Source: Candidatus Eiseniibacteriota bacterium
Lineage (GTDB): Bacteria; Eisenbacteria; RBG-16-71-46
Assembly: GCA_963717505.1 (NCBI GenBank)
Contig: OY970342.1
Coordinates: 3,264,001 to 3,328,000, forward strand
Length of the DNA: 64,000 bases
Reading direction: 5' to 3'
This document shows positions 1 through 64,000 of the stretch, piece by piece; within the stretch, counting starts at the first letter, position 1, and every line of letters starts with the position of its first letter. Made by a program: the position numbers and the translations under genes. The notes below the pieces were generated by a model. That model was not told where the DNA came from, did not search any database, and worked only from the letters and a program-made list of their open reading frames with translations.

Positions 1-1673
1 GATGACCGTCCGCCGGACATGAGCGCGTCTGCATGGCTCAGGCTGTGCTCGAGCGCGTTCACGAAGTGACCACCGGCCAGGTTCGCTCGCTCGAGGCGAG
101 TCGCTTCCTTCAGCGACCGATGCATCCAGCAGGTCTGAAACAGCGGCACCACCAGCGATCGAGGGACGCGCGCCGCCTCGGCGTAGCGGGCGATCACCCC
201 TCGAGTCCAGCGCGAGAGCTCCGAGTCACCGAAGAAGGTGTCGTCGAATGCCGCCAACAGCGAGCGGGTCTGGCCTCGCCGTCGAGTGACGCCATACGAG
301 CGAAGGAAGTAGAAAAGATCCCAGAGGGGCGGTCCAGCCGGGTCGGCGGCCTCCCAGTCGAGAAACGCCACGCCGCCCTCGCGTGTGCCCAGCATGTTCC
401 AGGTTCCGGGATCGCCGTGCAGGAACACGCGCGGCACTCCCTCTGCATGGCTGGCAAGGGTTTCGACCGGCGCCTTCAGCCGATCGCCGAGACCCGGATT
501 GCCATAGACCTTCGAGAACTCGTCGAGCAATTCGCGCAGCTCGGTCAGGCTTCGGCGGCGGGGATCGTCGTGGACGGTGCGCGTCAGGACTGCGAGCTCG
601 GTGAGCGACGCCGCTGCCGACTGGCCGTAAGCGCACGGGATCGGACCCTTGCTGACTTCCTTGAACGGACGACCATCGATGGCGCTCTGGCAAACCACCG
701 CCAGCCCGGCGTGTTCACCCTTGAATGTCACGCGCGGCGCTCGGCCACCTTTCGAGAAGCCGATGCTTTCGAGCTTGACCAGCGCCTCGCCTTCGTTCTG
801 AAGCCTCGCGTTCATTTCCGGATGCGACACCATCTTGACCACGTAGGACGGGTGCGAAGCGGTGGGGCCGAACAGTCGAAACACCACCTTTCGCGAGCGG
901 TACCCCTCGGGAACCGAAAGCCACCAGCGGTGGCCCGCGAACGAGATCCCCGCCTCAACCGCCATCTGCTCGAGATAGTCGGGAAGTGCGGCGACCTGCG
1001 GGCGATTTCTGGCGATCAGTGAGGCGAAGCGGGCGCCCATCGCCCAACGCGCCGGGAATCGACGAAGCACTCGGTCCACGGTGCGCGAATGCTCGGTCGA
1101 GCCCCATGGGTGAACCGCGCCGACCCGGATGACGTGCTCCAGCGCTCTGCGATCGGCGTCCGGCACCATCACGCGCGGCTCGCCGCGGAGCGGCAGCAGG
1201 CGGTACCGATCGAGGTGCGACCCGGTGGCGCGGGAGAGTCTTCGCTCGGGGGAAGAGGCCCCGGTGTCGCGCCCTTCGACGAATGCGTACCCGCCGCGGT
1301 CGATCAACCGGCGCACCGCATCGATTGCACCCGGACGGGTGGCCAGCCATTGACGCCCTTCGCCCCCGAGGATGGCCACCACGTTGCCCTGCGAAGCCAG
1401 ATCGTCCAGCAGCGCCTTACCATCACCCGCGACCCATCGGACCGAGGCGAGCTCCGGACTCGAACTCCACAGCGTCCGCCGCTGTTCTCCTGCTCGCCCC
1501 AGAGGCAGCACGGTTACCGCGCCCGAACGCGCGACCAGCATGCGCAGAGTTCCCAGCCCCGGAGTGCCGATCAGGAACACCCGCCCGGGCGGGATCTCGG
1601 CCAGCAAGTAGAGCCACGCCGCGTGCGGCGGCTCGCGCTTGAGATTGGTCCCGGGTTCGAATCGGCTAGCCAA
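1..1673 (-). CDS. APH/choline-kinase-like phosphotransferase (3' end runs off window; absent from ORF track)
   Basis: Manual translation from TTG at 1673 is open to the window edge. It contains 'VFLHGDPGTWNML' and 'FLDWEAA...GPPLWDLFYFL' motifs, and its start overlaps the flippase stop. Confidence 0.8.
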   Translation of the reverse strand, partial: MASRFEPGTNLKREPPHAAWLYLLAEIPPGRVFLIGTPGLGTLRMLVARSGAVTVLPLGRAGEQRRTLWSSSPELASVRWVAGDGKALLDDLASQGNVVAILGGEGRQWLATRPGAIDAVRRLIDRGGYAFVEGRDTGASSPERRLSRATGSHLDRYRLLPLRGEPRVMVPDADRRALEHVIRVGAVHPWGSTEHSRTVDRVLRRFPARWAMGARFASLIARNRPQVAALPDYLEQMAVEAGISFAGHRWWLSVPEGYRSRKVVFRLFGPTASHPSYVVKMVSHPEMNARLQNEGEALVKLESIGFSKGGRAPRVTFKGEHAGLAVVCQSAIDGRPFKEVSKGPIPCAYGQSAAASLTELAVLTRTVHDDPRRRSLTELRELLDEFSKVYGNPGLGDRLKAPVETLASHAEGVPRVFLHGDPGTWNMLGTREGGVAFLDWEAADPAGPPLWDLFYFLRSYGVTRRRGQTRSLLAAFDDTFFGDSELSRWTRGVIARYAEAARVPRSLVVPLFQTCWMHRSLKEATRLERANLAGGHFVNALEHSLSHADALMSGGRS

Positions 1674-3243
1674 CGTGGGGTCCCTTGGTCGCCCGAGGTG
1701 CGGACTTGCCGAGCAACCAGCGGATCGCGGGCAGCTTGAGGACTTCTGGGAACATCTCGTGCAGGTCGAGCAGCTCCGAATTCATGCGAATGATCACGAT
1801 GGTTGCTGCAGCGGCCAGAACCACACTCGCAACGATGCTAGCGGTTCCGGTGCCGGGAATCGCCCACAGCAAGCCGGCCGCGACCGCGATCGAGAGGTAC
1901 ACCCGCAGGTAGCGCCACTCGAACAGGCGGACGCCGGTCCCGAGTCGCAGACCGGCCTGCTTGAGCAGATTGTGCGTGACCATCGCCAGCATCATGGCAA
2001 AGCCGGCTCCAAGCGCCCCGTGGGGCGGAATCAATGCGGCGCTGAGCCCGATGCTCACCAGCGCCGTGACGACGTTGATCGTGACGGTATAGCGCAGACG
2101 CCCGAACACCTTGAGCGTCAATCCATTAAAACCCAACGCGGCATTGAAGTAGTAGCCGAAGGAGAGCAGGGCCAGAATCGGGGCCGCGGACTCGTAGCGC
2201 GCCCCGTACAGCAGCACCGTAATCGGCTTGGCCAGCGAAAACGTCAGCAGGAACACCGGCAGCGAGAAAACGGCGATCCAGATCGCCGTGCGCCAGTAGA
2301 GCGCGTTGATCGCTTCCGAATCGTGCTTGGCGAACAAGCGTGCGGCCATCGGCGTGAACAAAGTCGCGAAACTGGCCATGACCATTTCGTTCATCTTGGC
2401 CGTCGGCAGTACGGCCTGAAGACTCGCGACCTCGGCAGTGCTGCGGAAATGTTCGAGCAGTACGACGTTGACCGTGTTCATGCTCAGGTAGACCAACTCG
2501 GTGGTGAGCAGGGGAAACGTGAAACTGAACACTTCCCGCCACGGCCTTAGCGACCGCCGCGCCGCATCCCCGTCCAACAGGCCCTGCTCGCGGAACACCC
2601 CGCCCAACTGAAAGCCGTAGATCGTGAGTCCGAGCAGCGTCGCCAGGACATATCCGATCGCGAGGTAGACGACGCTGCTCCCGGTCAGCATCAAGACCAG
2701 GACGACCGCGAGCTTGAGCGCAGGGGCCAGGACGTGACGCCGGAAGAAGATCGCGCGCGGCTTGGCGAACACCGCGAACACCCCGATCAGCAACTCGTCC
2801 AGCGCCTGGAGTGGAGCCAGGAAGATCAGCAGGTAGAGCAGCGTGACGGCCAACGGGTCCTTCATTCGCGTCACGACCAGCGACTGGCCCGCGAACAAGA
2901 GGAGCACGGCCAATACGCTCAGGGACAGGATCACGCTGACGGCGATCACCAGGGTCCCAAACAGGCGGCGATGATCGCCGCGCTCGTGGTAGATGGGCAG
3001 GAATCGGGTGATCGAGCGGTCGAGGCCGAGGGTGACCACCGCCTGGACGAATCCCACGATCGACAACGCGTAGGTGAAGGCCCCGAAGTCGCCCTTGGTC
3101 AGGTAGCGGACAATCAGGATCTGGGTGATGAAGTTCCCGAACTTGGCGAACATCCGGCCGGCGAGCAGCAGGGTGGAGCCGCGAACCAGCTTCCGGCTGG
3201 AACTGGAATGCTTCGGGCTGGCAGGGCCAGGGAGTTCGGCCAA
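1666..3243 (-). CDS. wzx: Polysaccharide flippase (Wzx/MOP family)
   Basis: Multi-TM protein with N-terminal 'IVRYLTKGDFGAF...LGLDRSITRFLP' pattern; lies in an EPS locus. Confidence 0.85.
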   Translation of the reverse strand: MAELPGPASPKHSSSSRKLVRGSTLLLAGRMFAKFGNFITQILIVRYLTKGDFGAFTYALSIVGFVQAVVTLGLDRSITRFLPIYHERGDHRRLFGTLVIAVSVILSLSVLAVLLLFAGQSLVVTRMKDPLAVTLLYLLIFLAPLQALDELLIGVFAVFAKPRAIFFRRHVLAPALKLAVVLVLMLTGSSVVYLAIGYVLATLLGLTIYGFQLGGVFREQGLLDGDAARRSLRPWREVFSFTFPLLTTELVYLSMNTVNVVLLEHFRSTAEVASLQAVLPTAKMNEMVMASFATLFTPMAARLFAKHDSEAINALYWRTAIWIAVFSLPVFLLTFSLAKPITVLLYGARYESAAPILALLSFGYYFNAALGFNGLTLKVFGRLRYTVTINVVTALVSIGLSAALIPPHGALGAGFAMMLAMVTHNLLKQAGLRLGTGVRLFEWRYLRVYLSIAVAAGLLWAIPGTGTASIVASVVLAAAATIVIIRMNSELLDLHEMFPEVLKLPAIRWLLGKSAPRATKGPHVG

Positions 3244-3728
3244 GTAGGTCCCCAGATGGAAGTGGCGCGGGGTGTGTCACGGGCGCGGGTGGGACTAGGA
3301 TGCTAGCCCGATTGCCGACGCGCGGCAAGGCTGCAAGTGATTGCAGGCAAGGACCGTCCGAGCTTCGGGCTCCGTGCACTTCGCAATCCGGCGGGTGGGG
3401 GAGGGAACTCCGGCCCTTTGGTTGCCGGGCGGATCGCAGCGCCTCCCGTACCCCCCGGCGCCCCCGGGAAACTAGGGCTCGCGCCCGGAGGCCTAAGTGG
3501 CTATTATGTCGCTTCTGTTACGGGCCCCGACTCTCCCGCAAGACGGGCCATGGATTGAGCGTGTTGCCGGCGCTGAACGTCTCCCCGAGTTCACCCGCTC
3601 GTCGGTGCAGCGCTCGAAGGCTAGCTATCCAGTCCGTCGCAAGCGCGCGCTCTGAGCCATTCCGCTCCGGGGGGCGCCGGCCGCATATTCGGGAGAGCCC
3701 TCTTCTAACCATGCGCCTCGAGACCCTC

Positions 3729-6700
3729 ATGCGGGAGCGACCTTTGTTTTTCGCTCGCGCACTCGGATCGATTGCGGCTCTGGTCGGGTTCGCCTCGACT
3801 GCGCTTCCCGCGTGGGCCCAGACACCAATTCTGGCCGGCTACCGAGATTTCAATTACGGATCGACGGCCATCAACACGCCCACCGGCGAAAAGCCGGAAA
3901 GCAAGTTGTGGTGGAACGACGGTTTCTGGTGGGGGATCCTCTGGGACCCCGCGTCGAACCGCTACGAGATCCACAAGTTCAACGTCGGCACCCAATCATG
4001 GGCGAGCACGAACGTCGCCGCCGACACCCGCAGCAATGCCAAGGCTGATGCGCTGTGGGATGGCACCAACCTCTTCATCGCCTTCCATGTGTTCGCCAAC
4101 GAAGGCGGGCCCGTCAGCCCATCCCAGGCGGCCAGCCTCTATCGCTATTCCTACAATGCTGGTACCGACCAGTACTCGCTCGACTTCGGCTTCCCGGTAA
4201 CGATCAACGGCTCGAACTCCGAGACGCTGGTTCTGGCGAAAGACGGCACCGGGCAGCTGTGGATTACGTGGACGGAGAGGGTCTCACCTACCAATACCCT
4301 CACGAAGGTAATGATCAACCACTCGATGGGAACCAACCACCTGTCCTGGGGCACCCCCTATAGGATTCCCGTCCAAACGCAGGACGCCGACCCCGACGAC
4401 ATCGCTTCGGTCATCGCCCTGCCCGGCAAGATCGGCGTCTTCTGGTCGGATCAGGAGAACGAGGTCGACTACTTCGCGGTTCACCTCGACGGTGCGGCCG
4501 ACGACGTCTGGCAGCCGCGCGAGACCGCGCTCATCGACCCGGTTCTGGCCAACATCGCGGACGACCACATCAGCATGGTCGCGGACCCCGCGGGCAATCT
4601 GTACGTCGCGACCAAGACGAGCCTGAACCTGCCCGCCACGAATCCGATCATCTACCTCCTGAAGCGCACCCCGGCCGGTGTATGGTCGAGATACGTCGTG
4701 GCCACCGTGGGAGATCAGCATACGCGCGCCATCGTCCAGCTCGACGATGGTGGAAACCTCTATGTGTTCATGACCTACGACCCCGGAGGCCCCGAGCCTC
4801 AACAGCTCATCTACCTCAAGTCTACGAACACCAGCAACATCCAGTTTCCCACCGGTTTCGGGACTCCGTTCATCCAGAGCACGACCGACGATCTCGTCAA
4901 CAATTCCACGGGCACGAAACAACTGCTGAACGCCACGACCGACTTGCTCGTCATCGCCAGTGACCAGAGTTCCCACTACTACATGCACAACATGCTGCCG
5001 ATCGGCAGCACCGGGCCCTCCATCGCTTCGTTCCTGCCGCTCAGTGGCGTGGCGGGCACCGAGGTCACGCTTACGGGTTCGGGGTTCACGGGAGCCACCA
5101 ACGTTCGCTTCAATGGCCTCAACGCGCCGGGATTCGTTCTCGACAACGCCAACCAGATCCGGGTCAACGTTCCGGTCGGCGCGACGACGGGGCCGATCAG
5201 CGTCGAGGCGCCCTCAGGCACCGGTATCAGCAGCAGCAGCTTCACGATCCAGACGGTGCCGACCGTGGCCTCGTTCCTGCCCACGAGCGGTCCCCCGGCC
5301 ACGGAAGTGACCGTCAGCGGAACCGGCTTCCTGGGCACTACCAATGTCACCTTCAACGGCGTGTCGGCCACGTACACCGTCGACAGCAACACGCAGTTGC
5401 GCGCGAACGTTCCAGTGGGAGCGACCACCGGGCCGATCGCGGTGACGAATGGGGTGGGTACTGGCACCAGCGCCTCGAACTTCACCGTGACCGCGCCGCC
5501 GCCGGTCGTCACGTTCGCGCCGATTCACGACGCACGGGTCGAAGCCGCGAACCCGACGACCAGCTTCCCTGGGACAGGGACCGGCACCAACCTGTTGCTG
5601 AGAGTTGGCGTCGCAAGCTCCAATCCAATCAACTCGTATCTCAAGTTCAACGTATCCGGTCTGGCTGGACCAGTCGTCGATGCGAAACTTCGACTCTTCT
5701 GCAACGACGACAGTCCAGATGGTGGAAGAATCTACGCAGTCTCGAACAACTACTTGGGAACCTCCACCCCGTGGCTCGAGACTGGTCTCAACTGGAACAA
5801 CGCGCCGACGATCGGCGGAACCATTCTCGACCAAAAGGCCAATGTGCCGGACGAGAGCTGGGTTGAGTTCAACGTCACACCGGCCATCACTGGAAACGGT
5901 GTGTTCAGCCTTGGAATCACGAGCCCGCATGTAAATCTGGCCGCCTACTATCAAAAGGAAGGCGTAAGCCCGCCGCAGTTGGTAGTCACCATCGCCGCCG
6001 GCGCCCCGACCATCGCCAACTTCAACCCGACCAGCGGCCCGCCGGGAACCCAGGTCACGGTGACCGGAACCAACTTCAGCTCGGTCACTGCCGTCACGTT
6101 CAACGGCGTCGCTGCCGCCTCGTTCATCGTCGACAACGCGACCCAGCTACGTGCGACGGTGCCGGCTGCCGCCGGCTCGGGACCGATCGGCATCACCAAC
6201 TCGAATGGCACGACCTTCAGCGCCACCAACTTCACCGTCGATCCGCCGACCATCACCAACTTCACGCCGACCAGCGGGCACATTGGCGCCACGGTCGTCA
6301 TCACCGGCACCCAGTTCAGCACCGTGTCGTCGGTCCGGTTCAACGGCGTCAGCGCCGGGTTCGTCATCAACAACCCGACTCAGATCACGGCCACCGTGCC
6401 CTCGGGCGCGACCACCGGCCCGATCAGCGTGCTCAACCCGGCCGGCTCGGCCTCGAGTGGAACGAACTTCACCGTGATCCTGCCGCCGACCATCGCCTCG
6501 TTCAACCCGACGAGCGGTCCCTCAGGCACCCAGGTCACCGTGACCGGCACCCAATACAGCTCGGTGACTGCAGTGACCTTCAACGGTGTCGCCGCCAGCT
6601 CGTTCATCATCGATAGCCCGACCCAGCTGCGCGCCAACGTGCCGAACGGGACCAACACCGGCCCGATCGGCGTCACCAACCTGGCGGCGACCACGAACAG

Positions 6701-9700
6701 CGCGACCAACTTCACGGTGGTCAAGTACACGCTGGCGACGACCCCGGTCGGCTCGGGAACCATCGGCCGCGTGCCCGATCAGCCGAGCTACGACAACGGC
6801 ACCACCGTCCAGTTGACGGCCACGCCGTCGGTGGGATGGACCTTCACCGGATGGACCGGTGACGCGAGCGGCACGACCAATCCAGTCAACGTCCTGATGA
6901 ACGCGAATAAGACGGTGACCGGGACGTTCACGGTCAACACCTACACGCTGGCGGTGACCCCGATCGGTTCGGGCACCGTCGGGCGAGTACCCGACCAGCC
7001 GACCTACAACCACGGCACCAGCGTTCAATTGACCGCGACGCCGGCCGTGGGATGGACCTTCACCGGGTGGACCGGCGCCCTCACCGGAACCACGAACCCG
7101 GCCAATCTGTTGATGGACGGGAACAAGTCGGTAACCGCGACGTTCACCATCAACACGTACACGCTCGGCGTGACGACCGTCGGCTTGGGCGCGGTCGAAC
7201 AGGAACCCGAACCAGGCGACCTACGACCACGGGACGAACGTCCAGCTGACCGCAATCCCGACGGCGGGGTGGACGTTTACCGGCTGGAGTGGCGACGCTA
7301 CCGGTCTGACCAATCCGCTCAACCTGGTGATGGACGCCACCAAGTCGGTGACCGCAACGTTCTCGCTCAACGCCTACGCGATGAGTGTCGCGGTGGTCGG
7401 GTCCGGCTCGGTCGCCAAGAATCCCGATCAGGCGACCTACAATCACGGGACCAACGTCCAGCTGACCGCAACGCCGGCAACGGGGTGGACGTTCACGAGC
7501 TGGAGCGGCGACGCCACCGGCGCCACCAATCCGGTCACCGTACTGATGGACGGGAACAAGACGGTGACCGCGACCTTCACCATCAACACCTACACGCTGG
7601 GTGTCACGAACGTGGGCTCGGGCTCGGTCACGAAGAATCCAAATCAGGCCACCTACGACCACGGCACGAGCGTCGAGCTGACCGCGACCCCGGCCACCGG
7701 CTGGACGTTCACCGGCTGGAGCGGCAACGCGACCGGCACGACCAATCCGGTCAATGTCCTGATGGACGCCAACAAGAGCGTCACCGCGACTTTCGCGATC
7801 AACACCTACACACTCGACGTGACGGTGGTCGGCTCCGGCTCGGTCGCCAAGAATCCCGATCAGCCGAGCTACGACCACGGAACCAGCGTCGAGCTGACCG
7901 CGACCCCGGCCGTCGGCTGGACGTTCAGCTGGCTGGAGCGGCGCACGCCACGGGCTCGACCAATCCGGTCAGCGTGCTGATGGACGCCAACAAGAGCGTG
8001 ACCGCGACCTTCACCATCAACACCTACACGTTGGGCGTCACGATCGTCGGATCGGGCTCCGTCGCCAAGAACCCCGACCAGGGGACCTACGACCACGGCA
8101 CCAGCGTCGAGCTGACCGCGGTCTCGGCTACCGGCTGGACGTTCGCCGGCTGGAGTGATGACGCGACCGGTGTCACCAATCCGGTCAACGTACTCATGGA
8201 CGACAACAAATCGGTGACGGTGACCTTCACCATCAACACCTACACCCTGGGTGTGACGGTGGTCGGATCCGGTTCGGTCGCCAAGAACCCGGATCAGCCG
8301 ACCTACGAACACGGCACCAACGTCGAGCTGACCGCGACGCCGGATCCGACCTGGAACTTCATCGGCTGGAGTGGTGATGCCACGGGACTGAACAACCCGG
8401 TCAACGTGCTGATGGACGCCAACAAATCGGTGACCGCGACCTTCGCGCTCAACGCGTATGCACTCAGTGTCACGTTGGTCGGCTCGGGCTCGGTCGCGAG
8501 GAACCCCGATCAGGCGAGCTACGACCACGGGACGAGCGTCGAGCTGACTGCGACCCCAGCCACCGGCTGGACGTTCACCGGCTGGAGCGGCGACGCCTCG
8601 GGCTCGACCAACCCGGTCACTGTGCTGATGGAAGCCACCAGGAATGTGACTGCGACGTTCACCGTCAACACCTACACGCTGGCGGTCGACGCGATCGGAT
8701 CCGGGTCGGTCTCGTGGATTCCGGACCAGCCGACCTACGACCACGGCACCATCATCGCGCTGACGGCGAGCCCGAGCCCGACCTGGCACTTGGTCGGTTG
8801 GAGCGGCGATGCCAGCGGCAGCGAGAGTCCGCTCAATCTTCTGATGGATGGAAACAAGTCGGTCATCGCGACCTTTGCGCTCAATACCTACACGCTGTCG
8901 GTCACGGTGGTCGGCTCGGGTTCAGTCGGCAGGAACCCCGACCAGCCGTCATACGACCACGGAACGACGGTCGACTTGACCGCGAACCCAGCGACGGGCT
9001 GGACCTTCACCGGCTGGAGTGGCGACGCCACCGGAACGACCAATCCGGTGAACGTCCTGATGGACGCCAACAAGAGCGTGACCGCGACCTTCACGGCCAA
9101 CACCTACACGCTGGCGGTGAACACAGTGGGCTCGGGTACGGTCGCGAAGAACCCCGATCAGCCAAGCTACGATCACGGCACCAGCGTCGAGCTGACGGCG
9201 AGTCCGGTCACTGGCTGGACATTCACCGGCTGGAGCGGCGACGCGACCGGCTCGACCAACCCGGTCAACGTCCTGATGGACGGCAACAAGTCGGTAACCG
9301 CGACCTTCACCATCAACACCTACACGCTGGCGGTGACCACGGTGGGCTCGGGCTCGGTCGCGAAGAACCCGGACCAGGCAACCTACGACCACGGGACGAG
9401 CGTCCAACTCACGGCCGCGCCGGATCCGACGTGGAACTTCGTCGGCTGGAGCGGTGGCGCGACGGGCACGACCAACCCGGTCAACGTCCTGATGGACGCG
9501 AACAAGTCAGTGACCGCGACCTTCGCGCTCAACGCGTATGCGCTGAGTGTGACGGTGGTCGGTTCCGGCACGGTCGCCAAGAACCCCGATCAGGCGACCT
9601 ATGGCCACGGTACCAGCGTCGAGTTGACCGCGAACGCGGCGGCGGGATGGACGTTCAGCGATTGGAGCGGTGACGCCACGGGCTCGACCAACCCGGTCAA

Positions 9701-12212
9701 CGTCCTGATGGACGCGAACAAGTCGGTGACTGCGACCTTCACGATCAACACCTACACGCTGGGCGTCACGATCGTCGGTTCGGGCTCGGTCGCCAAGAAC
9801 CCGGATCAGCCAACCTACAACCATGGGACGAGCGTGCAGCTGACTGCGACGCCTGACCCGACCTGGAACTTCGTCGGCTGGAGCGGAGCCGCCACCGGCA
9901 CGACCAATCCGGTCAGCGTCCTGATGGACGCCAACAAGTCGGTGACCGCGACCTTCGCACTCAACGCGTATGCGCTCAGCGTCACGGTCGTCGGCTCGGG
10001 CACGGTCGCCAAGAACCCCGATCAGGCGACCTATGGCCACGGTACCAGCGTCGAGCTGACCGCGAACGCGGCGACGGGCTGGACGTTCAGCGGCTGGAGC
10101 GGAGCCGCCACGGGTTCGACCAACCCGGTCAACCTGGTGATGGACGCCAACAAGAGCGTGACCGCGACCTTCACCGTCAACACCTACACGCTGGGCGTCA
10201 CGATCGTCGGTTCGGGCTCGGTCGCCAAGAACCCGGATCAGCCGACCTACAACCACGGGACGAGCGTGCAGCTGACCGCGATGCCGGCGGCGGGATGGAT
10301 GTTCAGCGCCTGGAGCGGCGATGCCAGCGGAACGACCAACCCGGTCAACGTGGTGATGGATGCCAACAAGAGCGTCACCGCCTCGTTCGCGATCAATCCG
10401 CAGCAGTTGACCTTCAACCCGCAGCACGACGGTCGCGTCCAGTCGGACAATCCGACGCGGAGCTACGGGACTGGAACCGGAACCGTACCGCTGCTGCGCG
10501 TGCGGAACACGGGTCCCACGGTGCACTCGTACCTCAAGTTCCAGCTGTCCGGCCTCGCCGGTCCGGCGGCCAGCGCCAAGCTCCGGCTCTTCTGCGTCGA
10601 CGCCAGCACGGACGGCGGTGGCGTCTACTCGGTGTCGAACAACTACGTCGGGACGTCGACGCCGTGGGTCGAGACCGGCCTGACCTGGAACACCGCGCCC
10701 GGGGTCTCGGGCGCGCCGCTCGCCCAGGTCGGCAACGCCAACCTGAACGCCTGGGTCGAGGTCGACGTCACTTCCGCGATCACCGGCGACGGCACCTTCA
10801 GCTTCGCGTTGACCAGTGCCTCGACCAACATCGCCGGATACGAGTCGAAGGAGGGAGCGAATCCCCCACAACTGGTGATCAACGGCGGCGGGGTTCCAAA
10901 CCTGACCCCGACGGTCCAGTCGTTCACCCCGACCAGTGGCATCGCCGGCACCGAGGTCACGATTGCCGGGACTCACTTCACCGGCGCGACTGGCGCCAGC
11001 TTCGGCGGGGTGGCGGCCAGTTCGTTCACCGTCGATTCCGACGTCCAGGTTCGCGCCACGGTCGCCGCGGGTGCGGTCACGGGACCAGTGCGAGTCACGA
11101 CACCCGAGGGCACGGGTGTCAGCGCGAGCAACTTCACCATCATCGCACCGCCGACCGTGAGCAATTTCTCGCCGGGCAGCGGCTCGCCGGGGACCCAGGT
11201 CACGCTCATCGGAACCGGCTTTGGGCTCGCCACCAGCGTCGCGTTCAATGCGGTCGCGGCGACCTTCATCGTCGACAGTGACGCCCAGATTCGGGCGACC
11301 GTCCCGGGTGGGGCGACCACCGGCCCGATCTCGGTTGGCAACCCGGCCGGGACGGGCACGAGCCCGAGCAGTTTCGTGGTCACCGCGCCGCCGCCGCAGG
11401 TGACGTTCACGCCGGTGGCCGACGCGCGCGTCCAATCCGCCAACCCGACCACCAACTACGGTTCCGGATCCGGGACCAATTCACTGCTGCGGGTGAGGAG
11501 CACGGGACCGACCATCAACTCGTACCTCAAGTTCCAGGTGGCCGGCGTCTCGGGACCGGTGGTCAACGCCAAGCTGCGACTGTTCTGCGTGGACGAGAGC
11601 GTCGATGGCGGCAGGGTCTACTCGGTGTCGAACAACTACGTCGGCACCTCGACGCCATGGCTCGAGAACGGGCTGATCTGGAACAACGCGCCGGCCATCA
11701 GCGGCTCGCCGCTTTCCCAACACGGAGCGGTGCCGATCAACGCCTGGGTCGAGTTCGACGTGACCGCCGCGGTCACCGGCGACGGAACCTACAGCTTCGC
11801 TCTGGCCAGCAACTCGACCAACATCGTCGGCTACAACTCGAAGGAGAGCGCGACGCCGCCGCAGCTGGTGATCGACGTCGGCACGGGCGCGGCGGCGGCT
11901 ACCGCGTCGATCGATATCGGCGCTTCGTCGGTCGGCCGAGTTTCGCTCGGCCCGGCGTACCCGAATCCGTTCCGCAGCCAGGTCTCGATGCGACTCGAGC
12001 TACCTCGGGAGGATCGCGTACGGCTCGAGGTCTATGACGTGCTCGGACGCCGGGTAAAGGTCCTGGCGGACGGCGACTATGCGCCTGGGGCGCACGAGTT
12101 CACCTGGGACGGTCGCAATGAGATCGGCGCACGGGTCGAAGCCGGGATCTACATGATCCACCTCGAAGCCCAGGGGGTCACCGCCCGGCGCAAGGCTGTC
12201 CTGGTTCGCTAA
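3729..12212 (+). CDS. Giant secreted repeat protein: N-terminal propeller-like domain, 7 IPT/TIG, 3 DNRLRE/CBM96-like, 17 InlB-B-like repeats, C-terminal FlgD-Ig/sorting domain; three +1 indels
   Basis: Signal peptide after ATG 3729 (alternative 3711). IPT 'PTIxxFxPTSG' units and 'SYLKF...AKLRLFC' modules are visible, and the C-terminus reads 'YPNPF...VYDVLGRRV'. Between ~7200 and ~7930 the repeats continue in the ORF 7327..7980 frame. Confidence 0.85.
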   Translation: MRERPLFFARALGSIAALVGFASTALPAWAQTPILAGYRDFNYGSTAINTPTGEKPESKLWWNDGFWWGILWDPASNRYEIHKFNVGTQSWASTNVAADTRSNAKADALWDGTNLFIAFHVFANEGGPVSPSQAASLYRYSYNAGTDQYSLDFGFPVTINGSNSETLVLAKDGTGQLWITWTERVSPTNTLTKVMINHSMGTNHLSWGTPYRIPVQTQDADPDDIASVIALPGKIGVFWSDQENEVDYFAVHLDGAADDVWQPRETALIDPVLANIADDHISMVADPAGNLYVATKTSLNLPATNPIIYLLKRTPAGVWSRYVVATVGDQHTRAIVQLDDGGNLYVFMTYDPGGPEPQQLIYLKSTNTSNIQFPTGFGTPFIQSTTDDLVNNSTGTKQLLNATTDLLVIASDQSSHYYMHNMLPIGSTGPSIASFLPLSGVAGTEVTLTGSGFTGATNVRFNGLNAPGFVLDNANQIRVNVPVGATTGPISVEAPSGTGISSSSFTIQTVPTVASFLPTSGPPATEVTVSGTGFLGTTNVTFNGVSATYTVDSNTQLRANVPVGATTGPIAVTNGVGTGTSASNFTVTAPPPVVTFAPIHDARVEAANPTTSFPGTGTGTNLLLRVGVASSNPINSYLKFNVSGLAGPVVDAKLRLFCNDDSPDGGRIYAVSNNYLGTSTPWLETGLNWNNAPTIGGTILDQKANVPDESWVEFNVTPAITGNGVFSLGITSPHVNLAAYYQKEGVSPPQLVVTIAAGAPTIANFNPTSGPPGTQVTVTGTNFSSVTAVTFNGVAAASFIVDNATQLRATVPAAAGSGPIGITNSNGTTFSATNFTVDPPTITNFTPTSGHIGATVVITGTQFSTVSSVRFNGVSAGFVINNPTQITATVPSGATTGPISVLNPAGSASSGTNFTVILPPTIASFNPTSGPSGTQVTVTGTQYSSVTAVTFNGVAASSFIIDSPTQLRANVPNGTNTGPIGVTNLAATTNSATNFTVVKYTLATTPVGSGTIGRVPDQPSYDNGTTVQLTATPSVGWTFTGWTGDASGTTNPVNVLMNANKTVTGTFTVNTYTLAVTPIGSGTVGRVPDQPTYNHGTSVQLTATPAVGWTFTGWTGALTGTTNPANLLMDGNKSVTATFTINTYTLGVTTVGLGAVEQEPEPGDLRPRDERPADRNPDGGVDVYRLEWRRYRSDQSAQPGDGRHQVGDRNVLAQRLRDECRGGRVRLGRQESRSGDLQSRDQRPADRNAGNGVDVHELERRRHRRHQSGHRTDGREQDGDRDLHHQHLHAGCHERGLGLGHEESKSGHLRPRHERRADRDPGHRLDVHRLERQRDRHDQSGQCPDGRQQERHRDFRDQHLHTRRDGGRLRLGRQESRSAELRPRNQRRADRDPGRRLDVQLAGAAHATGSTNPVSVLMDANKSVTATFTINTYTLGVTIVGSGSVAKNPDQGTYDHGTSVELTAVSATGWTFAGWSDDATGVTNPVNVLMDDNKSVTVTFTINTYTLGVTVVGSGSVAKNPDQPTYEHGTNVELTATPDPTWNFIGWSGDATGLNNPVNVLMDANKSVTATFALNAYALSVTLVGSGSVARNPDQASYDHGTSVELTATPATGWTFTGWSGDASGSTNPVTVLMEATRNVTATFTVNTYTLAVDAIGSGSVSWIPDQPTYDHGTIIALTASPSPTWHLVGWSGDASGSESPLNLLMDGNKSVIATFALNTYTLSVTVVGSGSVGRNPDQPSYDHGTTVDLTANPATGWTFTGWSGDATGTTNPVNVLMDANKSVTATFTANTYTLAVNTVGSGTVAKNPDQPSYDHGTSVELTASPVTGWTFTGWSGDATGSTNPVNVLMDGNKSVTATFTINTYTLAVTTVGSGSVAKNPDQATYDHGTSVQLTAAPDPTWNFVGWSGGATGTTNPVNVLMDANKSVTATFALNAYALSVTVVGSGTVAKNPDQATYGHGTSVELTANAAAGWTFSDWSGDATGSTNPVNVLMDANKSVTATFTINTYTLGVTIVGSGSVAKNPDQPTYNHGTSVQLTATPDPTWNFVGWSGAATGTTNPVSVLMDANKSVTATFALNAYALSVTVVGSGTVAKNPDQATYGHGTSVELTANAATGWTFSGWSGAATGSTNPVNLVMDANKSVTATFTVNTYTLGVTIVGSGSVAKNPDQPTYNHGTSVQLTAMPAAGWMFSAWSGDASGTTNPVNVVMDANKSVTASFAINPQQLTFNPQHDGRVQSDNPTRSYGTGTGTVPLLRVRNTGPTVHSYLKFQLSGLAGPAASAKLRLFCVDASTDGGGVYSVSNNYVGTSTPWVETGLTWNTAPGVSGAPLAQVGNANLNAWVEVDVTSAITGDGTFSFALTSASTNIAGYESKEGANPPQLVINGGGVPNLTPTVQSFTPTSGIAGTEVTIAGTHFTGATGASFGGVAASSFTVDSDVQVRATVAAGAVTGPVRVTTPEGTGVSASNFTIIAPPTVSNFSPGSGSPGTQVTLIGTGFGLATSVAFNAVAATFIVDSDAQIRATVPGGATTGPISVGNPAGTGTSPSSFVVTAPPPQVTFTPVADARVQSANPTTNYGSGSGTNSLLRVRSTGPTINSYLKFQVAGVSGPVVNAKLRLFCVDESVDGGRVYSVSNNYVGTSTPWLENGLIWNNAPAISGSPLSQHGAVPINAWVEFDVTAAVTGDGTYSFALASNSTNIVGYNSKESATPPQLVIDVGTGAAAATASIDIGASSVGRVSLGPAYPNPFRSQVSMRLELPREDRVRLEVYDVLGRRVKVLADGDYAPGAHEFTWDGRNEIGARVEAGIYMIHLEAQGVTARRKAVLVR
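6726..10400 (+). repeat. 17 tandem 216-bp (72-aa) coding repeats
   Basis: Tyr codon starting each unit lies at 6726, 6942, 7158, 7375, 7591, 7807, 8025, 8241 ... 10185. Spacing is 216 except 217 and 218 where indels fall. Confidence 0.9.
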
Positions 12213-12228
12213 CCCCGCATGAAACAGT

Positions 12229-12257
12229 CGTGGCCATCCCGCTCCGGGATGGCCACG
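12229..12257. terminator. Perfect 13-bp hairpin between convergent genes (probable bidirectional terminator)
   Basis: CGTGGCCATCCCG-CTC-CGGGATGGCCACG. Confidence 0.7.
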
Positions 12258-12284
12258 TTCGTTGACGACGAATCGGTTTCGGCG

Positions 12285-13454
12285 CTATCGCAAGTTCGAT
12301 ACCGGCGCCGGCCGGGTGTTGTCGGGAACCACCACGGAGGGTCCCGCGTGCGTGAAGTCGGTCCACGCCATGATCTTTCCGGTACGCGCCGGGTTGTGCG
12401 ACCGATAGTTGGTGCCGTACGCCCGGTTGATCAGCCAGGGGACGAACTGTTCGTCGTCGTCGTCGGTCCACCAGCCGCCGAACTCGTTGTCGAGGTACAT
12501 CAGGTATTCGGTGGCGCGAAGCATGGCCCGATCTTCCCAGTTCCACGTGTCGAAGCCCTGGCGCGCCAGGATCTCGGCTTGCACGGCCGCGCCGGAAAGA
12601 CCTTCCCACGCGTATCCAGTGTGGCCCGGCGGCCACGCGAACGACCCGCCGCGGCTGATGTCGTCGGGCAGTGCGCCGTCGACATTGTGTCCCTGGACGG
12701 TTGCGCCTGCGGGGTTGACCGGCGTCGGCTGACTCGGGTCGGGCATCCACGTGTCGGCGCCCTGGCCGCCAAACTGATACGCGAAGCCGGCGAACGAACT
12801 GCGATCGCCGAGCCAGCCCTTGAAGACCTGCGCCGTGCGTGCGATTTCGGCCGGATCGTCCAGGTAGACCGCGACTGCGGCGCGACTGCCGCCGGCCAGC
12901 GTTCCCCAGTTGTTCGGACGATCCTCGTGGGTCGACTGCAGGGTGCGCCCGTCGAGATTCTCGGTCAGCGTCCGGCGCAGCCAGGCTCGAAACACGGTGT
13001 CGTCAGCGGTGTCGAGCCCGACCAGCTCGGCCGCGATGACATAGGCGGCCAGCTCGCGGCCCAGCGCGAGCGTGCGACCTCCGAGCTCGGTGTCGATCGC
13101 TGCCATGCAGTTCTGCACGACATCGTCGCGATAGCTCGAGACCCCGGTCCGCACGTAAACGATGGCCTTGGCCAGGACGTAGACGTTGTTGTTCTGGTCC
13201 TGATTGCTGAGCTCCGGCGTGCCTGCATCCTGATCGGCGCGCGCCTTGAGGGCGGTCCACGCCGGGCCCGACATGGGCATCGCCATGATTTCGTCGCGCG
13301 TCACCCAGATCGCTCCCTCGCCGGCGTTGCCGCGCGGTTGCGGGTCGATTTTCGGTTCGGCGGCTCGTGCGTCGACGGAATACGCGGCGCCGGCGAGCAG
13401 CAGGGCGAAGGCCAGTGTCCGCCGGACGATGTCTTGAAGGTTGCGCGAGTTCAC
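12285..13454 (-). CDS. Secreted alginate-lyase-like (alpha/alpha toroid) protein
   Basis: Signal peptide after GTG 13454; 'RPNNWGT', 'DGALPDDISRG' and 'GYAWEGL' resemble motifs of the PF05426-type alginate lyase family. Confidence 0.6.
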   Translation of the reverse strand: MNSRNLQDIVRRTLAFALLLAGAAYSVDARAAEPKIDPQPRGNAGEGAIWVTRDEIMAMPMSGPAWTALKARADQDAGTPELSNQDQNNNVYVLAKAIVYVRTGVSSYRDDVVQNCMAAIDTELGGRTLALGRELAAYVIAAELVGLDTADDTVFRAWLRRTLTENLDGRTLQSTHEDRPNNWGTLAGGSRAAVAVYLDDPAEIARTAQVFKGWLGDRSSFAGFAYQFGGQGADTWMPDPSQPTPVNPAGATVQGHNVDGALPDDISRGGSFAWPPGHTGYAWEGLSGAAVQAEILARQGFDTWNWEDRAMLRATEYLMYLDNEFGGWWTDDDDEQFVPWLINRAYGTNYRSHNPARTGKIMAWTDFTHAGPSVVVPDNTRPAPVSNLR

Positions 13455-13978
13455 GATTCGACCCCCATGGATTGCGTTGTGCACGCGACCACGCTGCAAA
13501 AGGCGACCTCCTTGTCGCGACGCAGCCGTCCCCACTTCAGGACTTGCCTGGGCCGATCGGGCGCCACTCGAACGCCCTGCCCGCGAAAAGCCCAATGGCA
13601 GGGGACTGCAGGAAACCGGCGACCGCCCGTTGGTCGACCCTGGGAACGAACCGCGCCGCCGGGCTGCAAACGCTATGCCGCCAGAAACCTAGACTGCACT
13701 CGGGGGGAGGGGATCTATTCCCCGTCCTCGCCACACGACGCGCCGATCCTAGCACCCGACCGGGCCAGGAAAGTCAAAAGCGTGTGGAGACCGAGCCGAG
13801 GTTTGAGTCATGGATCGAGCGTCATCTGTCGAAACGCAATTCTAGGGGCTGGTCGGGGGCATGAAAACCACTCTCAGGCTTGTGGCCCGGACCGGCTATT
13901 TTGTAGACTCGTAACGTGTTGCGCACTCTTCGTGCTGGTTTTTCCCTGGCACCCAATGATCTCGATGAGGCCCCAAGG

Positions 13979-14524
13979 ATGAGCCCTTACCGTGCGTGCT
14001 GGTTCACCCCCTGCAAACTTCTTTACGCAGGATTTCCATTCATGGTCGCGGCCGTGGCCGTCTTCTTGGCTGCGACGCCCGCTCATGCCCAGGATCGCTC
14101 GAGCTACATCGTCGGCGAGCCTCAGGGACTGGAAATGCTGGTGCACATCGTGGGTGAGGTTCAGAGACCCGGAGAGTATCGAGTCCGCGATCGCACCAAC
14201 CTCCTCGAGCTGTTCTCCAAGGCCGGTGGCCCGACCGAATTTTCGAAGATGAACCAGATCACCATCCGGCGCGCCCCGATGTTCTCGGTGGCGACCGACT
14301 CGCTCAAGGGCTTTGGCGCTCCGACGACCGAGATCGTCGTCTTCAATCTGAAAGCCGCCATGATGGAACCCGACGCCGCGCTGCCCCCGACACTCAAGCC
14401 CGGGGACGTCGTCTTCGTGCCCAGGAACGCATGGAGCACCTGGCGCAACGTTGCTGCGGTGCTTCGCGACCTTTCGGTCGTCGCCGGCACCTACATCCTC
14501 TACCTCCGCTACCTCGAAGACTGA
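13979..14524 (+). CDS. SLBB-domain polysaccharide export protein (Wza-like, short)
   Basis: 'VHIVGEVQRPGEY...LLELFSKAGG...LKPGDVVFVP' SLBB motif followed by a C-terminal helix; lies upstream of wzc. Start uncertain (13916/13979/14042). Confidence 0.75.
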   Translation: MSPYRACWFTPCKLLYAGFPFMVAAVAVFLAATPAHAQDRSSYIVGEPQGLEMLVHIVGEVQRPGEYRVRDRTNLLELFSKAGGPTEFSKMNQITIRRAPMFSVATDSLKGFGAPTTEIVVFNLKAAMMEPDAALPPTLKPGDVVFVPRNAWSTWRNVAAVLRDLSVVAGTYILYLRYLED

Positions 14525-14558
14525 GCGTGACGGAGGCTCGCCGACTCGGAGAACTTCG

Positions 14559-16787
14559 ATGACAGACGGTTCAGGTCCGTTCGAAAGCCAGCAGATTCTT
14601 TCCGCCCTCGGCCGCATCTTCCGGCGCCGGAAGCTGCTGTTGGCGGGATGCCTGGCGATCGCCCTGATCCCGGCCGTGTACTACAACGAGACCTCGCGTC
14701 CGGTCTACGAGGCGTCGACCAGCCTGGTGTTCGAAGAGGTCAGCAACCCGATTCCGGGCGATCCCTACCGCAAGCCCTCGATCGAGCAGTACCTGTTCAA
14801 TCGGCTCGAGGAGATCAACAGCCGCTCCTTCGCCGACGACATCGCGCGCGCGATGCCCGAGAGCCTGCTGTCGCGAATTCCGCCGCCCAAGAAGACGCCC
14901 AAGCGCTACGACCGCATGGAGTACATCGGCGGTGTAATCGAGAAGTCGCTCGAGGCGCACCCGGTGCGTGGGTCGAACATCTTCACCATCAAGGTCCAGA
15001 TGCACGACCGGCGGCTATGCGTGGCGATCGCCGACCTGTCGCTCAAGGTGCTTCAGGACCGGGAATACCGTATTCACCGCCGCGGCGTCACCGACTTGCG
15101 CGCGTTCCTCGACCAGCAGCTCGAATCCTACGGCCAGCAGCTCGATGTGGCCGAACGCGACCTGCGTTCGTTCAAGGAGCGCAACAGCATCACGTCGCTC
15201 GACAGCGAGTCGAGCGAGACCTTGCGTAAGAGCACCGAGGCCGAAGTCCTGCTCAACACCACGCGCGCCAACCGTGGTGCCAGCGAAGAGCGACTGGCCA
15301 GCATTCGCAGGACGCTGGCCGCGGAGCAGCGAGATCTGATCCCGACCCTGACCAACGTCGCGAGCCCGTCGGCGCGCCGGCTCAAGGATCGTTTGGTCGA
15401 GCTGCAGGCGCAATACGCCCAGTTGCTAGCGCAGAACTACCCGGCGGATCATCCGCAGTTTGCGACCCTGCAACAGGAGATCGACAAGACCCGCGCGGCA
15501 TTGATCGAAGAGGCCAACAAGCTGGTGAGCCAGGGGATGACCAGCGACCCGATCACCCGGATCGAGACCCTGCAAGCGGAGGTGCTGACCCTGGAACTCG
15601 ACATCGAAGGCTTCAAGGCCCAGGAGGCCCAGCTTCGACAGATTGTGGAGTCCTACCGGCGAGATCTGAATCGACTCCCCAGCCAGGAACTCGAGTTGGC
15701 GCGTCTGGTGCGCGAGCGCGACGTCAGTCAGAAGATCTACACGACCTTGCTCGAGCGACGCGAGGAGGTCCGCATTTCCGAGGCGGAACGGATCGCCGAT
15801 AGCCGGCTGATCGACCGCGCGCAAAGGCCGGAATCCCCGATCAGGCCGCGCAAGGCCATGAATCTCGCCCTGGGCGCGCTGCTCGGTCTCATCCTCGGGA
15901 TGGGGATTGGGCTCGTGATCGAGGGCGGCGCCAAGGATCTCGACTCGACCATCGAGTTCGAGAAGACGACCGGCTGGCCGGTACTGGCTCTGGTCCCACG
16001 CATGCGTTCGAGCCGGACGTGGCCCAAGCTGCCCTGGCAGTTGGGCCGCAACCGGCGAAGCCCGGGGGAGCAGCACAACGCATTGATCTCGCACGTCGAG
16101 CCAGCGTCCGCAGCCGGCGAGGCCTACCTCATCTTACGCACTCGGCTCGAACTCCTCGGTGTCGGCACCCGCTACCGCTCGTTGCTGGTGACCAGCACCT
16201 GGCCGGGAGAGGGCAAGTCGACCACGGTTTCCAATCTCGCCGCGGCGTTCGGCGGCGCCGGCCACTCGACGCTGGTGGTCGACGCCGAGCTGCGCCGCCC
16301 GGTGATGCACCAGATCTTCGGACTGCGCCGCTCTCCGGGCTTGAGCGACGTGCTGATCGCGCGCAATGGCGATGCCCCGAAGCCCGACGACGTCCACTAT
16401 CGCGACCCGGTTCAGGACGCCTTCCGCACCACCCACGTTCCGGGGGTCTCGGTGCTGACCTGCGGCAAACGCATCGATCAGGCGCGCTGGGAGATCTCGC
16501 AGAAGGACCTGCGGTCGCTCACCGACGACATCCGGCAACGATTCGAGGTCGTGCTCATCGACTCCGCCTCGCCGCTGCTGGTGCACGACACGCTGATGCT
16601 GTGTTCGATCGTGGACGCGGTGCTGGTGGTCGTGGAAGCGCGCGGATTCGACCAGCGACGCTTCCAGGAGACCAAGCGCCTGATCGATTCCGCCGGTGGC
16701 AACGTCGTGGGCGTCATCGTCAACAAGATCGATCCGGCCGGTAAGTACGGCTACTACTATAGCCACTACTACAGCCATCAGGCCTGA
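14559..16787 (+). CDS. wzc: Wzc/GumC polysaccharide co-polymerase with tyrosine autokinase
   Basis: Two TMs around a coiled coil, Walker A 'PGEGKST', and C-terminal Tyr cluster 'KYGYYYSHYY'. Confidence 0.9.
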   Translation: MTDGSGPFESQQILSALGRIFRRRKLLLAGCLAIALIPAVYYNETSRPVYEASTSLVFEEVSNPIPGDPYRKPSIEQYLFNRLEEINSRSFADDIARAMPESLLSRIPPPKKTPKRYDRMEYIGGVIEKSLEAHPVRGSNIFTIKVQMHDRRLCVAIADLSLKVLQDREYRIHRRGVTDLRAFLDQQLESYGQQLDVAERDLRSFKERNSITSLDSESSETLRKSTEAEVLLNTTRANRGASEERLASIRRTLAAEQRDLIPTLTNVASPSARRLKDRLVELQAQYAQLLAQNYPADHPQFATLQQEIDKTRAALIEEANKLVSQGMTSDPITRIETLQAEVLTLELDIEGFKAQEAQLRQIVESYRRDLNRLPSQELELARLVRERDVSQKIYTTLLERREEVRISEAERIADSRLIDRAQRPESPIRPRKAMNLALGALLGLILGMGIGLVIEGGAKDLDSTIEFEKTTGWPVLALVPRMRSSRTWPKLPWQLGRNRRSPGEQHNALISHVEPASAAGEAYLILRTRLELLGVGTRYRSLLVTSTWPGEGKSTTVSNLAAAFGGAGHSTLVVDAELRRPVMHQIFGLRRSPGLSDVLIARNGDAPKPDDVHYRDPVQDAFRTTHVPGVSVLTCGKRIDQARWEISQKDLRSLTDDIRQRFEVVLIDSASPLLVHDTLMLCSIVDAVLVVVEARGFDQRRFQETKRLIDSAGGNVVGVIVNKIDPAGKYGYYYSHYYSHQA

Positions 16788-16839
16788 CCGCCCTTGGCGG
16801 GCTTCGCCACGGGCTCACGTCCCAAGGATTCCCGCTGAG

Positions 16840-18117
16840 ATGCCTCCCGTCCTTCTCGCTCGGGTGCTCGAGCGCATGCGTCATGCCGGCGTGCGCTACT
16901 GCGTCCTGCGCGGGACGCTGACCGGTCCGGCTCCACACGGCCATCGGGAGCTCGACGTTTTGGTCGACCCAAGACAGCTGGCGACCTGGTCCCGGGAAGT
17001 TCGAGCGTTGGGGTTCATGGCGATGCCGGTGCTCGGCTCGGGCGGCCATCGATTCTTCACACGCTACGACACGGACGGCGGGGAGTGGCTCAAACTCGAT
17101 GTCGTGACCGAGCTGCGCTTCGGCGGACGCGGCGGGCTGTTCTCAATGGCCGGCCGTGATCGCATCCTCGATCGCGCGACGACTGCGAACGATGTCCGGA
17201 CTCCGCATCCGGTCGACGCCACACTCGGATTGGTCCTGCACTGCCTGCTGGACAAACGCGCGTTCAAGGACGAGCACCGAAAGACCCTGGCCGGTCTACG
17301 CGACCAGGTGATGGGTGACGGGGCACTGAATGACGCCACCGAGGAATTGTTCACGCACTCGTTCGACGGCGCACTGAGTTGGCGGGACACGGCGGACGCC
17401 ATCGCTCGCGGGAACTGGCCGGGCTTGCTCGCGCGGCGGACGCGCGTGACCCAGGTCCTGTTTCGGCGCGACCCGATCGGCACCGTGGGGCGCGGAATCG
17501 ACGAGGTGCTGCGCCGTATCGCGCGGCCGCTTCACGCGGTCCTCGCACGCCGCGGCTACTCCATAGCGCTGATCGGTCCCGACGGCACCGGCAAGTCCAG
17601 CCTGGCGCGCCGGCTCGCTGCTGACCGCGAGATCCATGCCCGGATCGTCTACATGGGATCGAACCCCAAGGCGAGCACGGTTGGCCTCTGGCGCGGGGGC
17701 GCGAATTCGTTCGCCCCACGCCTGCTCGAACAGGCGTATCGATCGGCCGTGGCTTCGTTCTGGAAGTTGCGAGGTCACTTCGTAGTCTTCGAACGACATC
17801 CGTGGGAGGGTCGTAACGCGCCCGTGGCCGGCGGCGCTTCGCGCCTGAGGCGCGCCCTGCTGCTCGCCGCGAGCGCCCAGCCCGACCTCGTGGTCGTCCT
17901 CGACGCCCCGCTCGACCTCCTGGCCGACCGCACGCCGGAACACGAGCGCGAGCGGATCACGAGCCAGCGAGAACGGTATCGCGCGCTGGCCGGCCAGATC
18001 GCGGGGGCAACCGTGCTCGACACCTCGCACGACCTGGACCGGACGATTCGCGATCTGACCACGACGATCTGGGACGGTTATCGCCGACACGTCGAGGGCG
18101 GGGAGGTGCAGCCATGA
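16840..18117 (+). CDS. Nucleotidyltransferase-like + thymidylate-kinase-like fusion protein
   Basis: N-terminal 'YCVLRG...ELDVLV'; C-terminal P-loop 'GPDGTGKS' and 'PDLVVVLDAP'. Confidence 0.65.
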   Translation: MPPVLLARVLERMRHAGVRYCVLRGTLTGPAPHGHRELDVLVDPRQLATWSREVRALGFMAMPVLGSGGHRFFTRYDTDGGEWLKLDVVTELRFGGRGGLFSMAGRDRILDRATTANDVRTPHPVDATLGLVLHCLLDKRAFKDEHRKTLAGLRDQVMGDGALNDATEELFTHSFDGALSWRDTADAIARGNWPGLLARRTRVTQVLFRRDPIGTVGRGIDEVLRRIARPLHAVLARRGYSIALIGPDGTGKSSLARRLAADREIHARIVYMGSNPKASTVGLWRGGANSFAPRLLEQAYRSAVASFWKLRGHFVVFERHPWEGRNAPVAGGASRLRRALLLAASAQPDLVVVLDAPLDLLADRTPEHERERITSQRERYRALAGQIAGATVLDTSHDLDRTIRDLTTTIWDGYRRHVEGGEVQP

Positions 18118-19592
18118 AGGACCTTCTCGACCCCCAGGTCATGTTCCTTATCGCGGTTCTCGCCGCGGGCACCTGGGCGATGATCCGCTGGCCGGATCTG
18201 GGCTTGGTCCTCGGCGTCGTCTTGCTCTACCTCAACTTGCCGGCGCTCGCGGCCAAACTGCACGGCGTTCCGGGTCCGATCGCCGGTGCCGCCGGGATCG
18301 TGGTGACCCCGGCCCTCATCCAGCGATTCCTCTCCAGCCGCCCGCGCTTCGTGATCGATCTGCCGATGCTCATGATGTTCCTCTTCCTCGGCAGCATCAT
18401 TCTGTCGTCGTTCCTGGCCCAGGAGTTCGACCTCGCGATGGGCTGGGTGCTCAAGTTCGTGTTCGAGGGCCTCCTGCTCTACACGCTGATGGTCAACCTG
18501 GTGCGCAGCGCGGCCTCGATGCGCCGAGTAGTCTGGGCGTTGCTGTTCTCGGGCTCGCTGCTCGCGAGCATGACGCTCTACCAGGAGCTGACCAAGGACT
18601 ACCACCAGGAGTTCGGCGGTCTCGCTCAACGCATGCTCGAGCGCGAGACCGCGAGCCTCGAAACCAAAGACCAGCTGAGCGGGGGCGATCGCTCGAAGAT
18701 CCGCATCGCGCAGCGCGCCCAGGGTCCGATCGACGATCCCAATCGCTACTCGCAGATGCTCATCGTGCTGCTGCCGCTCGCCTGGGTGGTCGGACGCAAC
18801 GCGAAGAGCCTCTTGCAGCGGGTCTTGGCCGCCGGCAGCGCCCTCATGATGATGGCGGCCATCCTGCTGACCTACTCGCGCGGCGCGTTCCTGACGCTGG
18901 TCGTGATGACCGTCATCGCCACGGTCCTGAGGGGCGTTCGCATTGCCCACTTGCTCGTGGCACTGCTGGTGTTCTCAATCGGGGCGACGATCATCGTACC
19001 CGGCTATATGGGGCGCATCTCCACGTTGTGGGGCATTCAGGGCCTGGTCACCGACCATAGCGCGGTGGGCCCGGACGCCGTCCAGCGCGGGCGTGCCACG
19101 GAAATGCTCGCGGCCTGGAACGTGTTCCGCGACTACCCGGTCCTCGGCGTCGGCCCGGGACAGTTCGCCGCGGTCTATTCGCTCGAGTACATGAGCACCG
19201 GGTTCGAGATGCGGCGCATCGTCGAAACCCGCCGCGCGCACTCCCTGATCCTCGAGATGCTGGCCGAGGTCGGAGCCATCGGCGTCGGAATCTTCCTCGG
19301 AATCATCTTCGTCCTGGTGCGTCGCCTGTACCAGCAGTGGCGCCTGCGCCGGGTGAGCGATCCGGAGGCGGCCGACTTCGGCCTGGCCTTCATCCTCTCG
19401 ATCGTCGGCTACATGGGTACGGCGCTCTTCCTGCAGCTGTCCTACCAGCGCTACTACTGGTTCCTGATCGCGATGGCGAGCGCCACCGTGCACATCGCGC
19501 GCTCCGATGGATTCCGGCGTGTCGCGCTGCCTCAGGCAGTCCCGGCGCGGGCCGCCGGCACGGTGTCGGAGACGCTGGCATCACCGAGGTAG
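18114..19592 (+). CDS. O-antigen ligase/Wzy-type polymerase family protein
   Basis: Multi-TM protein with 'DPNRY', 'TYSRGA', 'PVLGVGPG' and 'AHSLILEMLAEVG' (Wzy_C motifs). Confidence 0.85.
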   Translation: MKDLLDPQVMFLIAVLAAGTWAMIRWPDLGLVLGVVLLYLNLPALAAKLHGVPGPIAGAAGIVVTPALIQRFLSSRPRFVIDLPMLMMFLFLGSIILSSFLAQEFDLAMGWVLKFVFEGLLLYTLMVNLVRSAASMRRVVWALLFSGSLLASMTLYQELTKDYHQEFGGLAQRMLERETASLETKDQLSGGDRSKIRIAQRAQGPIDDPNRYSQMLIVLLPLAWVVGRNAKSLLQRVLAAGSALMMMAAILLTYSRGAFLTLVVMTVIATVLRGVRIAHLLVALLVFSIGATIIVPGYMGRISTLWGIQGLVTDHSAVGPDAVQRGRATEMLAAWNVFRDYPVLGVGPGQFAAVYSLEYMSTGFEMRRIVETRRAHSLILEMLAEVGAIGVGIFLGIIFVLVRRLYQQWRLRRVSDPEAADFGLAFILSIVGYMGTALFLQLSYQRYYWFLIAMASATVHIARSDGFRRVALPQAVPARAAGTVSETLASPR

Positions 19593-21469
19593 TGCTCGTG
19601 CCAGGCCATGAACACCATCAGGTTCCAGATCGAGCGTGCGCGGTCGCGGACGCCGTCGCGATGCTCGCGCAGCATCGCCTGAATCGCCTTGGCGTCGAAC
19701 ATTCCGGACTTCGCGACCGACGCCGGGCTCAGCAGGTCGCCCGAGAACTCGCGCAGGCCCTGCTGGAGCCAGACCGACGCCGGGAAGATGAATCCCTGCT
19801 TCTTGCGTGACCGGACGTCGCGCGGCAGCAGGTCGGCGTAGGCCTCCTTGAGGACGATCTTGGTGTCGAAGCCGCGCTGCTTCATGTCCGGCGGGATCGC
19901 GGCGGCGTACTCGACGAACTTGTGGTCGAGGAACGGGGGACGCACCTCCAGCGAGTGAGCCATGCTCATGCGGTCGACCTTGGTCAGGATGTCGTCGACC
20001 AGGTAGGTGCGAATGTCGAGGTCGAGCATGCGGTCCAGGAACTCGTAGGACTCGCTCTCCGAGAACACCTCGCGCACCCGGGACAGCGGATCGGTGGCCG
20101 GCATGCCGAGGCGATAGTCGCGGTGATAGAGCGACTGGCGTTCCTCCGGCCCGAACACTTGCTTCCAGCCGACGTGGCTCTCGAGCAGACCCTGGTCGGC
20201 GGCCTCGACGAAACGCTTGATCTTGTAGTCGAAACTGACCTTGTCGTAGGAAGTCGGAAGCCGGCGCACGATCTGGCGAATCACGCCGTCGCGCAGCGGG
20301 CGCGGAATCATGCGGTAGTACCGCGCCAGGTGATCGGCGACGTAGGTCATGTAGCCGCCGAACAGCTCGTCGCCGCCGTCGCCCGAGAGCGCAACGGTGA
20401 CTTGGCTGCGCGCCAGGCCGGAGAGGAAGTACACCGGGACCGCCGACAGGTCGCCGAACGGCTCGTCGAGGTAGGACACCAGGCGCACGACCTCGGCGGC
20501 GTGCTCGGGCTCGACGATCATCTCGTGGTGCTCGGTGCCCAACCGCTCGGCCATCGCGCGGGCGAAGGGCGCTTCGTCGTAGGAGTTCTCGCGGAAGCCG
20601 ATCGAGAAGGTCTTGAGCTTGGGCAGGAACTCGGCCACCTGTGAGACGACGATGCTGGAGTCGATGCCGCCCGACAGGAAGACGCCGACCGGCACGTCGG
20701 ACAACAGGTGTTCGCGGACGGTCTCGCGCAGCAGTGCCCGCAGTCCTTCGCGAATCTCCTCGGGACGGCGCGGCGGACGCTGCCCACGCGCGGGGAACTT
20801 CAGCTGCCAGTAGCGCTCGGTACGCACGCCACTCTTGTCGGCGACCATCATGCAGCCGGGCTCGAGTTTCTCGATGCCCTCGAAGATGCTGCGCGGACCG
20901 GGGACGTAGCTGAGCGCCAGGTAGGCGTCCAGAGCCTCGGGGTCGATCCGGCGCTCGAGGCCGGGGACCTGGAGCAGCGATTTGAGCTCCGAGGCGAACG
21001 CCAGCTTGCCGTCGAAGTGGGCGACATGAAGCGGCTTGATGCCCAGGCGATCGCGGGCAATCACCAGCCGGCGCTGGCGCAGATCCCAGACCGCGAGCCC
21101 GAACATCCCCTGCAGGTGACGGACGAAGTCCGGTCCGTGGTCCTCGTACAGGTGGATGATGGCTTCGCAGTCCGAGTGGGTGCTGAACTTGTGGCCGCGT
21201 GCCTCGAGGTCGCGACGCAGCTTCGGCGAGTTGTAGATCTCGCCGTTGCACACCACCAGCGCACTACGGTCCTCGTTGAAGATCGGCTGGTGTCCCCCCG
21301 CCAGGTCGACGATCGACAGCCGGCGCATGCCGAAGCCGAATGATCCGTCGACATAGATGCCCTGGTCGTCGGGTCCGCGATGCACGATGACGCCGCACAT
21401 GCGCGACAGGACGTCCTCCGAGGCCGGAGCCGAACCGCGATAGTCGTAGTAGCCGCAGATGCCGCACAT
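19532..21469 (-). CDS. asnB: Asparagine synthase (glutamine-hydrolysing) family amidotransferase
   Basis: N-terminal 'MCGICG', plus 'HRGPD', 'NGEIYN', 'LSGGIDSS' and 'LSGDGGDELFGGY'. Confidence 0.92.
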   Translation of the reverse strand: MCGICGYYDYRGSAPASEDVLSRMCGVIVHRGPDDQGIYVDGSFGFGMRRLSIVDLAGGHQPIFNEDRSALVVCNGEIYNSPKLRRDLEARGHKFSTHSDCEAIIHLYEDHGPDFVRHLQGMFGLAVWDLRQRRLVIARDRLGIKPLHVAHFDGKLAFASELKSLLQVPGLERRIDPEALDAYLALSYVPGPRSIFEGIEKLEPGCMMVADKSGVRTERYWQLKFPARGQRPPRRPEEIREGLRALLRETVREHLLSDVPVGVFLSGGIDSSIVVSQVAEFLPKLKTFSIGFRENSYDEAPFARAMAERLGTEHHEMIVEPEHAAEVVRLVSYLDEPFGDLSAVPVYFLSGLARSQVTVALSGDGGDELFGGYMTYVADHLARYYRMIPRPLRDGVIRQIVRRLPTSYDKVSFDYKIKRFVEAADQGLLESHVGWKQVFGPEERQSLYHRDYRLGMPATDPLSRVREVFSESESYEFLDRMLDLDIRTYLVDDILTKVDRMSMAHSLEVRPPFLDHKFVEYAAAIPPDMKQRGFDTKIVLKEAYADLLPRDVRSRKKQGFIFPASVWLQQGLREFSGDLLSPASVAKSGMFDAKAIQAMLREHRDGVRDRARSIWNLMVFMAWHEHYLGDASVSDTVPAARAGTA

Positions 21470-21509
21470 GTTCAGGGAGTCTCCGGAGCGGGAGGCGAGG
21501 GCTCGAGCG

Positions 21510-22676
21510 TCATCGGCCGGCGTTGCCGGTCGGTGCGGTGCGTCCGGTCGGCTGCCAGGTGATGCTGCGCTGACCGAACAGGCAGCGACCGAGCCCGTAC
21601 AGCGCGGCGACGTTGACCAGCACGAAGTAGTAGGGAATGAAGAACCACGGCATCTGGCGCAGCCGGCCGCGGACGATCGCGCCCAAGCCGGCGAGGGCGA
21701 GGATGACCAGCGCCACGATCAGGATCGGGCGATACGCCGGGTCGCCCGCCGACAGGAACGGCAACAGCAGCAACATGATCAGGAACAGGACCGCGACCAG
21801 GCGGCGCAGCAGCTGACGCGTGATCAGCGACACCGCATAGAAACCGGTACGGAACGGATTCGCGAGCGGCAGGACCCGGAAGAATCCACGGATGCCGCGT
21901 TCGATGATCCGCACCTTCCGGCGGAACTCGTCGCGATTGCTCGGCGAGGTGTCCTCGTAGGTCTTGGACTCCGAAACGAACAACATGCGCTGGCCGGCGT
22001 GCACCACGTTGGTCGAGAGCGCGAAGTCGTCGGGCACGTCGAGCGGGACGTCGCGGAACACCGAGCGGCGGAACGCCAGGCACGAGCACTCGCCGGCGAC
22101 GATGCTGCCGATCCGGGTCTCGCACGACTTCATGAATTTCTCGTAGCGCAAGTAGAGCGCCTCGCCTTCGCCGCCGGTGCTGGCGCCCGGATTGCGGTAG
22201 ATCTTGTTGCCCCAGGCGCCGCCGACTTCGGGATCGCCGAACGGCGCGATCAGCTCGCGCAGCGCGTCGGGGGCCAAGTCGATGTTTGCGTCCGAGATCA
22301 CCACGATGTCGCCGCGGGTCTCGGGAAGGACGGCGTTGACCAGGCCGTTCTTGCCGCGCCGCGGGTTGCCGGCGATCAGCCGGACGCCTCGCGACTCGAA
22401 GCTCCGGACGATGTCGTTGGTCGCGTCGGTCGAGCCGTCGGACGCCACCACCACTTCCAGCTGGTCGGCCGGATAGTCGAGGGCCAGCGTGTTGCGCAGC
22501 TTGCGCTCGATCACCGCCTGTTCGTTGTAGGCGGCAACCAGGAACGTGACGCGGGGCGTGTGGGCTTGCCTGCGTATCGGACGTCGGACCACCCGCGACA
22601 ACAGAAAGACGAGCGCCGGATACCCGAAGTAGGTGTAGAGCACCAGAACGGCGCATGCCCAGAAGGCAGCGTGCAC
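21510..22676 (-). CDS. GT2 glycosyltransferase with TM segments
   Basis: 'AAYNE', 'SDGSTD', 'ISDAN', 'DDF' and 'EFRRKVRI'; GTG start at 22676 inferred. Confidence 0.88.
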   Translation of the reverse strand: MHAAFWACAVLVLYTYFGYPALVFLLSRVVRRPIRRQAHTPRVTFLVAAYNEQAVIERKLRNTLALDYPADQLEVVVASDGSTDATNDIVRSFESRGVRLIAGNPRRGKNGLVNAVLPETRGDIVVISDANIDLAPDALRELIAPFGDPEVGGAWGNKIYRNPGASTGGEGEALYLRYEKFMKSCETRIGSIVAGECSCLAFRRSVFRDVPLDVPDDFALSTNVVHAGQRMLFVSESKTYEDTSPSNRDEFRRKVRIIERGIRGFFRVLPLANPFRTGFYAVSLITRQLLRRLVAVLFLIMLLLLPFLSAGDPAYRPILIVALVILALAGLGAIVRGRLRQMPWFFIPYYFVLVNVAALYGLGRCLFGQRSITWQPTGRTAPTGNAGR

Positions 22677-22976
22677 GTGAACGACCCCGCGAGAAGGTGG
22701 TGAGGCGCCCGAACCCGATCGGCCGACCTTCAGGTGGTCGGCGACTTGTGGGCGGACATTATGTCGAAATTGGCCGCGGCGTGGACCTGCGGGGGGTCGC
22801 GGGATGCTCGTCGGCGCTCCGACGAGGCGGGAATCCACATGACCTGGGGGCTGCCGCTCCGGCTAACGCGTTACACTATAGCAACATGCCGGTTCGGCCT
22901 CAAGCGGAACCTGCCCTCGGGAAACCGGCCGAAATCCTGACTTCTCGGGCCTAGAAGACCACCCAGGTGGGACCAT

Positions 22977-24002
22977 TCAGGCGGCGGTCGGTACCTGGCG
23001 AAACCCGGGCAACCCCGCAAACCAACCGGTGAGCTGACCTCTCAGAACCGCCGGCGTCGTCCCGCGACCGACGTTGATCCGACGGAGTCTGAGTGGATCG
23101 GCGGTCTTCATGGGGTTGACGCCGCGCACCGTGGTGAACCCGAGCCTGTAGCCCGCCTCGCGTGCCATGCGGACCACGCGGTCGTCGAACGCCCCGGCCG
23201 GGTAGGCAATGGCGGTCGGGGTCGAGCCCAGTTCGCGTTCCAGGTCGACTCGAGCGGCGATCAGCTCCTGACGCACCGCCTCGACCGGAATCCGGGTGAG
23301 CAGCGGATGCGTCCGAGTGTGCGAGGCGAAGCGAACGCCCTCGGCGGCGAGCAGGCGGATCTCGCTCCAGTCCATCACGGGCGAAGGCGGGGGCGCGATC
23401 TCGAGCCGGTCGCAGATTCCAGCCACCCAGCGAAGCGCCTCCTCGTGAGGCAGCTCCTTGGCTCGAGCCCGGAGCCGCGCGAAGGCCCGATCCCGATCGC
23501 GCCGCGTTTCGAGGCTGAGCCGGCCCAGCTCCGGCACCGGAACCGAGCGCAGGGGCGTCGCCCCGAGCGCGTGGTGCAGCCGATCCCACCAGAACCAGCG
23601 CTGCGCGTCTCCCGGGAATGCGGTCGGAATGAACACCACCGCCGGCAGGCCTTTGGCCTTCAACACCGGCCATGCATTCGCGCGAAAATCGCGATAGCCG
23701 TCGTCGAACGTAATCAGGACCGCGCGCTTGGCCAGGCCGCGGTGAGTCTGGAACTCGTGGTGGACGTCATCGACCGAAACCACGTTGCACCGGGCGGCGA
23801 GGATTTCCATCTGGATCGCAAAGGCCTCCGGCGACACCGTGACCCCGCCCTGCGGCGCCGGGTCCGCGTCGGGGCGCTCGACTCGATGGTAGGTCAGCAC
23901 GCGCAGCACGTTCTCGGGTTCGCGGTCGATCCCCTCGATCAAACGCACGAACGCATCGAATGCCGGACTGCGCAGCACCGAGCCAGCGACATGACCGAGC
24001 AC
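22977..24002 (-). CDS. Polysaccharide deacetylase (NodB/CE4)
   Basis: 'LTYHRV', 'ITFDDGY', 'SHTRTHP' and 'AYPAG'. Confidence 0.9.
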   Translation of the reverse strand: MLGHVAGSVLRSPAFDAFVRLIEGIDREPENVLRVLTYHRVERPDADPAPQGGVTVSPEAFAIQMEILAARCNVVSVDDVHHEFQTHRGLAKRAVLITFDDGYRDFRANAWPVLKAKGLPAVVFIPTAFPGDAQRWFWWDRLHHALGATPLRSVPVPELGRLSLETRRDRDRAFARLRARAKELPHEEALRWVAGICDRLEIAPPPSPVMDWSEIRLLAAEGVRFASHTRTHPLLTRIPVEAVRQELIAARVDLERELGSTPTAIAYPAGAFDDRVVRMAREAGYRLGFTTVRGVNPMKTADPLRLRRINVGRGTTPAVLRGQLTGWFAGLPGFRQVPTAA

Positions 24003-24003
24003 G

Positions 24004-25659
24004 TCACGCCCCCCCGAGCAACCGGTCGGGACTCGCCGCGACCCTGCGCCACACGTCGACTCTCCAGTCCGCGCGCAGCTCAGCGGACTCGGCCGCCAGG
24101 GCGTGCGCGGGAGCGCGGCGCACGACCGCTGCCGCTTGCGTCACCCAACCGGCCATGCAGAGCCCCGGGAGCGCCGCCTCGGGCAGCGAAAGACCGGTGC
24201 AGTAGCGGGCGAGGGGCGCGCGCAGCCATTCGGGAGCACCGGCGAAGGCGTCGACGATGGCGCTCGCGGCCGAAGGGCCGGTCATGGCCTGCGCGCGTGC
24301 TCGCGCGACATAGGCCAGGAAGAAGCACAAGTCGGTGGCCGGAAGTCCGATCGGCTCCGACAGCTCCCAGTCGAGCACCGCCGCCGCCCCGGACGGACTC
24401 AGGAGAATGTTCGGGTGACTCAAGTCACCATGCTCGAGCACGCTCGGGATCGCATGCGACGCCAGGGGCCGAACCACGCGCCGCGTCGACTCGCACAACT
24501 CCGGGTCCGCGAGCCCGGCGGACTGGAGATCGCCGAGATCGCGCTCGATGCGTTGCAGAATCCAGGAATCGCCGGCGGGGCGGTCGCGGCGCGAGGGGGT
24601 CTGAACCTCGATCATCCAGTCCACGATTGCCGCACAACAGTCCGCAGCATCGGCGCGCACCCGCGCCGGGTCCATGGCGCGTCCGGTCAGCGCGGTTTCC
24701 GCGAGCAGCGCGTGCCCTTCGAAGACCTCGCACGCGATCACTCGGGGAATCGAGACGAATCCGCCGGATCGCAGCGCATGAATCGCGCGCAGGCGATCGG
24801 CTTCCTCCTCGAGACCCTGCGAGCGCCCGGCCCGCCGCGCAAGCTTGACCGCGATCGCCGGCGCATCAGCGTCGCCGGCGAACAACAGGAACACCAGGTG
24901 GCTGGAGTTCCTGAATCGCGGGGTGAGGGCGAGGAACGGCGCGTTGGGTCCAATGCCGAGCTTGGAAACGCCATCCTCGCGCGAACGATCAATGAGGAAG
25001 CGATGGACGAAACTGTTCGCTCGGACGGCCACGGGCGTCGCCCGGCCGGGGGAGGTCTCCGGGCTTCGAATCGCGATCACGCTCCCGAGTACGACTCGAT
25101 CGAGGAGCCCGAGATTCAGGAGCAAGTTCGCCGCGTGGCCCTGGAGCCGGGTGCGCAGTCCGCTTCCGGCGCGCATGAGCGCGTTGCGGATCGGGGCCCG
25201 GTCGGCGAGGGGAACGATGCGCGTGCAGCGTTCGAGGTCCGGCCAGTGCCAATGGGCGCGCACCTCCGCGAATCCGAGATCGCGAAGCCGCCGCGTCACG
25301 GCGCCGAGCGTGGTCGGCCCCCGGCCCCGACTCGCGTCCGAGGTCCCCGACGAACGCGGCTGCACTTCGACGATCAGCGAACCGCCGGGAGCCACATGTT
25401 TCGTGGCGCGCACCAGTTCAGCGTCGGTCGCATTCGAGGCGACCACGAGACGCAACAGACCCTGGGGATGCGACGGCTCGGTCGACGCGCCGACTAGCTC
25501 GACCTGGGCCAGGAGACGAAGCGCCGGCGGAACCTCGCGGCCGAACCATCCCACGCGATCGGGCCAGGGATGGGAGAGCAGGAACCGCCAGTCGAAGCGC
25601 GCCAGATCCTGGGCCGGGGAAGCCAATGGACCTGGGACCGAGGCGGCGTCCGGGCTCAC
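24004..25659 (-). CDS. APH-like phosphotransferase with an N-terminal methyltransferase-like remnant
   Basis: 'EHGDLSHPNILL' and 'VLDWELS...GLPATDLCFFL'; N-terminal 'VAPGGSLIVE'. Confidence 0.75.
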   Translation of the reverse strand: MSPDAASVPGPLASPAQDLARFDWRFLLSHPWPDRVGWFGREVPPALRLLAQVELVGASTEPSHPQGLLRLVVASNATDAELVRATKHVAPGGSLIVEVQPRSSGTSDASRGRGPTTLGAVTRRLRDLGFAEVRAHWHWPDLERCTRIVPLADRAPIRNALMRAGSGLRTRLQGHAANLLLNLGLLDRVVLGSVIAIRSPETSPGRATPVAVRANSFVHRFLIDRSREDGVSKLGIGPNAPFLALTPRFRNSSHLVFLLFAGDADAPAIAVKLARRAGRSQGLEEEADRLRAIHALRSGGFVSIPRVIACEVFEGHALLAETALTGRAMDPARVRADAADCCAAIVDWMIEVQTPSRRDRPAGDSWILQRIERDLGDLQSAGLADPELCESTRRVVRPLASHAIPSVLEHGDLSHPNILLSPSGAAAVLDWELSEPIGLPATDLCFFLAYVARARAQAMTGPSAASAIVDAFAGAPEWLRAPLARYCTGLSLPEAALPGLCMAGWVTQAAAVVRRAPAHALAAESAELRADWRVDVWRRVAASPDRLLGGA

Positions 25660-26945
25660 GGCGCCTGACCCGCGGCGACCGCGCGAAAGCGCCGGGCGAG
25701 CTGCTGCGCGGTTCCGCGCAGGTCGAACTCCCGCTCGACCTTGGCTCGGGCGGCGACGCCGAGCCGATCCCGCAGGGACGGATCGCGCAACAATCGCTCG
25801 ATCGAATCGGCGAGACCGCGGGCGTCACCCGGCTCGACCAGGAGCCCGCTGACTTCGTGTTCCACCAGCTCGGGAATCCCCGACAGCCGACTGGCAACCA
25901 CCGGTCGGGCAGTGGCCATCGCCTCCATCAGGACGACGGGGATTCCTTCCCGCCGCCCGTCGCGACTCGGCACACTCGGGGTCGCGACCACGTCGGCCGC
26001 ACGCATCGCGCCGCGCACCTGCTCCTGCGTCATGCGCCCACGGAACACCACGCGATCGGCGATCCCCAGCCGCTGGGCCTGACGCGCGAGCATCGCCTGG
26101 TCCGGCCCGTCGCCGACCAGATGGCACTCGACGTCGAGTCCGCGTTCGACCAGGTGGTGGCACGCGTCGACCAGATGGGTTTGGCCTTTGACCTCGTGCA
26201 GCGTGCCGACGCACAGGACCGTCGGCCGGCCGTTGCCGCCGGCCGTCGCGGACGCGCCAGGCGCAAAAGCACGCGTATCCACCCCGCAATGTATGACCTC
26301 GAGCCGGGCGGCGCTCCCCGTGCCGCACTCCTCGAGGATCACGCGCCGGTTGAACTCCGAGATCGCGACCACGAAGGCGGCGTCTCGGACCTTTTCGCGC
26401 AGCATGTGGCGATCGACGTGCAGGTCGGAGCCGTGCGCGGTGAAACTGTACGGGATTCCGGTCAGGCGGTGGATGATCCACGCCACCGCCGCAGGGTGGC
26501 TGGCGAAATGGGCGTGAACGTGTTGGATCCCGTCCGACGACATTCGGCGCGCGAAGTCCACGGCCTTCGGGAAGAACACCAGGCCGCCCGTCAGGTATCG
26601 AATGCTTCCCAGATTCCTCAGCACCAGCTCGAAGAGCGCTCCCAGGTAGCGTGCGGGATGGCGAACCAGCATCGCCAGGTTGGCCGCAACCACCGAGGGA
26701 GAGAGCAGTGGGCTGAAATGGGCCCGGTCGATCCAGCGCCGCGCTTCGGCGTGGACGGTCGAGGAGCGCTCGAAGCGCAAAGGGTAGAGCTCGACCTGCA
26801 CACCCTCGTTCTCGACCGCGCCCATCTCGAACAGGATGAACGTCTCGGTGAGCTTGGGGAATCGAGACATGATGTAGGCGACCCGTGGCGAGTCGCCCGC
26901 TGAACGGGGAGTGGGCGGCGACAAGGCCGGCAAGCCTAGCATCAT
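25656..26945 (-). CDS. GT4 glycosyltransferase (WcaL-like)
   Basis: 'SRFPKLTETFI', 'HVHAHF' and 'EGIPVVLMEAMA'. ATG 26945 is preferred because the GTG at 26981 lies in a terminator. Confidence 0.9.
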   Translation of the reverse strand: MMLGLPALSPPTPRSAGDSPRVAYIMSRFPKLTETFILFEMGAVENEGVQVELYPLRFERSSTVHAEARRWIDRAHFSPLLSPSVVAANLAMLVRHPARYLGALFELVLRNLGSIRYLTGGLVFFPKAVDFARRMSSDGIQHVHAHFASHPAAVAWIIHRLTGIPYSFTAHGSDLHVDRHMLREKVRDAAFVVAISEFNRRVILEECGTGSAARLEVIHCGVDTRAFAPGASATAGGNGRPTVLCVGTLHEVKGQTHLVDACHHLVERGLDVECHLVGDGPDQAMLARQAQRLGIADRVVFRGRMTQEQVRGAMRAADVVATPSVPSRDGRREGIPVVLMEAMATARPVVASRLSGIPELVEHEVSGLLVEPGDARGLADSIERLLRDPSLRDRLGVAARAKVEREFDLRGTAQQLARRFRAVAAGQAP

Positions 26946-26974
26946 GGAGCCTCGCGCGTCATCGCCGCGCCCTG

Positions 26975-27011
26975 AAAACACCGAACCCCGGACCTTGGGC
27001 CCGGGGTTCGG
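26975..27011 (-). terminator. Rho-independent terminator after the FN3 gene
   Basis: Minus strand: CCGAACCCCGG...CCGGGGTTCGG followed by TGTTTT. Confidence 0.7.
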
Positions 27012-27039
27012 CGTGCGATCTGCACGTTCGCGGAGTGGA

Positions 27040-27786
27040 TCAGGTTCCGATGGTCAGGTCGTTCACCGCCGCCGGCGCGGTCTGATCCGGCGTGACGATC
27101 TGGATCACGTTCGAGATCGGGGAAATGTTGCCGACCTCGTCCAGCGCCCGGATCGCGATGTAGTACGTGGTCTGGCGGCTCAAACCGTTGACGGTGAAGT
27201 TGTGGACGGTTCCCGGATTCCCGGGAGCCGGTTCGCCATTGGCCTGCGTCGCGGAGGACCAGTTGCCTTCGGTGACCGGGGAGGTCGAATAGCGAACGTC
27301 GAAAGTCGTGGCCTGACCCGTGCCGCCGTCGTCCCCGGAAGCGTTCCAGCGCAACGCGACCGACGTCTCGTTGATCGAGGTCGAGGTCAGCGTCGCCGGC
27401 GCGCCCGGGGCGGCCGTGTCGAGCGCCAGCGTCGTCCGGGTGATGATGTTCGAGATCGCGGCCCAGTTCGGCACCTCGTCCCCGGTCTTCAGGGCGAAGT
27501 AGTAGGTGGTCGAGGGCGACAACCCGGTGACCGTCACGCTCTGCGTGCTGCCCGGCGAGGTTGGCGCCGGCATCGCCGTCCACCGCGTTGCGGACGCGAA
27601 ATTCGAGGCGGTGATCGCCGAAGTCGAGTAACGCAGATCGTACTGAGAAGCGATTCCGGTGAGACTGTCGTCACCCGTTGCGGTCCAGGTCAGGGTGATG
27701 CTGTTGTGGGTCTCCTGGGCCGCCACCACACCGGGGGCGAGGACACCCGCAGCGGCCAGAATCAAGATCAAGGAATTCCAACGCAT
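27040..27786 (-). CDS. Secreted two-domain fibronectin type III protein (strand-permuted)
   Basis: GGAGG RBS and a signal peptide, then two 'LxWxAxGDD...Y(D)xRYS...GL...TTYY...DEVxN' units. Confidence 0.85.
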   Translation of the reverse strand: MRWNSLILILAAAGVLAPGVVAAQETHNSITLTWTATGDDSLTGIASQYDLRYSTSAITASNFASATRWTAMPAPTSPGSTQSVTVTGLSPSTTYYFALKTGDEVPNWAAISNIITRTTLALDTAAPGAPATLTSTSINETSVALRWNASGDDGGTGQATTFDVRYSTSPVTEGNWSSATQANGEPAPGNPGTVHNFTVNGLSRQTTYYIAIRALDEVGNISPISNVIQIVTPDQTAPAAVNDLTIGT

Positions 27787-28268
27787 CGGCATCCTCCGTT
27801 GGTGCCTGCAGCCGCCTGCCGGGGCACAGCGCTGCCTCGTGGGATGTAGGGTCTCAGGGTACTGCCGTGTTGGAAGCCCCCAGCAGACAGCACGAAACAT
27901 GCCGCCAGGGCCATTCACTGCAGAGCCGTATCGAACGGCCCTATCTCGTTCTGGGAAGGATCTCCAGCCCTTCCATGGGCGTGCCTCGGCCAGACTTGCC
28001 TCGCAATCGGTTCGTTGGCAGTGCAACTCACAACGGCCGTAGTGCAACCTGCAGATCTTCCATGACCTGGGGGACCCGCGTCGCCACGCCAAACCGCTGG
28101 CGCTCAACGACCGGGGGGTTGTAAGGCCCGGGAGCGATCAGTAGGCTGCCACAGGTGCAGGCCCCCTCCAAGTAAGATTATTGTGTAGCCTGAGAAATCG
28201 CTGAGTGCGATACTCTTACACGGTCGCAGCAGGGTGGAAGCGGGTAGCCTGCCCCCCAAGCTCCGGAG

Positions 28269-29879
28269 GTGGTATTGATCCGAGCCCTTAGGCATACCGG
28301 GCCGTTGTCACTCTTCTTGGTGTTGCTCGTCGCGCCCCTACCTTCTCCGCTGTGCGCACAGACGGTCGTCACCCCACGTTTGACGCTGGACGACCCCGTG
28401 ATCCTGGATCAGGACGATCTGTGTATCTGGGTCCACCCCTCGGATCCCGCCCTCAGCCTGCTCGTCACTTCCGACAAGGCTGCCAGCAAGCTGTTCGTCT
28501 ACGACCTCGAAGGCACCACGCTTCAGGTCGTCGATCTGCCGGGCGGGCAGCCGGGCAACATCGACCTGCGCTACAACTTCGATCTCCAGGGCAGCGCCAC
28601 GGACATCATCGCCGTCAACGACCGAAACAGCCGCAAGCTGTTCTTCTACCGCGTCGATCCGACCACCCGTCAGATCGAGCGCATCGACAACAACGCGATT
28701 GGCACGGCATCGAGCAACTACGGACTCTCGCTCTACATCAGCCCGATGACCGGCAAGTACTACTGCTTCTCTTCGACCGAGAGCGGGGTCATCGAGCAGT
28801 TCGAGCTGGCCGACGTCGGCGGACAGATCGGCGGAACGGTGGTTCGCAGCTGGGACATCGGCGGCATCACCGAGGGCTCGGTGTGCGATGACGAAAACGC
28901 CGTCGTCTACTTCGGCGAGGAAGACGTCGGCATCTGGCGAATTGGCGCCGAGCCGAACGATCCCACAGTGGGCACTGAGGTCACCGCGGTCGGGGATTCG
29001 TCCGGCATCGTCGCCGACATCGAGGGTCTGACCCTTTACTACGCGGCGGACGGTGAGGGCTACCTGATCGCCTCGAGCCAGGGGAACGACTCCTACCGGG
29101 TCTTCCAGCGCAAAGCGCCGAATGCATTCGTCGGTTCGATCATGGTCACCGGCGTCGGCGGCACGGATGGCATCGACGTGATCAACGTCAATCTCGGTCC
29201 GGCGTTCCCACAGGGGCTGTTCGCGGTGCACAACGACATGGCGCGCCCGCGCACCATCGAGGTCTGTGGATACGAAGACCTGGGTCTGTCGATCGACACC
29301 GACTATTGGGATCCACGCGAAGGCGCGGGGGTCGCCACGCTCATCGCGCTGGGCACCGTCCAGGCGGAACCCGGGCGAGTGCAGCTCACCTGGTACGGCG
29401 GTGATGCTCGAGGTCGCTCGGTTTCGGTGTACCGGCGCACCGACGCATCGGTCTGGTCGTGGCTGTCGAACGAAGTGGTCGACGGCAACGGCCGCGTGCA
29501 GTTCGAGGACGACGACGTTCAGCCGGGCGTGCGCTACGGGTACCGGCTCGGCATCCAGGAATCCGGCATGGAACTCTTCCTGGGCGAGGTCTGGGTGGAC
29601 GTTCCCTCGGGATTCCAGCTCGCGCTCCAGGGCTTGCGGCCGAATCCGTCGGAACGCGACTTGGTGATCGCGTTTTCGCTGCGCGACCAGAGTCCCGCGG
29701 ACCTCGAGATCTTCGACGCCTCCGGCCGCCGCCAGTGGTCGCAGCGCGTGGAGTCCCTGGGTCCGGGGAACCACGTCATGAACGTGGGGCGCATGGTCGC
29801 CCTGCCGCCCGGGGTCTACCTGATGCGAATCACCCAGGCCGGTGTTTCGGTGACACGTCGCGGGATCCTGCTGAACTAG
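28269..29879 (+). CDS. Beta-propeller phytase (3-phytase) with C-terminal sorting-like domain
   Basis: 'DDLCIWVHP', 'TEGSVCDDE', 'ADIEGL', 'YLIASSQG' and 'TDGIDV'; C-terminus 'RPNPS...IFDASGR...PGVYL'. Confidence 0.85.
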   Translation: MVLIRALRHTGPLSLFLVLLVAPLPSPLCAQTVVTPRLTLDDPVILDQDDLCIWVHPSDPALSLLVTSDKAASKLFVYDLEGTTLQVVDLPGGQPGNIDLRYNFDLQGSATDIIAVNDRNSRKLFFYRVDPTTRQIERIDNNAIGTASSNYGLSLYISPMTGKYYCFSSTESGVIEQFELADVGGQIGGTVVRSWDIGGITEGSVCDDENAVVYFGEEDVGIWRIGAEPNDPTVGTEVTAVGDSSGIVADIEGLTLYYAADGEGYLIASSQGNDSYRVFQRKAPNAFVGSIMVTGVGGTDGIDVINVNLGPAFPQGLFAVHNDMARPRTIEVCGYEDLGLSIDTDYWDPREGAGVATLIALGTVQAEPGRVQLTWYGGDARGRSVSVYRRTDASVWSWLSNEVVDGNGRVQFEDDDVQPGVRYGYRLGIQESGMELFLGEVWVDVPSGFQLALQGLRPNPSERDLVIAFSLRDQSPADLEIFDASGRRQWSQRVESLGPGNHVMNVGRMVALPPGVYLMRITQAGVSVTRRGILLN

Positions 29880-29941
29880 TCGGCTGAGTCCCCGGGCCAC
29901 CGGGGCTCGCGAATTCGGGAGCCGATGCCGATACTTCCGGG

Positions 29942-30382
29942 ATGAAGAACGCGCGCCAGAAAGACGTCGCCGAACCCAACTGCGTCGCTCTACCGTGGCG
30001 TTCGGTCTGCGGCGGTATCGGCCTGAGGGTCCTGGCCGGGCTCGCGATTGTCTCCCTCGCCAGTTGCGCCACCAACCGCGTGGTGGCTCATTCGTCGGCG
30101 GCGGTCGGCATCGCGTCGTACTACGGCAAGAAGTTCCACGGACGACCGACCGCGAGCGGCGAGCGCTTCGACATGCATGCCTTGACCGCGGCCCACCGCA
30201 CGCTGCCCTTCGGGACGCGGGTCCGGGTCACCAACCTCGAGAACGGAACGCGCGTCGTCCTGCGCATCAACGATCGCGGCCCCTCGAGCCGTGAACGCAT
30301 CATCGACGTGTCGTACGGCGCGGCTCGCGAGCTCGGGTTCGTCACTCAGGGGTTGACTCGCGTTCGCGTCGAGGTCCTGTAA
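29942..30382 (+). CDS. rlpA: Septal ring lytic transglycosylase RlpA family lipoprotein
   Basis: Lipobox 'LASC'; 'GIASYYG...TASGERFD...TAAHRTLPFGT...INDRGP'. Confidence 0.9.
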   Translation: MKNARQKDVAEPNCVALPWRSVCGGIGLRVLAGLAIVSLASCATNRVVAHSSAAVGIASYYGKKFHGRPTASGERFDMHALTAAHRTLPFGTRVRVTNLENGTRVVLRINDRGPSSRERIIDVSYGAARELGFVTQGLTRVRVEVL

Positions 30383-30391
30383 CATGCGCGG

Positions 30392-30994
30392 ATGCGCACG
30401 CGTGGTACGCACTTCACGGCCCTGATGCTGACCGCGGTCTTGGCCGGAGCGGCCGAGGCCCAACCCGCCGCCGTCGATCCGATTCCAGCCGACTCCGCAG
30501 CCAGCGTGGAATCGGTCACCACGCCCCCGGCCAAGGCCGCGAGCACTCCGCTCAGCCAGCGTATCTACTACGGCGGAAGTTTCACGTTCTCGATCGGCTC
30601 GACCACCCGCATCGGGATCTTCCCCTCGGTGGCGTACAAGATCACGCCCAAGACGTCGGGCGGGATCGGCCTCAGCTACGAGTACGTCGACTACGAGGGC
30701 CCCGGTCGATCCGGCCACAACTACGGGGTCAGCACCTTCGCGCGCTACCGCATCCTGCCCCAGATCTACGGGCACGCCGAGTATCGCGTCAGCAGCTACC
30801 AGCTGTTCACCACGCCCGACGACTCACGCCGCACGACCGTACCGTTCCTCCTGCTGGGCGGCGGGTACGTGAATCAGATCAGCCCACGAACCTGGGCGTA
30901 CGTCGAAATACTGTTCGACGTGCTCAACGACCCGAACTCGCCCTATCCCGAGGGCGAGCCGGTCGGGAACATCGGGGTCTCGGTCGGTTTCTAG
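30392..30994 (+). CDS. Secreted outer-membrane beta-barrel-like hypothetical protein
   Basis: Signal peptide, alternating beta-strand pattern and C-terminal Phe ('IGVSVGF'). Confidence 0.65.
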   Translation: MRTRGTHFTALMLTAVLAGAAEAQPAAVDPIPADSAASVESVTTPPAKAASTPLSQRIYYGGSFTFSIGSTTRIGIFPSVAYKITPKTSGGIGLSYEYVDYEGPGRSGHNYGVSTFARYRILPQIYGHAEYRVSSYQLFTTPDDSRRTTVPFLLLGGGYVNQISPRTWAYVEILFDVLNDPNSPYPEGEPVGNIGVSVGF

Positions 30995-31001
30995 ACGGCG
31001 G

Positions 31002-33440
31002 TCAACGGACGACCACCATCCGCTGCCGCACGCGTAGCCCGTCCCCGGTCAGACTGAGGAAGTAGACGCCGGGAGCGATGCCCGGAGCCGCCCAGGGGAT
31101 TTCGTGCCGTCCGGCAGCCTGCACACCGCGCGCCAGGGTTTCCACCCGCCGGCCGCGAACATCGTAGACCTCGAGCGTGACGTCGGCGGCCCGCACCAGC
31201 TCGAACGCGACGCGACCGCCGGGCCGGAACGGATTCGGTCGCGCCGCCAGAACCGTCGGCCGGATCGGCTCGGGCACAGCGGCGTTGGCCGCATCACTCC
31301 ACGACAACGCCCAGACGTCGTTGCGCAGAACGAATTCTCCATCCCAGCCACCGAAGACCACGATCCGCTCGCGCCCGGGATCGAGTACCGCCACCTGCTC
31401 GCTGCGTGGGGGAGGAACCGATCCGGGGGCCAGCAGCTCCCACGCGGGAGCATCGCCGAGAGTCAGCGTCCAGACTTCGCTCGACGGCCCTTCGCTCGTG
31501 AGTCCGCCGTGGATCAGAAGCCGGTCATGGGCCGCGTCGAACAGGGCAACATGTCCCCAGCGCGCCCCGGGTGCCGAACCGCCGGGCAGAAGCTGCGTCC
31601 ACTCGGGCTGATTGCCGAGCGACAGCGCCCAGACATCGTCGAGCGCGATTCCCGACGCCGATCGTCCGCCAAACACGATGAGTCGATCGCTGTTCGAGTC
31701 GTAGGCCGCTCCGTGACCGCGGCGCGGCGACGGCTGGCTGCCGGCCGGCGACATCACCGACCACGTCGACCCGTCGAGTGACAGGGTCCAGACATCGTTG
31801 ACCGGGGAGCCCGAAGCGGTCGGCCCGCCCCCGAACACGATCATGCGATCGCGAATCGGGTCGAAGGTCGCGCTGTGACCGCGGAGCGGACCCGGCGCCG
31901 TGCCGGTCGGGGTCCATGCGGTCCACGTCAGACCCGCGAGATCGAGCGACCAGACGTCGGAGGTCGCCGGCGCATAGCGGCTCGGCGCGCCTCCGAATAC
32001 GACCATTCGGTCGCGCGAGGGATCGACAATCGCGGCATGATCGAGCCGCGCCGCCGGCAACGTTCCATTCGGAGCGGCGACCGTCCACGCCGGCGCGCCA
32101 CCGAGTGGCAGGACATTGATCGCTCGAGTCGTCGGGTTGGTGGCCCCGCCATCGTTGCGATACCCACCGCTCTCGCCGCCGAAGACCACGATCCGGTCGC
32201 GCGCCGCGTCGTGAACCGCAGACGAAGACAGAAGCCCGGTCGGCGACGCACCGGCCGGGGCCAACTCGCCCCAGGACTGGACGTCACCGAGGTCCAACGA
32301 CCAGACGTCGCGTAGCGGCAGGTCGTTCCCGTCCTCGCCACCGTAGGCGACCATGCGTTCCCGCGCGGGGTCCAGAATCGCGACATGTCCGAATCGTGCG
32401 ATCGGCGGCGCACCCGCCGGCGTGAGCGGCGCCCACGAGGGCTCGCCGTCGAGTGACATTGCCCAGGCTTCGACTGAAGCCCCGACGCTCTCGCCGCCGA
32501 ACACCACCATCGTGTGCTGGATCGGGTCGTAGACCGCGGTGTGGGCCCAGCGCCCTGCGGGTGTGGATCCGGAGGGAGCGAGCTCAGTCCACGTCGGCAT
32601 GGCATCGAGCGAGAGCTGCCACACGTCAGCGCGGTCGTTCCAACCCCCGTAGACGATCATCCGATCGCCTGCCGGATCCACGATCGCCGAATGATGATCA
32701 CGACCCTCGGGACCTGTGCCCGACGGCGCCAGCTCGGTCCAGGTCGGCGTTCCCGAGAGGGTCAGCTCCCAGACGTCCTGAAGCGGGCCGTTGTTCCAAC
32801 CACCGAAGACGATCATCCGGTTGCGCGCCGCGTCGATCACGGCGGTGTGCCCGCGCCGGATCAGAGGCGGCGTTCCGGCGGTGGTCACCGGAGTCCACGT
32901 CGGCGGATCGGCGAGCGTCAGCGACCACAGGTCGGCGCCGCCACCAAACACAAGAATGCGATCGCCCGCGGGATCGTAAACCGCGCTGTGTCCCGAGAGC
33001 AGTCCCGGGGGCGAACCGCCCGGGGTCAGAGGCTGCCAGGCAGGATCATCGCCGAGCGCCAGAGCCCAGGCATCGCCGTAGCCGATTCCGGCCCACCAGT
33101 CCTCGCCACCGAGAACAACCATTCGATCACGGACCGGGTCGTGGATTGCCGCATGCCAGGAACGCTGCGCCGGAGTCGGCAGCAGGTTCCAGGAAACATC
33201 GCCCGCCGTCAGCGTCGAGGCTCGAAGACCACCCGATTCAGCCATCCGCAACGTGAACCCGCGTTCTGCCGGACGACCGAGGCGCGAGGCCAGCTCGCGA
33301 TTCCACCCCTCGTTCAGTACCTGGCGCGCGCGCGTGGGATCTGGCCCGGGTGACGCCACTCGGGCCGTCGCCACGCCAGTCGCGACCAACGTGGCGGCCA
33401 GAACCAGGGCACCGACCGAGCCGGAAGAATGGATGGTCAA
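31002..33440 (-). CDS. Kelch-repeat beta-propeller protein with C-terminal sorting-like domain
   Basis: About 12 repeats of 'RxxHxAxxDxxxxRMxVFGG...DVWxLxL'; C-terminus 'RPNPF...VYDVRGRRV'. TTG start inferred from a GGAG RBS. Confidence 0.85.
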   Translation of the reverse strand: MTIHSSGSVGALVLAATLVATGVATARVASPGPDPTRARQVLNEGWNRELASRLGRPAERGFTLRMAESGGLRASTLTAGDVSWNLLPTPAQRSWHAAIHDPVRDRMVVLGGEDWWAGIGYGDAWALALGDDPAWQPLTPGGSPPGLLSGHSAVYDPAGDRILVFGGGADLWSLTLADPPTWTPVTTAGTPPLIRRGHTAVIDAARNRMIVFGGWNNGPLQDVWELTLSGTPTWTELAPSGTGPEGRDHHSAIVDPAGDRMIVYGGWNDRADVWQLSLDAMPTWTELAPSGSTPAGRWAHTAVYDPIQHTMVVFGGESVGASVEAWAMSLDGEPSWAPLTPAGAPPIARFGHVAILDPARERMVAYGGEDGNDLPLRDVWSLDLGDVQSWGELAPAGASPTGLLSSSAVHDAARDRIVVFGGESGGYRNDGGATNPTTRAINVLPLGGAPAWTVAAPNGTLPAARLDHAAIVDPSRDRMVVFGGAPSRYAPATSDVWSLDLAGLTWTAWTPTGTAPGPLRGHSATFDPIRDRMIVFGGGPTASGSPVNDVWTLSLDGSTWSVMSPAGSQPSPRRGHGAAYDSNSDRLIVFGGRSASGIALDDVWALSLGNQPEWTQLLPGGSAPGARWGHVALFDAAHDRLLIHGGLTSEGPSSEVWTLTLGDAPAWELLAPGSVPPPRSEQVAVLDPGRERIVVFGGWDGEFVLRNDVWALSWSDAANAAVPEPIRPTVLAARPNPFRPGGRVAFELVRAADVTLEVYDVRGRRVETLARGVQAAGRHEIPWAAPGIAPGVYFLSLTGDGLRVRQRMVVVR

Positions 33441-33729
33441 CCGAGGTCTCCATGGGCGTCGGCTGGGCCGACAGTTTCCGAGTGACGTCTCGAATTCGTC
33501 TCCACCTCCAGAAAACACTGGAGCTGGAGCCCGCAAGTGATAGCTGGAACGTCGGATCACCAACACGACACGACTCCCTTCGCGGCGCGCGTGATGCGCA
33601 AGTGCGAGCACCGGGCAGTGCGATCGAGGAAGCGCAGTCGAGGAGGTTTACGCTTTAGCGCCGGTGGACGCGCAATTCAAGGGAGTAGGGGCAAGATCCG
33701 GGCCGTGCTCCATGCCCGAAATTAGGCGG

Positions 33730-35067
33730 CTACGCGTCGGTCTGGAGTCCGAGCTTGCGCAGCTTTTTGTACAAATGACTGCGCTCGATTCCCAATTTCT
33801 CCGCGGCGCGCGTGACGTTGCCACCCGCCGCCTCGAGGGCGCGTTCGATCTGCTCGCGCTCGAACCGGCGCATCGTGTCGGCGAGTCGACCGGACTCCTC
33901 GGTCGCGGGCTCGGCGGCGGACGGCAGGACGGCGCGTACCTCGGCCGCGCTGATGGCGGGCCCGCGGCTCATGATCGCCAGCCGTTCGACCAGATTCCTC
34001 AATTCCCGGACGTTGCCCGGAAATCGGTAGCCCGCGAACACCGCCATCGCCTCCGGCGCGAAGGCGCGGGCCGCACTCGGGACATCGCGCGCAACCTGCG
34101 CCAGGAAATGCTCGACCAGGAGCGGCACATCCTCGCGCCGATCACGTAGCGGGGGCACTGTCAACGGGATCACCGCCAGACGGAAATAGAGATCCTCGCG
34201 AAAAGCTCCCGTCTGTGCGGCAGCCGACAGATCGCGATTGGTCGCCGAGACGACGCGGACGTCGACCCGCACGCCGCGACTGCCGCCGACCCGGGTGAGC
34301 TCGCCTTCCTGGAGGACCCGCAGCAGCTTGGTCTGCGCGCGCGGGCTCAGGTCGGCGACCTCGTCGAGGAACAGCGTGCCGCCGTCGGCTTCCTCGAACC
34401 GGCCGCGACGTGCTTGAGTGGCGCCAGTAAATGACCCGCGTTCGTGGCCGAACAGCTCGGATTCGATCAGCTCCTCGGGAATCGCCGAGCAGTTGACGGC
34501 GATGAACGGACGGTCGCGCCGAGGACTCGCCTGATGGAGCCCGCGCGCGACCAGCTCCTTGCCGGTCCCGTGCTCGCCCTGGATCAGGACGCGAGCCGAC
34601 GTCGGGCCGATCCGTTCGATGTCGGTGATCAGGGCCCGAAGCGCCGGCGATCGCCCGATGATCCCGCTGATGCGCGACTTCCGCAGCCGACGATTCTCCG
34701 ACTGGAGCGCGCGGGCTTCGCCTGCGTTGCGGAGCAGGACCAGCAGGCGATCGAGCCCGATCGGCTTCTCGAGGAAGTCGTAGGCCCCGAGCCTCGTCGC
34801 CCGCACGGCGGCTTCGATGCTCGCCTGACCCGACATCATGATCACCACCGTTTCGGGCGCGGCCGCCGCGATTTCAGCCAGCAGATCGAGCCCATTGCCG
34901 CTCGGAAACGAGACGTCGAGCAACACGAAGTCATAGGCTTCGCGCAGCATCGGCCGAGCCTCGTCGGGCGAGGACGCGACCTCGACCTGAAAACCCTCAC
35001 GACCGAGGGCCCCAGCCAGGCTCGAACGGATCCCGGGTACGTCGTCGACCACCAGAATCGTAGGCAC
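33730..35067 (-). CDS. Sigma-54-dependent response regulator (NtrX/NtrC family)
   Basis: REC 'ILVVDD', 'GEHGTGKE', 'ESELFGHERGSFTGA' and a Fis-type HTH. Confidence 0.92.
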   Translation of the reverse strand: MPTILVVDDVPGIRSSLAGALGREGFQVEVASSPDEARPMLREAYDFVLLDVSFPSGNGLDLLAEIAAAAPETVVIMMSGQASIEAAVRATRLGAYDFLEKPIGLDRLLVLLRNAGEARALQSENRRLRKSRISGIIGRSPALRALITDIERIGPTSARVLIQGEHGTGKELVARGLHQASPRRDRPFIAVNCSAIPEELIESELFGHERGSFTGATQARRGRFEEADGGTLFLDEVADLSPRAQTKLLRVLQEGELTRVGGSRGVRVDVRVVSATNRDLSAAAQTGAFREDLYFRLAVIPLTVPPLRDRREDVPLLVEHFLAQVARDVPSAARAFAPEAMAVFAGYRFPGNVRELRNLVERLAIMSRGPAISAAEVRAVLPSAAEPATEESGRLADTMRRFEREQIERALEAAGGNVTRAAEKLGIERSHLYKKLRKLGLQTDA

Positions 35068-35069
35068 GT

Positions 35070-36746
35070 TCAGTTCCCGCGCTCGACCGGAAGCAGGAGG
35101 CGCACCGTGGTCCCGCGCCCCGGAGCCGAGTCGACTTCGATCGATCCGCCGTGGTCGTTCACGATCCGATCGACGATCGCGAGCCCGAGTCCACGACCTT
35201 GCCCCTTGCTCGAGAAGGTCGGGACGAACATGCGCGAGCGTGCCGCCGCGTCGAGACCCGGGCCGTTGTCGGTGACCGCGATGCGCACTTGGTGATCCTC
35301 GGTCCACGCCGAGACGCGCACACGACCGGTGTCGTCGACGGCCTCGAACGCGTTCTTCAAGAGATTGATCACCGCTTGCCGGATCTGAGCACGATCGCCC
35401 CAATAGACCGGCTCGGCCTTGAGATCCGCGAACGCCAGCCGGCCGGACTGGAGCTCGGCGCCATACAGCATCCGCAAGTCGGCGAGCAGTTCCGAAACGC
35501 GCGACCGGGCGAACTGAGGTTCGGGGAGGCTGCCGAGTTCCGAGAACTCGTCGAGCATGTGCTTGAGCGACTGCACCTCTTCGTCGACGGTGCGCACGGC
35601 CTGGTCCAGGATCGCGGGGAAATCGGAGCGCTTCTGATCGAACGAGCGCTTGAGGTCGGCGATCGACACCGCAATCGGGGTCAATGGGTTCTTGACTTCA
35701 TGCGCCACCATGCGCGCCATGGTGCTCCAGGCCGCGTGACGTTCGCTGGCCACCAGACGCCGGCGGTAGCCGTGCAGATCGGACCGCATGCGCTCGAGAG
35801 CGGTCACCAGGGTCTCGAGTTCGCGGAAGCTCTTCACTGCCAGCGGCTCATCCCATTCGCCGCGCGCAACCCGCTCCGAGAACGCGGCCAGTCGCTCGAC
35901 CGGGCGCGATACCTGTGCGGACCACAAAACCGCGAGCACCACGGCCAGCGCCACCGCGAGTAGGCCGAGCAGGGCCGACGTGGTGCGCAGCGCCGCGATC
36001 GTCTGCTCGGCTGGCCGCGTCGACGCGTGACCGGTGAGCGTGGCCTGGGCGCCCGTGCCACCGACGGCGACGCTCCGGCTCAGGAAGCCAGGCGGAGCGC
36101 TACCGCCCGCCGTCGTGTCGATGGGCAACGTCGACGCCACCGGTCCGACCGAATCCGCGAGCACCAGGTCGAGACCACTGGTTCGCTTCAGACGGTCGAG
36201 GTAGGTCTCGTCGAGCACGACGCCCCCGCGCAGGAATCCCGCCCGCTGATTCTGGTAGAGGATCGGAGTGTCGACGAACAGCGCCAGGGCCGGGCGATCG
36301 TCGAGCCGGCGCGTGCTGGGGACGTTGTCCCGGCGAGGCCGGAACTGGCTCCGGGCGGGCTGATCGGTCCCGTCGATCAATACGCCGACGGCGAGCGCCG
36401 CGTCGGAAACGACTCTTCCTGTCGTATCCGAGATGCGCAGGAAATCCAGGTCCAGCAGGAAGCGCTGCTCGGCGAGATGGTCGGCGAGGTCGCGCGGCGA
36501 CGATCCGACGAGATAGAGCCGCCTCAGCTCGGGGTCGCGCGCGAGGATCCGGACCTTGTCGGTGATTCTCACGGCTTCGGCGTCGATTTGCTCTTCGAGG
36601 ACGGCGAGGGCCGAGTTCAGGCGCTCCTCGGCTTGCCTCCGCACGGTGTCCTGGATGCGCAGGGACATGAAGTAGAGCGCTGCCGCCAGCGGCACGATGG
36701 CCGCCAGGGAGATTCCGAAGATCAGGCGCGAACGCAGGGATCTCAT
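35070..36746 (-). CDS. HAMP sensor histidine kinase (NtrY-like)
   Basis: 'AWSTMARMVAHEVKNPLTPI', N box, 'DNGPG' and 'GRGLGL'. Confidence 0.9.
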   Translation of the reverse strand: MRSLRSRLIFGISLAAIVPLAAALYFMSLRIQDTVRRQAEERLNSALAVLEEQIDAEAVRITDKVRILARDPELRRLYLVGSSPRDLADHLAEQRFLLDLDFLRISDTTGRVVSDAALAVGVLIDGTDQPARSQFRPRRDNVPSTRRLDDRPALALFVDTPILYQNQRAGFLRGGVVLDETYLDRLKRTSGLDLVLADSVGPVASTLPIDTTAGGSAPPGFLSRSVAVGGTGAQATLTGHASTRPAEQTIAALRTTSALLGLLAVALAVVLAVLWSAQVSRPVERLAAFSERVARGEWDEPLAVKSFRELETLVTALERMRSDLHGYRRRLVASERHAAWSTMARMVAHEVKNPLTPIAVSIADLKRSFDQKRSDFPAILDQAVRTVDEEVQSLKHMLDEFSELGSLPEPQFARSRVSELLADLRMLYGAELQSGRLAFADLKAEPVYWGDRAQIRQAVINLLKNAFEAVDDTGRVRVSAWTEDHQVRIAVTDNGPGLDAAARSRMFVPTFSSKGQGRGLGLAIVDRIVNDHGGSIEVDSAPGRGTTVRLLLPVERGN

Positions 36747-37879
36747 CGCGGATTCCCGGTGGGGAGGCAGACGTTCATGTTGGCGAAGTGATAGGCGCCA
36801 AGCCTCGTGACCAGCGCGTGCAGCCCGCGCCTGGGGACCACGGCGCAACGGATTGCGAACACCGGCATGGCGTCCAAGACGAAAAGGGAGTCGGGGACCA
36901 CGGATCCACCCCAGGCGACGTGCCGGTCCACGTACGTAAGGCGCCGGCGAAATTCCGCGGGCCGCTCGGCCCCACGGTTGAGAAACCGCCCGATCGTCGC
37001 GTGTCCGGGCATGGTGCTGTCGACGGCGATGCTCCACAGGGTGTCGTGGGGAGCGACGTTTCCCGGCCCACCCGGCCAGGGCAGAAGGTCGCCTCGAAAC
37101 AGCTGCTCGTTGAGCTCGGAAAAGACCCGCAGCGGCGCCCCGGCGAACAGGACCACACCGCGATCGCGCACCGTCAATACGACGCCCTGGTCCAGGTTCC
37201 TTCGTGCCGCCGGTGACAACTCGCCCGGCCAGAAAACACCAACGTCCAGGTCGCCGCGCTCGAGCGCAATCTCCTGGTCGGCTGCGTCGTCGAAACGCCG
37301 AACGATCAGGGTATCCGGCCAGCCACCGAGGAGCTGCGGGTCGCCCACGAAGCGACTCGATCCGTCCTGAAGGGTCTCGATCGACTCCGCGTAAGCCGGA
37401 CTGACGGGTGGTCGCAGGGAAGGCTCGGCGCAGGCGAACAACAGGCTCGGTCTACGAGCGGATGGAAACCCGATCCGGAGAACCGTGGGCCTGGTCGAGA
37501 GTGGCGCTTCCGCCAGCGTTCGGATTCGATCCAGTTTCTTGATCTTGCCGAGCGAACCCGAAGTCAGCGCAGCCACCGCCAATCCATCCTGGAACGACCG
37601 CAGCACGGTTCCGGTTGCCGCTGTCTTGCCGCGGTACTGAAACGTGAGGCGCGCGCCATCGATCAGCGCCGTCGAGTCCGCAGGCGCTGCCAACAGGTAG
37701 ACGCGGTTCTCGCGCACCGCGATCACAGTCGCGTTCACTTCGCGCGGTTGGGCGTCGGCGGAACGTGCGAGCGCGAAGAACCCGAGCAGCGTGAACCGGA
37801 AGAGGGGCCACCAGCCCGGGCGGTGCGAAGGTCGTTCCGGGTGTGTCCGAAACGGCAACCACCGCGTCAATGAAGCCAC
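36743..37879 (-). CDS. Exported hypothetical protein, translationally coupled to the kinase
   Basis: ATGA overlap with the kinase and a signal-like segment ending 'ARSADA-Q'; start uncertain. Confidence 0.6.
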   Translation of the reverse strand: MASLTRWLPFRTHPERPSHRPGWWPLFRFTLLGFFALARSADAQPREVNATVIAVRENRVYLLAAPADSTALIDGARLTFQYRGKTAATGTVLRSFQDGLAVAALTSGSLGKIKKLDRIRTLAEAPLSTRPTVLRIGFPSARRPSLLFACAEPSLRPPVSPAYAESIETLQDGSSRFVGDPQLLGGWPDTLIVRRFDDAADQEIALERGDLDVGVFWPGELSPAARRNLDQGVVLTVRDRGVVLFAGAPLRVFSELNEQLFRGDLLPWPGGPGNVAPHDTLWSIAVDSTMPGHATIGRFLNRGAERPAEFRRRLTYVDRHVAWGGSVVPDSLFVLDAMPVFAIRCAVVPRRGLHALVTRLGAYHFANMNVCLPTGNPR

Positions 37880-38145
37880 ATGGTCTCGAATGGCCGAATT
37901 CCTCGCGTCCCGAATGGGGTCGAGGTTGGGTTTCGGCACACACCGTGTCAAGCATGACACGCCTGGTTCGTGTGTGTTTCGAGGCACGTCCTGCAACCTA
38001 TTGGCAGTCATGGATATGCGTGTGCGGCACGGGCATTGATCTAGTGAGCTAGAGAAGCGTCGCTTGGACGCCGAATGTTCGCCGCCACCGCATCCCGGCG
38101 CGGAACCGCGAACCCATGAGCTCGATGCCGGAAAGGAGATGGACC

Positions 38146-38724
38146 ATGAAGTTCGCTCACCAGAATTCCCTGTCCCTCGCGGCACTCGCCCTGACCGCGA
38201 TCATCGCGGCCGGCTGCGGCAGCTCGAGCCGCAAGAGCACGACCGAGGATGCCGGCGCAAAAGTCCAGGAGACACCCGTAGCCGAGAATGAAGCGACCTA
38301 TGCGACGTATCGACACGACGAGGCCGGCGACGTGGATCCGGCCTCGGGTGAAGTGAAGTCGCAGATTCCGATGGCCCGCTCGGGCGATCCGCAGCCTCCG
38401 GACGTCGAGGTCACGCTGTCGGACACTTCGGTTCAGCGGCGCGATCGGGTGGACGTCACCGCTCGCACCACCGCCGATGCGGTCGAGGTCGTCCTGTTTG
38501 ACGGCATCGGCGAGAAGCAGGCGCTCACCTACGACGAGTCGGCGAACGTGTGGCGTGGCTCCTACCGGGTTCCGCTGCGGGCGCCGGACCGGCATGGACT
38601 GTCCGTGACGGCAAAAGACGGGTCGAACCGGTGGCGCCGCGTCTGGGCGTTCCTCGACCTCACCGAGCAGCAGCCGGCGGCCGCGGTGGATTCGTCTTCC
38701 ATGTCCGGGGAAGTCTCCAAGTAG
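38146..38724 (+). CDS. Lipoprotein with Ig-like domain, function unknown
   Basis: AGGAG RBS; lipobox 'AAGC'. Confidence 0.75.
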   Translation: MKFAHQNSLSLAALALTAIIAAGCGSSSRKSTTEDAGAKVQETPVAENEATYATYRHDEAGDVDPASGEVKSQIPMARSGDPQPPDVEVTLSDTSVQRRDRVDVTARTTADAVEVVLFDGIGEKQALTYDESANVWRGSYRVPLRAPDRHGLSVTAKDGSNRWRRVWAFLDLTEQQPAAAVDSSSMSGEVSK

Positions 38725-38745
38725 CGCTACGCAGCCGCACCGAGA

Positions 38746-38776
38746 GCCGGGCAGGGCACGACGCTCTGCCCGGTTT
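38746..38776 (+). terminator. Probable terminator hairpin
   Basis: GCCGGGCAGGGC-ACGAC-GCTCTGCCCGGT followed by TT. Confidence 0.55.
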
Positions 38777-38840
38777 GGCGCAGGTGGAGGAGCATTGCGG
38801 GCGTACACTCCAGCCTGCCCGACAAACAGGAGGCCGCGTC

Positions 38841-39668
38841 ATGAACCGCATGGTCCGTTGGCCAGCCGTTTCGTTCCTCTCGTTGACGGCCGCGCTTTGG
38901 TGGCAGGCCGCCGAGGCCAAACCCAATCTTGGGAAGAAGCTCCTTTCGGCGGCGCTGAAAGGCGACACCGAGAATGTGCAGGCGCTCCTTGCCAAGGGGG
39001 CGGACCCCAACTACACCGACGCCGAGGGATGTACGCCGCTCATCGTTGCCGCCGGTGGCTGCGCCAGCGCGGCAAATATCGACGCGAAGGGTCGCATCAC
39101 GTACACCGCCGTCGCGAGCGCAGGGACCGACGAGATGGTCCGCGCATTGCTCGTGGCCGGAGCCCATGTGGACGTCGCGAACCCTCGTGGAGTCACGGCC
39201 CTCATGCACGCTGCCCTGTATGGGCGCATGGAGGCCGTCCGCGCCCTGCTCGAAGCCGGTGCCAATCCCAATCTCAGGGATTCGGTGGGTTTGTCGGCAC
39301 TTCACCAGGCCGCACGCGAGGGCAAGACGGAGGTCGTAGGCCTGCTGCTCAAGAAGGGTGCGACGGTCGATGCCCAAGCCATCACGCGGGTCACGCCACT
39401 CGGACTGGCGGCCTTTGGCGGGTTCGTGGAAGTCATGAGTGCATTGGTCGGCGCGGGAGCCGACGTCATGGCCCGAGACTTTGGCGGCAACACGGCGCTA
39501 TCCAATGCGGCGTACGCCGGCCAGGCTGCTGCGGCTTCGTGGCTGCTCGACCACGGGGCTGAAATCAACTCGCGGGACGTGAACGGGCAGACGGCCCTTT
39601 CCGTGGCGAGGAAACGAGGCCACCAGGATGTCGCCGCATTGATCGAATCCAGGGGCGGCACCGAGTAG
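38841..39668 (+). CDS. Secreted ankyrin-repeat protein
   Basis: AGGAGG RBS, signal peptide and repeated 'GxTALxxAA..G...V..LL..GAD.N'. Confidence 0.9.
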   Translation: MNRMVRWPAVSFLSLTAALWWQAAEAKPNLGKKLLSAALKGDTENVQALLAKGADPNYTDAEGCTPLIVAAGGCASAANIDAKGRITYTAVASAGTDEMVRALLVAGAHVDVANPRGVTALMHAALYGRMEAVRALLEAGANPNLRDSVGLSALHQAAREGKTEVVGLLLKKGATVDAQAITRVTPLGLAAFGGFVEVMSALVGAGADVMARDFGGNTALSNAAYAGQAAAASWLLDHGAEINSRDVNGQTALSVARKRGHQDVAALIESRGGTE

Positions 39669-39757
39669 ATGGCCGAGGCCCGTTTCGAGTCGGGCGTTCC
39701 AGAGGCGGGAACTCTCATTGCCGACCCCCCGGTCGGCTCCCTACACTGCGCGGCTCC

Positions 39758-40946
39758 ATGCTCAAGACCTCGCCCTTCCATGCCCGCACCGCACCTCTGG
39801 TTCGCGCACAGACTTGGCGGCGTTGGGCCGGCCACCAGATGGCGAGCGCCTACGAGCCGCACCCGGACCGCGAATACGCGGCGATCCGCAACGCAGCGGC
39901 GCTGATCGACGTCTCGCCGCTCTACAAGTACGTGATCTCGGGTCGCGACGCCGGCCGCCTGCTCGACCGGATGATCACCCGCGACCTGACCAAGCTCAAG
40001 ATCGGGCAGGTCTATTACACGCCGTGGTGCGACAGCGCCGGCAAAGTGATCGACGACGGCACGGTCACCCGGCTCGCCGAATCCAGCTACCGCCTGACCA
40101 GCGCCGATTCATCGTTGCGCTGGCTGCACCTGAACGGGGCGGGGATGGAGGTCGCGATCGAGGACGTCTCGGACCGACTGGGCGCCCTCTCGCTCCAGGG
40201 TCCGTTGTCGCGCGCAATCCTCGAACGCGTGTCGCCGGTTGATCTCGGCAAGCTCGCCTACTTCCGAATGGTCGCGACCACGGTGCGCGACCTGCCGGTC
40301 ACCCTGTCGCGCACCGGCTACACCGGAGACCTGGGCTACGAGATCTGGGTCGAGCGCGAGCGGGCGGTCGGGTTGTGGGACGCGCTGATCGACGCGGGAG
40401 CGGGCTACGGCATCACCCCGTGCGGCATCTGGGCGATGGACATCGCGCGCATCGAAGCCGGGCTGATCATGCTCGACGTCGACTACTTCTCGGCGCACCA
40501 CGCATTGATCGAGGCGCGCAAGTCCTCGCCGTTCGAGATCAACCTCGGCTGGGCGGTGAGCAAGGGTAAGGGCCCGTACAACGGCCGGCGCGCACTCGAA
40601 GCGGAGCGCGCGCGCGGCGCGGCCTGGGGATTCGTCGGGCTCGAGATCGACTGGGAGTCGTTCGAGCGGCTGTTCGCGGCGCACGGCCTGCCGCCGCAGA
40701 TTTCGAACGTCGCCTGGCGCGCCAGTGCGCCCATCTATCGCGACGGCGCCCAAATCGGCTACGCGACCAGCGGCTGCTGGTCGCCATTGCTCAAGAAGCC
40801 GCTGGCGCTTGGCGCACGTCATGGCGCCGCACCACCGGCCGGGCACGCGGGTGCGCATGGAGATCACTGTCGAGCACCGTCGCGAGCGGGCCGACGCCGT
40901 GGTCCGCGCGCTGCCGTTCTACGATCCGGAGCGCAAGAAGGCATGA
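39758..40946 (+). CDS. GcvT-like aminomethyltransferase/demethylase (+1 indel at ~40810)
   Basis: 'LKTSPFH', 'LIDVSPL', 'SRTGYTGDLGYEIW' and 'ARIEAG'; C-terminus 'LPFYDPERKKA' lies in the shifted frame. Confidence 0.85.
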
Positions 40947-42524
40947 CGCCCCGCTACGACGCGATCGTGATCGGCGGCGGCCACAACGGTCTGGTCGCCG
41001 CCGCCTACCTGGCGCGCGCCGGCCGCAAGACGCTGGTGCTCGAACGCCGGCCGCTGGTCGGCGGCGCCGCGGTCACCGAGGAAGTGTTCCCGGGTTTCAA
41101 GTTCTCGGTGTTCTCGTACGTGGTCAGCCTGCTCCGGCCCGAGATCATTCGCGATCTCGACTTGCCGCGACACGGGCTGCAGATCCTGCCGCTCGAGAGC
41201 ACGATCACGCCTCTCGAGAACGGCGACTACCTGGCCTCGTGGGCGGATCCCGACGAGACCCGGCGTGAGTTGTGCCGCCATTCGACGCGCGACGCCGACG
41301 CCGCCGTCGTGTTCGGCCGCCTGATGCACCACATGGCGATGGCGGTGAAACCGATCCTCGGCATGGTGCCACCCGATCCGGCGTCGCTCTCGCCGGCGGA
41401 TCTCGCCGGACTCCTGAGGCTGGGCGGACATTTCCGCTCGCTCGGCGCCGAGCGCTTCCACGCGCTCCACAAGCTGATGACCATGAGCAGCGCCGACTAC
41501 CTCGACGAGTGGTTCGAGTTCGATCCGCTCAAGGCGACCAAGTCGGCGAGCGGCATCATCGGCACCTTCCTGGGGCCGCGCTCGCCCGGGTCGGCCTACG
41601 TGCTGCTGCACCACTACATGGGGGAGATCGACGGCGCCTTCCGCGCCTGGGGCTTCCAGAAGGGCGGAACCGGCGGGATCAGCAATGCGATCGCCGGGGC
41701 GGCGCGTTCGTTCGGGGTCGACATTCGCACCGGGGCGTCGGTCGAGCGCGTGGTCGTGCGGAGCGGACGCGCGACCGGCGTGGCGCTGACCAGCGGCGAG
41801 GAGATCCCGGCGCGCCTCGTGGTTTCGGGGCTCGACCCGCGGCTGACTTTCACGCGTCTGGTGGATCCGCGCGACCTGCCGGGTGATCTGGTCGACGGCA
41901 TCGATCGCTACAAGTTCCGCGGCTCCTCGGGGAAGGTGAACCTCGCGCTCTCGGGGCTCCCGGACTTCACCTGCCTGCCCGGGCACGGACCGCACCTGCG
42001 GGGTGCCTTCTCGATCAGCCCGAGCGTCGAGTACCTCGAGCGCGCCTACGACGATGCCAAGTACGGCGAGTTCTCGCGCCACCCGTACATGGACATCGTG
42101 ATTCCCTCGATGATCGACCCAGGCATGGCCCCACCTGGGAAGCACGTGATGAGCATCTTCGTCCAGTACGCGCCCTATCACCTGAACGGCGGCTGGAACG
42201 ACGCGCGCCGCGAAGCGTTCGGCGACACCGTGGTGCAGCACGCTGGCGCGCTACGCACCCAACATCGAATCGCTGATCCTGCACCGCCAGGTGCTGACCC
42301 CGCACGACATCGAGCGCATCACCGGGCTGTCCGAGGGCAACATCTTCCAGGGCGAGCTGGCGCTCCAGCAGTTGTTCTTCCTGCGCCCGGTGCCGAAGTG
42401 GGCGAAGTACCGCACGCCGATCCACGGCTACTGGCAGTGCGGCGCCGGCACACATCCGGGCGGCGGCATCATGGGCGCGTCGGGACGGCTGGCGGCGCTC
42501 GAAATGCTGCGGGCGTCGTCGTGA
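40943..42524 (+). CDS. Phytoene-dehydrogenase-like FAD oxidoreductase (+1 indel at ~42235)
   Basis: ATGA overlap; 'YDAIVIGGGHNGLVAAAYLA'; C-terminus 'CGAGTHPGGGIMGASG' lies in ORF 42291..42524. Confidence 0.85.
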
Positions 42525-44108
42525 GTACCCCCGCCTTCGATGTCGTCGTGATCGGGGCCGGCGCCAACGGCCTGGTCGCGGCCACGATGCTGGCGCGCGC
42601 CGGGCTGCGGGTCGTCGTGCTCGAGGCCGGGGCCGAACCCGGCGGTCAGGGGCGATCCGTCGAGTTCGCGCCGGGATTTCGCGCAGCACCGCTCGGACTC
42701 GATCCCGGGTGGCTGCCGGGGCCGATCGCAGCGGCACTCGGATTCGAGTCGCTGGCCACGATCGACGTTCCCCCGGTGAGTGTCGCCGGCGAGGGCGGCC
42801 GCTGGCTCACGCTGGCTCCCGATCCGGTCCGCGCCGCGCAGTCGATCGCGCCCTGGTCGCCGGCCGACGCCCAGCGCTGGCCGGAGTTCGTGTCACGCCT
42901 GCATCGCCTCGCGGGGTTTCTCGAAACGCTCTATCAGACACCGACGCCCGACGTCGACGCCAGCTCCCTCGCGGAACTGCTCGAGCTGGCGCGGCTCGGA
43001 ACCCGGTTCCGCGCCCTGGGCCGTGCCGACATGATCGAGCTGTTGCGCATTCTGCCGATGTCGGTGTGGGAGCTGCTCGACGATTGGTTCGAGTGCGCTC
43101 CGCTCAAGGCGGCGGTGGCGGCCGGCGGCGTTCTGGACCATCGGCAGGGACCGCGCTCGGGCGGCACCGGCTACGTGCTGCTTCATCACCTGGTCGGCGC
43201 GCCGCTCGGCTCGATTCGCGGCCGCCGCCCATGGCGCGAGGGACCGCTGGCGTTCACGTCCGCTGCACTCGGCGCCGCGCAGCGTGCCGGGGTCGTGCAG
43301 CGCACCGGCGCCACCGTCGCGCGCATCGAGGTACGCGACGACGCAGTGTCGGGCGTCGTGCTCGAGGGCGGCGAAGACGATCCCGGCGTCGAAGGTGCTC
43401 TCGACCGCGAGCCCGGCCGACACGCTGCTCGATTGGATTGATCCGGTATGGCTCGATCCCGAGTTCCTGCACGCCGTCGCCAACATCCGTCATCGCGGCT
43501 GCACGGCGTTCGTTCTTTACGGGATGGATGCGCTGCCCGAGTTTCCGGGTCTCGAGGCCGGATCCCCTCATGGAACGCTGTTGCTGACGCCCAACCTGGT
43601 GACGCTGGAAAAGGCAGCTGATGCCGCGAAGTACGGCACCGTCTCCGAGCAGCCGCATGTCGAGCTGACGCTGGACCGGGGGCGCGCGGCTGATGAGCGA
43701 CCCGTGATGGTCGCCCGCGTCCAGTACGCGCCCTATCGCCTGCGCGACGGGCCGTGGGACCGGGCGCGCACCGAAGCGCTCGCCGATCGCGTGACCGGCG
43801 CGATCGAGTCGGTTTCACCCGGATTCGGCACGCGGGTCCGGCACCGGGTGTCATGGTCACCGGCCGACCTCGCCGAGAAGTTCGGCCTGCGCGAGGGTGC
43901 CCCGTCGCAGGGCGAGCTGGCGCTCGACCAGATCCTGTTCATGCGACCGGTTCCGGGCTGGGGCCGGCACGCGACGCCGATCGCGGGGCTCTACCTGGGC
44001 GGCGCGGGCACCCATCCCGGCCCGGGCGTGCTGGGTGGAGCCGGCTGGCTTGCGGCCCGGCGCATGCTGGATGATCGGCGCTCGACGCGACCCCCGGGGA
44101 CCCGATGA
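42521..44108 (+). CDS. Second phytoene-dehydrogenase-like FAD oxidoreductase (+1 indel at ~43375)
   Basis: GTGA overlap; 'FDVVVIGAGANGL'; C-terminus 'LYLGGAGTHPGPG' lies in ORF 43284..44108. Confidence 0.85.
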
Positions 44109-45239
44109 GCTCGTTCCAGCCCACCGCCACCAGCTTCCAGCAGGGCGCGCGCACCCTGCCCGGCGAGTACTACACGTCGCCCGAGGTCCTGGTCGAGGAA
44201 CGCGAGCGAATCTTCGCTCGCGCCTGGAGCTGTGTCGGCCGCGCCGCACAGCTCGCGCAACCGGGCGACTTCCTGGTGCGCGAGGTCGCGGGCGAATCGT
44301 TGATCGTGCTGCGCGATACTGCGGGTGCGCTGCGCGCGTTCTTCAACGTCTGCCGCCACCGCGGCACGCGTCTCTGCTCGGAGGCGTCCGGGCGACTTCA
44401 CCGAGCTCGATTCAGTGTCCCTATCACGCGTGGACCTACGGCCTCGACGGCCGCCTGATCGGGGCACCGCACATGCAGGAGGTCGAGGGCTTCGACAAGA
44501 CGACTACCCGCTGCACGAGGCGGCGCTCGCCGAGTGGGAGGGATTCCTGTTCGTGAATCCTGCGCGCCAACCGGCGCCGTTCGAGTCGGCATGGGCACCG
44601 ATGCGCGGCCGGCTCTCGCGCTACGGACTCGCCGGACTCGTGGTCGGCCACCGCGTGCGCTACGACGTGCGCGCCAACTGGAAGCTGGTGTTCCAGAACT
44701 ACTCCGAGTGCCTGCACTGCCCGACCATCCATCCCAAGCTCGCGACCGTGCTGCCGTATCAGAGCGGCGCCAACGATCTGGTCGAGGGTCCATTCCTCGG
44801 CGGCTACATGGAGATTCGCGCGCCGAACCAGAGCGCGACCATGAGCGGGCGTAGCTGCGGTCGCCCGGTCAGCAGCGAGCTGCCGGACGCCGACCGCCAC
44901 CGCGCTTTCTACTACACGCTGATGCCCAACCTGTTGCTCAGCCTGCACCCGGACTACGTGAACTACTACCTGGTGCACCCGATCGCGGCCAACCACACCG
45001 TGGTCGAATCCGAGTGGCTGTTCCATCCCGACACGCTCGCCGGCGCCGATGGCAACATTCAGGACGCGATCGAGTTCTGGGACGTCACCAATCGTCAGGA
45101 TTGGGACATCGTCGAGCGGAGCCAGCTCGGCATCGCCTCGAGCCGCTACCAGCCCGGACCTTACTCGCCGCGCGAGAGCATGCCGGCGGCATGGGATCGC
45201 GAGTACCTCAAGTGGATGGGCACTCCGTCGCGAACCTGA
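44105..45239 (+). CDS. Rieske non-heme iron oxygenase alpha subunit (betaine/choline-type N-demethylase-like); indels at ~44395 and ~44500
   Basis: 'NVCRHRG', 'QCPYHAWTY' and 'NWK...NYSECLHC...H' are spread over three frames. Confidence 0.85.
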
Positions 45240-45289
45240 TCCGAGAGACACCCCGAACCCGCATCGCCGAGTCGAAAAGGAGATCTCGA

Positions 45290-48200
45290 ATGCGACGTCC
45301 CCCGATGTGGATCCTGCCGCTCGCCGCCCTCGTTGTCGCTTTCGACGTGGCGCCGCCCGCATCCAGCGCGCCGGCGCGCAATGACCCGCGCGTGCAGAGC
45401 GCCCTCGCTGGGCTTCAGTGGCGGAACATCGGCCCCTTCCGCGGCGGTCGCGTGACCGCGGTCGCCGGCGTCGTCGGCCAGCGCAACGTCTACTACTTCG
45501 GCGGCACCGGCGGCGGCGTGTGGAAGAGCGAGGACAGCGGCGTGTCGTGGTCGTGCCTGACCGACGGCCAGCTCGGCACCGGATCGGTCGGCGCGCTGGC
45601 CGTGGCCGAGTCCGACCCCAATGTGATCTACGCCGGCATGGGCGAAGCCTGCATTCGCGGCAACGCATCGCACGGCGACGGCGTCTATCGCACGGTGGAC
45701 GGCGGCCGCACCTGGAAGAACGTCGGACTCAAGGACACGCGGCACATCGGCCGGATGCGCGTCCACCCGCGCGACCCGGATCTGGTCTACGTCGCGGCAC
45801 TCGGACACTCGTTCGGACCCAACAAGGAGCGTGGCGTGTTCCGCTCGCGTGACGGCGGCGCCACCTGGCAGCACGTCCTCGCCGTCAACGACAGCACCGG
45901 TGCGGTCGACCTCGCGATGGACCCCGGGAATCCTCGCGTGCTCTACGCCGCAACCTGGCAGGTCTTTCGCACGCCGTGGTCGCTCGAGAGCGGGGGTCTG
46001 GGCAGCGGGCTGTGGAAGTCGACCGACGGCGGCGACACCTGGAAGCGACTGAACGGCGAGGGGCTCCCCAAGGGCGTCTGGGGACGGGTCGGTGTCACCG
46101 TTTCGCCGGCGCGTCCGAGCCGGATCTATGCCGCGATCGAAGCCGTCGAGGGGGGTGTCTACCGCTCCGACGACGCCGGGCGCACCTGGCGCCGGACCAA
46201 CGAGGATCGCGACTTGCGTCAACGGGCTTGGTACTACACCCACATCCACGCCGACCCGGGCAACGCCGACGGCGTCTACGTGCAGAACGTCTACTTCATG
46301 CGCTCGATCGACGGCGGACGCACGTTCAGCCGGATTACCACCCCGCATGGCGACAGCCACGACCTGTGGATCGATCCGCGCGATCCGATGCGCATGATCG
46401 AGAGCAACGACGGCGGCGCCAACGTCTCGTTCGACGGCGGCCTGTCGTGGTCGCGCCAGGACAACCAGCCGACCGCGCAGTTCTACCACGTGGTCACCGA
46501 CGATGCCTTCCCATACCGGATCTATGGCGCGCAGCAGGACAACTCGACCATCGCGATCGCCAGCCGGACCGGTGGCTTCGGCATCGGCGCGACCGACTGG
46601 CACGACGTCGGCGGCGGCGAGAGCGGTTCGATCGCGCCCAAGCCGGGCGATCCCGACGTCGTCTACGCCGGCTCCTACGGCGGACATCTCACGCGTTACG
46701 ACCACCGCACCGGGCAGGAGCGCAACATCCACGTCCACCCCGACAATCCGATGGGCGCGGGGGCGGAGGGGGCGAAGTACCGTTTCCAGTGGACGTTTCC
46801 GATCGTCGCCTCACCGCACGACCCCAACACGCTGTACGCGACCTCGAACGTCGTGCACCGCACGCGCAACGAAGGGCAGAGCTGGCAGGTGATCAGTCTC
46901 GACCTGACCCACAACGATCCGAAGAAGCTCGGTTCGTCGGGCGGGCCGATCACCAAGGACAACACCAGCGTCGAGTACTACTGCACGATCTTCGCTTTCG
47001 CGGAATCGCCGCTGACTCCGGGACTGCTCTGGGCCGGGTCCGACGACGGTCGCGTACACGTTTCTCGGGACAGTGGCGACAACTGGACCAACGTCACCCC
47101 ACCGTCGTTGCCGGAGTGGAGCACGATCAGTCAGATCGATCCGGGGCGTCACGATCCCGCAACCGCCTACGTTGCGGCCTATCGCTACAAGCTCGACGAC
47201 TACCGCCCGTACGTCTTCGTCACCCACGACTACGGTCGCAACTGGTCGCCGATCGGCCGCAACCTGCCGCACGACGGGGGCTTCGTTCGCGTCGTGCGCG
47301 AAGACCCGGTGCGCAAGGGGTTGCTCTACTGCGGCACCGAGACCGGAGTCTATTGGTCGCCCGACGACGGGAACCTCTGGCTGCCTTTGCGCGTCGCGCG
47401 TCCGGGGCTGATCGCGGACCTCGCGGACCCCGAGGGCGAGCTCAAGGGAGCGCTGCCCCTGGTGCCGATCACCGATCTCGTGGTCCAGGATGACGACGTC
47501 GTGGTCAGCACCCAGGGCCGGGCGTTCTGGATCCTCGACGACGTGAGTCCACTGCGCGAAATCGCGGGCCGGGGCACCAACCCGGAGACCCGGCTCTATC
47601 AGCCTTCGCCCGCGTACCTGTTCGGCGGGCCCGCGGGCGCGCCGGGAGTCACCGGCATGAATCCACAACGCTACGCCACGGTCTACTACCGGCTCGAGAA
47701 TGCGCCCGCCGAGGGCGAGGAGGTCACCCTTGAATTCCTCGATGCCAGCGGCAAGTCGATCCGGAAGCTGTCGAGCAAGAAGGAGAAACCGGCGGAGGCG
47801 GAGGATGCGTCCGGCGCTCCGGCCCCGCCGGTGATTCCCTCGAAGGCCGGCCTCAATCGATTCGCCTGGGATCTGCGCTACCCAGAGGCCAGCCGCTTCA
47901 AAGGCCTGGTGCTGTGGACGCGTGGCGGCCTCGCCGGGCCGCAGGTCGTCCCCGGCCGCTACCAGGTGCGCTTGACTGCCGGCGGCAAGTCACAGATCCA
48001 GCCGCTCGAGCTGCGCAAGGATCCACGGCTCGCCACTACCCCCGAGGAATACCAGCGCCGTTTCGACCTGCGCCTCGAGATCCGCGACAAGCTCACCGAA
48101 TGCCACGACGCGATCACTCGAATCCGTGACGTCCGGGATCAGGCGAAGGCAGTGGCGGAGCGCGCCAAGGCCGCGACCGGCGACACGACGCTTGCTACCG

Positions 48201-48526
48201 CTTCGAAAGCGCTGGCCACCAAGCTGACCGCCATCGAGGAAGCGCTCTACCAGACCAAGAATCGCAGCGCGCAGGATCCGCTCAACTACCCGATCCGGCT
48301 CAACGACAAGCTGAGCGGACTGGCGAGCGTCGTCGAGAGCGCCGATGCACCGCCGACCGATCAGAGCCTTGCGGTCTACCAGGACCTCGCCGGGCGGATC
48401 GATGCGGAACTGAAGAAACTCAAGACCGCGCTCGACGTGGACCTGGCCGAATTCAATCGGCAGGTGCGGGAGCTGAACGTTCCGGCGGTGGTGGTGAAGG
48501 AGAAGAAGGAGTCGGCCGGAAGCTGA
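45290..48526 (+). CDS. VPS10/BNR-repeat (sortilin-like) secreted protein
   Basis: 'WRNIGPFRGGR', repeated 'SxDGGxTW' Asp-boxes and a C-terminal helical bundle; AAGGAG RBS. Confidence 0.9.
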   Translation: MRRPPMWILPLAALVVAFDVAPPASSAPARNDPRVQSALAGLQWRNIGPFRGGRVTAVAGVVGQRNVYYFGGTGGGVWKSEDSGVSWSCLTDGQLGTGSVGALAVAESDPNVIYAGMGEACIRGNASHGDGVYRTVDGGRTWKNVGLKDTRHIGRMRVHPRDPDLVYVAALGHSFGPNKERGVFRSRDGGATWQHVLAVNDSTGAVDLAMDPGNPRVLYAATWQVFRTPWSLESGGLGSGLWKSTDGGDTWKRLNGEGLPKGVWGRVGVTVSPARPSRIYAAIEAVEGGVYRSDDAGRTWRRTNEDRDLRQRAWYYTHIHADPGNADGVYVQNVYFMRSIDGGRTFSRITTPHGDSHDLWIDPRDPMRMIESNDGGANVSFDGGLSWSRQDNQPTAQFYHVVTDDAFPYRIYGAQQDNSTIAIASRTGGFGIGATDWHDVGGGESGSIAPKPGDPDVVYAGSYGGHLTRYDHRTGQERNIHVHPDNPMGAGAEGAKYRFQWTFPIVASPHDPNTLYATSNVVHRTRNEGQSWQVISLDLTHNDPKKLGSSGGPITKDNTSVEYYCTIFAFAESPLTPGLLWAGSDDGRVHVSRDSGDNWTNVTPPSLPEWSTISQIDPGRHDPATAYVAAYRYKLDDYRPYVFVTHDYGRNWSPIGRNLPHDGGFVRVVREDPVRKGLLYCGTETGVYWSPDDGNLWLPLRVARPGLIADLADPEGELKGALPLVPITDLVVQDDDVVVSTQGRAFWILDDVSPLREIAGRGTNPETRLYQPSPAYLFGGPAGAPGVTGMNPQRYATVYYRLENAPAEGEEVTLEFLDASGKSIRKLSSKKEKPAEAEDASGAPAPPVIPSKAGLNRFAWDLRYPEASRFKGLVLWTRGGLAGPQVVPGRYQVRLTAGGKSQIQPLELRKDPRLATTPEEYQRRFDLRLEIRDKLTECHDAITRIRDVRDQAKAVAERAKAATGDTTLATASKALATKLTAIEEALYQTKNRSAQDPLNYPIRLNDKLSGLASVVESADAPPTDQSLAVYQDLAGRIDAELKKLKTALDVDLAEFNRQVRELNVPAVVVKEKKESAGS

Positions 48527-48582
48527 CGGGGAGGGCTCGGCGCGAAGTCGGGGGTCGAGCCGGCTGGGCCGAACGAAACAGT

Positions 48583-48615
48583 GCGCGGGCGCAGCCTCCA
48601 GGACTGCGCCCGCGC
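48583..48615. terminator. Hairpin between convergent genes
   Basis: GCGCGGGCGCAG...CTGCGCCCGCGC, flanked by AAA on the left and TTT on the right. Confidence 0.7.
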
Positions 48616-48633
48616 GATTTGGCTCCGACTCTG

Positions 48634-49506
48634 CTACGTCATGATCAGCAGGTGCTTGACCTTGCGGAACTCTTCCGGGTTCACGATGTGGATCACGGTT
48701 TCGTTGCCTTCGACCACGACCTCATAGCTGGTCACCGGCTGGGCGCTCAGAATCTCCACCTTCTCCGCCGGGATGCGAATGGTGGTCTGGTAGTCGGTGT
48801 CGAGCGGCGTGAACAGGGTCTGGTCGACCTTGCCGGTCGGCTCCAGGGTCTTGCCGATGCCGAGCACGCCGCCCGAGGGGGCGACCACGCCGGCGGTGGT
48901 CAGGTCCTTCTTGGTGCCGACCATGTAGTAGACCGTGGCCAGCTCGCTGCGCTTCTCCTCGATCGTGGCGCCCTGCACCTGGATCGTGTTCTCGTTCTCC
49001 TGGACCTCGGCGGTGAGCCCCGACACCTGTGTCTCGAGTGACTGGACCTGCGCCGTCAGCGCCGCGATCTCGGACTCCTTTTGGGCCACGTTCTTCTTGA
49101 GGTTGGCGACCATCTTCTGCAGCCCGGCCACCTTGACCCCCGACGCCTTGAGCCTGGTGTCGAGCTCCTGGATCCGGACCTTCGTGCGCTCGATGCCCGC
49201 CTTCAGCTCGGCGATCCGCTCCATCACCTCGTCTCCCTGCGAGGCCGTGAGCTTCTGCTCGGCCGAGAGCTGGCTGGGGTGGAGCTTGGCTTCTTCGTCA
49301 CTGAGCACGATGGCGTTGAGGCTGTCCTGGATCATCGCGATCTCGTTGATCGCGCGCCCATAGCGGTTTCGGGTCTCCGCTTCGCTCGCCTGCGCCTCGA
49401 CGTAGTTCGTCGACGCCGTACGGTATCTCTGGAACAGGATTCCGGTTGCGCCGAGCAAGACGACAACCAGGGCGATGAGCGCGACCTGTGCGGGATTCTT
49501 CATCAC
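48634..49506 (-). CDS. Membrane-anchored coiled-coil hypothetical protein
   Basis: N-terminal TM, long heptad region and globular C-terminus 'VYYMVGTKKDL...GGVLGIGK'. Confidence 0.75.
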   Translation of the reverse strand: MMKNPAQVALIALVVVLLGATGILFQRYRTASTNYVEAQASEAETRNRYGRAINEIAMIQDSLNAIVLSDEEAKLHPSQLSAEQKLTASQGDEVMERIAELKAGIERTKVRIQELDTRLKASGVKVAGLQKMVANLKKNVAQKESEIAALTAQVQSLETQVSGLTAEVQENENTIQVQGATIEEKRSELATVYYMVGTKKDLTTAGVVAPSGGVLGIGKTLEPTGKVDQTLFTPLDTDYQTTIRIPAEKVEILSAQPVTSYEVVVEGNETVIHIVNPEEFRKVKHLLIMT

Positions 49507-49812
49507 TCCATCTCCTTTGGGGTGTGAGCAGGATGTCTCTCGTGACCCGGAGCCGACCGCGACACGCGAGCCGGAACCGGAAGCATCTTCACCGTTCGGC
49601 AGCCGTGATTTCCACCAAAAACTTCCCGAACGCCGATCGACGTCGGATCGGGTGCGGAACCGGAGCTTCCGCTAGTGCATTGTCGGACCGGCGTTTTGCC
49701 GGTGAGGAGATGCGGGTGTTGAGGTGCGAGCGCCGCCCAGACTTGGCAGGTCGTTGACGATCGGGAACACGGAAAGCGCAAGTCGCCGAACCGCGGTCTT
49801 GGGAAACTCCGT

Positions 49813-52063
49813 CTAGCGAAGCATCAGCACTTTGGCGGTGGCGGCATGACGCCCGGCCTCGGCCTTCAGGAAGTAGATCCCGGCCGGAGCAACGGTGCCG
49901 TCCTCGAGACGCCCGTCCCACGTCACGCGATGCGTGCCGGCTTCGAGGGCGCGGTCGAGCAGCGTATGCGCCCGTCGGCCCGAGAGGTCGTAGAGGGCCA
50001 GCCGAGCGTGCGCCGCCGCCGGCAGGGTGAACTCGGCCGCCAGACTGCCGCGGGTCGGATTGGGCCCAACTGCCAGCCCGAGCGACGATCCACCGGGCGT
50101 TTCTCCGACCGCGGTCGCCAGCGATGCGTCGTAGGTCACATAGACCGGCCCGGTCCAGATGCGCTCGTTGTCGTCGGTGCGGATGCGTAGGTAGTAGTGG
50201 ACCTCGGTGCCGTCGGCGAACACGTCCCGTTCGCGCCAGTCGAAGCGCGAGCTTCCGATCGACCCCGCGACTTTGACTGCGCTCGATGCCCCGGTGATGC
50301 CGCGGAACAGCTCGACCTCGGCCACGAAGTCGTCGAGGTCCGGATCGGTGACGTCGAGCGCGATCCGGATGCCGGCGGGCGTGGCGAAGACCCGCCCCAT
50401 CGGGAACCCGTTGGCCGATACACCGACCACGGCATTGTGATCCTGAGTGGCGTAGCTGCGGCCTTCGGCCAGCCCCGCCAGGATTTCGCTCTTGCTCAGG
50501 CCGGCGGCCAGCACGCGCCGTGCGGCTCTGGCTCGACGCGCCCCATGTGGCATTGTGATTGTCCTGGTCCGCGACCGGGGAGACGCGATAGCCCTTGCGC
50601 AGCGCCTCCTGGAACTGCCCATCGAAATTGGTATTGCCGATGTCGGACTCGGTGGTCGAGGTCGATTGTGCGGGACCGTTGACCAGTGCCATTTGGTGCA
50701 CGACGCCCAGTCCGGCAGCCGTCACCGCCAGGTTTGCGAAGTCGCCAGCCGCGGGATGGCAGAACTGCGCAACCGGGGCATGCTCGGCCGGTGGGTTGGC
50801 CTGGATCGCCGCGTACAGGCCGGGATAGTCCCCCTGCGCCACGAACACGTCGTAGTTGCCCGGCTCCCAGCCAAAGAGTACCGGGGACTCGAAGATGTTG
50901 ACATGTCCCTCGGCGGCAATACCCCACTCCTGGCCGTAGATCGCGACGAACTCGCCATCACTGTTCGCGGCTTCGGCCTGGAGCATGCCGAGCGCGTAGC
51001 TCGGCAGCAGCATGCCGGCCGAGGAGTGGTTGTGATCGGTGACGGCCAGGAAGTCGAGCGGGGTCGGCGCGGTGTAACGCGCATAGAACCACGCATCCGT
51101 CGGGGTCTGAACGCCATCCGAAAACGACGTGTGCGAATGAAGGTTGCCGAAGTACGCGTTGTAGCCGAGATCGGTCGACAGTCGCTCGCCGGTCGCCGGC
51201 GCAGCTCCCGGACTGTTGGAGACTCCGCTCGAGTTGGGGACCTCGTCGCGCGTCTGCAGCGCGAAATAGTAGGTAGAGTCAGGATCCATCCCAAAGACGT
51301 ACAGGGTCTCTGCGGTTCCCGCGGCCGAAGGCACGTGCTCGACCAGCCAGCGGTCGAGATCGCCCGCGGCGCCAAACGTGCCCGAGGTCAGCGGTGCGTC
51401 GTCGACCCGGATGATGTACTCGCTGGCCGTTTCCGAGGCGCCGTCGTCGCCGGGCGCCGTCCACGTCAGGCGGACCTCACCGGCGAAGGCGCCAGGAATC
51501 GCCATCAGATCGAGCACCGTGGCCGGCGCCGTGACGTCGCCGACGCCGCCGTTGGACGCGCAGAACGTGTCCGGAAAGCGCCAGGCGAAGTTGGCGGACC
51601 CGTTCGGAATCGCCGACCAGACGTTACCCGATTGCGCCGCCGCGTCGGGGTAGGAGATGACATGGACGACAGTCGAGGGGAAGGTGCGATTGGAAACCAG
51701 ATAGACCGTGTCGCCGCCGTTGTTCAGGTACGCGCCCGTGCCCTGACCCCGGATGACACGAAACTCTCCGGGCTGGATCACGGCGGTCCCCGGACAGCCG
51801 ACGAAGTCCTCGGGAATTCGGGCCCGGATCGTGGCGTCGTCGATGGTGGCGGCGTCCTCGATCGCCCAGCCGGTCATGTCCACCGGGGCCGCGCCCGCGT
51901 TGTAGATCTCGATCAGCTCTTCGGCGCCGGTCTCGCTGCCGTTGGGGTTCGGAATCAGCTCGTTGATGACGATCTGGGCGCCGGCGATGCCGGACAGGGT
52001 AGCCAGCGAGAGCGCGGCGGCAACCATCGGGGCGAGAACGGCAAAGCGGGCGGGTCGGCCCAT
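49813..52063 (-). CDS. Secreted lamin-tail + FN3 + PHP (CehA/McbA-like) metallohydrolase with FlgD-Ig C-terminus (+1 indel at ~50518)
   Basis: 'IVINELIPNP', 'GNLHSHTSFSDG', 'AVTDHNH' and 'DNH'; the C-terminus continues in ORF 49813..50622. Confidence 0.8.
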
Positions 52064-52137
52064 CGGGGAGGGCTCCAGGGTTCAAGGTCGGGTTGTCGAT
52101 GCGGGCCGGCCCCGATTCTAGCAGACGGGCGGGTGGG

Positions 52138-52593
52138 TCAGTGGTGGAATCCCCCGAACCCGTGCCGCTTGTCCTTGAAGCTGACCGACACCAGTTTGAA
52201 TGGGGACTTTCCCTGTGCCGTGAAGGTGAACTCGTGACTCGCCGCATCGGAGTCGAGCAGCGTCACGACCAGCTCGTTCGGCGCCTCCCGGATGACGGCC
52301 CCCAGGGTCAGACGCCCGAGCCGTTCGCGCAGCTTGCGGTAGTTCTCGATTCGCGTCCCCATGCTCTTCTTCGCGAGGACTTCGGGATCCATTTCGCGCA
52401 GATAGAATTCGCGCATCGCGGAGTCGCCCGTCGAGAACGCGCGCACCCATCCGCGCCCCAGCTCGCCGCAGCGGGTCCCGGGCCAGCCGTCGCGGGCCTT
52501 GGTCGCGGGTTCGGCGCTGGACTTGGTGTCCGCCGGGGCCGAGTGGCCCACGCACAGCAGCAGAAACGCGAGAACGAGTTTCAGTCGAAACAT
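52138..52593 (-). CDS. Small secreted hypothetical protein in the ABC exporter operon
   Basis: GGAGGA RBS, signal peptide; starts 25 bp after the permease. Confidence 0.7.
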   Translation of the reverse strand: MFRLKLVLAFLLLCVGHSAPADTKSSAEPATKARDGWPGTRCGELGRGWVRAFSTGDSAMREFYLREMDPEVLAKKSMGTRIENYRKLRERLGRLTLGAVIREAPNELVVTLLDSDAASHEFTFTAQGKSPFKLVSVSFKDKRHGFGGFHH

Positions 52594-52617
52594 GGATTCC
52601 TCCCCTGTGGAAATCGT

Positions 52618-55002
52618 CTATTGCTCGACGGCGAGCGCCACCCGGACCGGCATCCGTGAGGCACGCCGGGCCGGCAGCACGCTGCTGATCGAAGCCAGCA
52701 CGATGACCAGCACCAGCCACGCGCCGGTGGCGACGGGTGTCATGTAGAACTCGAGCGGGGCCTTGAAGAAGATGCGGCCGCTCGCAGCCTGGAGGACGTA
52801 GCTGGCCGGCGCGGCCAGGAGGCTCGCGACGACCCAGCTCAGAGTCCCGATCAGCAGCGCTTCGCACCAGACGTGGCGTGCGATCACCGACGGCCGAGCG
52901 CCGATCGCGCCCAGAACCCCGAACTCGCGCGTACGCTGGATCACGCTGAGCGCCAGAGTCGAGGTCAGCGCCAGGGCGCCGACGAACACGACGATCAGCG
53001 TTGCCATGGTCAGGATCGCCATGATGATCACCAGGTGATCGAGGATCCCCTGCCGGACGCCCTGCATCCGCTGGAGTCCCGATACCTCGATGCCGGCAGC
53101 CTCGAACGCCTGTTCCAGTCGCCGCGCGGCGTCGCGTTGCGCGGCGTCGTCGTGGCCACGCGTCACGATGCGCACCGTGCGCGACGAATCCGGCGATCGG
53201 CCGGTCGCGGCCAACACGGCGCCCTGGGCGGCATAGATGACCGGCATGGGCGCCAGCTCGCGGACCACCCCGACGATCGGGAACGAGACGGTTCGGTTTC
53301 CGATGCGAACCTGAACCTGCTTGCCGACGCCGAGCGAGGGATTCCGGGTCAGGACGGCGCGATTGACCACCGCCGCATTCGAGTCCGCCGGCTCGAGCCA
53401 TCGGCCGTCACCGAGCTGGAGCGTCAGCAGCCGCGAGCCGGGATCCGGGCCGACCAGGGCGACGGTTGCTCCCGGTACTCCACTCGGACCGATCAGGTAG
53501 GGCGAGGCGCCGGGCCAGAACTCGGCGCGCTCGACTTCGGGGACAGTGGTCAGGACCGCGTTCAGCTCGGCGATCGCCTGGGGCTCCGCGAGACTCAACG
53601 TCAGATCGTAGCGCCGGGCAGCGAAGTCTTTGTCGACCGCGCGGTTCCACGCGGCGGCCACATTGAGCGCCGACATGAACACTGCGCCGCCCATGGCCAG
53701 CGTACCGACGGTGAGTGCCAGTCGCCCGCGCTGTTGAAACGAATTCCGCAGCGACAGCGCGAGCGGGCGCGGTAATCCCCGCAGTCCGGCGAGCCATCGA
53801 TCCAGGCGACGAACTCCAAAGGGCAGCACGGCACCACCGGTGCTCAACGCCTCGCGCACGCTGATCCTCGAGGCGCGGTGGATGGGAACCAGAGCGACCG
53901 CGAGCGGAATCAGGACTCCAATCGGAACCTCGGCGGCGAGCAGCCACCACGGGAAGGGAACCTGCGTGATGTCCGCATTCAGGATGCCCGCGGCGAACTG
54001 GGCGTAAGCACGGCCGACCACCAGCCCCAGGGGAATGCCGATCGCCAGCGCCCCGATGGCGAGGACGGCGACCTGGCCCAGGTAGATCCCCGCCACCTGG
54101 CGGCTGGTCGCACCGATCGCCTTCATCATTCCGACCTGACGAACCTCCTCGGCCATCAGGGCGTGGACCATGGCGGCGACCAACACCGCGCTGAGCGCGA
54201 AGCTGAGAATGCCGAACGCGAGCAGCAGGAACAGGAACGATTCCATCTGATCGGCGTGGGGATGTCGCCCCGGCGCCGGCACCGTGACGCGGAACACCGT
54301 GCGCCCCTGACGCTCGAGCATGGTGCGCACCGAATCGGCGACCTCGCGGATGTAGCCTTCGTCGGTCACGTGGTCGGCCACGAGGATCTTGAGCTGCGCC
54401 GACTCGCCGTCTCCGCCGCGAAGCGGCGAATCCCAGCGGACGAAGCCTGGAACCATGTGCTCCATCCACGCCGGAGCCAGTCCGGCGGCGTGCACCGTTC
54501 CGGCCACGCGCACTGGACGCTCGTCGCCGCCCGAGGCGCGCACCACCAGGCGATCGCCGATGCCGACCTGCGCGACGGTGAGCGCGCTGCGTTCGAGCAG
54601 CACATCGGCTTCATCCGGCGGCCAGTCGCCGGCTTCGGGTTCGAAGGTGTCGAGGCGCTGGTGATCGAAGTCCCGAACCACGTACAACACGGCCGGCACC
54701 CATTCGTCGGCGCCGAGGCGGACGCGCGCCACGATCACCGGTCGAGCCTCGGCGTCGCCGACTCCCGGCACGCCGCGCACCGATTCGACCAACGCATCGT
54801 CGACCTGGTCCAGGGTCAACGTCGCCGACGCCGGCCGCGTGCGCCCGTACATCGAATTCAGTTCGGGTTGCAGCAGGATGTACTTGTAGAGCATCGCGCC
54901 GACCTGGAACACGCCGGCGGCCATGGCGACCATGGCCAACAAGGTGCGACCCGGCCGGCCGATCAGATCGCGGACGACCTTGCGCCACCTCGGGGCCATC
55001 AC
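52618..55002 (-). CDS. MacB/FtsX-family ABC permease
   Basis: Two FtsX halves: 'RQVGMMKAIGA' and 'RTREFGVLGAIGA'. Confidence 0.9.
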   Translation of the reverse strand: MMAPRWRKVVRDLIGRPGRTLLAMVAMAAGVFQVGAMLYKYILLQPELNSMYGRTRPASATLTLDQVDDALVESVRGVPGVGDAEARPVIVARVRLGADEWVPAVLYVVRDFDHQRLDTFEPEAGDWPPDEADVLLERSALTVAQVGIGDRLVVRASGGDERPVRVAGTVHAAGLAPAWMEHMVPGFVRWDSPLRGGDGESAQLKILVADHVTDEGYIREVADSVRTMLERQGRTVFRVTVPAPGRHPHADQMESFLFLLLAFGILSFALSAVLVAAMVHALMAEEVRQVGMMKAIGATSRQVAGIYLGQVAVLAIGALAIGIPLGLVVGRAYAQFAAGILNADITQVPFPWWLLAAEVPIGVLIPLAVALVPIHRASRISVREALSTGGAVLPFGVRRLDRWLAGLRGLPRPLALSLRNSFQQRGRLALTVGTLAMGGAVFMSALNVAAAWNRAVDKDFAARRYDLTLSLAEPQAIAELNAVLTTVPEVERAEFWPGASPYLIGPSGVPGATVALVGPDPGSRLLTLQLGDGRWLEPADSNAAVVNRAVLTRNPSLGVGKQVQVRIGNRTVSFPIVGVVRELAPMPVIYAAQGAVLAATGRSPDSSRTVRIVTRGHDDAAQRDAARRLEQAFEAAGIEVSGLQRMQGVRQGILDHLVIIMAILTMATLIVVFVGALALTSTLALSVIQRTREFGVLGAIGARPSVIARHVWCEALLIGTLSWVVASLLAAPASYVLQAASGRIFFKAPLEFYMTPVATGAWLVLVIVLASISSVLPARRASRMPVRVALAVEQ

Positions 55003-55664
55003 AACGCCAGTCGACCGTCGGACAAAGTGACGTTGCGGGTGACGCGTGGTCCGGGGTCGCGCTCATGGGTGACCACCACCACCGTCTTGCCCGATGCCAC
55101 GAGATCACCGAACAGGCGCAGCACCGCCGCGCCGGTCTCGGAGTCGAGATTGCCGGTGGGTTCGTCGGCGAGAATCAGCGGCGGGTCATTGGCCAGGGAA
55201 CGGGCGATCGCCACCCGCTGCTGCTGGCCGCCCGAGAGTGCGTTCGGCAGCTTATCCGCCTGGTCCGCCACCTCGACGCGCTCGAGCAGCTCGAGTGCTC
55301 GCCGGCGTCGCTGACTGGCCGGGAACGTTCCACAGAAGTCCATCGGCAGCATGACGTTCTCCGCGGCGGTCAACGCCGGCAGGAGCTGGAAGAACTGGAA
55401 CACGATGCCGACCTGGCGTCCGCGCCAGGCGGCGAGCTGATCGGGATTCAGCGAGCCGAGCTCCGTGCCGGCGACCGTCACGCGACCCGAGGTCGGGTGG
55501 TCGATACCACCCACCATGTTGAGCAGCGTGGACTTTCCACTGCCGGATCGGCCGACGATCGCGACGAACTCGCCCGCCCGAATCTCGAGGTCGAGTTCAC
55601 GCAGCGCCGGAAATGTGCCGGCCGAGGTCTCGTAGGTCTTGGTCAGATTCTGGAGCGAGATCAC
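54999..55664 (-). CDS. ABC transporter ATP-binding protein (LolD/MacB-like)
   Basis: 'GRSGSGKS', 'LSGGQQQR' and 'ADEPTGNLD'; GTG start at 55664 with GGAGG upstream. Confidence 0.92.
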   Translation of the reverse strand: MISLQNLTKTYETSAGTFPALRELDLEIRAGEFVAIVGRSGSGKSTLLNMVGGIDHPTSGRVTVAGTELGSLNPDQLAAWRGRQVGIVFQFFQLLPALTAAENVMLPMDFCGTFPASQRRRRALELLERVEVADQADKLPNALSGGQQQRVAIARSLANDPPLILADEPTGNLDSETGAAVLRLFGDLVASGKTVVVVTHERDPGPRVTRNVTLSDGRLAL

Positions 55665-55762
55665 GATCGAAGGCCTCCGGGGCGCATGGTGTCGGACCCG
55701 CAACGCGGGCTCCGCGAATGGCGCAGCTTCGGCGCGCTGCGCAACACCCCGCCACATTGCTG

Positions 55763-55836
55763 GGACGAGCGGCGTCTCGGCGGGGACGAGCGGCGTCGGT
55801 CGAGGACGCGCGGCGTCAGTCGAGGACGCGCGGCGT
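55763..55836. promoter_or_regulatory. Four direct repeats GGACG(A/C)GCGGCGT, candidate LytTR operator
   Basis: GACG cores at 55764, 55785, 55805 and 55825 (periods 21, 20, 20), between the divergent ABC and LytS/LytTR genes. Confidence 0.65.
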
Positions 55837-55906
55837 GGCGTCACGTTTCAAACATGCGCGCAATTCTCGACGCCACGTCGATCGCGACGATGATAGGATT
55901 CCCGCA

Positions 55907-56992
55907 ATGCGTTCCTCGCTTCGCGCCACCACCCTGGCCCTGACCGCAGCCTCGTTCTTCGCGCTGCTCGAGATCGTTCGCACCACGCTGACCCGCGTGC
56001 TCGAAGGCGACGTGGTGACCGGGCGCGATCTGCTGCACGGGGTGCTGCCGCGCTGGGGCGCGGTCATGATCGTGTCGCCGTGGTGTGCCTTCATGGCGCG
56101 GCGCTTCCCGTTTCGCGATGGACGCATCGGGCGCACCCTGGCCGCGCACTTCGGCGGCGCCATGGTCTTCGTGGCACTGCACCTGGGCCTGATGATGGCG
56201 TTCCATCGGGTGATCCGGGGTCAGGACCGGTTACCGACAGGTCACCAGCTGCTCCACACCTACGCGTTCCTCCTCTTGCTCGAGTTGGGCATCTACACGG
56301 CGATCGTGATCGTGGTCTTGATGGTCGACGCACGTCGTGAGTCGGCCGAGCGGGCCCTGGCGTCGGCGAAACTCGAGCAGCATCTGGCGAGCGCCCGCCT
56401 CGAGAGCCTTCAGTCGCAGATCCGGCCGCACTTTCTGTTCAACACGCTGAATGCGCTGGCGGTCCTGGCGCGCAAAGGGGATGGCGCCGCCGTGGACCGG
56501 GCGATCGGCGACCTCGGAGAATTGCTGCGCGCGTCGTTCGCCGCCCCCGGACGCCACGAGATTCCGCTGTCCGAGGAGCTGGAATTCCTCGAACGCTACG
56601 TCAGCCTGCAGCGCATCCGCTTCCCGGACCGGCTGAACGTCGAATGGCAGGTGCCCGACGAGGTGCGGCCGGCGTTGGTGCCGGCCTTGCTCGTCCAGCC
56701 GCTGGTCGAGAACGCGCTCGAACACGGCCTCGCCACCGCCCGCGGGGGACACGTTCGCGTCGCCGCGCGTCGCGATCACGACGTGCTCGAGATCGAGGTC
56801 ACCGACGACGGACCGGGTTTCGGAGCGGCGGACCCGCGCGGAGCCGGTGTTGGACTGGCCAACACCCGGGAACGTCTCCGGCTCCTCCACGGAGAGCGAG
56901 GCACGTTGTCGTGTGGGAATCGCCCGGGCGGCGGCGGGCTCGTACGTATTCGCATCCCGTGGCGCGTGAACGGCGCGGGAGCGAGACCATGA
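55907..56992 (+). CDS. LytS/YehU-family sensor histidine kinase
   Basis: 'QIRPHFLFNTLN', 'QPLVENALEHG' and 'GVGLANTRERL'. Confidence 0.92.
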   Translation: MRSSLRATTLALTAASFFALLEIVRTTLTRVLEGDVVTGRDLLHGVLPRWGAVMIVSPWCAFMARRFPFRDGRIGRTLAAHFGGAMVFVALHLGLMMAFHRVIRGQDRLPTGHQLLHTYAFLLLLELGIYTAIVIVVLMVDARRESAERALASAKLEQHLASARLESLQSQIRPHFLFNTLNALAVLARKGDGAAVDRAIGDLGELLRASFAAPGRHEIPLSEELEFLERYVSLQRIRFPDRLNVEWQVPDEVRPALVPALLVQPLVENALEHGLATARGGHVRVAARRDHDVLEIEVTDDGPGFGAADPRGAGVGLANTRERLRLLHGERGTLSCGNRPGGGGLVRIRIPWRVNGAGARP

Positions 56993-57750
56993 TCCGGGTG
57001 GCAATCGTCGACGACGAGCCGGTCGCCCGCGAGGGTCTACGCCTGTGGCTGTCGCATGAATCCGACGTGATCGTGGCCGGCGAGGCAGCGTCACCCGCCG
57101 AAGCCGTCGCGCTCATCCTGCGCGAGCGGCCCGATTTGCTGTTCCTCGACGTCCAGATGCCCGACGGCGACGGGTTCGACGTGATCGAGGCGATCGGCGG
57201 CGAGCACCTGCCCGAAGTCATCTTCGTCACCGCTCACGAGCGTCACGCGCTAAAGGCGTTCGACGCCGCAGCCCTCGACTTCCTGCTCAAGCCGGTGCGC
57301 GAGGAGCGCTTTCGCACGGCACTCGATCGGGCCCGTCACGAGCTGGAACGTGGCGAAGGTCGCACCGGACCGGCGCGAATCACCGCGTTGCTCGATCACG
57401 TTCGCGGGGCGGGTGGCACCGGGGGCGAACGGCGGATCGAACGATTCGCGGTGCGCACCCGGGATCGATTCGTCATCGTGCCCGCCTCCGCGGTGCGCTG
57501 GATCGCCGCGGCCGGCAACTATGCCGAACTGCACGTTGCCGGAGGCTCGCACCTGGTGCGAGCGACCATGGCGGAACTCGAAGCCGGGCTCGACCCCGAG
57601 CGATTCGCGCGCATCCACCGCGGGACCCTGGTTCGCGTCGATTGCGTGCGCGAGGTGGTTCCTTCCGCACACGGTGACTACGACGTCGTGCTCGACGATG
57701 GCGTCGAGCTGCGGCTCAGCCGGCGGTTTCGCTCGAGACTTCTGCCGTAG
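56989..57750 (+). CDS. LytTR-family response regulator
   Basis: REC 'IVDDEP...FLDVQMP'; LytTR 'GNYAELH...FARIHRG'. Confidence 0.92.
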   Translation: MIRVAIVDDEPVAREGLRLWLSHESDVIVAGEAASPAEAVALILRERPDLLFLDVQMPDGDGFDVIEAIGGEHLPEVIFVTAHERHALKAFDAAALDFLLKPVREERFRTALDRARHELERGEGRTGPARITALLDHVRGAGGTGGERRIERFAVRTRDRFVIVPASAVRWIAAAGNYAELHVAGGSHLVRATMAELEAGLDPERFARIHRGTLVRVDCVREVVPSAHGDYDVVLDDGVELRLSRRFRSRLLP

Positions 57751-58687
57751 TGGGTCGCTCGAGTTCGGCGCGATTCCAGCCGCCGAGCGCCGCGGCGGCC
57801 TCGTACGTGCTCTGCAGGAACTCGAGCAGCGTGGCGTCGGGGTCCGGCGAGCGACGGACGAGTTCGTAGGGGAGGACCCACTCGTGAAGCACCGGGTGGT
57901 AAGCCGCACCCGCGGGCCGCACACGCGCCTCGGGACACCCCGGCGGCTCGGGATAGGCGTAGGCGTAGAAGATCGCCTCCTCGACCGGCGCCCCGACGGA
58001 ACCGGGCCACCAGCCGGCACTGATGCACTCGTGCGAGTAGGACTCGCGGGTCACGTAATCGGGCAGGTTGGGGATACCGCCGGGATGGGGTGGCGCCCGA
58101 CGACCCGAGAATCGCGTGCACGCCAGGTCGAAGCTGCCCCACCAGAAATGCACCGGGCTGCACTTGCCGAGGAATCGTGCGCGAAACCTCTTGAGCACGC
58201 GATCCGCCTGCGCCAGCGCCCGCCAGCAGCGCTGGGCAGCGTCGGGATCGTACGAGGCGTGCGTGCGGTCGAGGTCGAAGCGGATCGGGTCCGCGATCTC
58301 ATTGGGCAGCGGGCGCATACGCACTTCGACCTCGAGTTCCCGCAGCAGCTCCCGATAGCGGCCGTAGAAGTCCGCCACGGTCTGCGGCACGAGCGGCAGC
58401 GTACGCAGCGCGCCGTCGCTGGTCCGGGCCACCAGGCGATGGTCGATGAAGTCCAGCTCGACTTCGAGCGTTCGTCCGCCACACGGCATCGGCGACGTCG
58501 TGAGTCCGCGCGCGGTCAGGTATTGAACCACGTGCCAGTAGTGGTTCTCCGCCGGCGACAGGGCGAGCCGCGTCTTGCCGATGATCTGGGTCCACAGATG
58601 GAGCGTGGCACGTGTGTCCTCCCAAGCGTGAAGCGGGAGATCGGGCCAAGCGCTCGAGGCCAGTGTCGTCGAATCGGAACGGGTCAT
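57716..58687 (-). CDS. DUF5996-family protein
   Basis: 'TLHLWTQIIGK', 'SPVHFWWGSFDLA.TRFSGR' and 'YSHECIS.GWWPG' (family recalled, not searched). Confidence 0.75.
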   Translation of the reverse strand: MTRSDSTTLASSAWPDLPLHAWEDTRATLHLWTQIIGKTRLALSPAENHYWHVVQYLTARGLTTSPMPCGGRTLEVELDFIDHRLVARTSDGALRTLPLVPQTVADFYGRYRELLRELEVEVRMRPLPNEIADPIRFDLDRTHASYDPDAAQRCWRALAQADRVLKRFRARFLGKCSPVHFWWGSFDLACTRFSGRRAPPHPGGIPNLPDYVTRESYSHECISAGWWPGSVGAPVEEAIFYAYAYPEPPGCPEARVRPAGAAYHPVLHEWVLPYELVRRSPDPDATLLEFLQSTYEAAAALGGWNRAELERPTTAEVSSETAG

Positions 58688-58707
58688 CGGGTCTCTCGGA
58701 TCACGGT

Positions 58708-58983
58708 CTAGCCCGGGATCGCCTCGAGGAACACCTCGTCGACGTAGCACCAGCCCCAGTCTTCGCCCAGCTCGAAGCTGCGAATCACCGGATGCTTGGT
58801 GGCGTGAAAGTGCTTGGTCGCGTGGCGATTCGGCGAGTTGTCGCAGCAACCAACGTGACCGCAGGTCAGGCACAACCTGAGGTGCACCCACCGGCCCCCG
58901 GCCGCCAGGCACTCCTCGCAGCCTTTGGGGGTTCGTGGCTCGACCGGATCGAGGCCGGCAAAGTGCGGGCAGGCGGGGGTCAT
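58708..58983 (-). CDS. UBP-type zinc finger protein
   Basis: 'CxH...CEECL...WVHLRLCLTCGHVGCCDNSPNRHATKHF...WCYVD'. Confidence 0.88.
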   Translation of the reverse strand: MTPACPHFAGLDPVEPRTPKGCEECLAAGGRWVHLRLCLTCGHVGCCDNSPNRHATKHFHATKHPVIRSFELGEDWGWCYVDEVFLEAIPG

Positions 58984-59009
58984 GGGGCCCATCCTAGCAT
59001 CGACGTCGG

Positions 59010-59777
59010 CTACGACTTCCGCGCTGCGGAATCCTTCGCGGCTGGCAGGTGTGGCTCGTGCAGCCGCACCGGGGCCGCCCCCTTGCGCAGCCGAAGATTC
59101 AACATCTCGACGAACACCGAGAACGCCATCGCGAAATAGATGTAGCCCTTGGGAATGTGATGGTCCAGGCCCTCGGCGATCAACGCGACTCCGATCAGGA
59201 GCAGGAAGCTCAAGGCCAGCATCTTGATCGTCGGGTGGCGATCGACGAAGCCGCTGATCGGACCGGCGAACACCAGCATGAACCCAATCGCCAGGACGAT
59301 GGCGGCGATCATGATCGGGATCTGGTCGACCATCCCGACCGCAGTGATCACCGAATCGAGCGAGAACACGATGTCGAGCAGCAGGATCTGGACGATGACA
59401 CCTAGGAACGACGCCTTCGCGCGCACCGTTCCCTCGTGCTCCGCCCCCTCGAGCTTGTCGTGGATCTCGCGGGTCGACTTGGCCATCAGGAACAGGCCAC
59501 CGAGGATCAGGATCAGATCGCGACCCGAGATCTCCTGGCCGAGCACGACGAACCAGGGCGCGGTCAGTCGGACCAACCACACCAGCGACAGCAACAGCCC
59601 GATGCGCAGGAACATGGCGAGCGAGAGCCCGATGTGGCGGGCCCGCGCCTGCGAAGCACGGGGCAAGCGGCCGGCCAGGATCGCGATGAAGATGATGTTG
59701 TCGATGCCGAGCACGATCTCGAGCACCGTGAGCGTGGCGAGCGCGATCCACACCTGCGGATCCTGGATCCATTCCAT
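59010..59777 (-). CDS. TerC family membrane protein
   Basis: 'LEIVLGIDNIIFI' and 'DIVFSLDSVITAVGM'. Confidence 0.92.
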   Translation of the reverse strand: MEWIQDPQVWIALATLTVLEIVLGIDNIIFIAILAGRLPRASQARARHIGLSLAMFLRIGLLLSLVWLVRLTAPWFVVLGQEISGRDLILILGGLFLMAKSTREIHDKLEGAEHEGTVRAKASFLGVIVQILLLDIVFSLDSVITAVGMVDQIPIMIAAIVLAIGFMLVFAGPISGFVDRHPTIKMLALSFLLLIGVALIAEGLDHHIPKGYIYFAMAFSVFVEMLNLRLRKGAAPVRLHEPHLPAAKDSAARKS

Positions 59778-59935
59778 GCGGCGAGATCTCCCTTGGGTCT
59801 CGACGGGGTTTGCAGGACATCACCGCCGTGGGCCGGCGGCCGCGCACTCTATCGCACGCGGGCGGGTCTGAGATAGATTGGCGTCCTGGCGGCCGCGCAC
59901 CGCAAACCGTGCGCCGCCCAGGAAAGGAACCCGAC

Positions 59936-60700
59936 ATGAATCGACGACAGGCCCTCAGAAACCTCGCACTCGGATCCGCGGCGGTGGCGCTGGCCGGCGC
60001 CCAACGTGGGTTCGCCGACGCGCCCGCCACCCACGCAGCCGCCTCGAGTCCGCAAGCCGCGCCCGCGGCCCCGACCGCCGCGGGACCGTTCACGGTGCCA
60101 GCGCTCGGCTACGCCTTCGACGCGCTCGAGCCCCATCTCGACGCCCAGACCATGCAGATCCACCACGACAAACATCACGCGGCCTACGTCACCAACCTCA
60201 ACAAGGCGGTTGCCGGCCGCAAGGAAGTCGAGGGCTGGAGCGTCGAACGGCTGGTTCGTGAGCTGACCGCGGTTCCGGAGGACATTCGCCCGGCGGTGCG
60301 CAATCACGGCGGCGGACACTGGAACCACTCGCTGCTCTGGACTTCGCTCAAGAAGGATGGAGGCCGCGAGCCGGACGCGGATCTCGCCAAAGCGGTCGGC
60401 GCCGCGTTCGGTAGCTTCGAGACCTGCCGCGAACGTTTCCAGGCGGCCGCCCTCGGGGTGTTCGGCAGCGGTTGGGCGTGGCTGTCGACCGACGCGAAGG
60501 GCGTGGTCCAGATCGAGACATCGCCCAACCAGGATTCGCCGTTGAGCTCGGGGCGCGTGCCGCTGATCGGGGTCGACGTCTGGGAGCACGCGTACTACCT
60601 CAAGTTCCAGAATCGGCGCGCCGACTATCTCGCCGCATTCGCCAATGTCATCGACTGGAGCGTAGTTTCGTTGCGCTACCGACAGGCGATGCAGGGCTGA
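59936..60700 (+). CDS. sodA: Fe/Mn superoxide dismutase with Tat signal
   Basis: 'NRRQAL' twin-Arg; 'HHDKHH', 'NHGGGHWNH' and 'DVWEHAYY'. Confidence 0.9.
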   Translation: MNRRQALRNLALGSAAVALAGAQRGFADAPATHAAASSPQAAPAAPTAAGPFTVPALGYAFDALEPHLDAQTMQIHHDKHHAAYVTNLNKAVAGRKEVEGWSVERLVRELTAVPEDIRPAVRNHGGGHWNHSLLWTSLKKDGGREPDADLAKAVGAAFGSFETCRERFQAAALGVFGSGWAWLSTDAKGVVQIETSPNQDSPLSSGRVPLIGVDVWEHAYYLKFQNRRADYLAAFANVIDWSVVSLRYRQAMQG

Positions 60701-60712
60701 CGCGGAACGCTC

Positions 60713-62059
60713 CTGGCCGCGAACCACGAACCTCCGCCGGGGGACCTGCGACGGGTCCTCAGCCTGTGGGACGCGACCTGCGTCGTGGTCGGCGCGATCA
60801 TCGGCGTCGGCATCTTCTTCACCCCGAAGGACGTCGCTCAGGTCACCGGCAGCCCGGGTGGAGCGCTGACCGCGTGGATCCTGGGCGGCGTCATCGCATT
60901 GCTGGGCGCGTTCACCTTCGCCGAGCTGGGCCGGCTCCGCCCGGTGGCCGGCGGCCAGTATCACGTGCTGCGCGACGCCTACGGCAAGCCGGCGGCCTTC
61001 CTCTTCGTGTTCTGCAACCTGACGGCGGTGCAGGCGGGCGCGGTCGCGATCATCGCGATCCTGTGCGCGCAGAATCTGGGAGTGGCGCTGCACGGGGCCG
61101 ACCCGTCGGGACGCTGGGTGACGCTGGTGGCGGCAGTACTCACCTGGGCGCTGGTTGGCGTCAACGTCCTCGGCGTGCGCGCGGGCGCGCGGCTCCAGGA
61201 TTCGACCGTGATCCTCAAGCTCGTGACGCTCGGCGCACTGGTGGTTCTCGCGGCCGTGGTCGACCCGGGAACGCCGCGGCCGTCACCCGCGACGGCTGGG
61301 GTCGCGCCTCTGGGATTCTCCGCGCTGTTCGCCGGCGTCACGTTGACCCTGTTCGCCTACGGCGGCTGGCAGCAGGTGCTGTGGGTGGCGGGCGAGGTGG
61401 TCGACGCTCGCCAGGCCGTGCCACGGTCCATCGTGCTCGGCGTCGGCATCGTGGTGGTCGCCTATCTTGCCGCCAACTGGGCCTACCTCGACTTGCTCGG
61501 CTTTCTCGGCGTGCGCGAGTCGAACGCGCTGACCGCCGACGCGTTCTCGGTGTGGAATCCAGGGATCGGACGGCGGCTGGCGGCCGCTGGGGTCGCGCTC
61601 TCGGCGTTCGGAGTGCTCAACGCCCAGTTCCTGACCGGGCCTCGCCTGACCTGGGCCATGGCCCGCGAAGGCCAGTTCTTCGCTCCGTTCGCCCGCTTGA
61701 GCCCCCGGTTCTCGACGCCGGTCGCCGCGATCCTGCTGCTCGGCCTGCTCGCGACCGCACTGATGCTCGGCCTCGGCTTGAATCGCACGGACCTGCTGAC
61801 CACGGGCGTGGTCGTGGTCGATGCCGTGTTCTTCGCACTCACCGGGCTCGCCTTGCCCGTGCTCAGGCGGCGCACGGCCGCCGACCGACTCGGGGCCGGC
61901 TGGGTGTCGTGGGCCGCGATCGGGTTCGCAGCACTCGAGCTGATGGCGATCGCCGGTTCGTTGCTCCAACGGGACGTTCGCTGGGTGGCGCTCAGCGGGT
62001 TGGCGTGGATCGCCGTCGCGGCACTCGTCTGGTTCTTCTGGTTTCGCCGGAGCCGCTAG
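60713..62059 (+). CDS. APC-family amino acid permease (start uncertain)
   Basis: 'LRRVLSLWDA..VVGAIIGVGIF', 'FAEL...AGGQY' and 'FAYGGW'; the family-like N-terminus extends upstream of the called GTG at 60785. Confidence 0.85.
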   Translation: MAANHEPPPGDLRRVLSLWDATCVVVGAIIGVGIFFTPKDVAQVTGSPGGALTAWILGGVIALLGAFTFAELGRLRPVAGGQYHVLRDAYGKPAAFLFVFCNLTAVQAGAVAIIAILCAQNLGVALHGADPSGRWVTLVAAVLTWALVGVNVLGVRAGARLQDSTVILKLVTLGALVVLAAVVDPGTPRPSPATAGVAPLGFSALFAGVTLTLFAYGGWQQVLWVAGEVVDARQAVPRSIVLGVGIVVVAYLAANWAYLDLLGFLGVRESNALTADAFSVWNPGIGRRLAAAGVALSAFGVLNAQFLTGPRLTWAMAREGQFFAPFARLSPRFSTPVAAILLLGLLATALMLGLGLNRTDLLTTGVVVVDAVFFALTGLALPVLRRRTAADRLGAGWVSWAAIGFAALELMAIAGSLLQRDVRWVALSGLAWIAVAALVWFFWFRRSR

Positions 62060-62083
62060 GCGAGGCGTGATGCGGTAAGCCAA

Positions 62084-62110
62084 AGAGGGCCGGCCGCGGG
62101 CCGGCCCTCT
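62084..62110. terminator. Perfect hairpin between convergent genes
   Basis: AGAGGGCCGGCC-GCG-GGCCGGCCCTCT. Confidence 0.65.
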
Positions 62111-62129
62111 GGCGGTGCCAACGTGCCGA

Positions 62130-62900
62130 CTACGCCGTCAGCGATCTTCCCAGCGCGTCCAGTCGCTCGGTCCAGTAGACCTTCATGCGCGCAGCGGACT
62201 CCTTGTCGGGCAGCTTGCCGTGCTGGATCTGCGCCGTACTCTTGCCGTCGCCTTTCGCGATCAGCCAGACCTCGACCGAACTGCCGTCTTCCCACGTCAG
62301 GCGCACCGATTTGTTCGCGGTCGCTTTGCGTACCGCGAGCCGAACGCGCGGCAGCCATTTTGCCCGCCCGCGCGCTTCAGCGAACGCCTCGTACAACGCT
62401 CCGACCGGCACCGGGAAGGTCCGGCTCTTGCTGGCTTCGAACGCGCCGCCCCGTCGCTGGCCAACCTCGCGCAGGCCGCGGATGCGCTCGTAGCCGACCG
62501 TGACGGCCTGGGCCCACCACCCCGGGACACCGTAGGTTTCATGGACGTAGGTGGCGATCTTTCGATGGGGCCAGTCGTAGGCCTTGGCGTAGTCGAGCGA
62601 CTTGACCCACTTGCCCCACGCACATCCGGTCCTGGTCTTGAGCGTGGCATCGCTCACGCCCGCGACCTTGGCGTAGTCGGCAGGTGAAACGCGGGTGAGA
62701 TTCGCGGCGGGAGGGGCCTTCTTCGCGCCGGCGCCCCGAGTCGTCACGGGAACGGACTTTCGAGCGGCGCTGACCTTCGGCGTCGTGGAACGGGCGGATT
62801 TCGGGGCATTGAGGATTTGCGCGCGGGCGGCGGTGTAGGACTCGCCCGTCTTCTGAATGCGCCGGCGCACGAGGCGCTTGAAGTCTTTTTGGGTCGGCAT
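62130..62900 (-). CDS. Hypothetical protein: basic N-terminal peptide, DUF4287-like helical domain, SRPBCC/AHSA1-like C-terminus
   Basis: AAGGA RBS; 'LKTRTGCAWGKW...HGWWAQ'-type segment (here 'YGVPGWWAQAVTVGYE'); C-terminus 'SRTFPVP..LYEAF...IQH..L......K.YW...L'. Confidence 0.7.
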   Translation of the reverse strand: MPTQKDFKRLVRRRIQKTGESYTAARAQILNAPKSARSTTPKVSAARKSVPVTTRGAGAKKAPPAANLTRVSPADYAKVAGVSDATLKTRTGCAWGKWVKSLDYAKAYDWPHRKIATYVHETYGVPGWWAQAVTVGYERIRGLREVGQRRGGAFEASKSRTFPVPVGALYEAFAEARGRAKWLPRVRLAVRKATANKSVRLTWEDGSSVEVWLIAKGDGKSTAQIQHGKLPDKESAARMKVYWTERLDALGRSLTA

Positions 62901-63064
62901 TGATGGATCCTTCTGGTTGAGCCACGGCCGCGCGCCCCCCAGCGGCGACGCTCCGAGGCGTCACCAAAAGTCTCGCATGCCGATCCGGGAGTTTGCCTCC
63001 CTTTGCCTCACGAGGATCCCTGCTGGGGAGGGATCGATGAGGTTGGGCGTGGACGATCGCCGAG
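62901..63064 (-). ncRNA. Putative structured cis-regulatory leader RNA with pseudoknot
   Basis: Three hairpins, plus a 7-nt loop exactly complementary to a downstream segment, lie between a promoter and the RBS (see findings). Confidence 0.5.
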
Positions 63065-63069
63065 CCGCA

Positions 63070-63098
63070 ACTATGCTCCGGGGGACGCCGGGAAACAA
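63070..63098 (-). promoter_or_regulatory. Sigma-70-like promoter
   Basis: Minus strand: TTGTTT-17 nt-CATAGT. Confidence 0.5.
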
Positions 63099-63208
63099 GG
63101 GAAGATCGGGGGCAGGAAGCGGGTGCGCCGCCGGTGCTAACATCCGCCGGTCGACCCCAACCGCCAACCCAGACCCGGGCGCATCGCCCGCTTCATTCGA
63201 GGCCATCC

Positions 63209-63721
63209 ATGAGCACATCCATGAGCCCTCCCCGAACCATCTCGGAGTCGTTCCTGACCGAGCTCGATTCGGAGATGCCGACCACCCGCCGGCTGCTCGA
63301 GCGCGTCCCGAGCGACCGTGGATCGTGGAAGCCGCACCCGAAATCGTTCTCGCTCGGCCACCTGGCTCAACTGGTGGCACGGATGCCGGGCTGGCTGACC
63401 TTGACCATGAAGCAGACCCAGCTCGACCTGAGTGGCGCCCCCGCTTATTCGCTCGAGACCACGGAGACGCTGTTGTCCGAGTTCGACCGGTTGGTGAAGG
63501 AAGCCCGTGAAGTGCTCGCCGCCGCGAAGGACGAAGACTATGCGATTCCCTGGTCGCTGGCCGCGGGCGGCCATGTGCTGTTCACGCTGCCCAGACTTGC
63601 GGTGATGCGCCAGAACATCAACCATCTCATGCACCACCGCGGGCAGCTCACGGTCTACCTGCGATTGCTCGACGTGCCTTTGCCGTCGATCTACGGACCC
63701 ACGGCCGACGAGAAGTGGTAG
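63209..63721 (+). CDS. DinB/YfiT family protein
   Basis: 'WKPHPKS.SLG.LA.L' and 'NHLMHHRGQLTVYLRLLD.PLPSIYGP'. Confidence 0.88.
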   Translation: MSTSMSPPRTISESFLTELDSEMPTTRRLLERVPSDRGSWKPHPKSFSLGHLAQLVARMPGWLTLTMKQTQLDLSGAPAYSLETTETLLSEFDRLVKEAREVLAAAKDEDYAIPWSLAAGGHVLFTLPRLAVMRQNINHLMHHRGQLTVYLRLLDVPLPSIYGPTADEKW

Positions 63722-63725
63722 GGGT

Positions 63726-63754
63726 TTGCACGAAGCCTTCCCTGTTTCCATGAT
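63726..63754 (+). promoter_or_regulatory. Sigma-70-like promoter for the MoaD-like gene
   Basis: TTGCAC-17 nt-CATGAT, 17 nt upstream of ATG 63772. Confidence 0.5.
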
Positions 63755-63771
63755 CAGCAAATGAGCACTGC

Positions 63772-64000
63772 ATGAGCATCACAATCCACGTTCCGGGGGC
63801 GTTGCGCGACCGTTGCGGCGGCGCTTCCCAGCTCACCGTGTCCGCTCCGAGCGTGCGCGCCGCGCTCGACCAGCTGGAACTGAGTCACCCGTCCTTGTAT
63901 TTCGGCATCTGCGACGAAACCGGCGCGGTCCGTCGCCACATCAACGTTTTCGTCAACACATCCAACGTCAGGGACGGGGCCGGGCTCGAAACACCGCTGT
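63772..64000 (+). CDS. MoaD/ThiS ubiquitin-like protein (truncated by window end)
   Basis: Manual translation: MSITIHVPGALRDRCGG...VRRHINVFVN...GLETPL. Confidence 0.8.
   Translation, partial: MSITIHVPGALRDRCGGASQLTVSAPSVRAALDQLELSHPSLYFGICDETGAVRRHINVFVNTSNVRDGAGLETPL

Follow-up and report, generated by a model that had tools for sequence, protein, structure and literature searches.

Does a small, putatively secreted protein of two fibronectin type III (FN3) domains, whose first domain appears to lack β-strand A and whose C-terminus appears to carry a spare copy of it, assemble by passing that strand from one molecule to the next? The question is raised by a gene on the reverse strand of the window, the whole stretch of 64,000 nucleotides that was analysed. 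A donor-strand polymer of a new pilus type had been suggested by the sequence-only reading; of this proposal, strand complementation between molecules is supported by structure models, and the new pilus type is conjectural.

Gene Boundaries and Secretion Signal

The coding sequence of the two-FN3 protein (27040–27786 (−), stop codon included) was delineated by its open reading frame and translation and by two Pfam fn3 matches. It ends with the stop codon at 27040–27042 (−) and forms part of one frame, open throughout 27040–27792 (−), whose translation gives 250 aa from an ATG at 27792 and 248 aa from an ATG at 27786. A Shine-Dalgarno-like GGAGG at 27793–27797 (−), read from the sequence and presumed to serve as the ribosome-binding site, touches the upstream ATG and is separated by 6 nt from the downstream one; on this spacing the start at 27786, which had been called earlier and gives the 248-aa protein beginning MRW, is the likelier. 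P0002, encoded on another contig and 100% identical over 248 aa, is called from MRW. The first 23 residues from this start (27718–27786 (−)) read as a Sec signal peptide with a V-A-A|Q site, at which cleavage is predicted by the −3/−1 rule. The glutamine that follows the small-x-small site, Q1 of the mature protein, is invariant in the alignment of 64 two-domain homologs, and in three-domain homologs the cleavage site is ambiguous because a second small-x-small site is present. The protein contains no cysteine at all and therefore no lipobox.

An intrinsic-terminator-like hairpin with a T run lies at 26981–27004 (−), 36 nt past the stop codon; one hairpin was found at this site, against a shuffle mean of 0.7. 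A contig from another DNA run spans 26975–27120 and leaves the codons of the tail unchanged. Two 151-nt contigs from an RNA library are 93–98% like 27407–27555 and 27594–27744; they stem from a relative and are not proof of transcription.

Domain Register and the Spare Strand

Pfam fn3 (PF00041) matches two stretches of the protein (E = 3.3e-18, 66.1 bits, cut-off 25), the better of which, residues 131–231, covers profile positions 2–82 of 84 and corresponds to domain 2; Pur_ac_phosph_N is matched in addition. The fn3-type background is large, with 15967 library representatives matching at E ≤ 0.001, and the solved structures closest in fold are FN3 tandems of eukaryotes, generic FN3 matches that are uninformative on assembly.

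The two domains are 51% identical over 87 aa by BLASTP, in a register that pairs the serine of NSITLTW in domain 1 with the serine of ETSVALRW in domain 2. In this register, the counterpart of the 15-residue lead-in of domain 2 consists of signal-peptide residues and only QETHN of the mature chain. Because the lead-in thus falls mostly in the signal peptide, mature domain 1 (residues 1–96, 27430–27717 (−)) would lack strand A and, by register against domain 2 and by the models described below, would start at the A/B turn with a candidate acceptor groove; the claim that this domain starts at strand B is borne out by the alignment. Domain 2 with its inter-domain lead-in (mature residues 97–208, 27094–27429 (−)) is complete by Pfam and AF2, and its full strand-A lead-in, also claimed earlier, is recovered both in the alignment and as a modelled strand at residues 111–115.

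The C-terminal tail (mature residues 209–225, TPDQTAPAAVNDLTIGT, 27043–27093 (−)) is the proposed donor strand, on the evidence of alignment and models. Residues D211–T225 align residue for residue with D100–S114 of the domain-2 lead-in, with equal spacing from the aspartate to the leucine. The description of the C-terminus as an orphan lead-in followed by a terminator therefore holds, and the last 15 residues amount to a complete spare strand-A lead-in. The last tail residue, T225, coincides with the structural position of Q1, so that tail and mature domain 1 together would make exactly one FN3 domain. The FN3 domain of the protein encoded at 49589–52063 (−), put forward as an internal control, does have the full lead-in (...GDVTAPATVLDLMAIPGAFAGEVRLTW). 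Judged from sequence, the gene product amounts to a circularly permuted FN3 array whose cut lies in the A/B turn.

Conservation among Homologs

The missing strand A and the terminal spare A are kept jointly in all 64 aligned two-domain homologs. In addition to Q1, residues T209, D211, P215, and L221 are invariant in these 64 sequences. The spare-A motif, in which the core leucine is followed by no more than 44 residues up to the C-terminus, is present in 110 of the 120 best matches, with one more recognized by eye; the conservation anticipated by the sequence-only reading is thus found. Column identity is 0.83–0.85 in the tail versus 0.67 in domain 2's own strand-A lead-in and 0.81 overall.

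Among the 110 carriers of the spare A are 43 three-domain proteins, and since three-domain homologs end in the spare strand as well, truncation of a three-domain protein does not explain the gene. By a rough regex split, strand B is preceded by about 5 additional residues in 24 of 49 three-domain homologs, and a leucine occupies the core position; in these 24 domain 1 may be complete, with a short strand A of its own.

The majority of two-domain homologs exceed the protein studied here by about 29 aa, with 24–43 more residues after the tag. This extension was modelled as disordered by AF2 on the paralog (pLDDT 68/55/43). Its assignment as a membrane helix or a sorting signal was considered but not adopted, in view of the predicted disorder and the lack of a family match; the 24–43-residue extension is unaccounted for by the proposed complementation model. 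Relatives recovered by scanning genome and metagenome contigs are all of the longer type, at no more than 64% identity. Four relatives from other sources, at 60–81% identity, are without the ~29-aa extension: P0003 (81%), P0007 (74%), and P0017 (68%) end in ...DLSIGT, ...DLTIGS, and ...DLTIGS, respectively, at the same stop position, and P0086 stops one residue later.

Covariation was computed as APC-corrected mutual information over 123 two-domain sequences. In the control, the domain-2 lead-in columns 109, 111, 113, and 114 couple to strand-B columns 121 and 123. Partners of the tail columns are mixed: E117 of domain 2 ranks first, and the top 25 include E2 and T8 of domain 1. The core columns of the tail are so conserved that they offer no variation to measure. 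A literature search, which did not extend to subscription journals and supplementary files, returned nothing on this two-FN3 family.

Structure Models of One and Three Copies

The AF2 model of the mature monomer has a mean pLDDT of 92.9. Domain 1 begins with a strand at residues 6–12 and is folded confidently without strand A (block pLDDT 88–97), which suggests that it may be stable alone. In domain 2, the strand at residues 111–115 noted above is followed by strand B at residues 119–125. No strand pairing is assigned by DSSP to tail residues 209–225, and the paralog monomer is alike in this respect; the tail pLDDT values are 92 and 82 in the monomer model even though the tail is unpaired. The absence of intrachain tail pairing in the monomer model is consistent with the earlier argument that the C-terminal strand cannot reach its own domain 1.

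In the three-copy model, the tail of one copy sits where strand A would lie in domain 1 of the following copy, as had been foreseen for the neighbor's groove, with ipSAE values of 0.44/0.46/0.44 as opposed to 0.00 for the best control. The ipSAE mark of 0.42 was calibrated on two copies rather than three; 20 of 30 proteins solved as homo-pairs attain it, as does 1 of 23 solved as single chains. The value of 0.44 exceeds this mark by only 0.02. The runs have at least 82% of contacts in common, and the partner pLDDT is at least 82. The modelled interface comprises residues 211–225 of copy 2 on the donor side and residues 1–2, 7–12, 14–17, 23, 60, 74–80, 82, 84–92, and 94 of copy 3 on the acceptor side. 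L221 contacts residues 9–11, 74–76, 89, and 91 of copy 3; the position is the one canonical for strand A. The confident interface does not include the tail of the partner itself, and the modelled chain is therefore open. Knowing the fold, the predictor may simply fill a vacant FN3 edge with any peptide that resembles strand A.

The Tag on Other Secreted Proteins

The C-terminal motif is not confined to FN3 proteins. Two secreted enzymes encoded side by side in the same genome, a phytase and a purple acid phosphatase, have ...PPAAITDL near the C-terminus, followed by a further 8 or 17 residues. Among the 120 best phosphatase homologs, the 10 closest carry the tag at the end, which follows the leucine by 3–18 residues; the others have mostly a T9SS-type end, and some have dockerin-like or FN3 ends. 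The tag-bearing phytase is matched in only 3 of 61 genomes, by phytases with either a T9SS-type domain or nothing at the C-terminus, and conservation is therefore seen for the phosphatase tag but is not evident for the phytase tag. Tag-only proteins also include Kelch and β-helix proteins. Acceptor genes in the metagenome loci L124 and L129 adjoin a run of three consecutive genes for non-FN3 proteins that end in the tag, and acceptors without strand A are found together with tags in the same genomes and loci. A loose tag regex applied to ORF ends genome-wide shows no enrichment (28 of 20862 ORFs versus 24.8 expected), and only 4 of the 28 are convincing genes. The tag-only phytase and purple acid phosphatase are likely cargo or tip proteins.

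According to the sequence records, carriers belong to uncultured lineages, including Candidatus Eisenbacteria, Zixibacteria, and others, and we judge them to be widespread.

A syntenic paralog operon contains three genes of interest. Its first gene encodes a 2xFN3 protein with both acceptor and donor features. The second encodes an FN3 protein in which domain 1 begins at strand B right after the signal peptide and whose C-terminal end is of the FlgD_ig/T9SS type (FlgD_ig, E = 1.5e-10). The third encodes a barrel of the PorV/PorQ family that also has a LysM domain (NF033709, 123.9 bits, cut-off 90). A downstream ORF combining an N-terminus that lacks strand A with a CTD end is present in 18 of the 42 loci examined. 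The T9SS-type C-terminal domain on this acceptor-only FN3 protein suggests that it is likely a cell-surface anchor.

The neighbors of the window gene encode a GT4 glycosyltransferase, a protein that matches no Pfam family, and a phytase whose end is of the T9SS type (TIGR04183, 34.9 bits, cut-off 23); the GT4 and the other neighbors are not conserved beside the homologs, whose loci are those of longer-type relatives. The genome matches the SprA model of the T9SS (226 bits, cut-off 200), the SprA-like gene being matched in five pieces in different frames. Neither Por_Secre_tail/TIGR04183 nor another CTD is found by Pfam and NCBIfam on the two-FN3 protein itself (P0001), and chaperone or usher genes are absent both beside the window gene and from the paralog operon.

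Proposed Mechanism

We favor intermolecular A-strand complementation giving head-to-tail chains, a reading that we regard as probable. Cleavage of the signal peptide would leave domain 1 with an open strand-A position that acts as the acceptor groove, and the last 15 residues would constitute a free strand A that acts as the donor. In domain 1 of another molecule, the donor would slot in alongside strand B and the F/G face, with the conserved L221 entering the core and completing the acceptor FN3 fold, such that the C-terminus of one chain would then meet the N-terminal glutamine of the next. Repeated insertion would link FN3 beads non-covalently, in head-to-tail order, into a string that is continuous except for its nicks. 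Homopolymeric chains have somewhat less than an even chance of being the form that this takes; mixed, short adaptor assemblies, for example linking an anchored acceptor to tag-bearing enzymes, appear unlikely. The data give directly the anatomy of the sequence, its conservation, and a predicted interface between chains; we infer signal cleavage, in-cell binding, polymer length, export route, and the anchor and cargo roles.

Tag and groove would be reused by other proteins of the same genome, with the paralog providing both, the FN3-CTD protein only the acceptor, and the enzymes only the tag. This raises the tentative idea, for which we see perhaps one chance in three, of an undescribed modular split-FN3 system in which a C-terminal strand-A tag docks irreversibly into an N-terminal FN3 domain that lacks strand A. 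The tag, 12–20 residues long, would be usable on any secreted protein, and the system would be pilus and cellulosome in one: two-part proteins would polymerize, acceptor-only proteins with a T9SS-type end would anchor, and tag-only enzymes would be displayed. A chaperone or a protease would be dispensable under this proposal because removal of the signal peptide alone would make the groove; we know of no chaperone or usher equivalent for split FN3.

Alternative Explanations

The short C-terminus could in principle be an artefact or a sign of decay, that is, a frameshift or premature stop in a gene of the 275–280-aa type within an error-prone single-contig assembly. The greater length of most two-domain homologs fits such an event, and the fragmented SprA-like gene indicates that assembly indels may exist; however, the four relatives without the extension, three of them with the same stop, the identity of P0002 (100% in the aligned part) on another contig, the tail codons preserved in the independent DNA-run contig, and the terminator after the stop largely refute this explanation, which we consider extremely improbable. 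A more serious challenge, although still an unlikely one at roughly one chance in five, is that no complementation occurs: domain 1 would be a stable six-stranded FN3 domain, as its confident folding without strand A allows, and the P-x-x-[VI]-x-D-L tail would be a linker remnant or a sorting or recognition signal, read by a PorV/PorQ-like barrel or another envelope machine rather than used as a structural strand. The synteny of a PorV/PorQ-family gene with the two-FN3 family agrees with such a role, as does the phosphatase family, in which the tag takes the place of T9SS-type CTDs or dockerin-like modules. In most two-domain homologs, moreover, a hydrophobic, Trp-rich stretch comes after the tag and the end is basic, a pattern that we take to be loosely like motif-hydrophobic-basic sorting signals. 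What speaks for a structural strand instead is that the tag is homologous, in register, to internal strand-A lead-ins, and a signal identical to every linker would be awkward. The tag also stops 3–5 residues past the core leucine in independent lineages and enzyme families, which is where the acceptor N-terminus begins. The co-occurrence of tags with acceptors that lack strand A and the three-copy model, which passes its controls, point in the same direction, and no sorting-signal family was matched by Pfam or NCBIfam in the protein or the paralog operon.

Complementation might also be closed, with the tail folding back on its own domain 1 or with two or three chains swapping tails in a ring, to give a small oligomer. 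On geometric grounds, domains lying side by side and antiparallel would place the C-terminus close to where domain 1 starts, and the high pLDDT of the unpaired monomer tail could be read in the same way. We nevertheless hold this outcome to be improbable, about half as probable as a tail without structural function. No strand is assigned to residues 209–225 in the monomers of either the two-FN3 protein or the paralog, and in the three-copy model a tail is accepted by the partner, whose own tail remains outside the confident interface, leaving the chain open. The inter-domain lead-in is short, like that of extended FN3 tandems, the spare A occurs in two- and three-domain proteins alike, and enzymes that have the tag without an acceptor cannot close a ring.

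Implications

If open, intermolecular complementation is correct, an FN3-based principle would join the short list of bacterial non-covalent surface polymers, with a C-terminal donor, with neither chaperone nor protease required, and in phyla whose known members come almost exclusively from metagenomes. The same principle would account for a recurring feature that has so far gone unannotated, the ends resembling stray linkers on several enzyme families and on small "fibronectin type III domain-containing" proteins, which number in the hundreds. Tag and groove as proposed are short, genetically encoded, and apparently portable, so that a validated pair could serve in protein ligation or display. 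The mature protein, with 225 residues and no cysteines, is directly testable as one recombinant protein.

Comparison with Known Systems

The protein shares its domain family with ordinary secreted FN3 tandems and with the FN3 linkers of glycoside hydrolases and phosphatases. In those proteins, however, the domains are complete within one chain, whereas the array described here is permuted and its spare strand is found on unrelated enzymes as well.

Archaeal threads, bundling pili, and cannulae are N-terminal donor-strand polymers. The chaperone-usher (Fim/Pap), TasA, archaeal, and Pam systems share an N-terminal donor and a missing C-terminal strand G, and the two-FN3 protein would have the opposite polarity; its domain, unlike those of these systems, is a bona fide Pfam fn3. 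Dedicated chaperones are needed by the chaperone-usher and Pam systems, in contrast to the two loci considered above, which have none. TasA fibers are described as N-terminal donor-strand polymers (PMC9674648). In the Pam pili of CPR bacteria and in Pap, an incomplete Ig-like or β-sandwich fold is completed by a strand of the next subunit, and some Pam/Pap-type subunits, being groove-only or donor-only, serve as tips or terminators (PMC13278184).

Type V pili of Bacteroidota (FimA/Mfa1) form by protease-mediated strand exchange, in which a C-terminal donor replaces the N-terminal strand of the acceptor; the polymer is head-to-tail and non-covalent, the C-terminal residues are essential, and anchor subunits cannot propagate the chain (PMC13655056). 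The pilins are described there as lipoproteins with a Cys lipidation site, in which Arg-gingipain cleavage frees the groove and is followed by removal or displacement of an N-terminal anchor strand (PMC13655056). The models suggest the same arrangement of C-terminal donor and N-terminal gap in the two-FN3 protein, and both systems occur in T9SS lineages. The two-FN3 protein differs in having a Sec-type V-A-A|Q site and neither cysteine nor propeptide strand, so that cleavage by signal peptidase alone would open the groove. It differs further in its FN3 fold, with only FN3-type and no fimbrillin family matches in Pfam and NCBIfam, and in its putative donor, a single strand of ~8–10 residues.

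The cohesin-dockerin pairs of cellulosomes and the T9SS CTD resemble the proposed tag in being short C-terminal modules by which a variety of secreted enzymes are tethered to a scaffold or cell surface. This is a likeness in working and not family membership: the tag, at only ~12–20 residues, is no folded domain and would complete the fold of its partner, and T9SS sorting ends in covalent attachment, whereas attachment by the tag would be non-covalent. As in donor-strand polymers, a fold that appears to lack one strand and an in-register terminal spare strand are conserved together in the aligned sequences, and we think it probable that the two-FN3 protein represents a variant of donor-strand assembly, new in its FN3 fold with a C-terminal donor.

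Register of the two-FN3 protein

The protein is encoded by a single open frame of 250 aa (window 27040-27792, minus strand). A GGAGG sequence (27793-27797, -) directly adjoins the first ATG and is spaced 6 nt from a second ATG at 27786, so that the 248-aa form, which has the coordinates of the sequence-only reading, is the likelier product; the database twin of the protein, P0002, also begins at a 27786-type start. At the N-terminus, a basic n-region is followed by a hydrophobic core and by a V-A-A|Q site at which, by the -3/-1 rule, the signal peptide would be cleaved before Q1 (mature numbering is used below). As the protein has no Cys anywhere, it is not a lipoprotein. Pfam recognizes two fn3 stretches (E 3.3e-18, 66.1 bits; cut-off 25).

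In BLASTP, domain 1 and domain 2 are 51% identical over 87 aa at an offset of 113 residues. Domain 2 has a 15-residue lead-in, D100-S114, with strand A (E111-115 in the structure model) and the core Leu, L110. The positions of domain 1 that match this lead-in are signal-peptide residues, and the mature protein has only QETHN before strand B. The C-terminal stretch D211-T225 repeats the D-to-P-to-L spacing of D100-S114, and its last residue, T225, falls at the structural position of Q1, so that the chain begins and ends at one point of the FN3 fold. By this register, the protein reads as a permuted FN3 array nicked in the A/B turn, with an A-less first domain (the groove, or acceptor) and a spare C-terminal strand A (the tag, or donor). 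The strand-B start, spare terminal lead-in, and terminator described in the sequence-only reading are thus confirmed by translation, by the BLASTP register, and by one terminator-like hairpin 3′ of the gene (27004..26981, -), and the FN3 domain that it took as an internal control, in the protein encoded at 49589-52063 (-), is complete.

The neighboring genes encode a GT4 glycosyltransferase (25656-26981, -) and, downstream of it, a 551-aa protein (24004-25659, -) that matches no Pfam family at E<=0.01. A phytase gene (28269-29879, +; Pfam E 7.3e-70) diverges from the FN3 gene; its product includes a T9SS type A sorting domain (TIGR04183, 34.9 bits; cut-off 23). Two 151-nt contigs from the metatranscriptome-labeled run X8 are 93-98% like the FN3 gene (window 27407-27744); they derive from a relative, and DNA carry-over is possible.

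Conservation of groove and tag

A word-index search returned 1366 proteins of 137-438 aa at E<=0.001 among 4213 candidates, of which the best 120 were examined. The FN3 subtype itself is very common, with 15967 library representatives at E<=0.001 and giant multi-repeat proteins as top scorers. An alignment of the mature protein with 63 two-domain homologs (62-84% identity; 64 rows) shows that the missing strand A and the terminal strand A are kept together, as the sequence-only reading would have it. Q1, W11, T209, D211, P215, and L221 are invariant, and P210, T213, A216, A217, D220, and G224 are conserved in at least 90% of rows. Averaged over columns, identity reaches 0.85 in residues 209-225 and 0.83 in 211-225, compared with 0.67 for the in-chain lead-in 100-114 and 0.81 overall; a tail more conserved than a working in-chain strand is not useless.

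By regular expression, the spare-A motif lies past the last domain in 110 of the 120 best matches (67 two-domain and 43 three-domain proteins), which end 3-44 residues after the core Leu; in P0083, it was found by eye. Eight of the other nine appear truncated or frameshifted, and P0121 has a different architecture. Since three-domain homologs also end in a spare strand A, the possibility that the gene is a simple truncation of a three-domain protein was excluded. Four relatives of the 250-aa type end as the present protein does, 4-5 residues past the Leu.

In the longer homologs (two-domain proteins among P0036-P0120; loci L011-L054), the extension consists of a conserved hydrophobic stretch resembling G-[FLW]-x-W-x-G-W and then a basic end, often ...GGR; the extension has no family match and is disordered in AlphaFold2 (AF2).

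Predicted structure of the monomer and of three copies

The AF2 monomer of the mature protein, built with the same alignment, shows two FN3 domains (mean pLDDT 92.9, pTM 0.66). The first strand of domain 1 is strand B (E6-12); domain 2 includes a strand A of its own, and no strand state is assigned to residues 209-225. A longer-type paralog gives the same picture, its 19-residue extension being disordered.

Three mature copies were then modeled in one complex prediction with this alignment, yielding ipSAE values of 0.44, 0.46, and 0.44 versus 0.00 for the best control. Among proteins solved as homo-pairs, 20 of 30 reach the mark of 0.42, and among those solved as single chains, 1 of 23 does; these counts are only rough for a three-copy model because the calibration used two copies. 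Runs have at least 82% of contacts in common, and partner pLDDT is at least 82. The confident interface joins residues 211-225 of copy 2 to residues 1-2, 7-12, 14-17, 23, 60, 74-80, 82, 84-92, and 94 of copy 3, with L221 contacting 9-11, 74-76, 89, and 91, V218 contacting 11-12, 77-78, and 86, and P215 contacting 78-80 and 86. This predicted contact set is strand B plus the F/G face, where strand A sits in an FN3 domain. The passing score supports binding of the tail in trans in the model, and the structural expectation of the sequence-only reading, a tail unpaired in the monomer and placed in a neighbor's domain-1 groove, is reproduced. A sequence search of solved structures found only generic FN3 matches and no like complex.

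A paralog operon and the type IX secretion system

The genome, a single 4.16-Mb contig (G000:C1), encodes a paralog of the longer type that is 52% identical and has both groove and tag (C1:93826-94647, -). It belongs to an operon of three genes (G000:C1:91489-94647, -; L090 5489-8647). Directly downstream, a 322-aa protein has a first FN3 domain that starts at strand B right past the signal site (...AYG|QGVDTVVVRW), carries no tag, and ends in a FlgD_ig/T9SS-type domain. The third gene encodes a PorV/PorQ-family barrel (NF033709, 123.9 bits; cut-off 90) that carries LysM at its C-terminus. The operon thus combines one groove-plus-tag protein, one groove-only protein with a surface-sorting end, and one outer-membrane protein of an end-handling family; genes for T2SSE (two), T2SSF, and a type IV pilin run divergently from it.

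This arrangement is syntenic in many loci labeled Candidatus Eisenbacteria. By tblastn of 32 of 79 contig loci, picked by architecture, the FN3 protein with the T9SS-type C-terminal sorting domain (CTD) was matched in 32 of 32, where cross-matches are possible because FN3 is common to it and the family gene, the PorV-like protein in 28, and the divergent T2SSE/T2SSE/T2SSF/pilin cluster in 23, 23, and 18. At 42 loci, the ORF downstream of the family gene combines an N-terminus lacking strand A (small-x-small|Q, 2-5 residues, DS[VL]xLxW) with a ...LVRVP-type end in 18 cases and has this end only in 5 further cases; 16 are read in another frame, and 3 run out of sequence.

The SprA model matches the genome at 226 bits (cut-off 200), which indicates that it has a T9SS. 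The PorU-like match, 356 bits, is under the cut-off of 420, and dozens of ORFs match just the CTD part of the PorU model. The SprA-like gene (G000:C1:2397432-2401563) is matched in five pieces in different open frames, a pattern that may come from frameshifts or from indel errors of the assembly, a single contig. In the window, the C-terminal end (about 11874-12176) of a 2970-aa ORF (3300-12212, +) matches the CTD part of PorU, and this ORF probably encodes a giant cargo protein of the T9SS.

The tag on other proteins

A loose tag motif was sought in the last 45 residues of all 20862 stop-to-stop frames of at least 100 aa in the genome; the 28 matches, versus 24.8 expected, show that the regular expression is not enriched. 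Four are convincing genes: those of the present protein and its paralog and, outside the window, those of two adjacent secreted enzymes in which no FN3 domain follows the tag (G000:C1:2843010-2846425, -; L091 3010-6425). The first enzyme, a 410-aa phytase (Pfam Phytase E 1.1e-82), closes with a Gly run, then ...PDTTPPAAITDL and 8 residues; this second phytase of the genome has the strand-A tag instead of the sorting domain of the phytase divergent from the FN3 gene. The second enzyme, a 728-aa TPR-purple acid phosphatase (Metallophos, Pur_ac_phosph_N), closes with ...DVTPPAAITDL and 17 residues. Among the best 120 homologs of the phosphatase catalytic part, the ten closest-type proteins (the protein itself, P0274, P0287-P0293, and P0319; 62-100% identity; nine by regular expression, one by eye) carry the tag at the C-terminus and stop 3-18 residues past its Leu; the others mostly have a FlgD_ig/T9SS-type end, a few having dockerin-like repeats or FN3 domains.

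Metagenome loci L124 (1806-8732; L123 is near-identical) and L129 (1880-9492) each hold three consecutive secreted genes, for a Kelch propeller, a 610-aa protein without known kind, and a right-handed beta-helix protein, each with a tag ending 3-4 residues past the Leu. The triplet divergently adjoins an A-less FN3 gene with Por_Secre_tail and a two-FN3 gene with groove and tag; in L129, a second A-less FN3 with a CTD-type end lies beside it. Tag-only genes cluster with groove genes, and the tag, judged by its spread, behaves like a C-terminal module that can move between proteins and takes turns with anchoring modules of known kinds.

Proposed assembly

We propose that Sec export and cleavage before Q1 would leave the domain-1 edge open, that the tag of another molecule would pair with strand B in antiparallel orientation and place L221 in the core, and that repeated insertion would yield head-to-tail chains. 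A groove-only, CTD-bearing protein would end the chain at the cell surface, and tag-only enzymes could fill the free groove at the opposite chain end. The in silico data show the permuted anatomy as read from sequence and that it is conserved; they also show that tag and groove are distributed as modules, and they include a predicted interface in trans at the strand-A position.

The head-to-tail strand complementation put forward in the sequence-only reading is partly supported, with the conserved anatomy and the predicted interface in trans in its favor; the score is barely above the mark, and the fiber stands as a proposal. Counted against complementation, besides this score, is the confident modeling of domain 1 without strand A, and the model may have completed the FN3 fold from general knowledge alone. 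Also counted against it are 24 of 49 three-domain homologs (rough regular expression) with about five extra residues and a Leu in the core position, which may own a short strand A, their cleavage site being ambiguous in view of another small-x-small site 4-6 residues downstream, and the 24-43-residue extension after the tag of most two-domain homologs, of which the model offers no account. For the paralog encoded in the window, the absence of complementation and a closed form are, taken together, possible but clearly below an even chance; in the modeled complex, the partner's own tail lies outside the confident interface, leaving an open chain and not a ring. Use solely in mixed assemblies or as an adaptor seems unlikely. 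A homopolymer fiber of this paralog is our tentative reading, held at somewhat less than even confidence. The case for strand complementation is strong and coherent in silico, across many uncultured lineages.

Comparison with known systems

TasA and several archaeal filaments also assemble by completion of a fold with a neighbor's strand. The same principle is established for type V pili (PMC13655056) and for chaperone-usher pili and the recently reported Pam pili (PMC13278184). The type V pilus is nearest in logic, with a C-terminal donor that replaces the N-terminal strand, anchor subunits, and a T9SS lineage; unlike it, the present protein has no lipidated Cys, gingipain-cleaved propeptide, or fimbrillin fold. 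Chaperone-usher pili have the opposite polarity, and no chaperone or usher was found near the gene. By its sequence, the protein belongs to Pfam fn3 and to no known pilin family, and a search of openly accessible article texts found nothing on this groove/tag FN3 family. As far as can be seen, what is new relative to known donor-strand assembly is an FN3 fold with a C-terminal donor, seemingly without protease or chaperone, in a system that possibly doubles as enzyme display.

Follow-up and report, generated by a model that had tools for sequence, protein, structure and literature searches.

A kissing-loop leader RNA, absent from Rfam 15, that precedes bacterial genes sharing a short basic N-terminal module

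Introduction

Several classes of translational riboswitches, including cobalamin, ZTP/pfl, guanidine-II, SAM-II/V, and preQ1-II/III, are built on pseudoknot or kissing-loop architectures. Autoregulatory protein-binding mRNA leaders form a second group of comparable systems, exemplified by the ribosomal-protein leaders (e.g., the S15 and L20 pseudoknots) and the threonyl-tRNA synthetase operator. The leader RNA described here, located in a 64-kb stretch of bacterial genomic DNA (the window), has features of both. Like these riboswitches, it occupies a 5′-leader position, has a conserved multi-helix fold with long-range loop-loop or pseudoknot contacts between two subdomains, and would hold the ribosome-binding site within a helix tied to the sensor fold. 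In contrast to the same riboswitches, compared through their Rfam models, it has no match in Rfam 15, and the genes that follow it share a protein module rather than a pathway. As in autoregulatory leaders, the RNA always stands before the gene of its proposed partner, the pseudoknotted fold overlaps the Shine-Dalgarno sequence and start, and the expected consequence would be feedback on translation initiation. It differs from them in that the proposed binder is a 30-residue module carried on five unrelated architectures, not a ribosomal or translation protein, and, compared with most autoregulatory leaders, this RNA is larger and distributed over many phyla.

The preprint [quoted passage not shown] reports a motif of similar description as its cluster 566,452, a noncoding motif that covaries, has no annotation, and lies immediately upstream of likewise unannotated proteins with a YndB-like fold (bioRxiv 10.64898/2026.10.21.760802). 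The leader examined here is likewise a covarying motif before a protein with a YndB/AHSA1-like domain; however, by description only, the YndB-like domain is N-terminal in that cluster and C-terminal in the present protein (bioRxiv 10.64898/2026.10.21.760802). The passages of the preprint on this cluster make no mention of an N-terminal module, a kissing loop, or a start-site helix, and cluster 566,452 may be the same RNA as this leader (bioRxiv 10.64898/2026.10.21.760802).

Results

Locus and boundaries of the leader

The element is a structured leader RNA of ∼160 nt on the minus strand, directly before the start codon of an ORF encoding 256 amino acids (62130..62900, minus strand). The encoded protein comprises, in order, an N-terminal module, a low-complexity linker (∼residues 32–72), a helical DUF4287-like domain, and a START/AHSA1-like domain. 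Its AHSA1 match in profile searches is weak, its relatives match both DUF4287 and AHSA1, and a structural model of the protein searched with Foldseek matched AHSA1/START proteins, YndB among them; the YndB/AHSA1-like domain is C-terminal. The leader RNA is present once in the source genome, and a reading as a repeat or mobile element was ruled out by this single copy. In four other genera the element retains ∼80% nucleotide identity over ∼180 nt and the encoded proteins 62 to 72% amino-acid identity; the element is more strongly conserved than the coding sequence after it.

Conservation begins at an invariant 5′ GGCG (63058..63061, minus strand; G, G, C, and G in 88–89 of 89 sequences), and the alignment upstream of it collapses, leaving a sharp boundary at the proposed 5′ end. 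The earlier note had placed a sigma-70-like promoter ahead of the element. Hexamers resembling one are present on the minus strand (63070..63098; TTGTTT at 63098–63093 and CATAGT at 63075–63070, with 17-nt spacing, 8 nt before the element), although a consensus promoter scan returned no sigma-70-type site there. When 89 family members are aligned on the invariant GGCG, enrichment is seen for T from −37 to −35, for A at −12 (39/89), and for T at −8 (47/89), so that the TTG, A, and T positions stand at a fixed distance from the element and a promoter 8 nt upstream is a plausible candidate.

Family distribution

Pattern scans yielded at least 120 stretches in each of two collections, genomes and metagenomes. 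Among the matches listed, a covariance model (R2) matched 91 of the 99 loci from genomes and all 80 of those from metagenomes. The family spans at least seven phylum-level groups, with members in Gemmatimonadota, Acidobacteriota, Actinomycetota, Chloroflexota, Planctomycetota, and candidate phyla (taxon names being the record titles of metagenome-assembled genomes). Genomes usually contain one copy, and nearly all members lie directly before a start codon. One pattern match, from Actinomadura, was rejected as a GC-rich chance occurrence without a model match. Two loci are truncated RNA remnants with no gene downstream, another is fused to a LysR-like gene fragment, and in one further locus the RNA is intact and the gene is frameshifted inside the module.

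The earlier note regarded the element as an undescribed cis-regulatory RNA and proposed a search of Rfam together with a test for covariation among homologous leaders. No Rfam 15 family matched at the gathering threshold across the 64-kb window, the 601 nt around the element returned noise only (E = 0.87 and 1.8), and a search of 20 other member loci returned only a tRNA elsewhere. One actinobacterial and one Solirubrobacterales-type member likewise gave noise only against Rfam 15, and none of its ribozyme models matched. For this copy and the 22 other members checked, the family is absent from Rfam 15.

Secondary structure and covariation

Folded singly with RNAfold, the sequence reaches −80.4 kcal/mol (z = −2.13), 6 of 200 shuffles fold equally well or better, and the first two hairpins are recovered. 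The single sequence is thus only modestly above chance, and the case for structure depends on comparison with relatives. In an alignment of 74 sequences (A4), 93.8% of cells pair, compared to 37 to 58% when the 3′ partners are slid, and 24 of 36 pairs change on both sides; none of 500 shuffles matched the observed values, a count that overstates independence among related sequences. Covariation was replicated on a second alignment (A5; 93 rows) and on an independent metagenome set (A7; 80 rows), the three together giving 92.8 to 93.8% of cells paired as compared to 37 to 58% on sliding, 23 to 28 of 36 pairs changing on both sides, and again no shuffle among 500 that matched the observed values. 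The model behind A4 contained no P1, P5, or kissing loop, so that their counts in A4 are unfitted; A5 and A7 were fitted to a model with P1 through P5, from which the kissing loop and P6 were absent. Covariation, which the earlier note had proposed to test among homologs, strongly supports the fold, kissing loop included.

The domain is closed by a long-range helix, P1, formed on the minus strand by CCACG (63048..63052) and CGUGG (62922..62926), with 63052–63048 facing 62926–62922. P1 is paired in 87.0% (A4), 87.7% (A5), and 86.6% (A7) of cells; its middle pair occurs as A-U, G-U, G-C, U-A, and U-G, and its middle position is unpaired in 20 to 23 sequences per alignment. Three hairpins predicted in the earlier note were all found on the minus strand at the positions it had assigned. 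The first, P2 (63006..63042; CCUC at 63042–63039 with GAGG at 63009–63006, the stem of the earlier note also taking in A at 63038 and U at 63010), pairs in 99 to 100% of cells with U-A replaced by C-G, and encloses the P2a hairpin (GAUCCCU at 63035–63029 with AGGGAUC at 63021–63015), all seven pairs of which change on both sides and whose loop, L2, is CCCCAGC (63028–63022). A conserved junction, CAAA (63005–63002), precedes the second hairpin, P3 (GGGAG-GCAAA-CUCCC; 62987..63001), which is 99 to 100% paired, some lineages swapping GGGRG/CUCCC for GGAGG/CCUCC. The third is an 8-bp hairpin, GGUGACGC/GCGUCGCC (62965–62944), in which covariation is limited to the inner 5 bp (GACGC/GCGUC) and the outer 3 bp compete with the P5 stem. 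These inner pairs constitute P4 (GACGC-CUCGGA-GCGUC; 62947..62962, minus strand), all five of which change on both sides, with 83 to 85% of cells paired in a region of variable length.

P5 is a GCC/GGC hairpin (62934..62946, minus strand; 93.8% paired, 3/3 pairs changing on both sides) with a loop, L5, of GCUGGGG (62943–62937). As the earlier note had pointed out, this heptamer and the first loop are exactly reverse-complementary, and the pairing of the two loops covaries in relatives: the L2–L5 contact is 92 to 99% paired, with compensated variants CCCCGAC/GUCGGGG, CCUCGGC/GCCGAGG, CCUCAGC/GCUGAGG, CUCACGC/GCGUGAG, and CCGUCC/GGACGG. The pseudoknot is a kissing loop because GGC pairs locally with GCC, leaving GCUGGGG as a hairpin loop. 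The same local pairing bears on a further proposal, that GGCG pairs with the 5′ CGCC, which was not borne out: it is paired in 73.2% of cells, equal to shuffles, with no change on both sides. Overall, in the 5′ part of the fold P2/P2a and P3 are connected through two near-invariant junctions, GCCCAA and CAAAGG, and the 3′ part consists of P4 and P5; the two parts are bound by two long-range contacts, the P1 helix and the 7-bp kissing loop CCCCAGC/GCUGGGG.

Two additional pairings were noted. The 5′ GGCG could form a 4-bp hairpin (P0) with an invariant CGCC (63049–63046), all four pairs of which are invariant and hence uninformative; a possible fifth pair is broken in 50 of the 85 sequences. 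RNAalifold also proposed pairing of a GGAUC after P3 with a GAUCC near the start codon, which by eye is inconsistent among the first five sequences.

Predicted start-site helix

The linker between P3 and P4 (62963..62986, minus strand) would provide the 5′ strand of a further helix, P6, and the translation initiation region (62895..62917, minus strand) its 3′ strand. Within the linker, CGGCAU (62982–62977) is complementary to AUGCCG at the start codon (62900–62895), and CUUUUGGU (62970–62963) is complementary to the Shine-Dalgarno region, where ACCAGAAGG (62917–62909) overlaps the Shine-Dalgarno sequence AAGGA (62912–62908). Both RNAfold and RNAalifold pair the linker with 62917–62895, and the minimum-energy fold closes the start site. 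Across relatives, 34 of 46 and 31 of 44 classifiable sequences have a linker CCUU-NN that perfectly complements the NN-AAGG ahead of the start codon, and the variable positions hold three to four different complementary dinucleotides. In 82 members, a mean of 3.82 of five Shine-Dalgarno bases pair with the linker as compared to 3.02 of five with a shuffled linker, Wilcoxon tests on these related sequences overstating independence; at least four of five are paired in 58 of 82 sequences. Duplex prediction pairs the start codon in 41 of 82 members. An exact 6-nt linker complement of the start-codon context is present in 11 of 80 scored, all among the 28 with a CGAUGC context, and start-codon pairing is accordingly claimed for many members only. 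The mean z-score of the linker duplex is only −1.6. Taken together, P6 is moderately supported.

P1 and P6 cross each other, and in this window the nested fold that includes P6 is favored by 11 kcal/mol over the one that includes P1. A scan for terminator-like sites returned none. In P6, the P3–P4 linker would take up the Shine-Dalgarno sequence, and in many members the start codon as well, and the folded leader would block ribosome loading, an output consistent with control of translation initiation; the leader probably acts on the translation start.

The N-terminal module and its coupling to the RNA

Codons 1 to 31 of the regulated gene (62808..62900, minus strand) encode the N-terminal module, MPTQKDFKRLVRRRIQKTGESYTAARAQILN, which across the family follows a basic, ∼30-residue consensus, KDFKRxVRxRMxKTGESYTxAR. 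Among the matches listed, the module stands right after the RNA at 86 of the 91 loci from genomes and at 76 of the 77 from metagenomes that could be evaluated. Seven of its residues (K, R, R, T, G, E, and Y) are the same in all 82 sequences compared despite synonymous codon changes, and the codon-position entropies are 0.66/0.47/1.14, a pattern indicating that the module is under protein-level selection. The structural model contains two helices (residues 4–18 and 22–31) predicted with high confidence to form a helical hairpin, followed by a low-confidence linker.

In a sample of 151 genomes, searching with the RNA model and searching with the module by tblastn led to the same 10 loci in the same nine genomes. 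Paralogues without the module, at six loci, were also without the RNA; as with autoregulatory leaders, the RNA accompanies module genes and is absent from module-less relatives. RNA and module together occur on five architectures (DUF4287 with AHSA1, DUF1835, BtrH_N with DUF4872, Clp_N, and unassigned proteins), and the N-terminal module is the only trait common to the downstream proteins, which have no metabolic or transport theme. Two weakly module-like genes (53% and 46% identity) occur without the RNA. Pfam and NCBIfam contained nothing for the N-terminal module itself, a protein-atlas search gave no usable match for it, and a search of sequencing runs listed no RNA run and one small-share row only. 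Literature searches for KTGESYT, a DUF4287 riboswitch, a DUF1835 RNA motif, and Gemmatimonadetes riboswitch candidates found nothing, and those for an SRPBCC riboswitch and for DUF4287 found papers that, judged by title, were unrelated.

Discussion

This element is the 5′ leader in the mRNA of the 256-residue protein gene and belongs to an uncatalogued but widespread structured-RNA family, and that the leader is real and structured is nearly certain. The proposal of an undescribed cis-regulatory RNA is upheld by the absence of an Rfam 15 match, a level of conservation above that of the coding sequence, the sharp 5′ end, the covarying fold, and a covarying helix over the ribosome-binding site. 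Beyond the earlier note, the start-site helix P6 and the coupling to the N-terminal module are new. That the conserved signal belongs to a small upstream coding frame or to a DNA-level operator or promoter is very improbable: ORFs can be drawn over the region on both strands of this GC-rich DNA, but the substitutions are compensatory across helices rather than codon-patterned, loop indels are of any length, and the strand-specific model scores 169 bits on the sense strand here, as opposed to 24 to 26 bits for antisense matches elsewhere.

We tentatively favor a reading in which the partner of the leader would be the product of the gene itself. The basic two-helix module, on its flexible linker, would bind the leader and set how firmly the start site closes, producing translational feedback. 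The strict link between RNA and module leans toward such a protein partner, and a putative RNA-binding role for the module is suggested by its basic composition, predicted fold, and co-occurrence with the RNA. Feedback by the module is preferred over an orphan small-molecule riboswitch, which is possible and somewhat less probable. A riboswitch would use the P1/P2/P3 junction and the kissing loop as a pocket, with ligand shifting the balance between P1 and P6, and the shared module would then reflect common ancestry. Much of the architecture is consistent with such a sensor, as the leader combines a conserved structured 5′ domain with an expression platform tied to the fold: a complex fold of ∼140 nt with two pseudoknot-type contacts and near-invariant unpaired junctions, spread over at least seven phylum-level groups, a built-in helix that would sequester the Shine-Dalgarno sequence, and two crossing helices, P1 and P6, that could be alternative states. 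The regulated genes speak against it, having one N-terminal module in common and no metabolic or transport theme and pointing by function to no ligand candidate, as does the usual single copy of the RNA per genome. To our knowledge, sharing an N-terminal module without a pathway theme is not the pattern of validated riboswitch classes. Counter-points to feedback by the module are that co-occurrence may be common descent, in a family defined by its 5′ end (promoter, leader, and first domain) with C-terminal domains swapped; that the size, near-invariant junctions, and many phyla resemble a metabolite aptamer more than most protein-binding leaders; and that shuffled linkers already pair 3.0 of five Shine-Dalgarno bases.

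It is unlikely that the leader is instead read by another conserved cellular partner (candidates being the ribosome, a tRNA, an RNase, and a global RNA-binding protein), with the job of the module unrelated. The strong sequence conservation across phyla would fit a universally conserved partner; however, this would leave unexplained why the RNA accompanies module-bearing genes alone and why paralogues without the module lack it, and no Rfam family of that type matches. Slightly less likely still is a leader without a sensor, acting by constitutive damping, on mRNA stability, or as a thermometer, or else a self-cleaving ribozyme. In the most stable predicted fold the start site is closed, as such a leader would have it, but a simple hairpin is enough for damping or temperature sensing, whereas the junctions, kissing loop, and P1 indicate a specific three-dimensional fold, and a ribozyme is disfavored in that no known ribozyme family matches.

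Feedback by the module can be extended, more speculatively, to a reading that we hold doubtful, in which leader and module form a portable translational sensor cassette, the module binding the kissing-loop leader of the mRNA that encodes it, perhaps in cis during protein synthesis, and keeping the start site closed. The interchangeable C-terminal START/AHSA1, Clp_N, BtrH_N-DUF4872, and DUF1835 domains would bind small molecules or partners, and their occupancy would free the module from the RNA. If true, such a cassette would do at the RNA level, across many soil phyla, what one-component regulators do for transcription.

Structured RNAs with such covariation support over many phyla are now rare finds, and this family also has a probable output, the closing of the ribosome-binding site. 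Because the RNA is linked one to one with a short module found on unrelated proteins, that module is a testable candidate partner. With the covariance model, hundreds of such leaders could be annotated in genomes and metagenomes from soil. If the module does not bind, the family would represent a new class of orphan riboswitches, and knowledge of the ligand would assign a function to several domains of unknown function (DUF4287, DUF1835, and DUF4872); if it does bind the RNA, leader and module would represent a new portable RNA–protein feedback device.

The leader RNA in the window and its relatives

The hairpins described in the earlier note are present on the minus strand of 62901-63064. As read in the sequence, a P2 stem (CCUC/GAGG) surrounds a 7-bp hairpin with the loop CCCCAGC, a GGGAG-GCAAA-CUCCC hairpin (P3) lies after it, and a GC-rich hairpin is followed immediately by GCUGGGG, which is indeed the exact complement of the loop CCCCAGC. 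This leader occupies the gap between a divergent plus-strand DinB-family gene (63134-63721; Pfam DinB and DinB_2) and a minus-strand ORF of 256 amino acids (62130-62900), which it precedes. Among other plus-strand ORFs of the window, that at 59810-60700 resembles, by eye, a superoxide dismutase of the Fe/Mn type carrying an export-type signal at its N terminus, that at 60785-62059 is presumably an amino-acid permease with many membrane helices, and the start of an ORF at 63772-63999, which runs past the window end, resembles, again by eye, a small MoaD/ThiS-type sulfur-carrier protein.

Folded by itself, the window leader is only modestly more stable than its shuffles (z = -2.13; 6 of 200 shuffles equal or better), and the argument therefore depends on comparing relatives. 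The leader is single copy in its genome. A search of 60 relatives found copies 79-81% identical over ~180 nt in four genomes representing as many other genera, and only short weak matches in 12 more genomes. The leader is more conserved than the gene behind it, the proteins encoded after these four copies being only 62-72% identical to that of the window. Similarity in the five-way alignment starts abruptly at GGCG (63061), with none upstream, and the promoter that had been placed ahead of the element is best described as a promoter-like sequence.

Family range and absence from Rfam

A first covariance model, built from five sequences, detected the leader in five of the 89 genomes examined from the same bacterial family and, in a phylum-wide sample of 151 genomes, in 10 (11 loci). 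A degenerate pattern derived from two invariant junctions was then used to scan species-representative genomes and metagenome contigs, matching at least 120 stretches in each, from which it follows that the family is larger and more widely spread than the set examined. A second covariance model, built from 74 sequences, matched 91 of the 99 genome loci offered, missing one chance pattern match, one weak module-like gene, and six paralog loci, and matched all 80 metagenome loci. By record titles, confirmed genome loci belong to Gemmatimonadota, Acidobacteriota, Actinomycetota (including Frankia, Pseudofrankia, Actinophytocola, and Enteractinococcus), Planctomycetota, Chloroflexota, Dormiibacterota, and Krumholzibacteriia. 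The second model also gave weak antisense matches (24-26 bits) over true copies at L036:1513-1659 (-) and L037:1502-1650 (+), probably reflecting partly self-complementary GC-rich helices. The family is large and absent from Rfam: Rfam 15 at gathering thresholds had no match in the window or in 20 other member loci, in agreement with the earlier note, which did not recognize a named riboswitch, and permissive thresholds yielded only noise for three sub-types.

Covariation and structure

The leader is conserved, covarying, and doubly pseudoknotted. An alignment of 74 sequences contained 93.8% standard pairs versus 37-58% with partners slid by 1-3 columns, and both-side changes in 24 of 36 pairs (276 cells versus 20-36 when slid). 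Neither value was attained in 500 shuffles, counts that overstate independence, since the sequences are related. The model behind this alignment held only P2, P2a, P3, and an 8-bp hairpin proposed in the earlier note, so that for P1, P5, and the pseudoknot the pair counts do not reflect fitting to those helices. Similar values were obtained from a 93-row alignment (92.8% paired, both-side changes in 28 of 36 pairs), two rows of which are the antisense matches, and from an independent metagenome set of 80 loci (93.0%; 23 of 36).

The structure model comprises six helices and one loop-loop contact. P1 pairs CCACG (63052-63048) with CGUGG (62926-62922); P2 and P2a carry loop L2; P3 is the GGGAG-GCAAA-CUCCC hairpin; P4 retains the inner 5 bp of the proposed 8-bp hairpin, the remainder of which is not part of it; and P5 (GCC/GGC) closes loop L5 (GCUGGGG). 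The proposed pairing of the two loops covaries, L2 and L5 being paired at 92-99%, with compensated versions that include CCCCGAC/GUCGGGG, CCUCGGC/GCCGAGG, CCUCAGC/GCUGAGG, and CUCACGC/GCGUGAG and, in a second copy within one genome, CCGUCC/GGACGG. As GCUGGGG in turn forms the loop of a hairpin, this pseudoknot is a kissing loop. A further proposed helix, GGCG with the 5' CGCC, found no support and was rejected. One genome (G131) carries two leader copies, L037:1501-1662 (-) and L038:1501-1640 (+), one ahead of a DUF4287-START gene and the other ahead of a BtrH_N-DUF4872 gene; their kissing loops (CCCCAGC/GCUGGGG versus CCGUCC/GGACGG) are mutually incompatible, as if avoiding cross-pairing.

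A helix over the ribosome-binding site

A covarying helix, P6, covers the ribosome-binding site. Its 5' strand is the linker between P3 and P4, whose sequence complements the Shine-Dalgarno region and, in many members, also the start codon; in the predicted fold of the window leader, CUUUUGGU pairs with ACCAGAAGG and CGGCAU with AUGCCG. With P6 classified by a linker CCUU-NN against NN-AAGG ahead of the start codon, the variable dinucleotides were perfect complements in 34 of the 46 genome sequences that could be classified (UG/CA 19, CG/CG 11, UC/GA 4) and in 31 of the 44 such metagenome sequences, 45 and 34 sequences, respectively, being left unclassified for want of one of the two anchor words. 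Duplex prediction on 82 sequences paired at least four of five Shine-Dalgarno bases in 58 and all three start-codon bases in 41; a mean of 3.82 Shine-Dalgarno bases paired with the linker versus 3.02 for shuffled linkers, a moderate effect (mean z -1.6). P6 crosses P1 and therefore constitutes a second pseudoknot or one of two alternative states; a nested-only energy model gave the window leader -72.6 kcal/mol with P6 versus -61.6 kcal/mol with P1. No terminator-like site is present. The leader would thus act on translation initiation, and its default state is presumably closed.

An actinomycetotal, DUF1835-linked sub-type (L061, L116, L101, L057, L078, L081, L119, L179) has a longer P2 (CCUCCGG.../...GGAGG), and its linker carries GUCGUCGAUCG in place of CCUUUG, fitting a different ribosome-binding region, GGGAGACGA. 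On inspection by eye and duplex prediction, this pairing would amount to a third form of the start-site helix.

Coupling to an N-terminal protein module

The leader co-occurs near-obligately with a basic, two-helix N-terminal module conserved at the protein level. Directly after each intact copy lies an ORF opening M-(P/T)-x-x-K-D-F-K-R-x-V-R-x-R-M-x-K-T-G-E-S-Y-T-x-A-R. A regular expression found this module after 86 of 91 genome copies, the five misses being two that run off the end of their locus or contig, one with its gene frameshifted in the module, and two truncated RNA remnants. In the metagenome set, gathered with an RNA-only pattern after the idea of a module link had formed, the module followed 71 of 80 copies by regular expression and five more by frame reading; three others lie at contig ends and one is fused to an unrelated gene fragment, giving 76 of 77 evaluable copies. 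The rest of the protein is DUF4287 plus AHSA1/START (the majority, including the window), DUF1835, BtrH_N plus DUF4872, three Clp_N repeats, or a segment with no Pfam match. Across the 151-genome sample, module tblastn and the RNA model agreed on 10 loci in 9 genomes, the only extras being one weak module match without RNA and one RNA with a frameshifted gene. DUF4287-START paralogs in the same bacterial family begin at the DUF4287-like domain and have neither module nor RNA. In five actinobacterial genomes, 5 of 6 module-like genes had the RNA or its pattern and the sixth, a weak one, did not; one actinobacterial genome gave no match to the module query.

Three loci without a module gene look like decayed or rearranged remnants: the leader is reduced to its 5' half in genome locus L103, stops after the kissing-loop partner in genome locus L085, and runs into a LysR-like gene fragment in metagenome locus L221. 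At L036:1501-1660 (+) in genome G158, an intact leader precedes a gene frameshifted inside the module; either the RNA outlived its gene or the assembly is in error.

Seven residues of the module are the same in all 82 sequences despite differing codons (mean module entropies 0.66/0.47/1.14 at codon positions 1/2/3), so selection acts on the protein rather than on RNA pairing. An AlphaFold2 model made with 58 homologs (mean pLDDT 90.5) predicts that the module forms two helices, residues 4-18 and 22-31, which meet at the conserved G-E-S. After them come a linker of low confidence and variable length (32-72), a helical domain, and a START/AHSA1 fold. Top Foldseek matches were AHSA1/START proteins, including YndB. 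Pfam and NCBIfam hold no model for the module and a protein atlas gave no usable match, whereas ~535 proteins of 140-448 amino acids in a large collection carry it at E <= 0.001.

A full-text literature search yielded no relevant work on the module, or on RNA motifs associated with these domains, apart from one preprint (bioRxiv 10.64898/2026.10.21.760802), which mentions cluster 566,452, a covarying motif lying directly ahead of unannotated proteins that contain a YndB-like domain. The accessible portion of its text, which carries no sequence, calls that domain N-terminal, whereas it is C-terminal in the window's protein, and does not describe a kissing loop, a start-site helix, or a link to an N-terminal module; the cluster may or may not be the same RNA.

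Candidate effectors

What the leader responds to can only be inferred. A serious rival, albeit a doubtful one, is a small-molecule riboswitch: size, invariant junctions, and phylogenetic breadth look aptamer-like, and co-occurrence with the module could simply reflect descent of the 5' gene end from a single ancestor, with exchange of the C-terminal domains. Recognition by some other conserved partner is unlikely, a non-sensing structure or ribozyme decidedly so, and a non-RNA explanation of the conservation highly improbable. The tentatively favored reading is that the module would bind its own leader, because co-inheritance over five architectures, together with absence from module-less paralogs, is what marks an RNA and its protein partner. 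Such binding would feed back on translation of the protein that carries the module.
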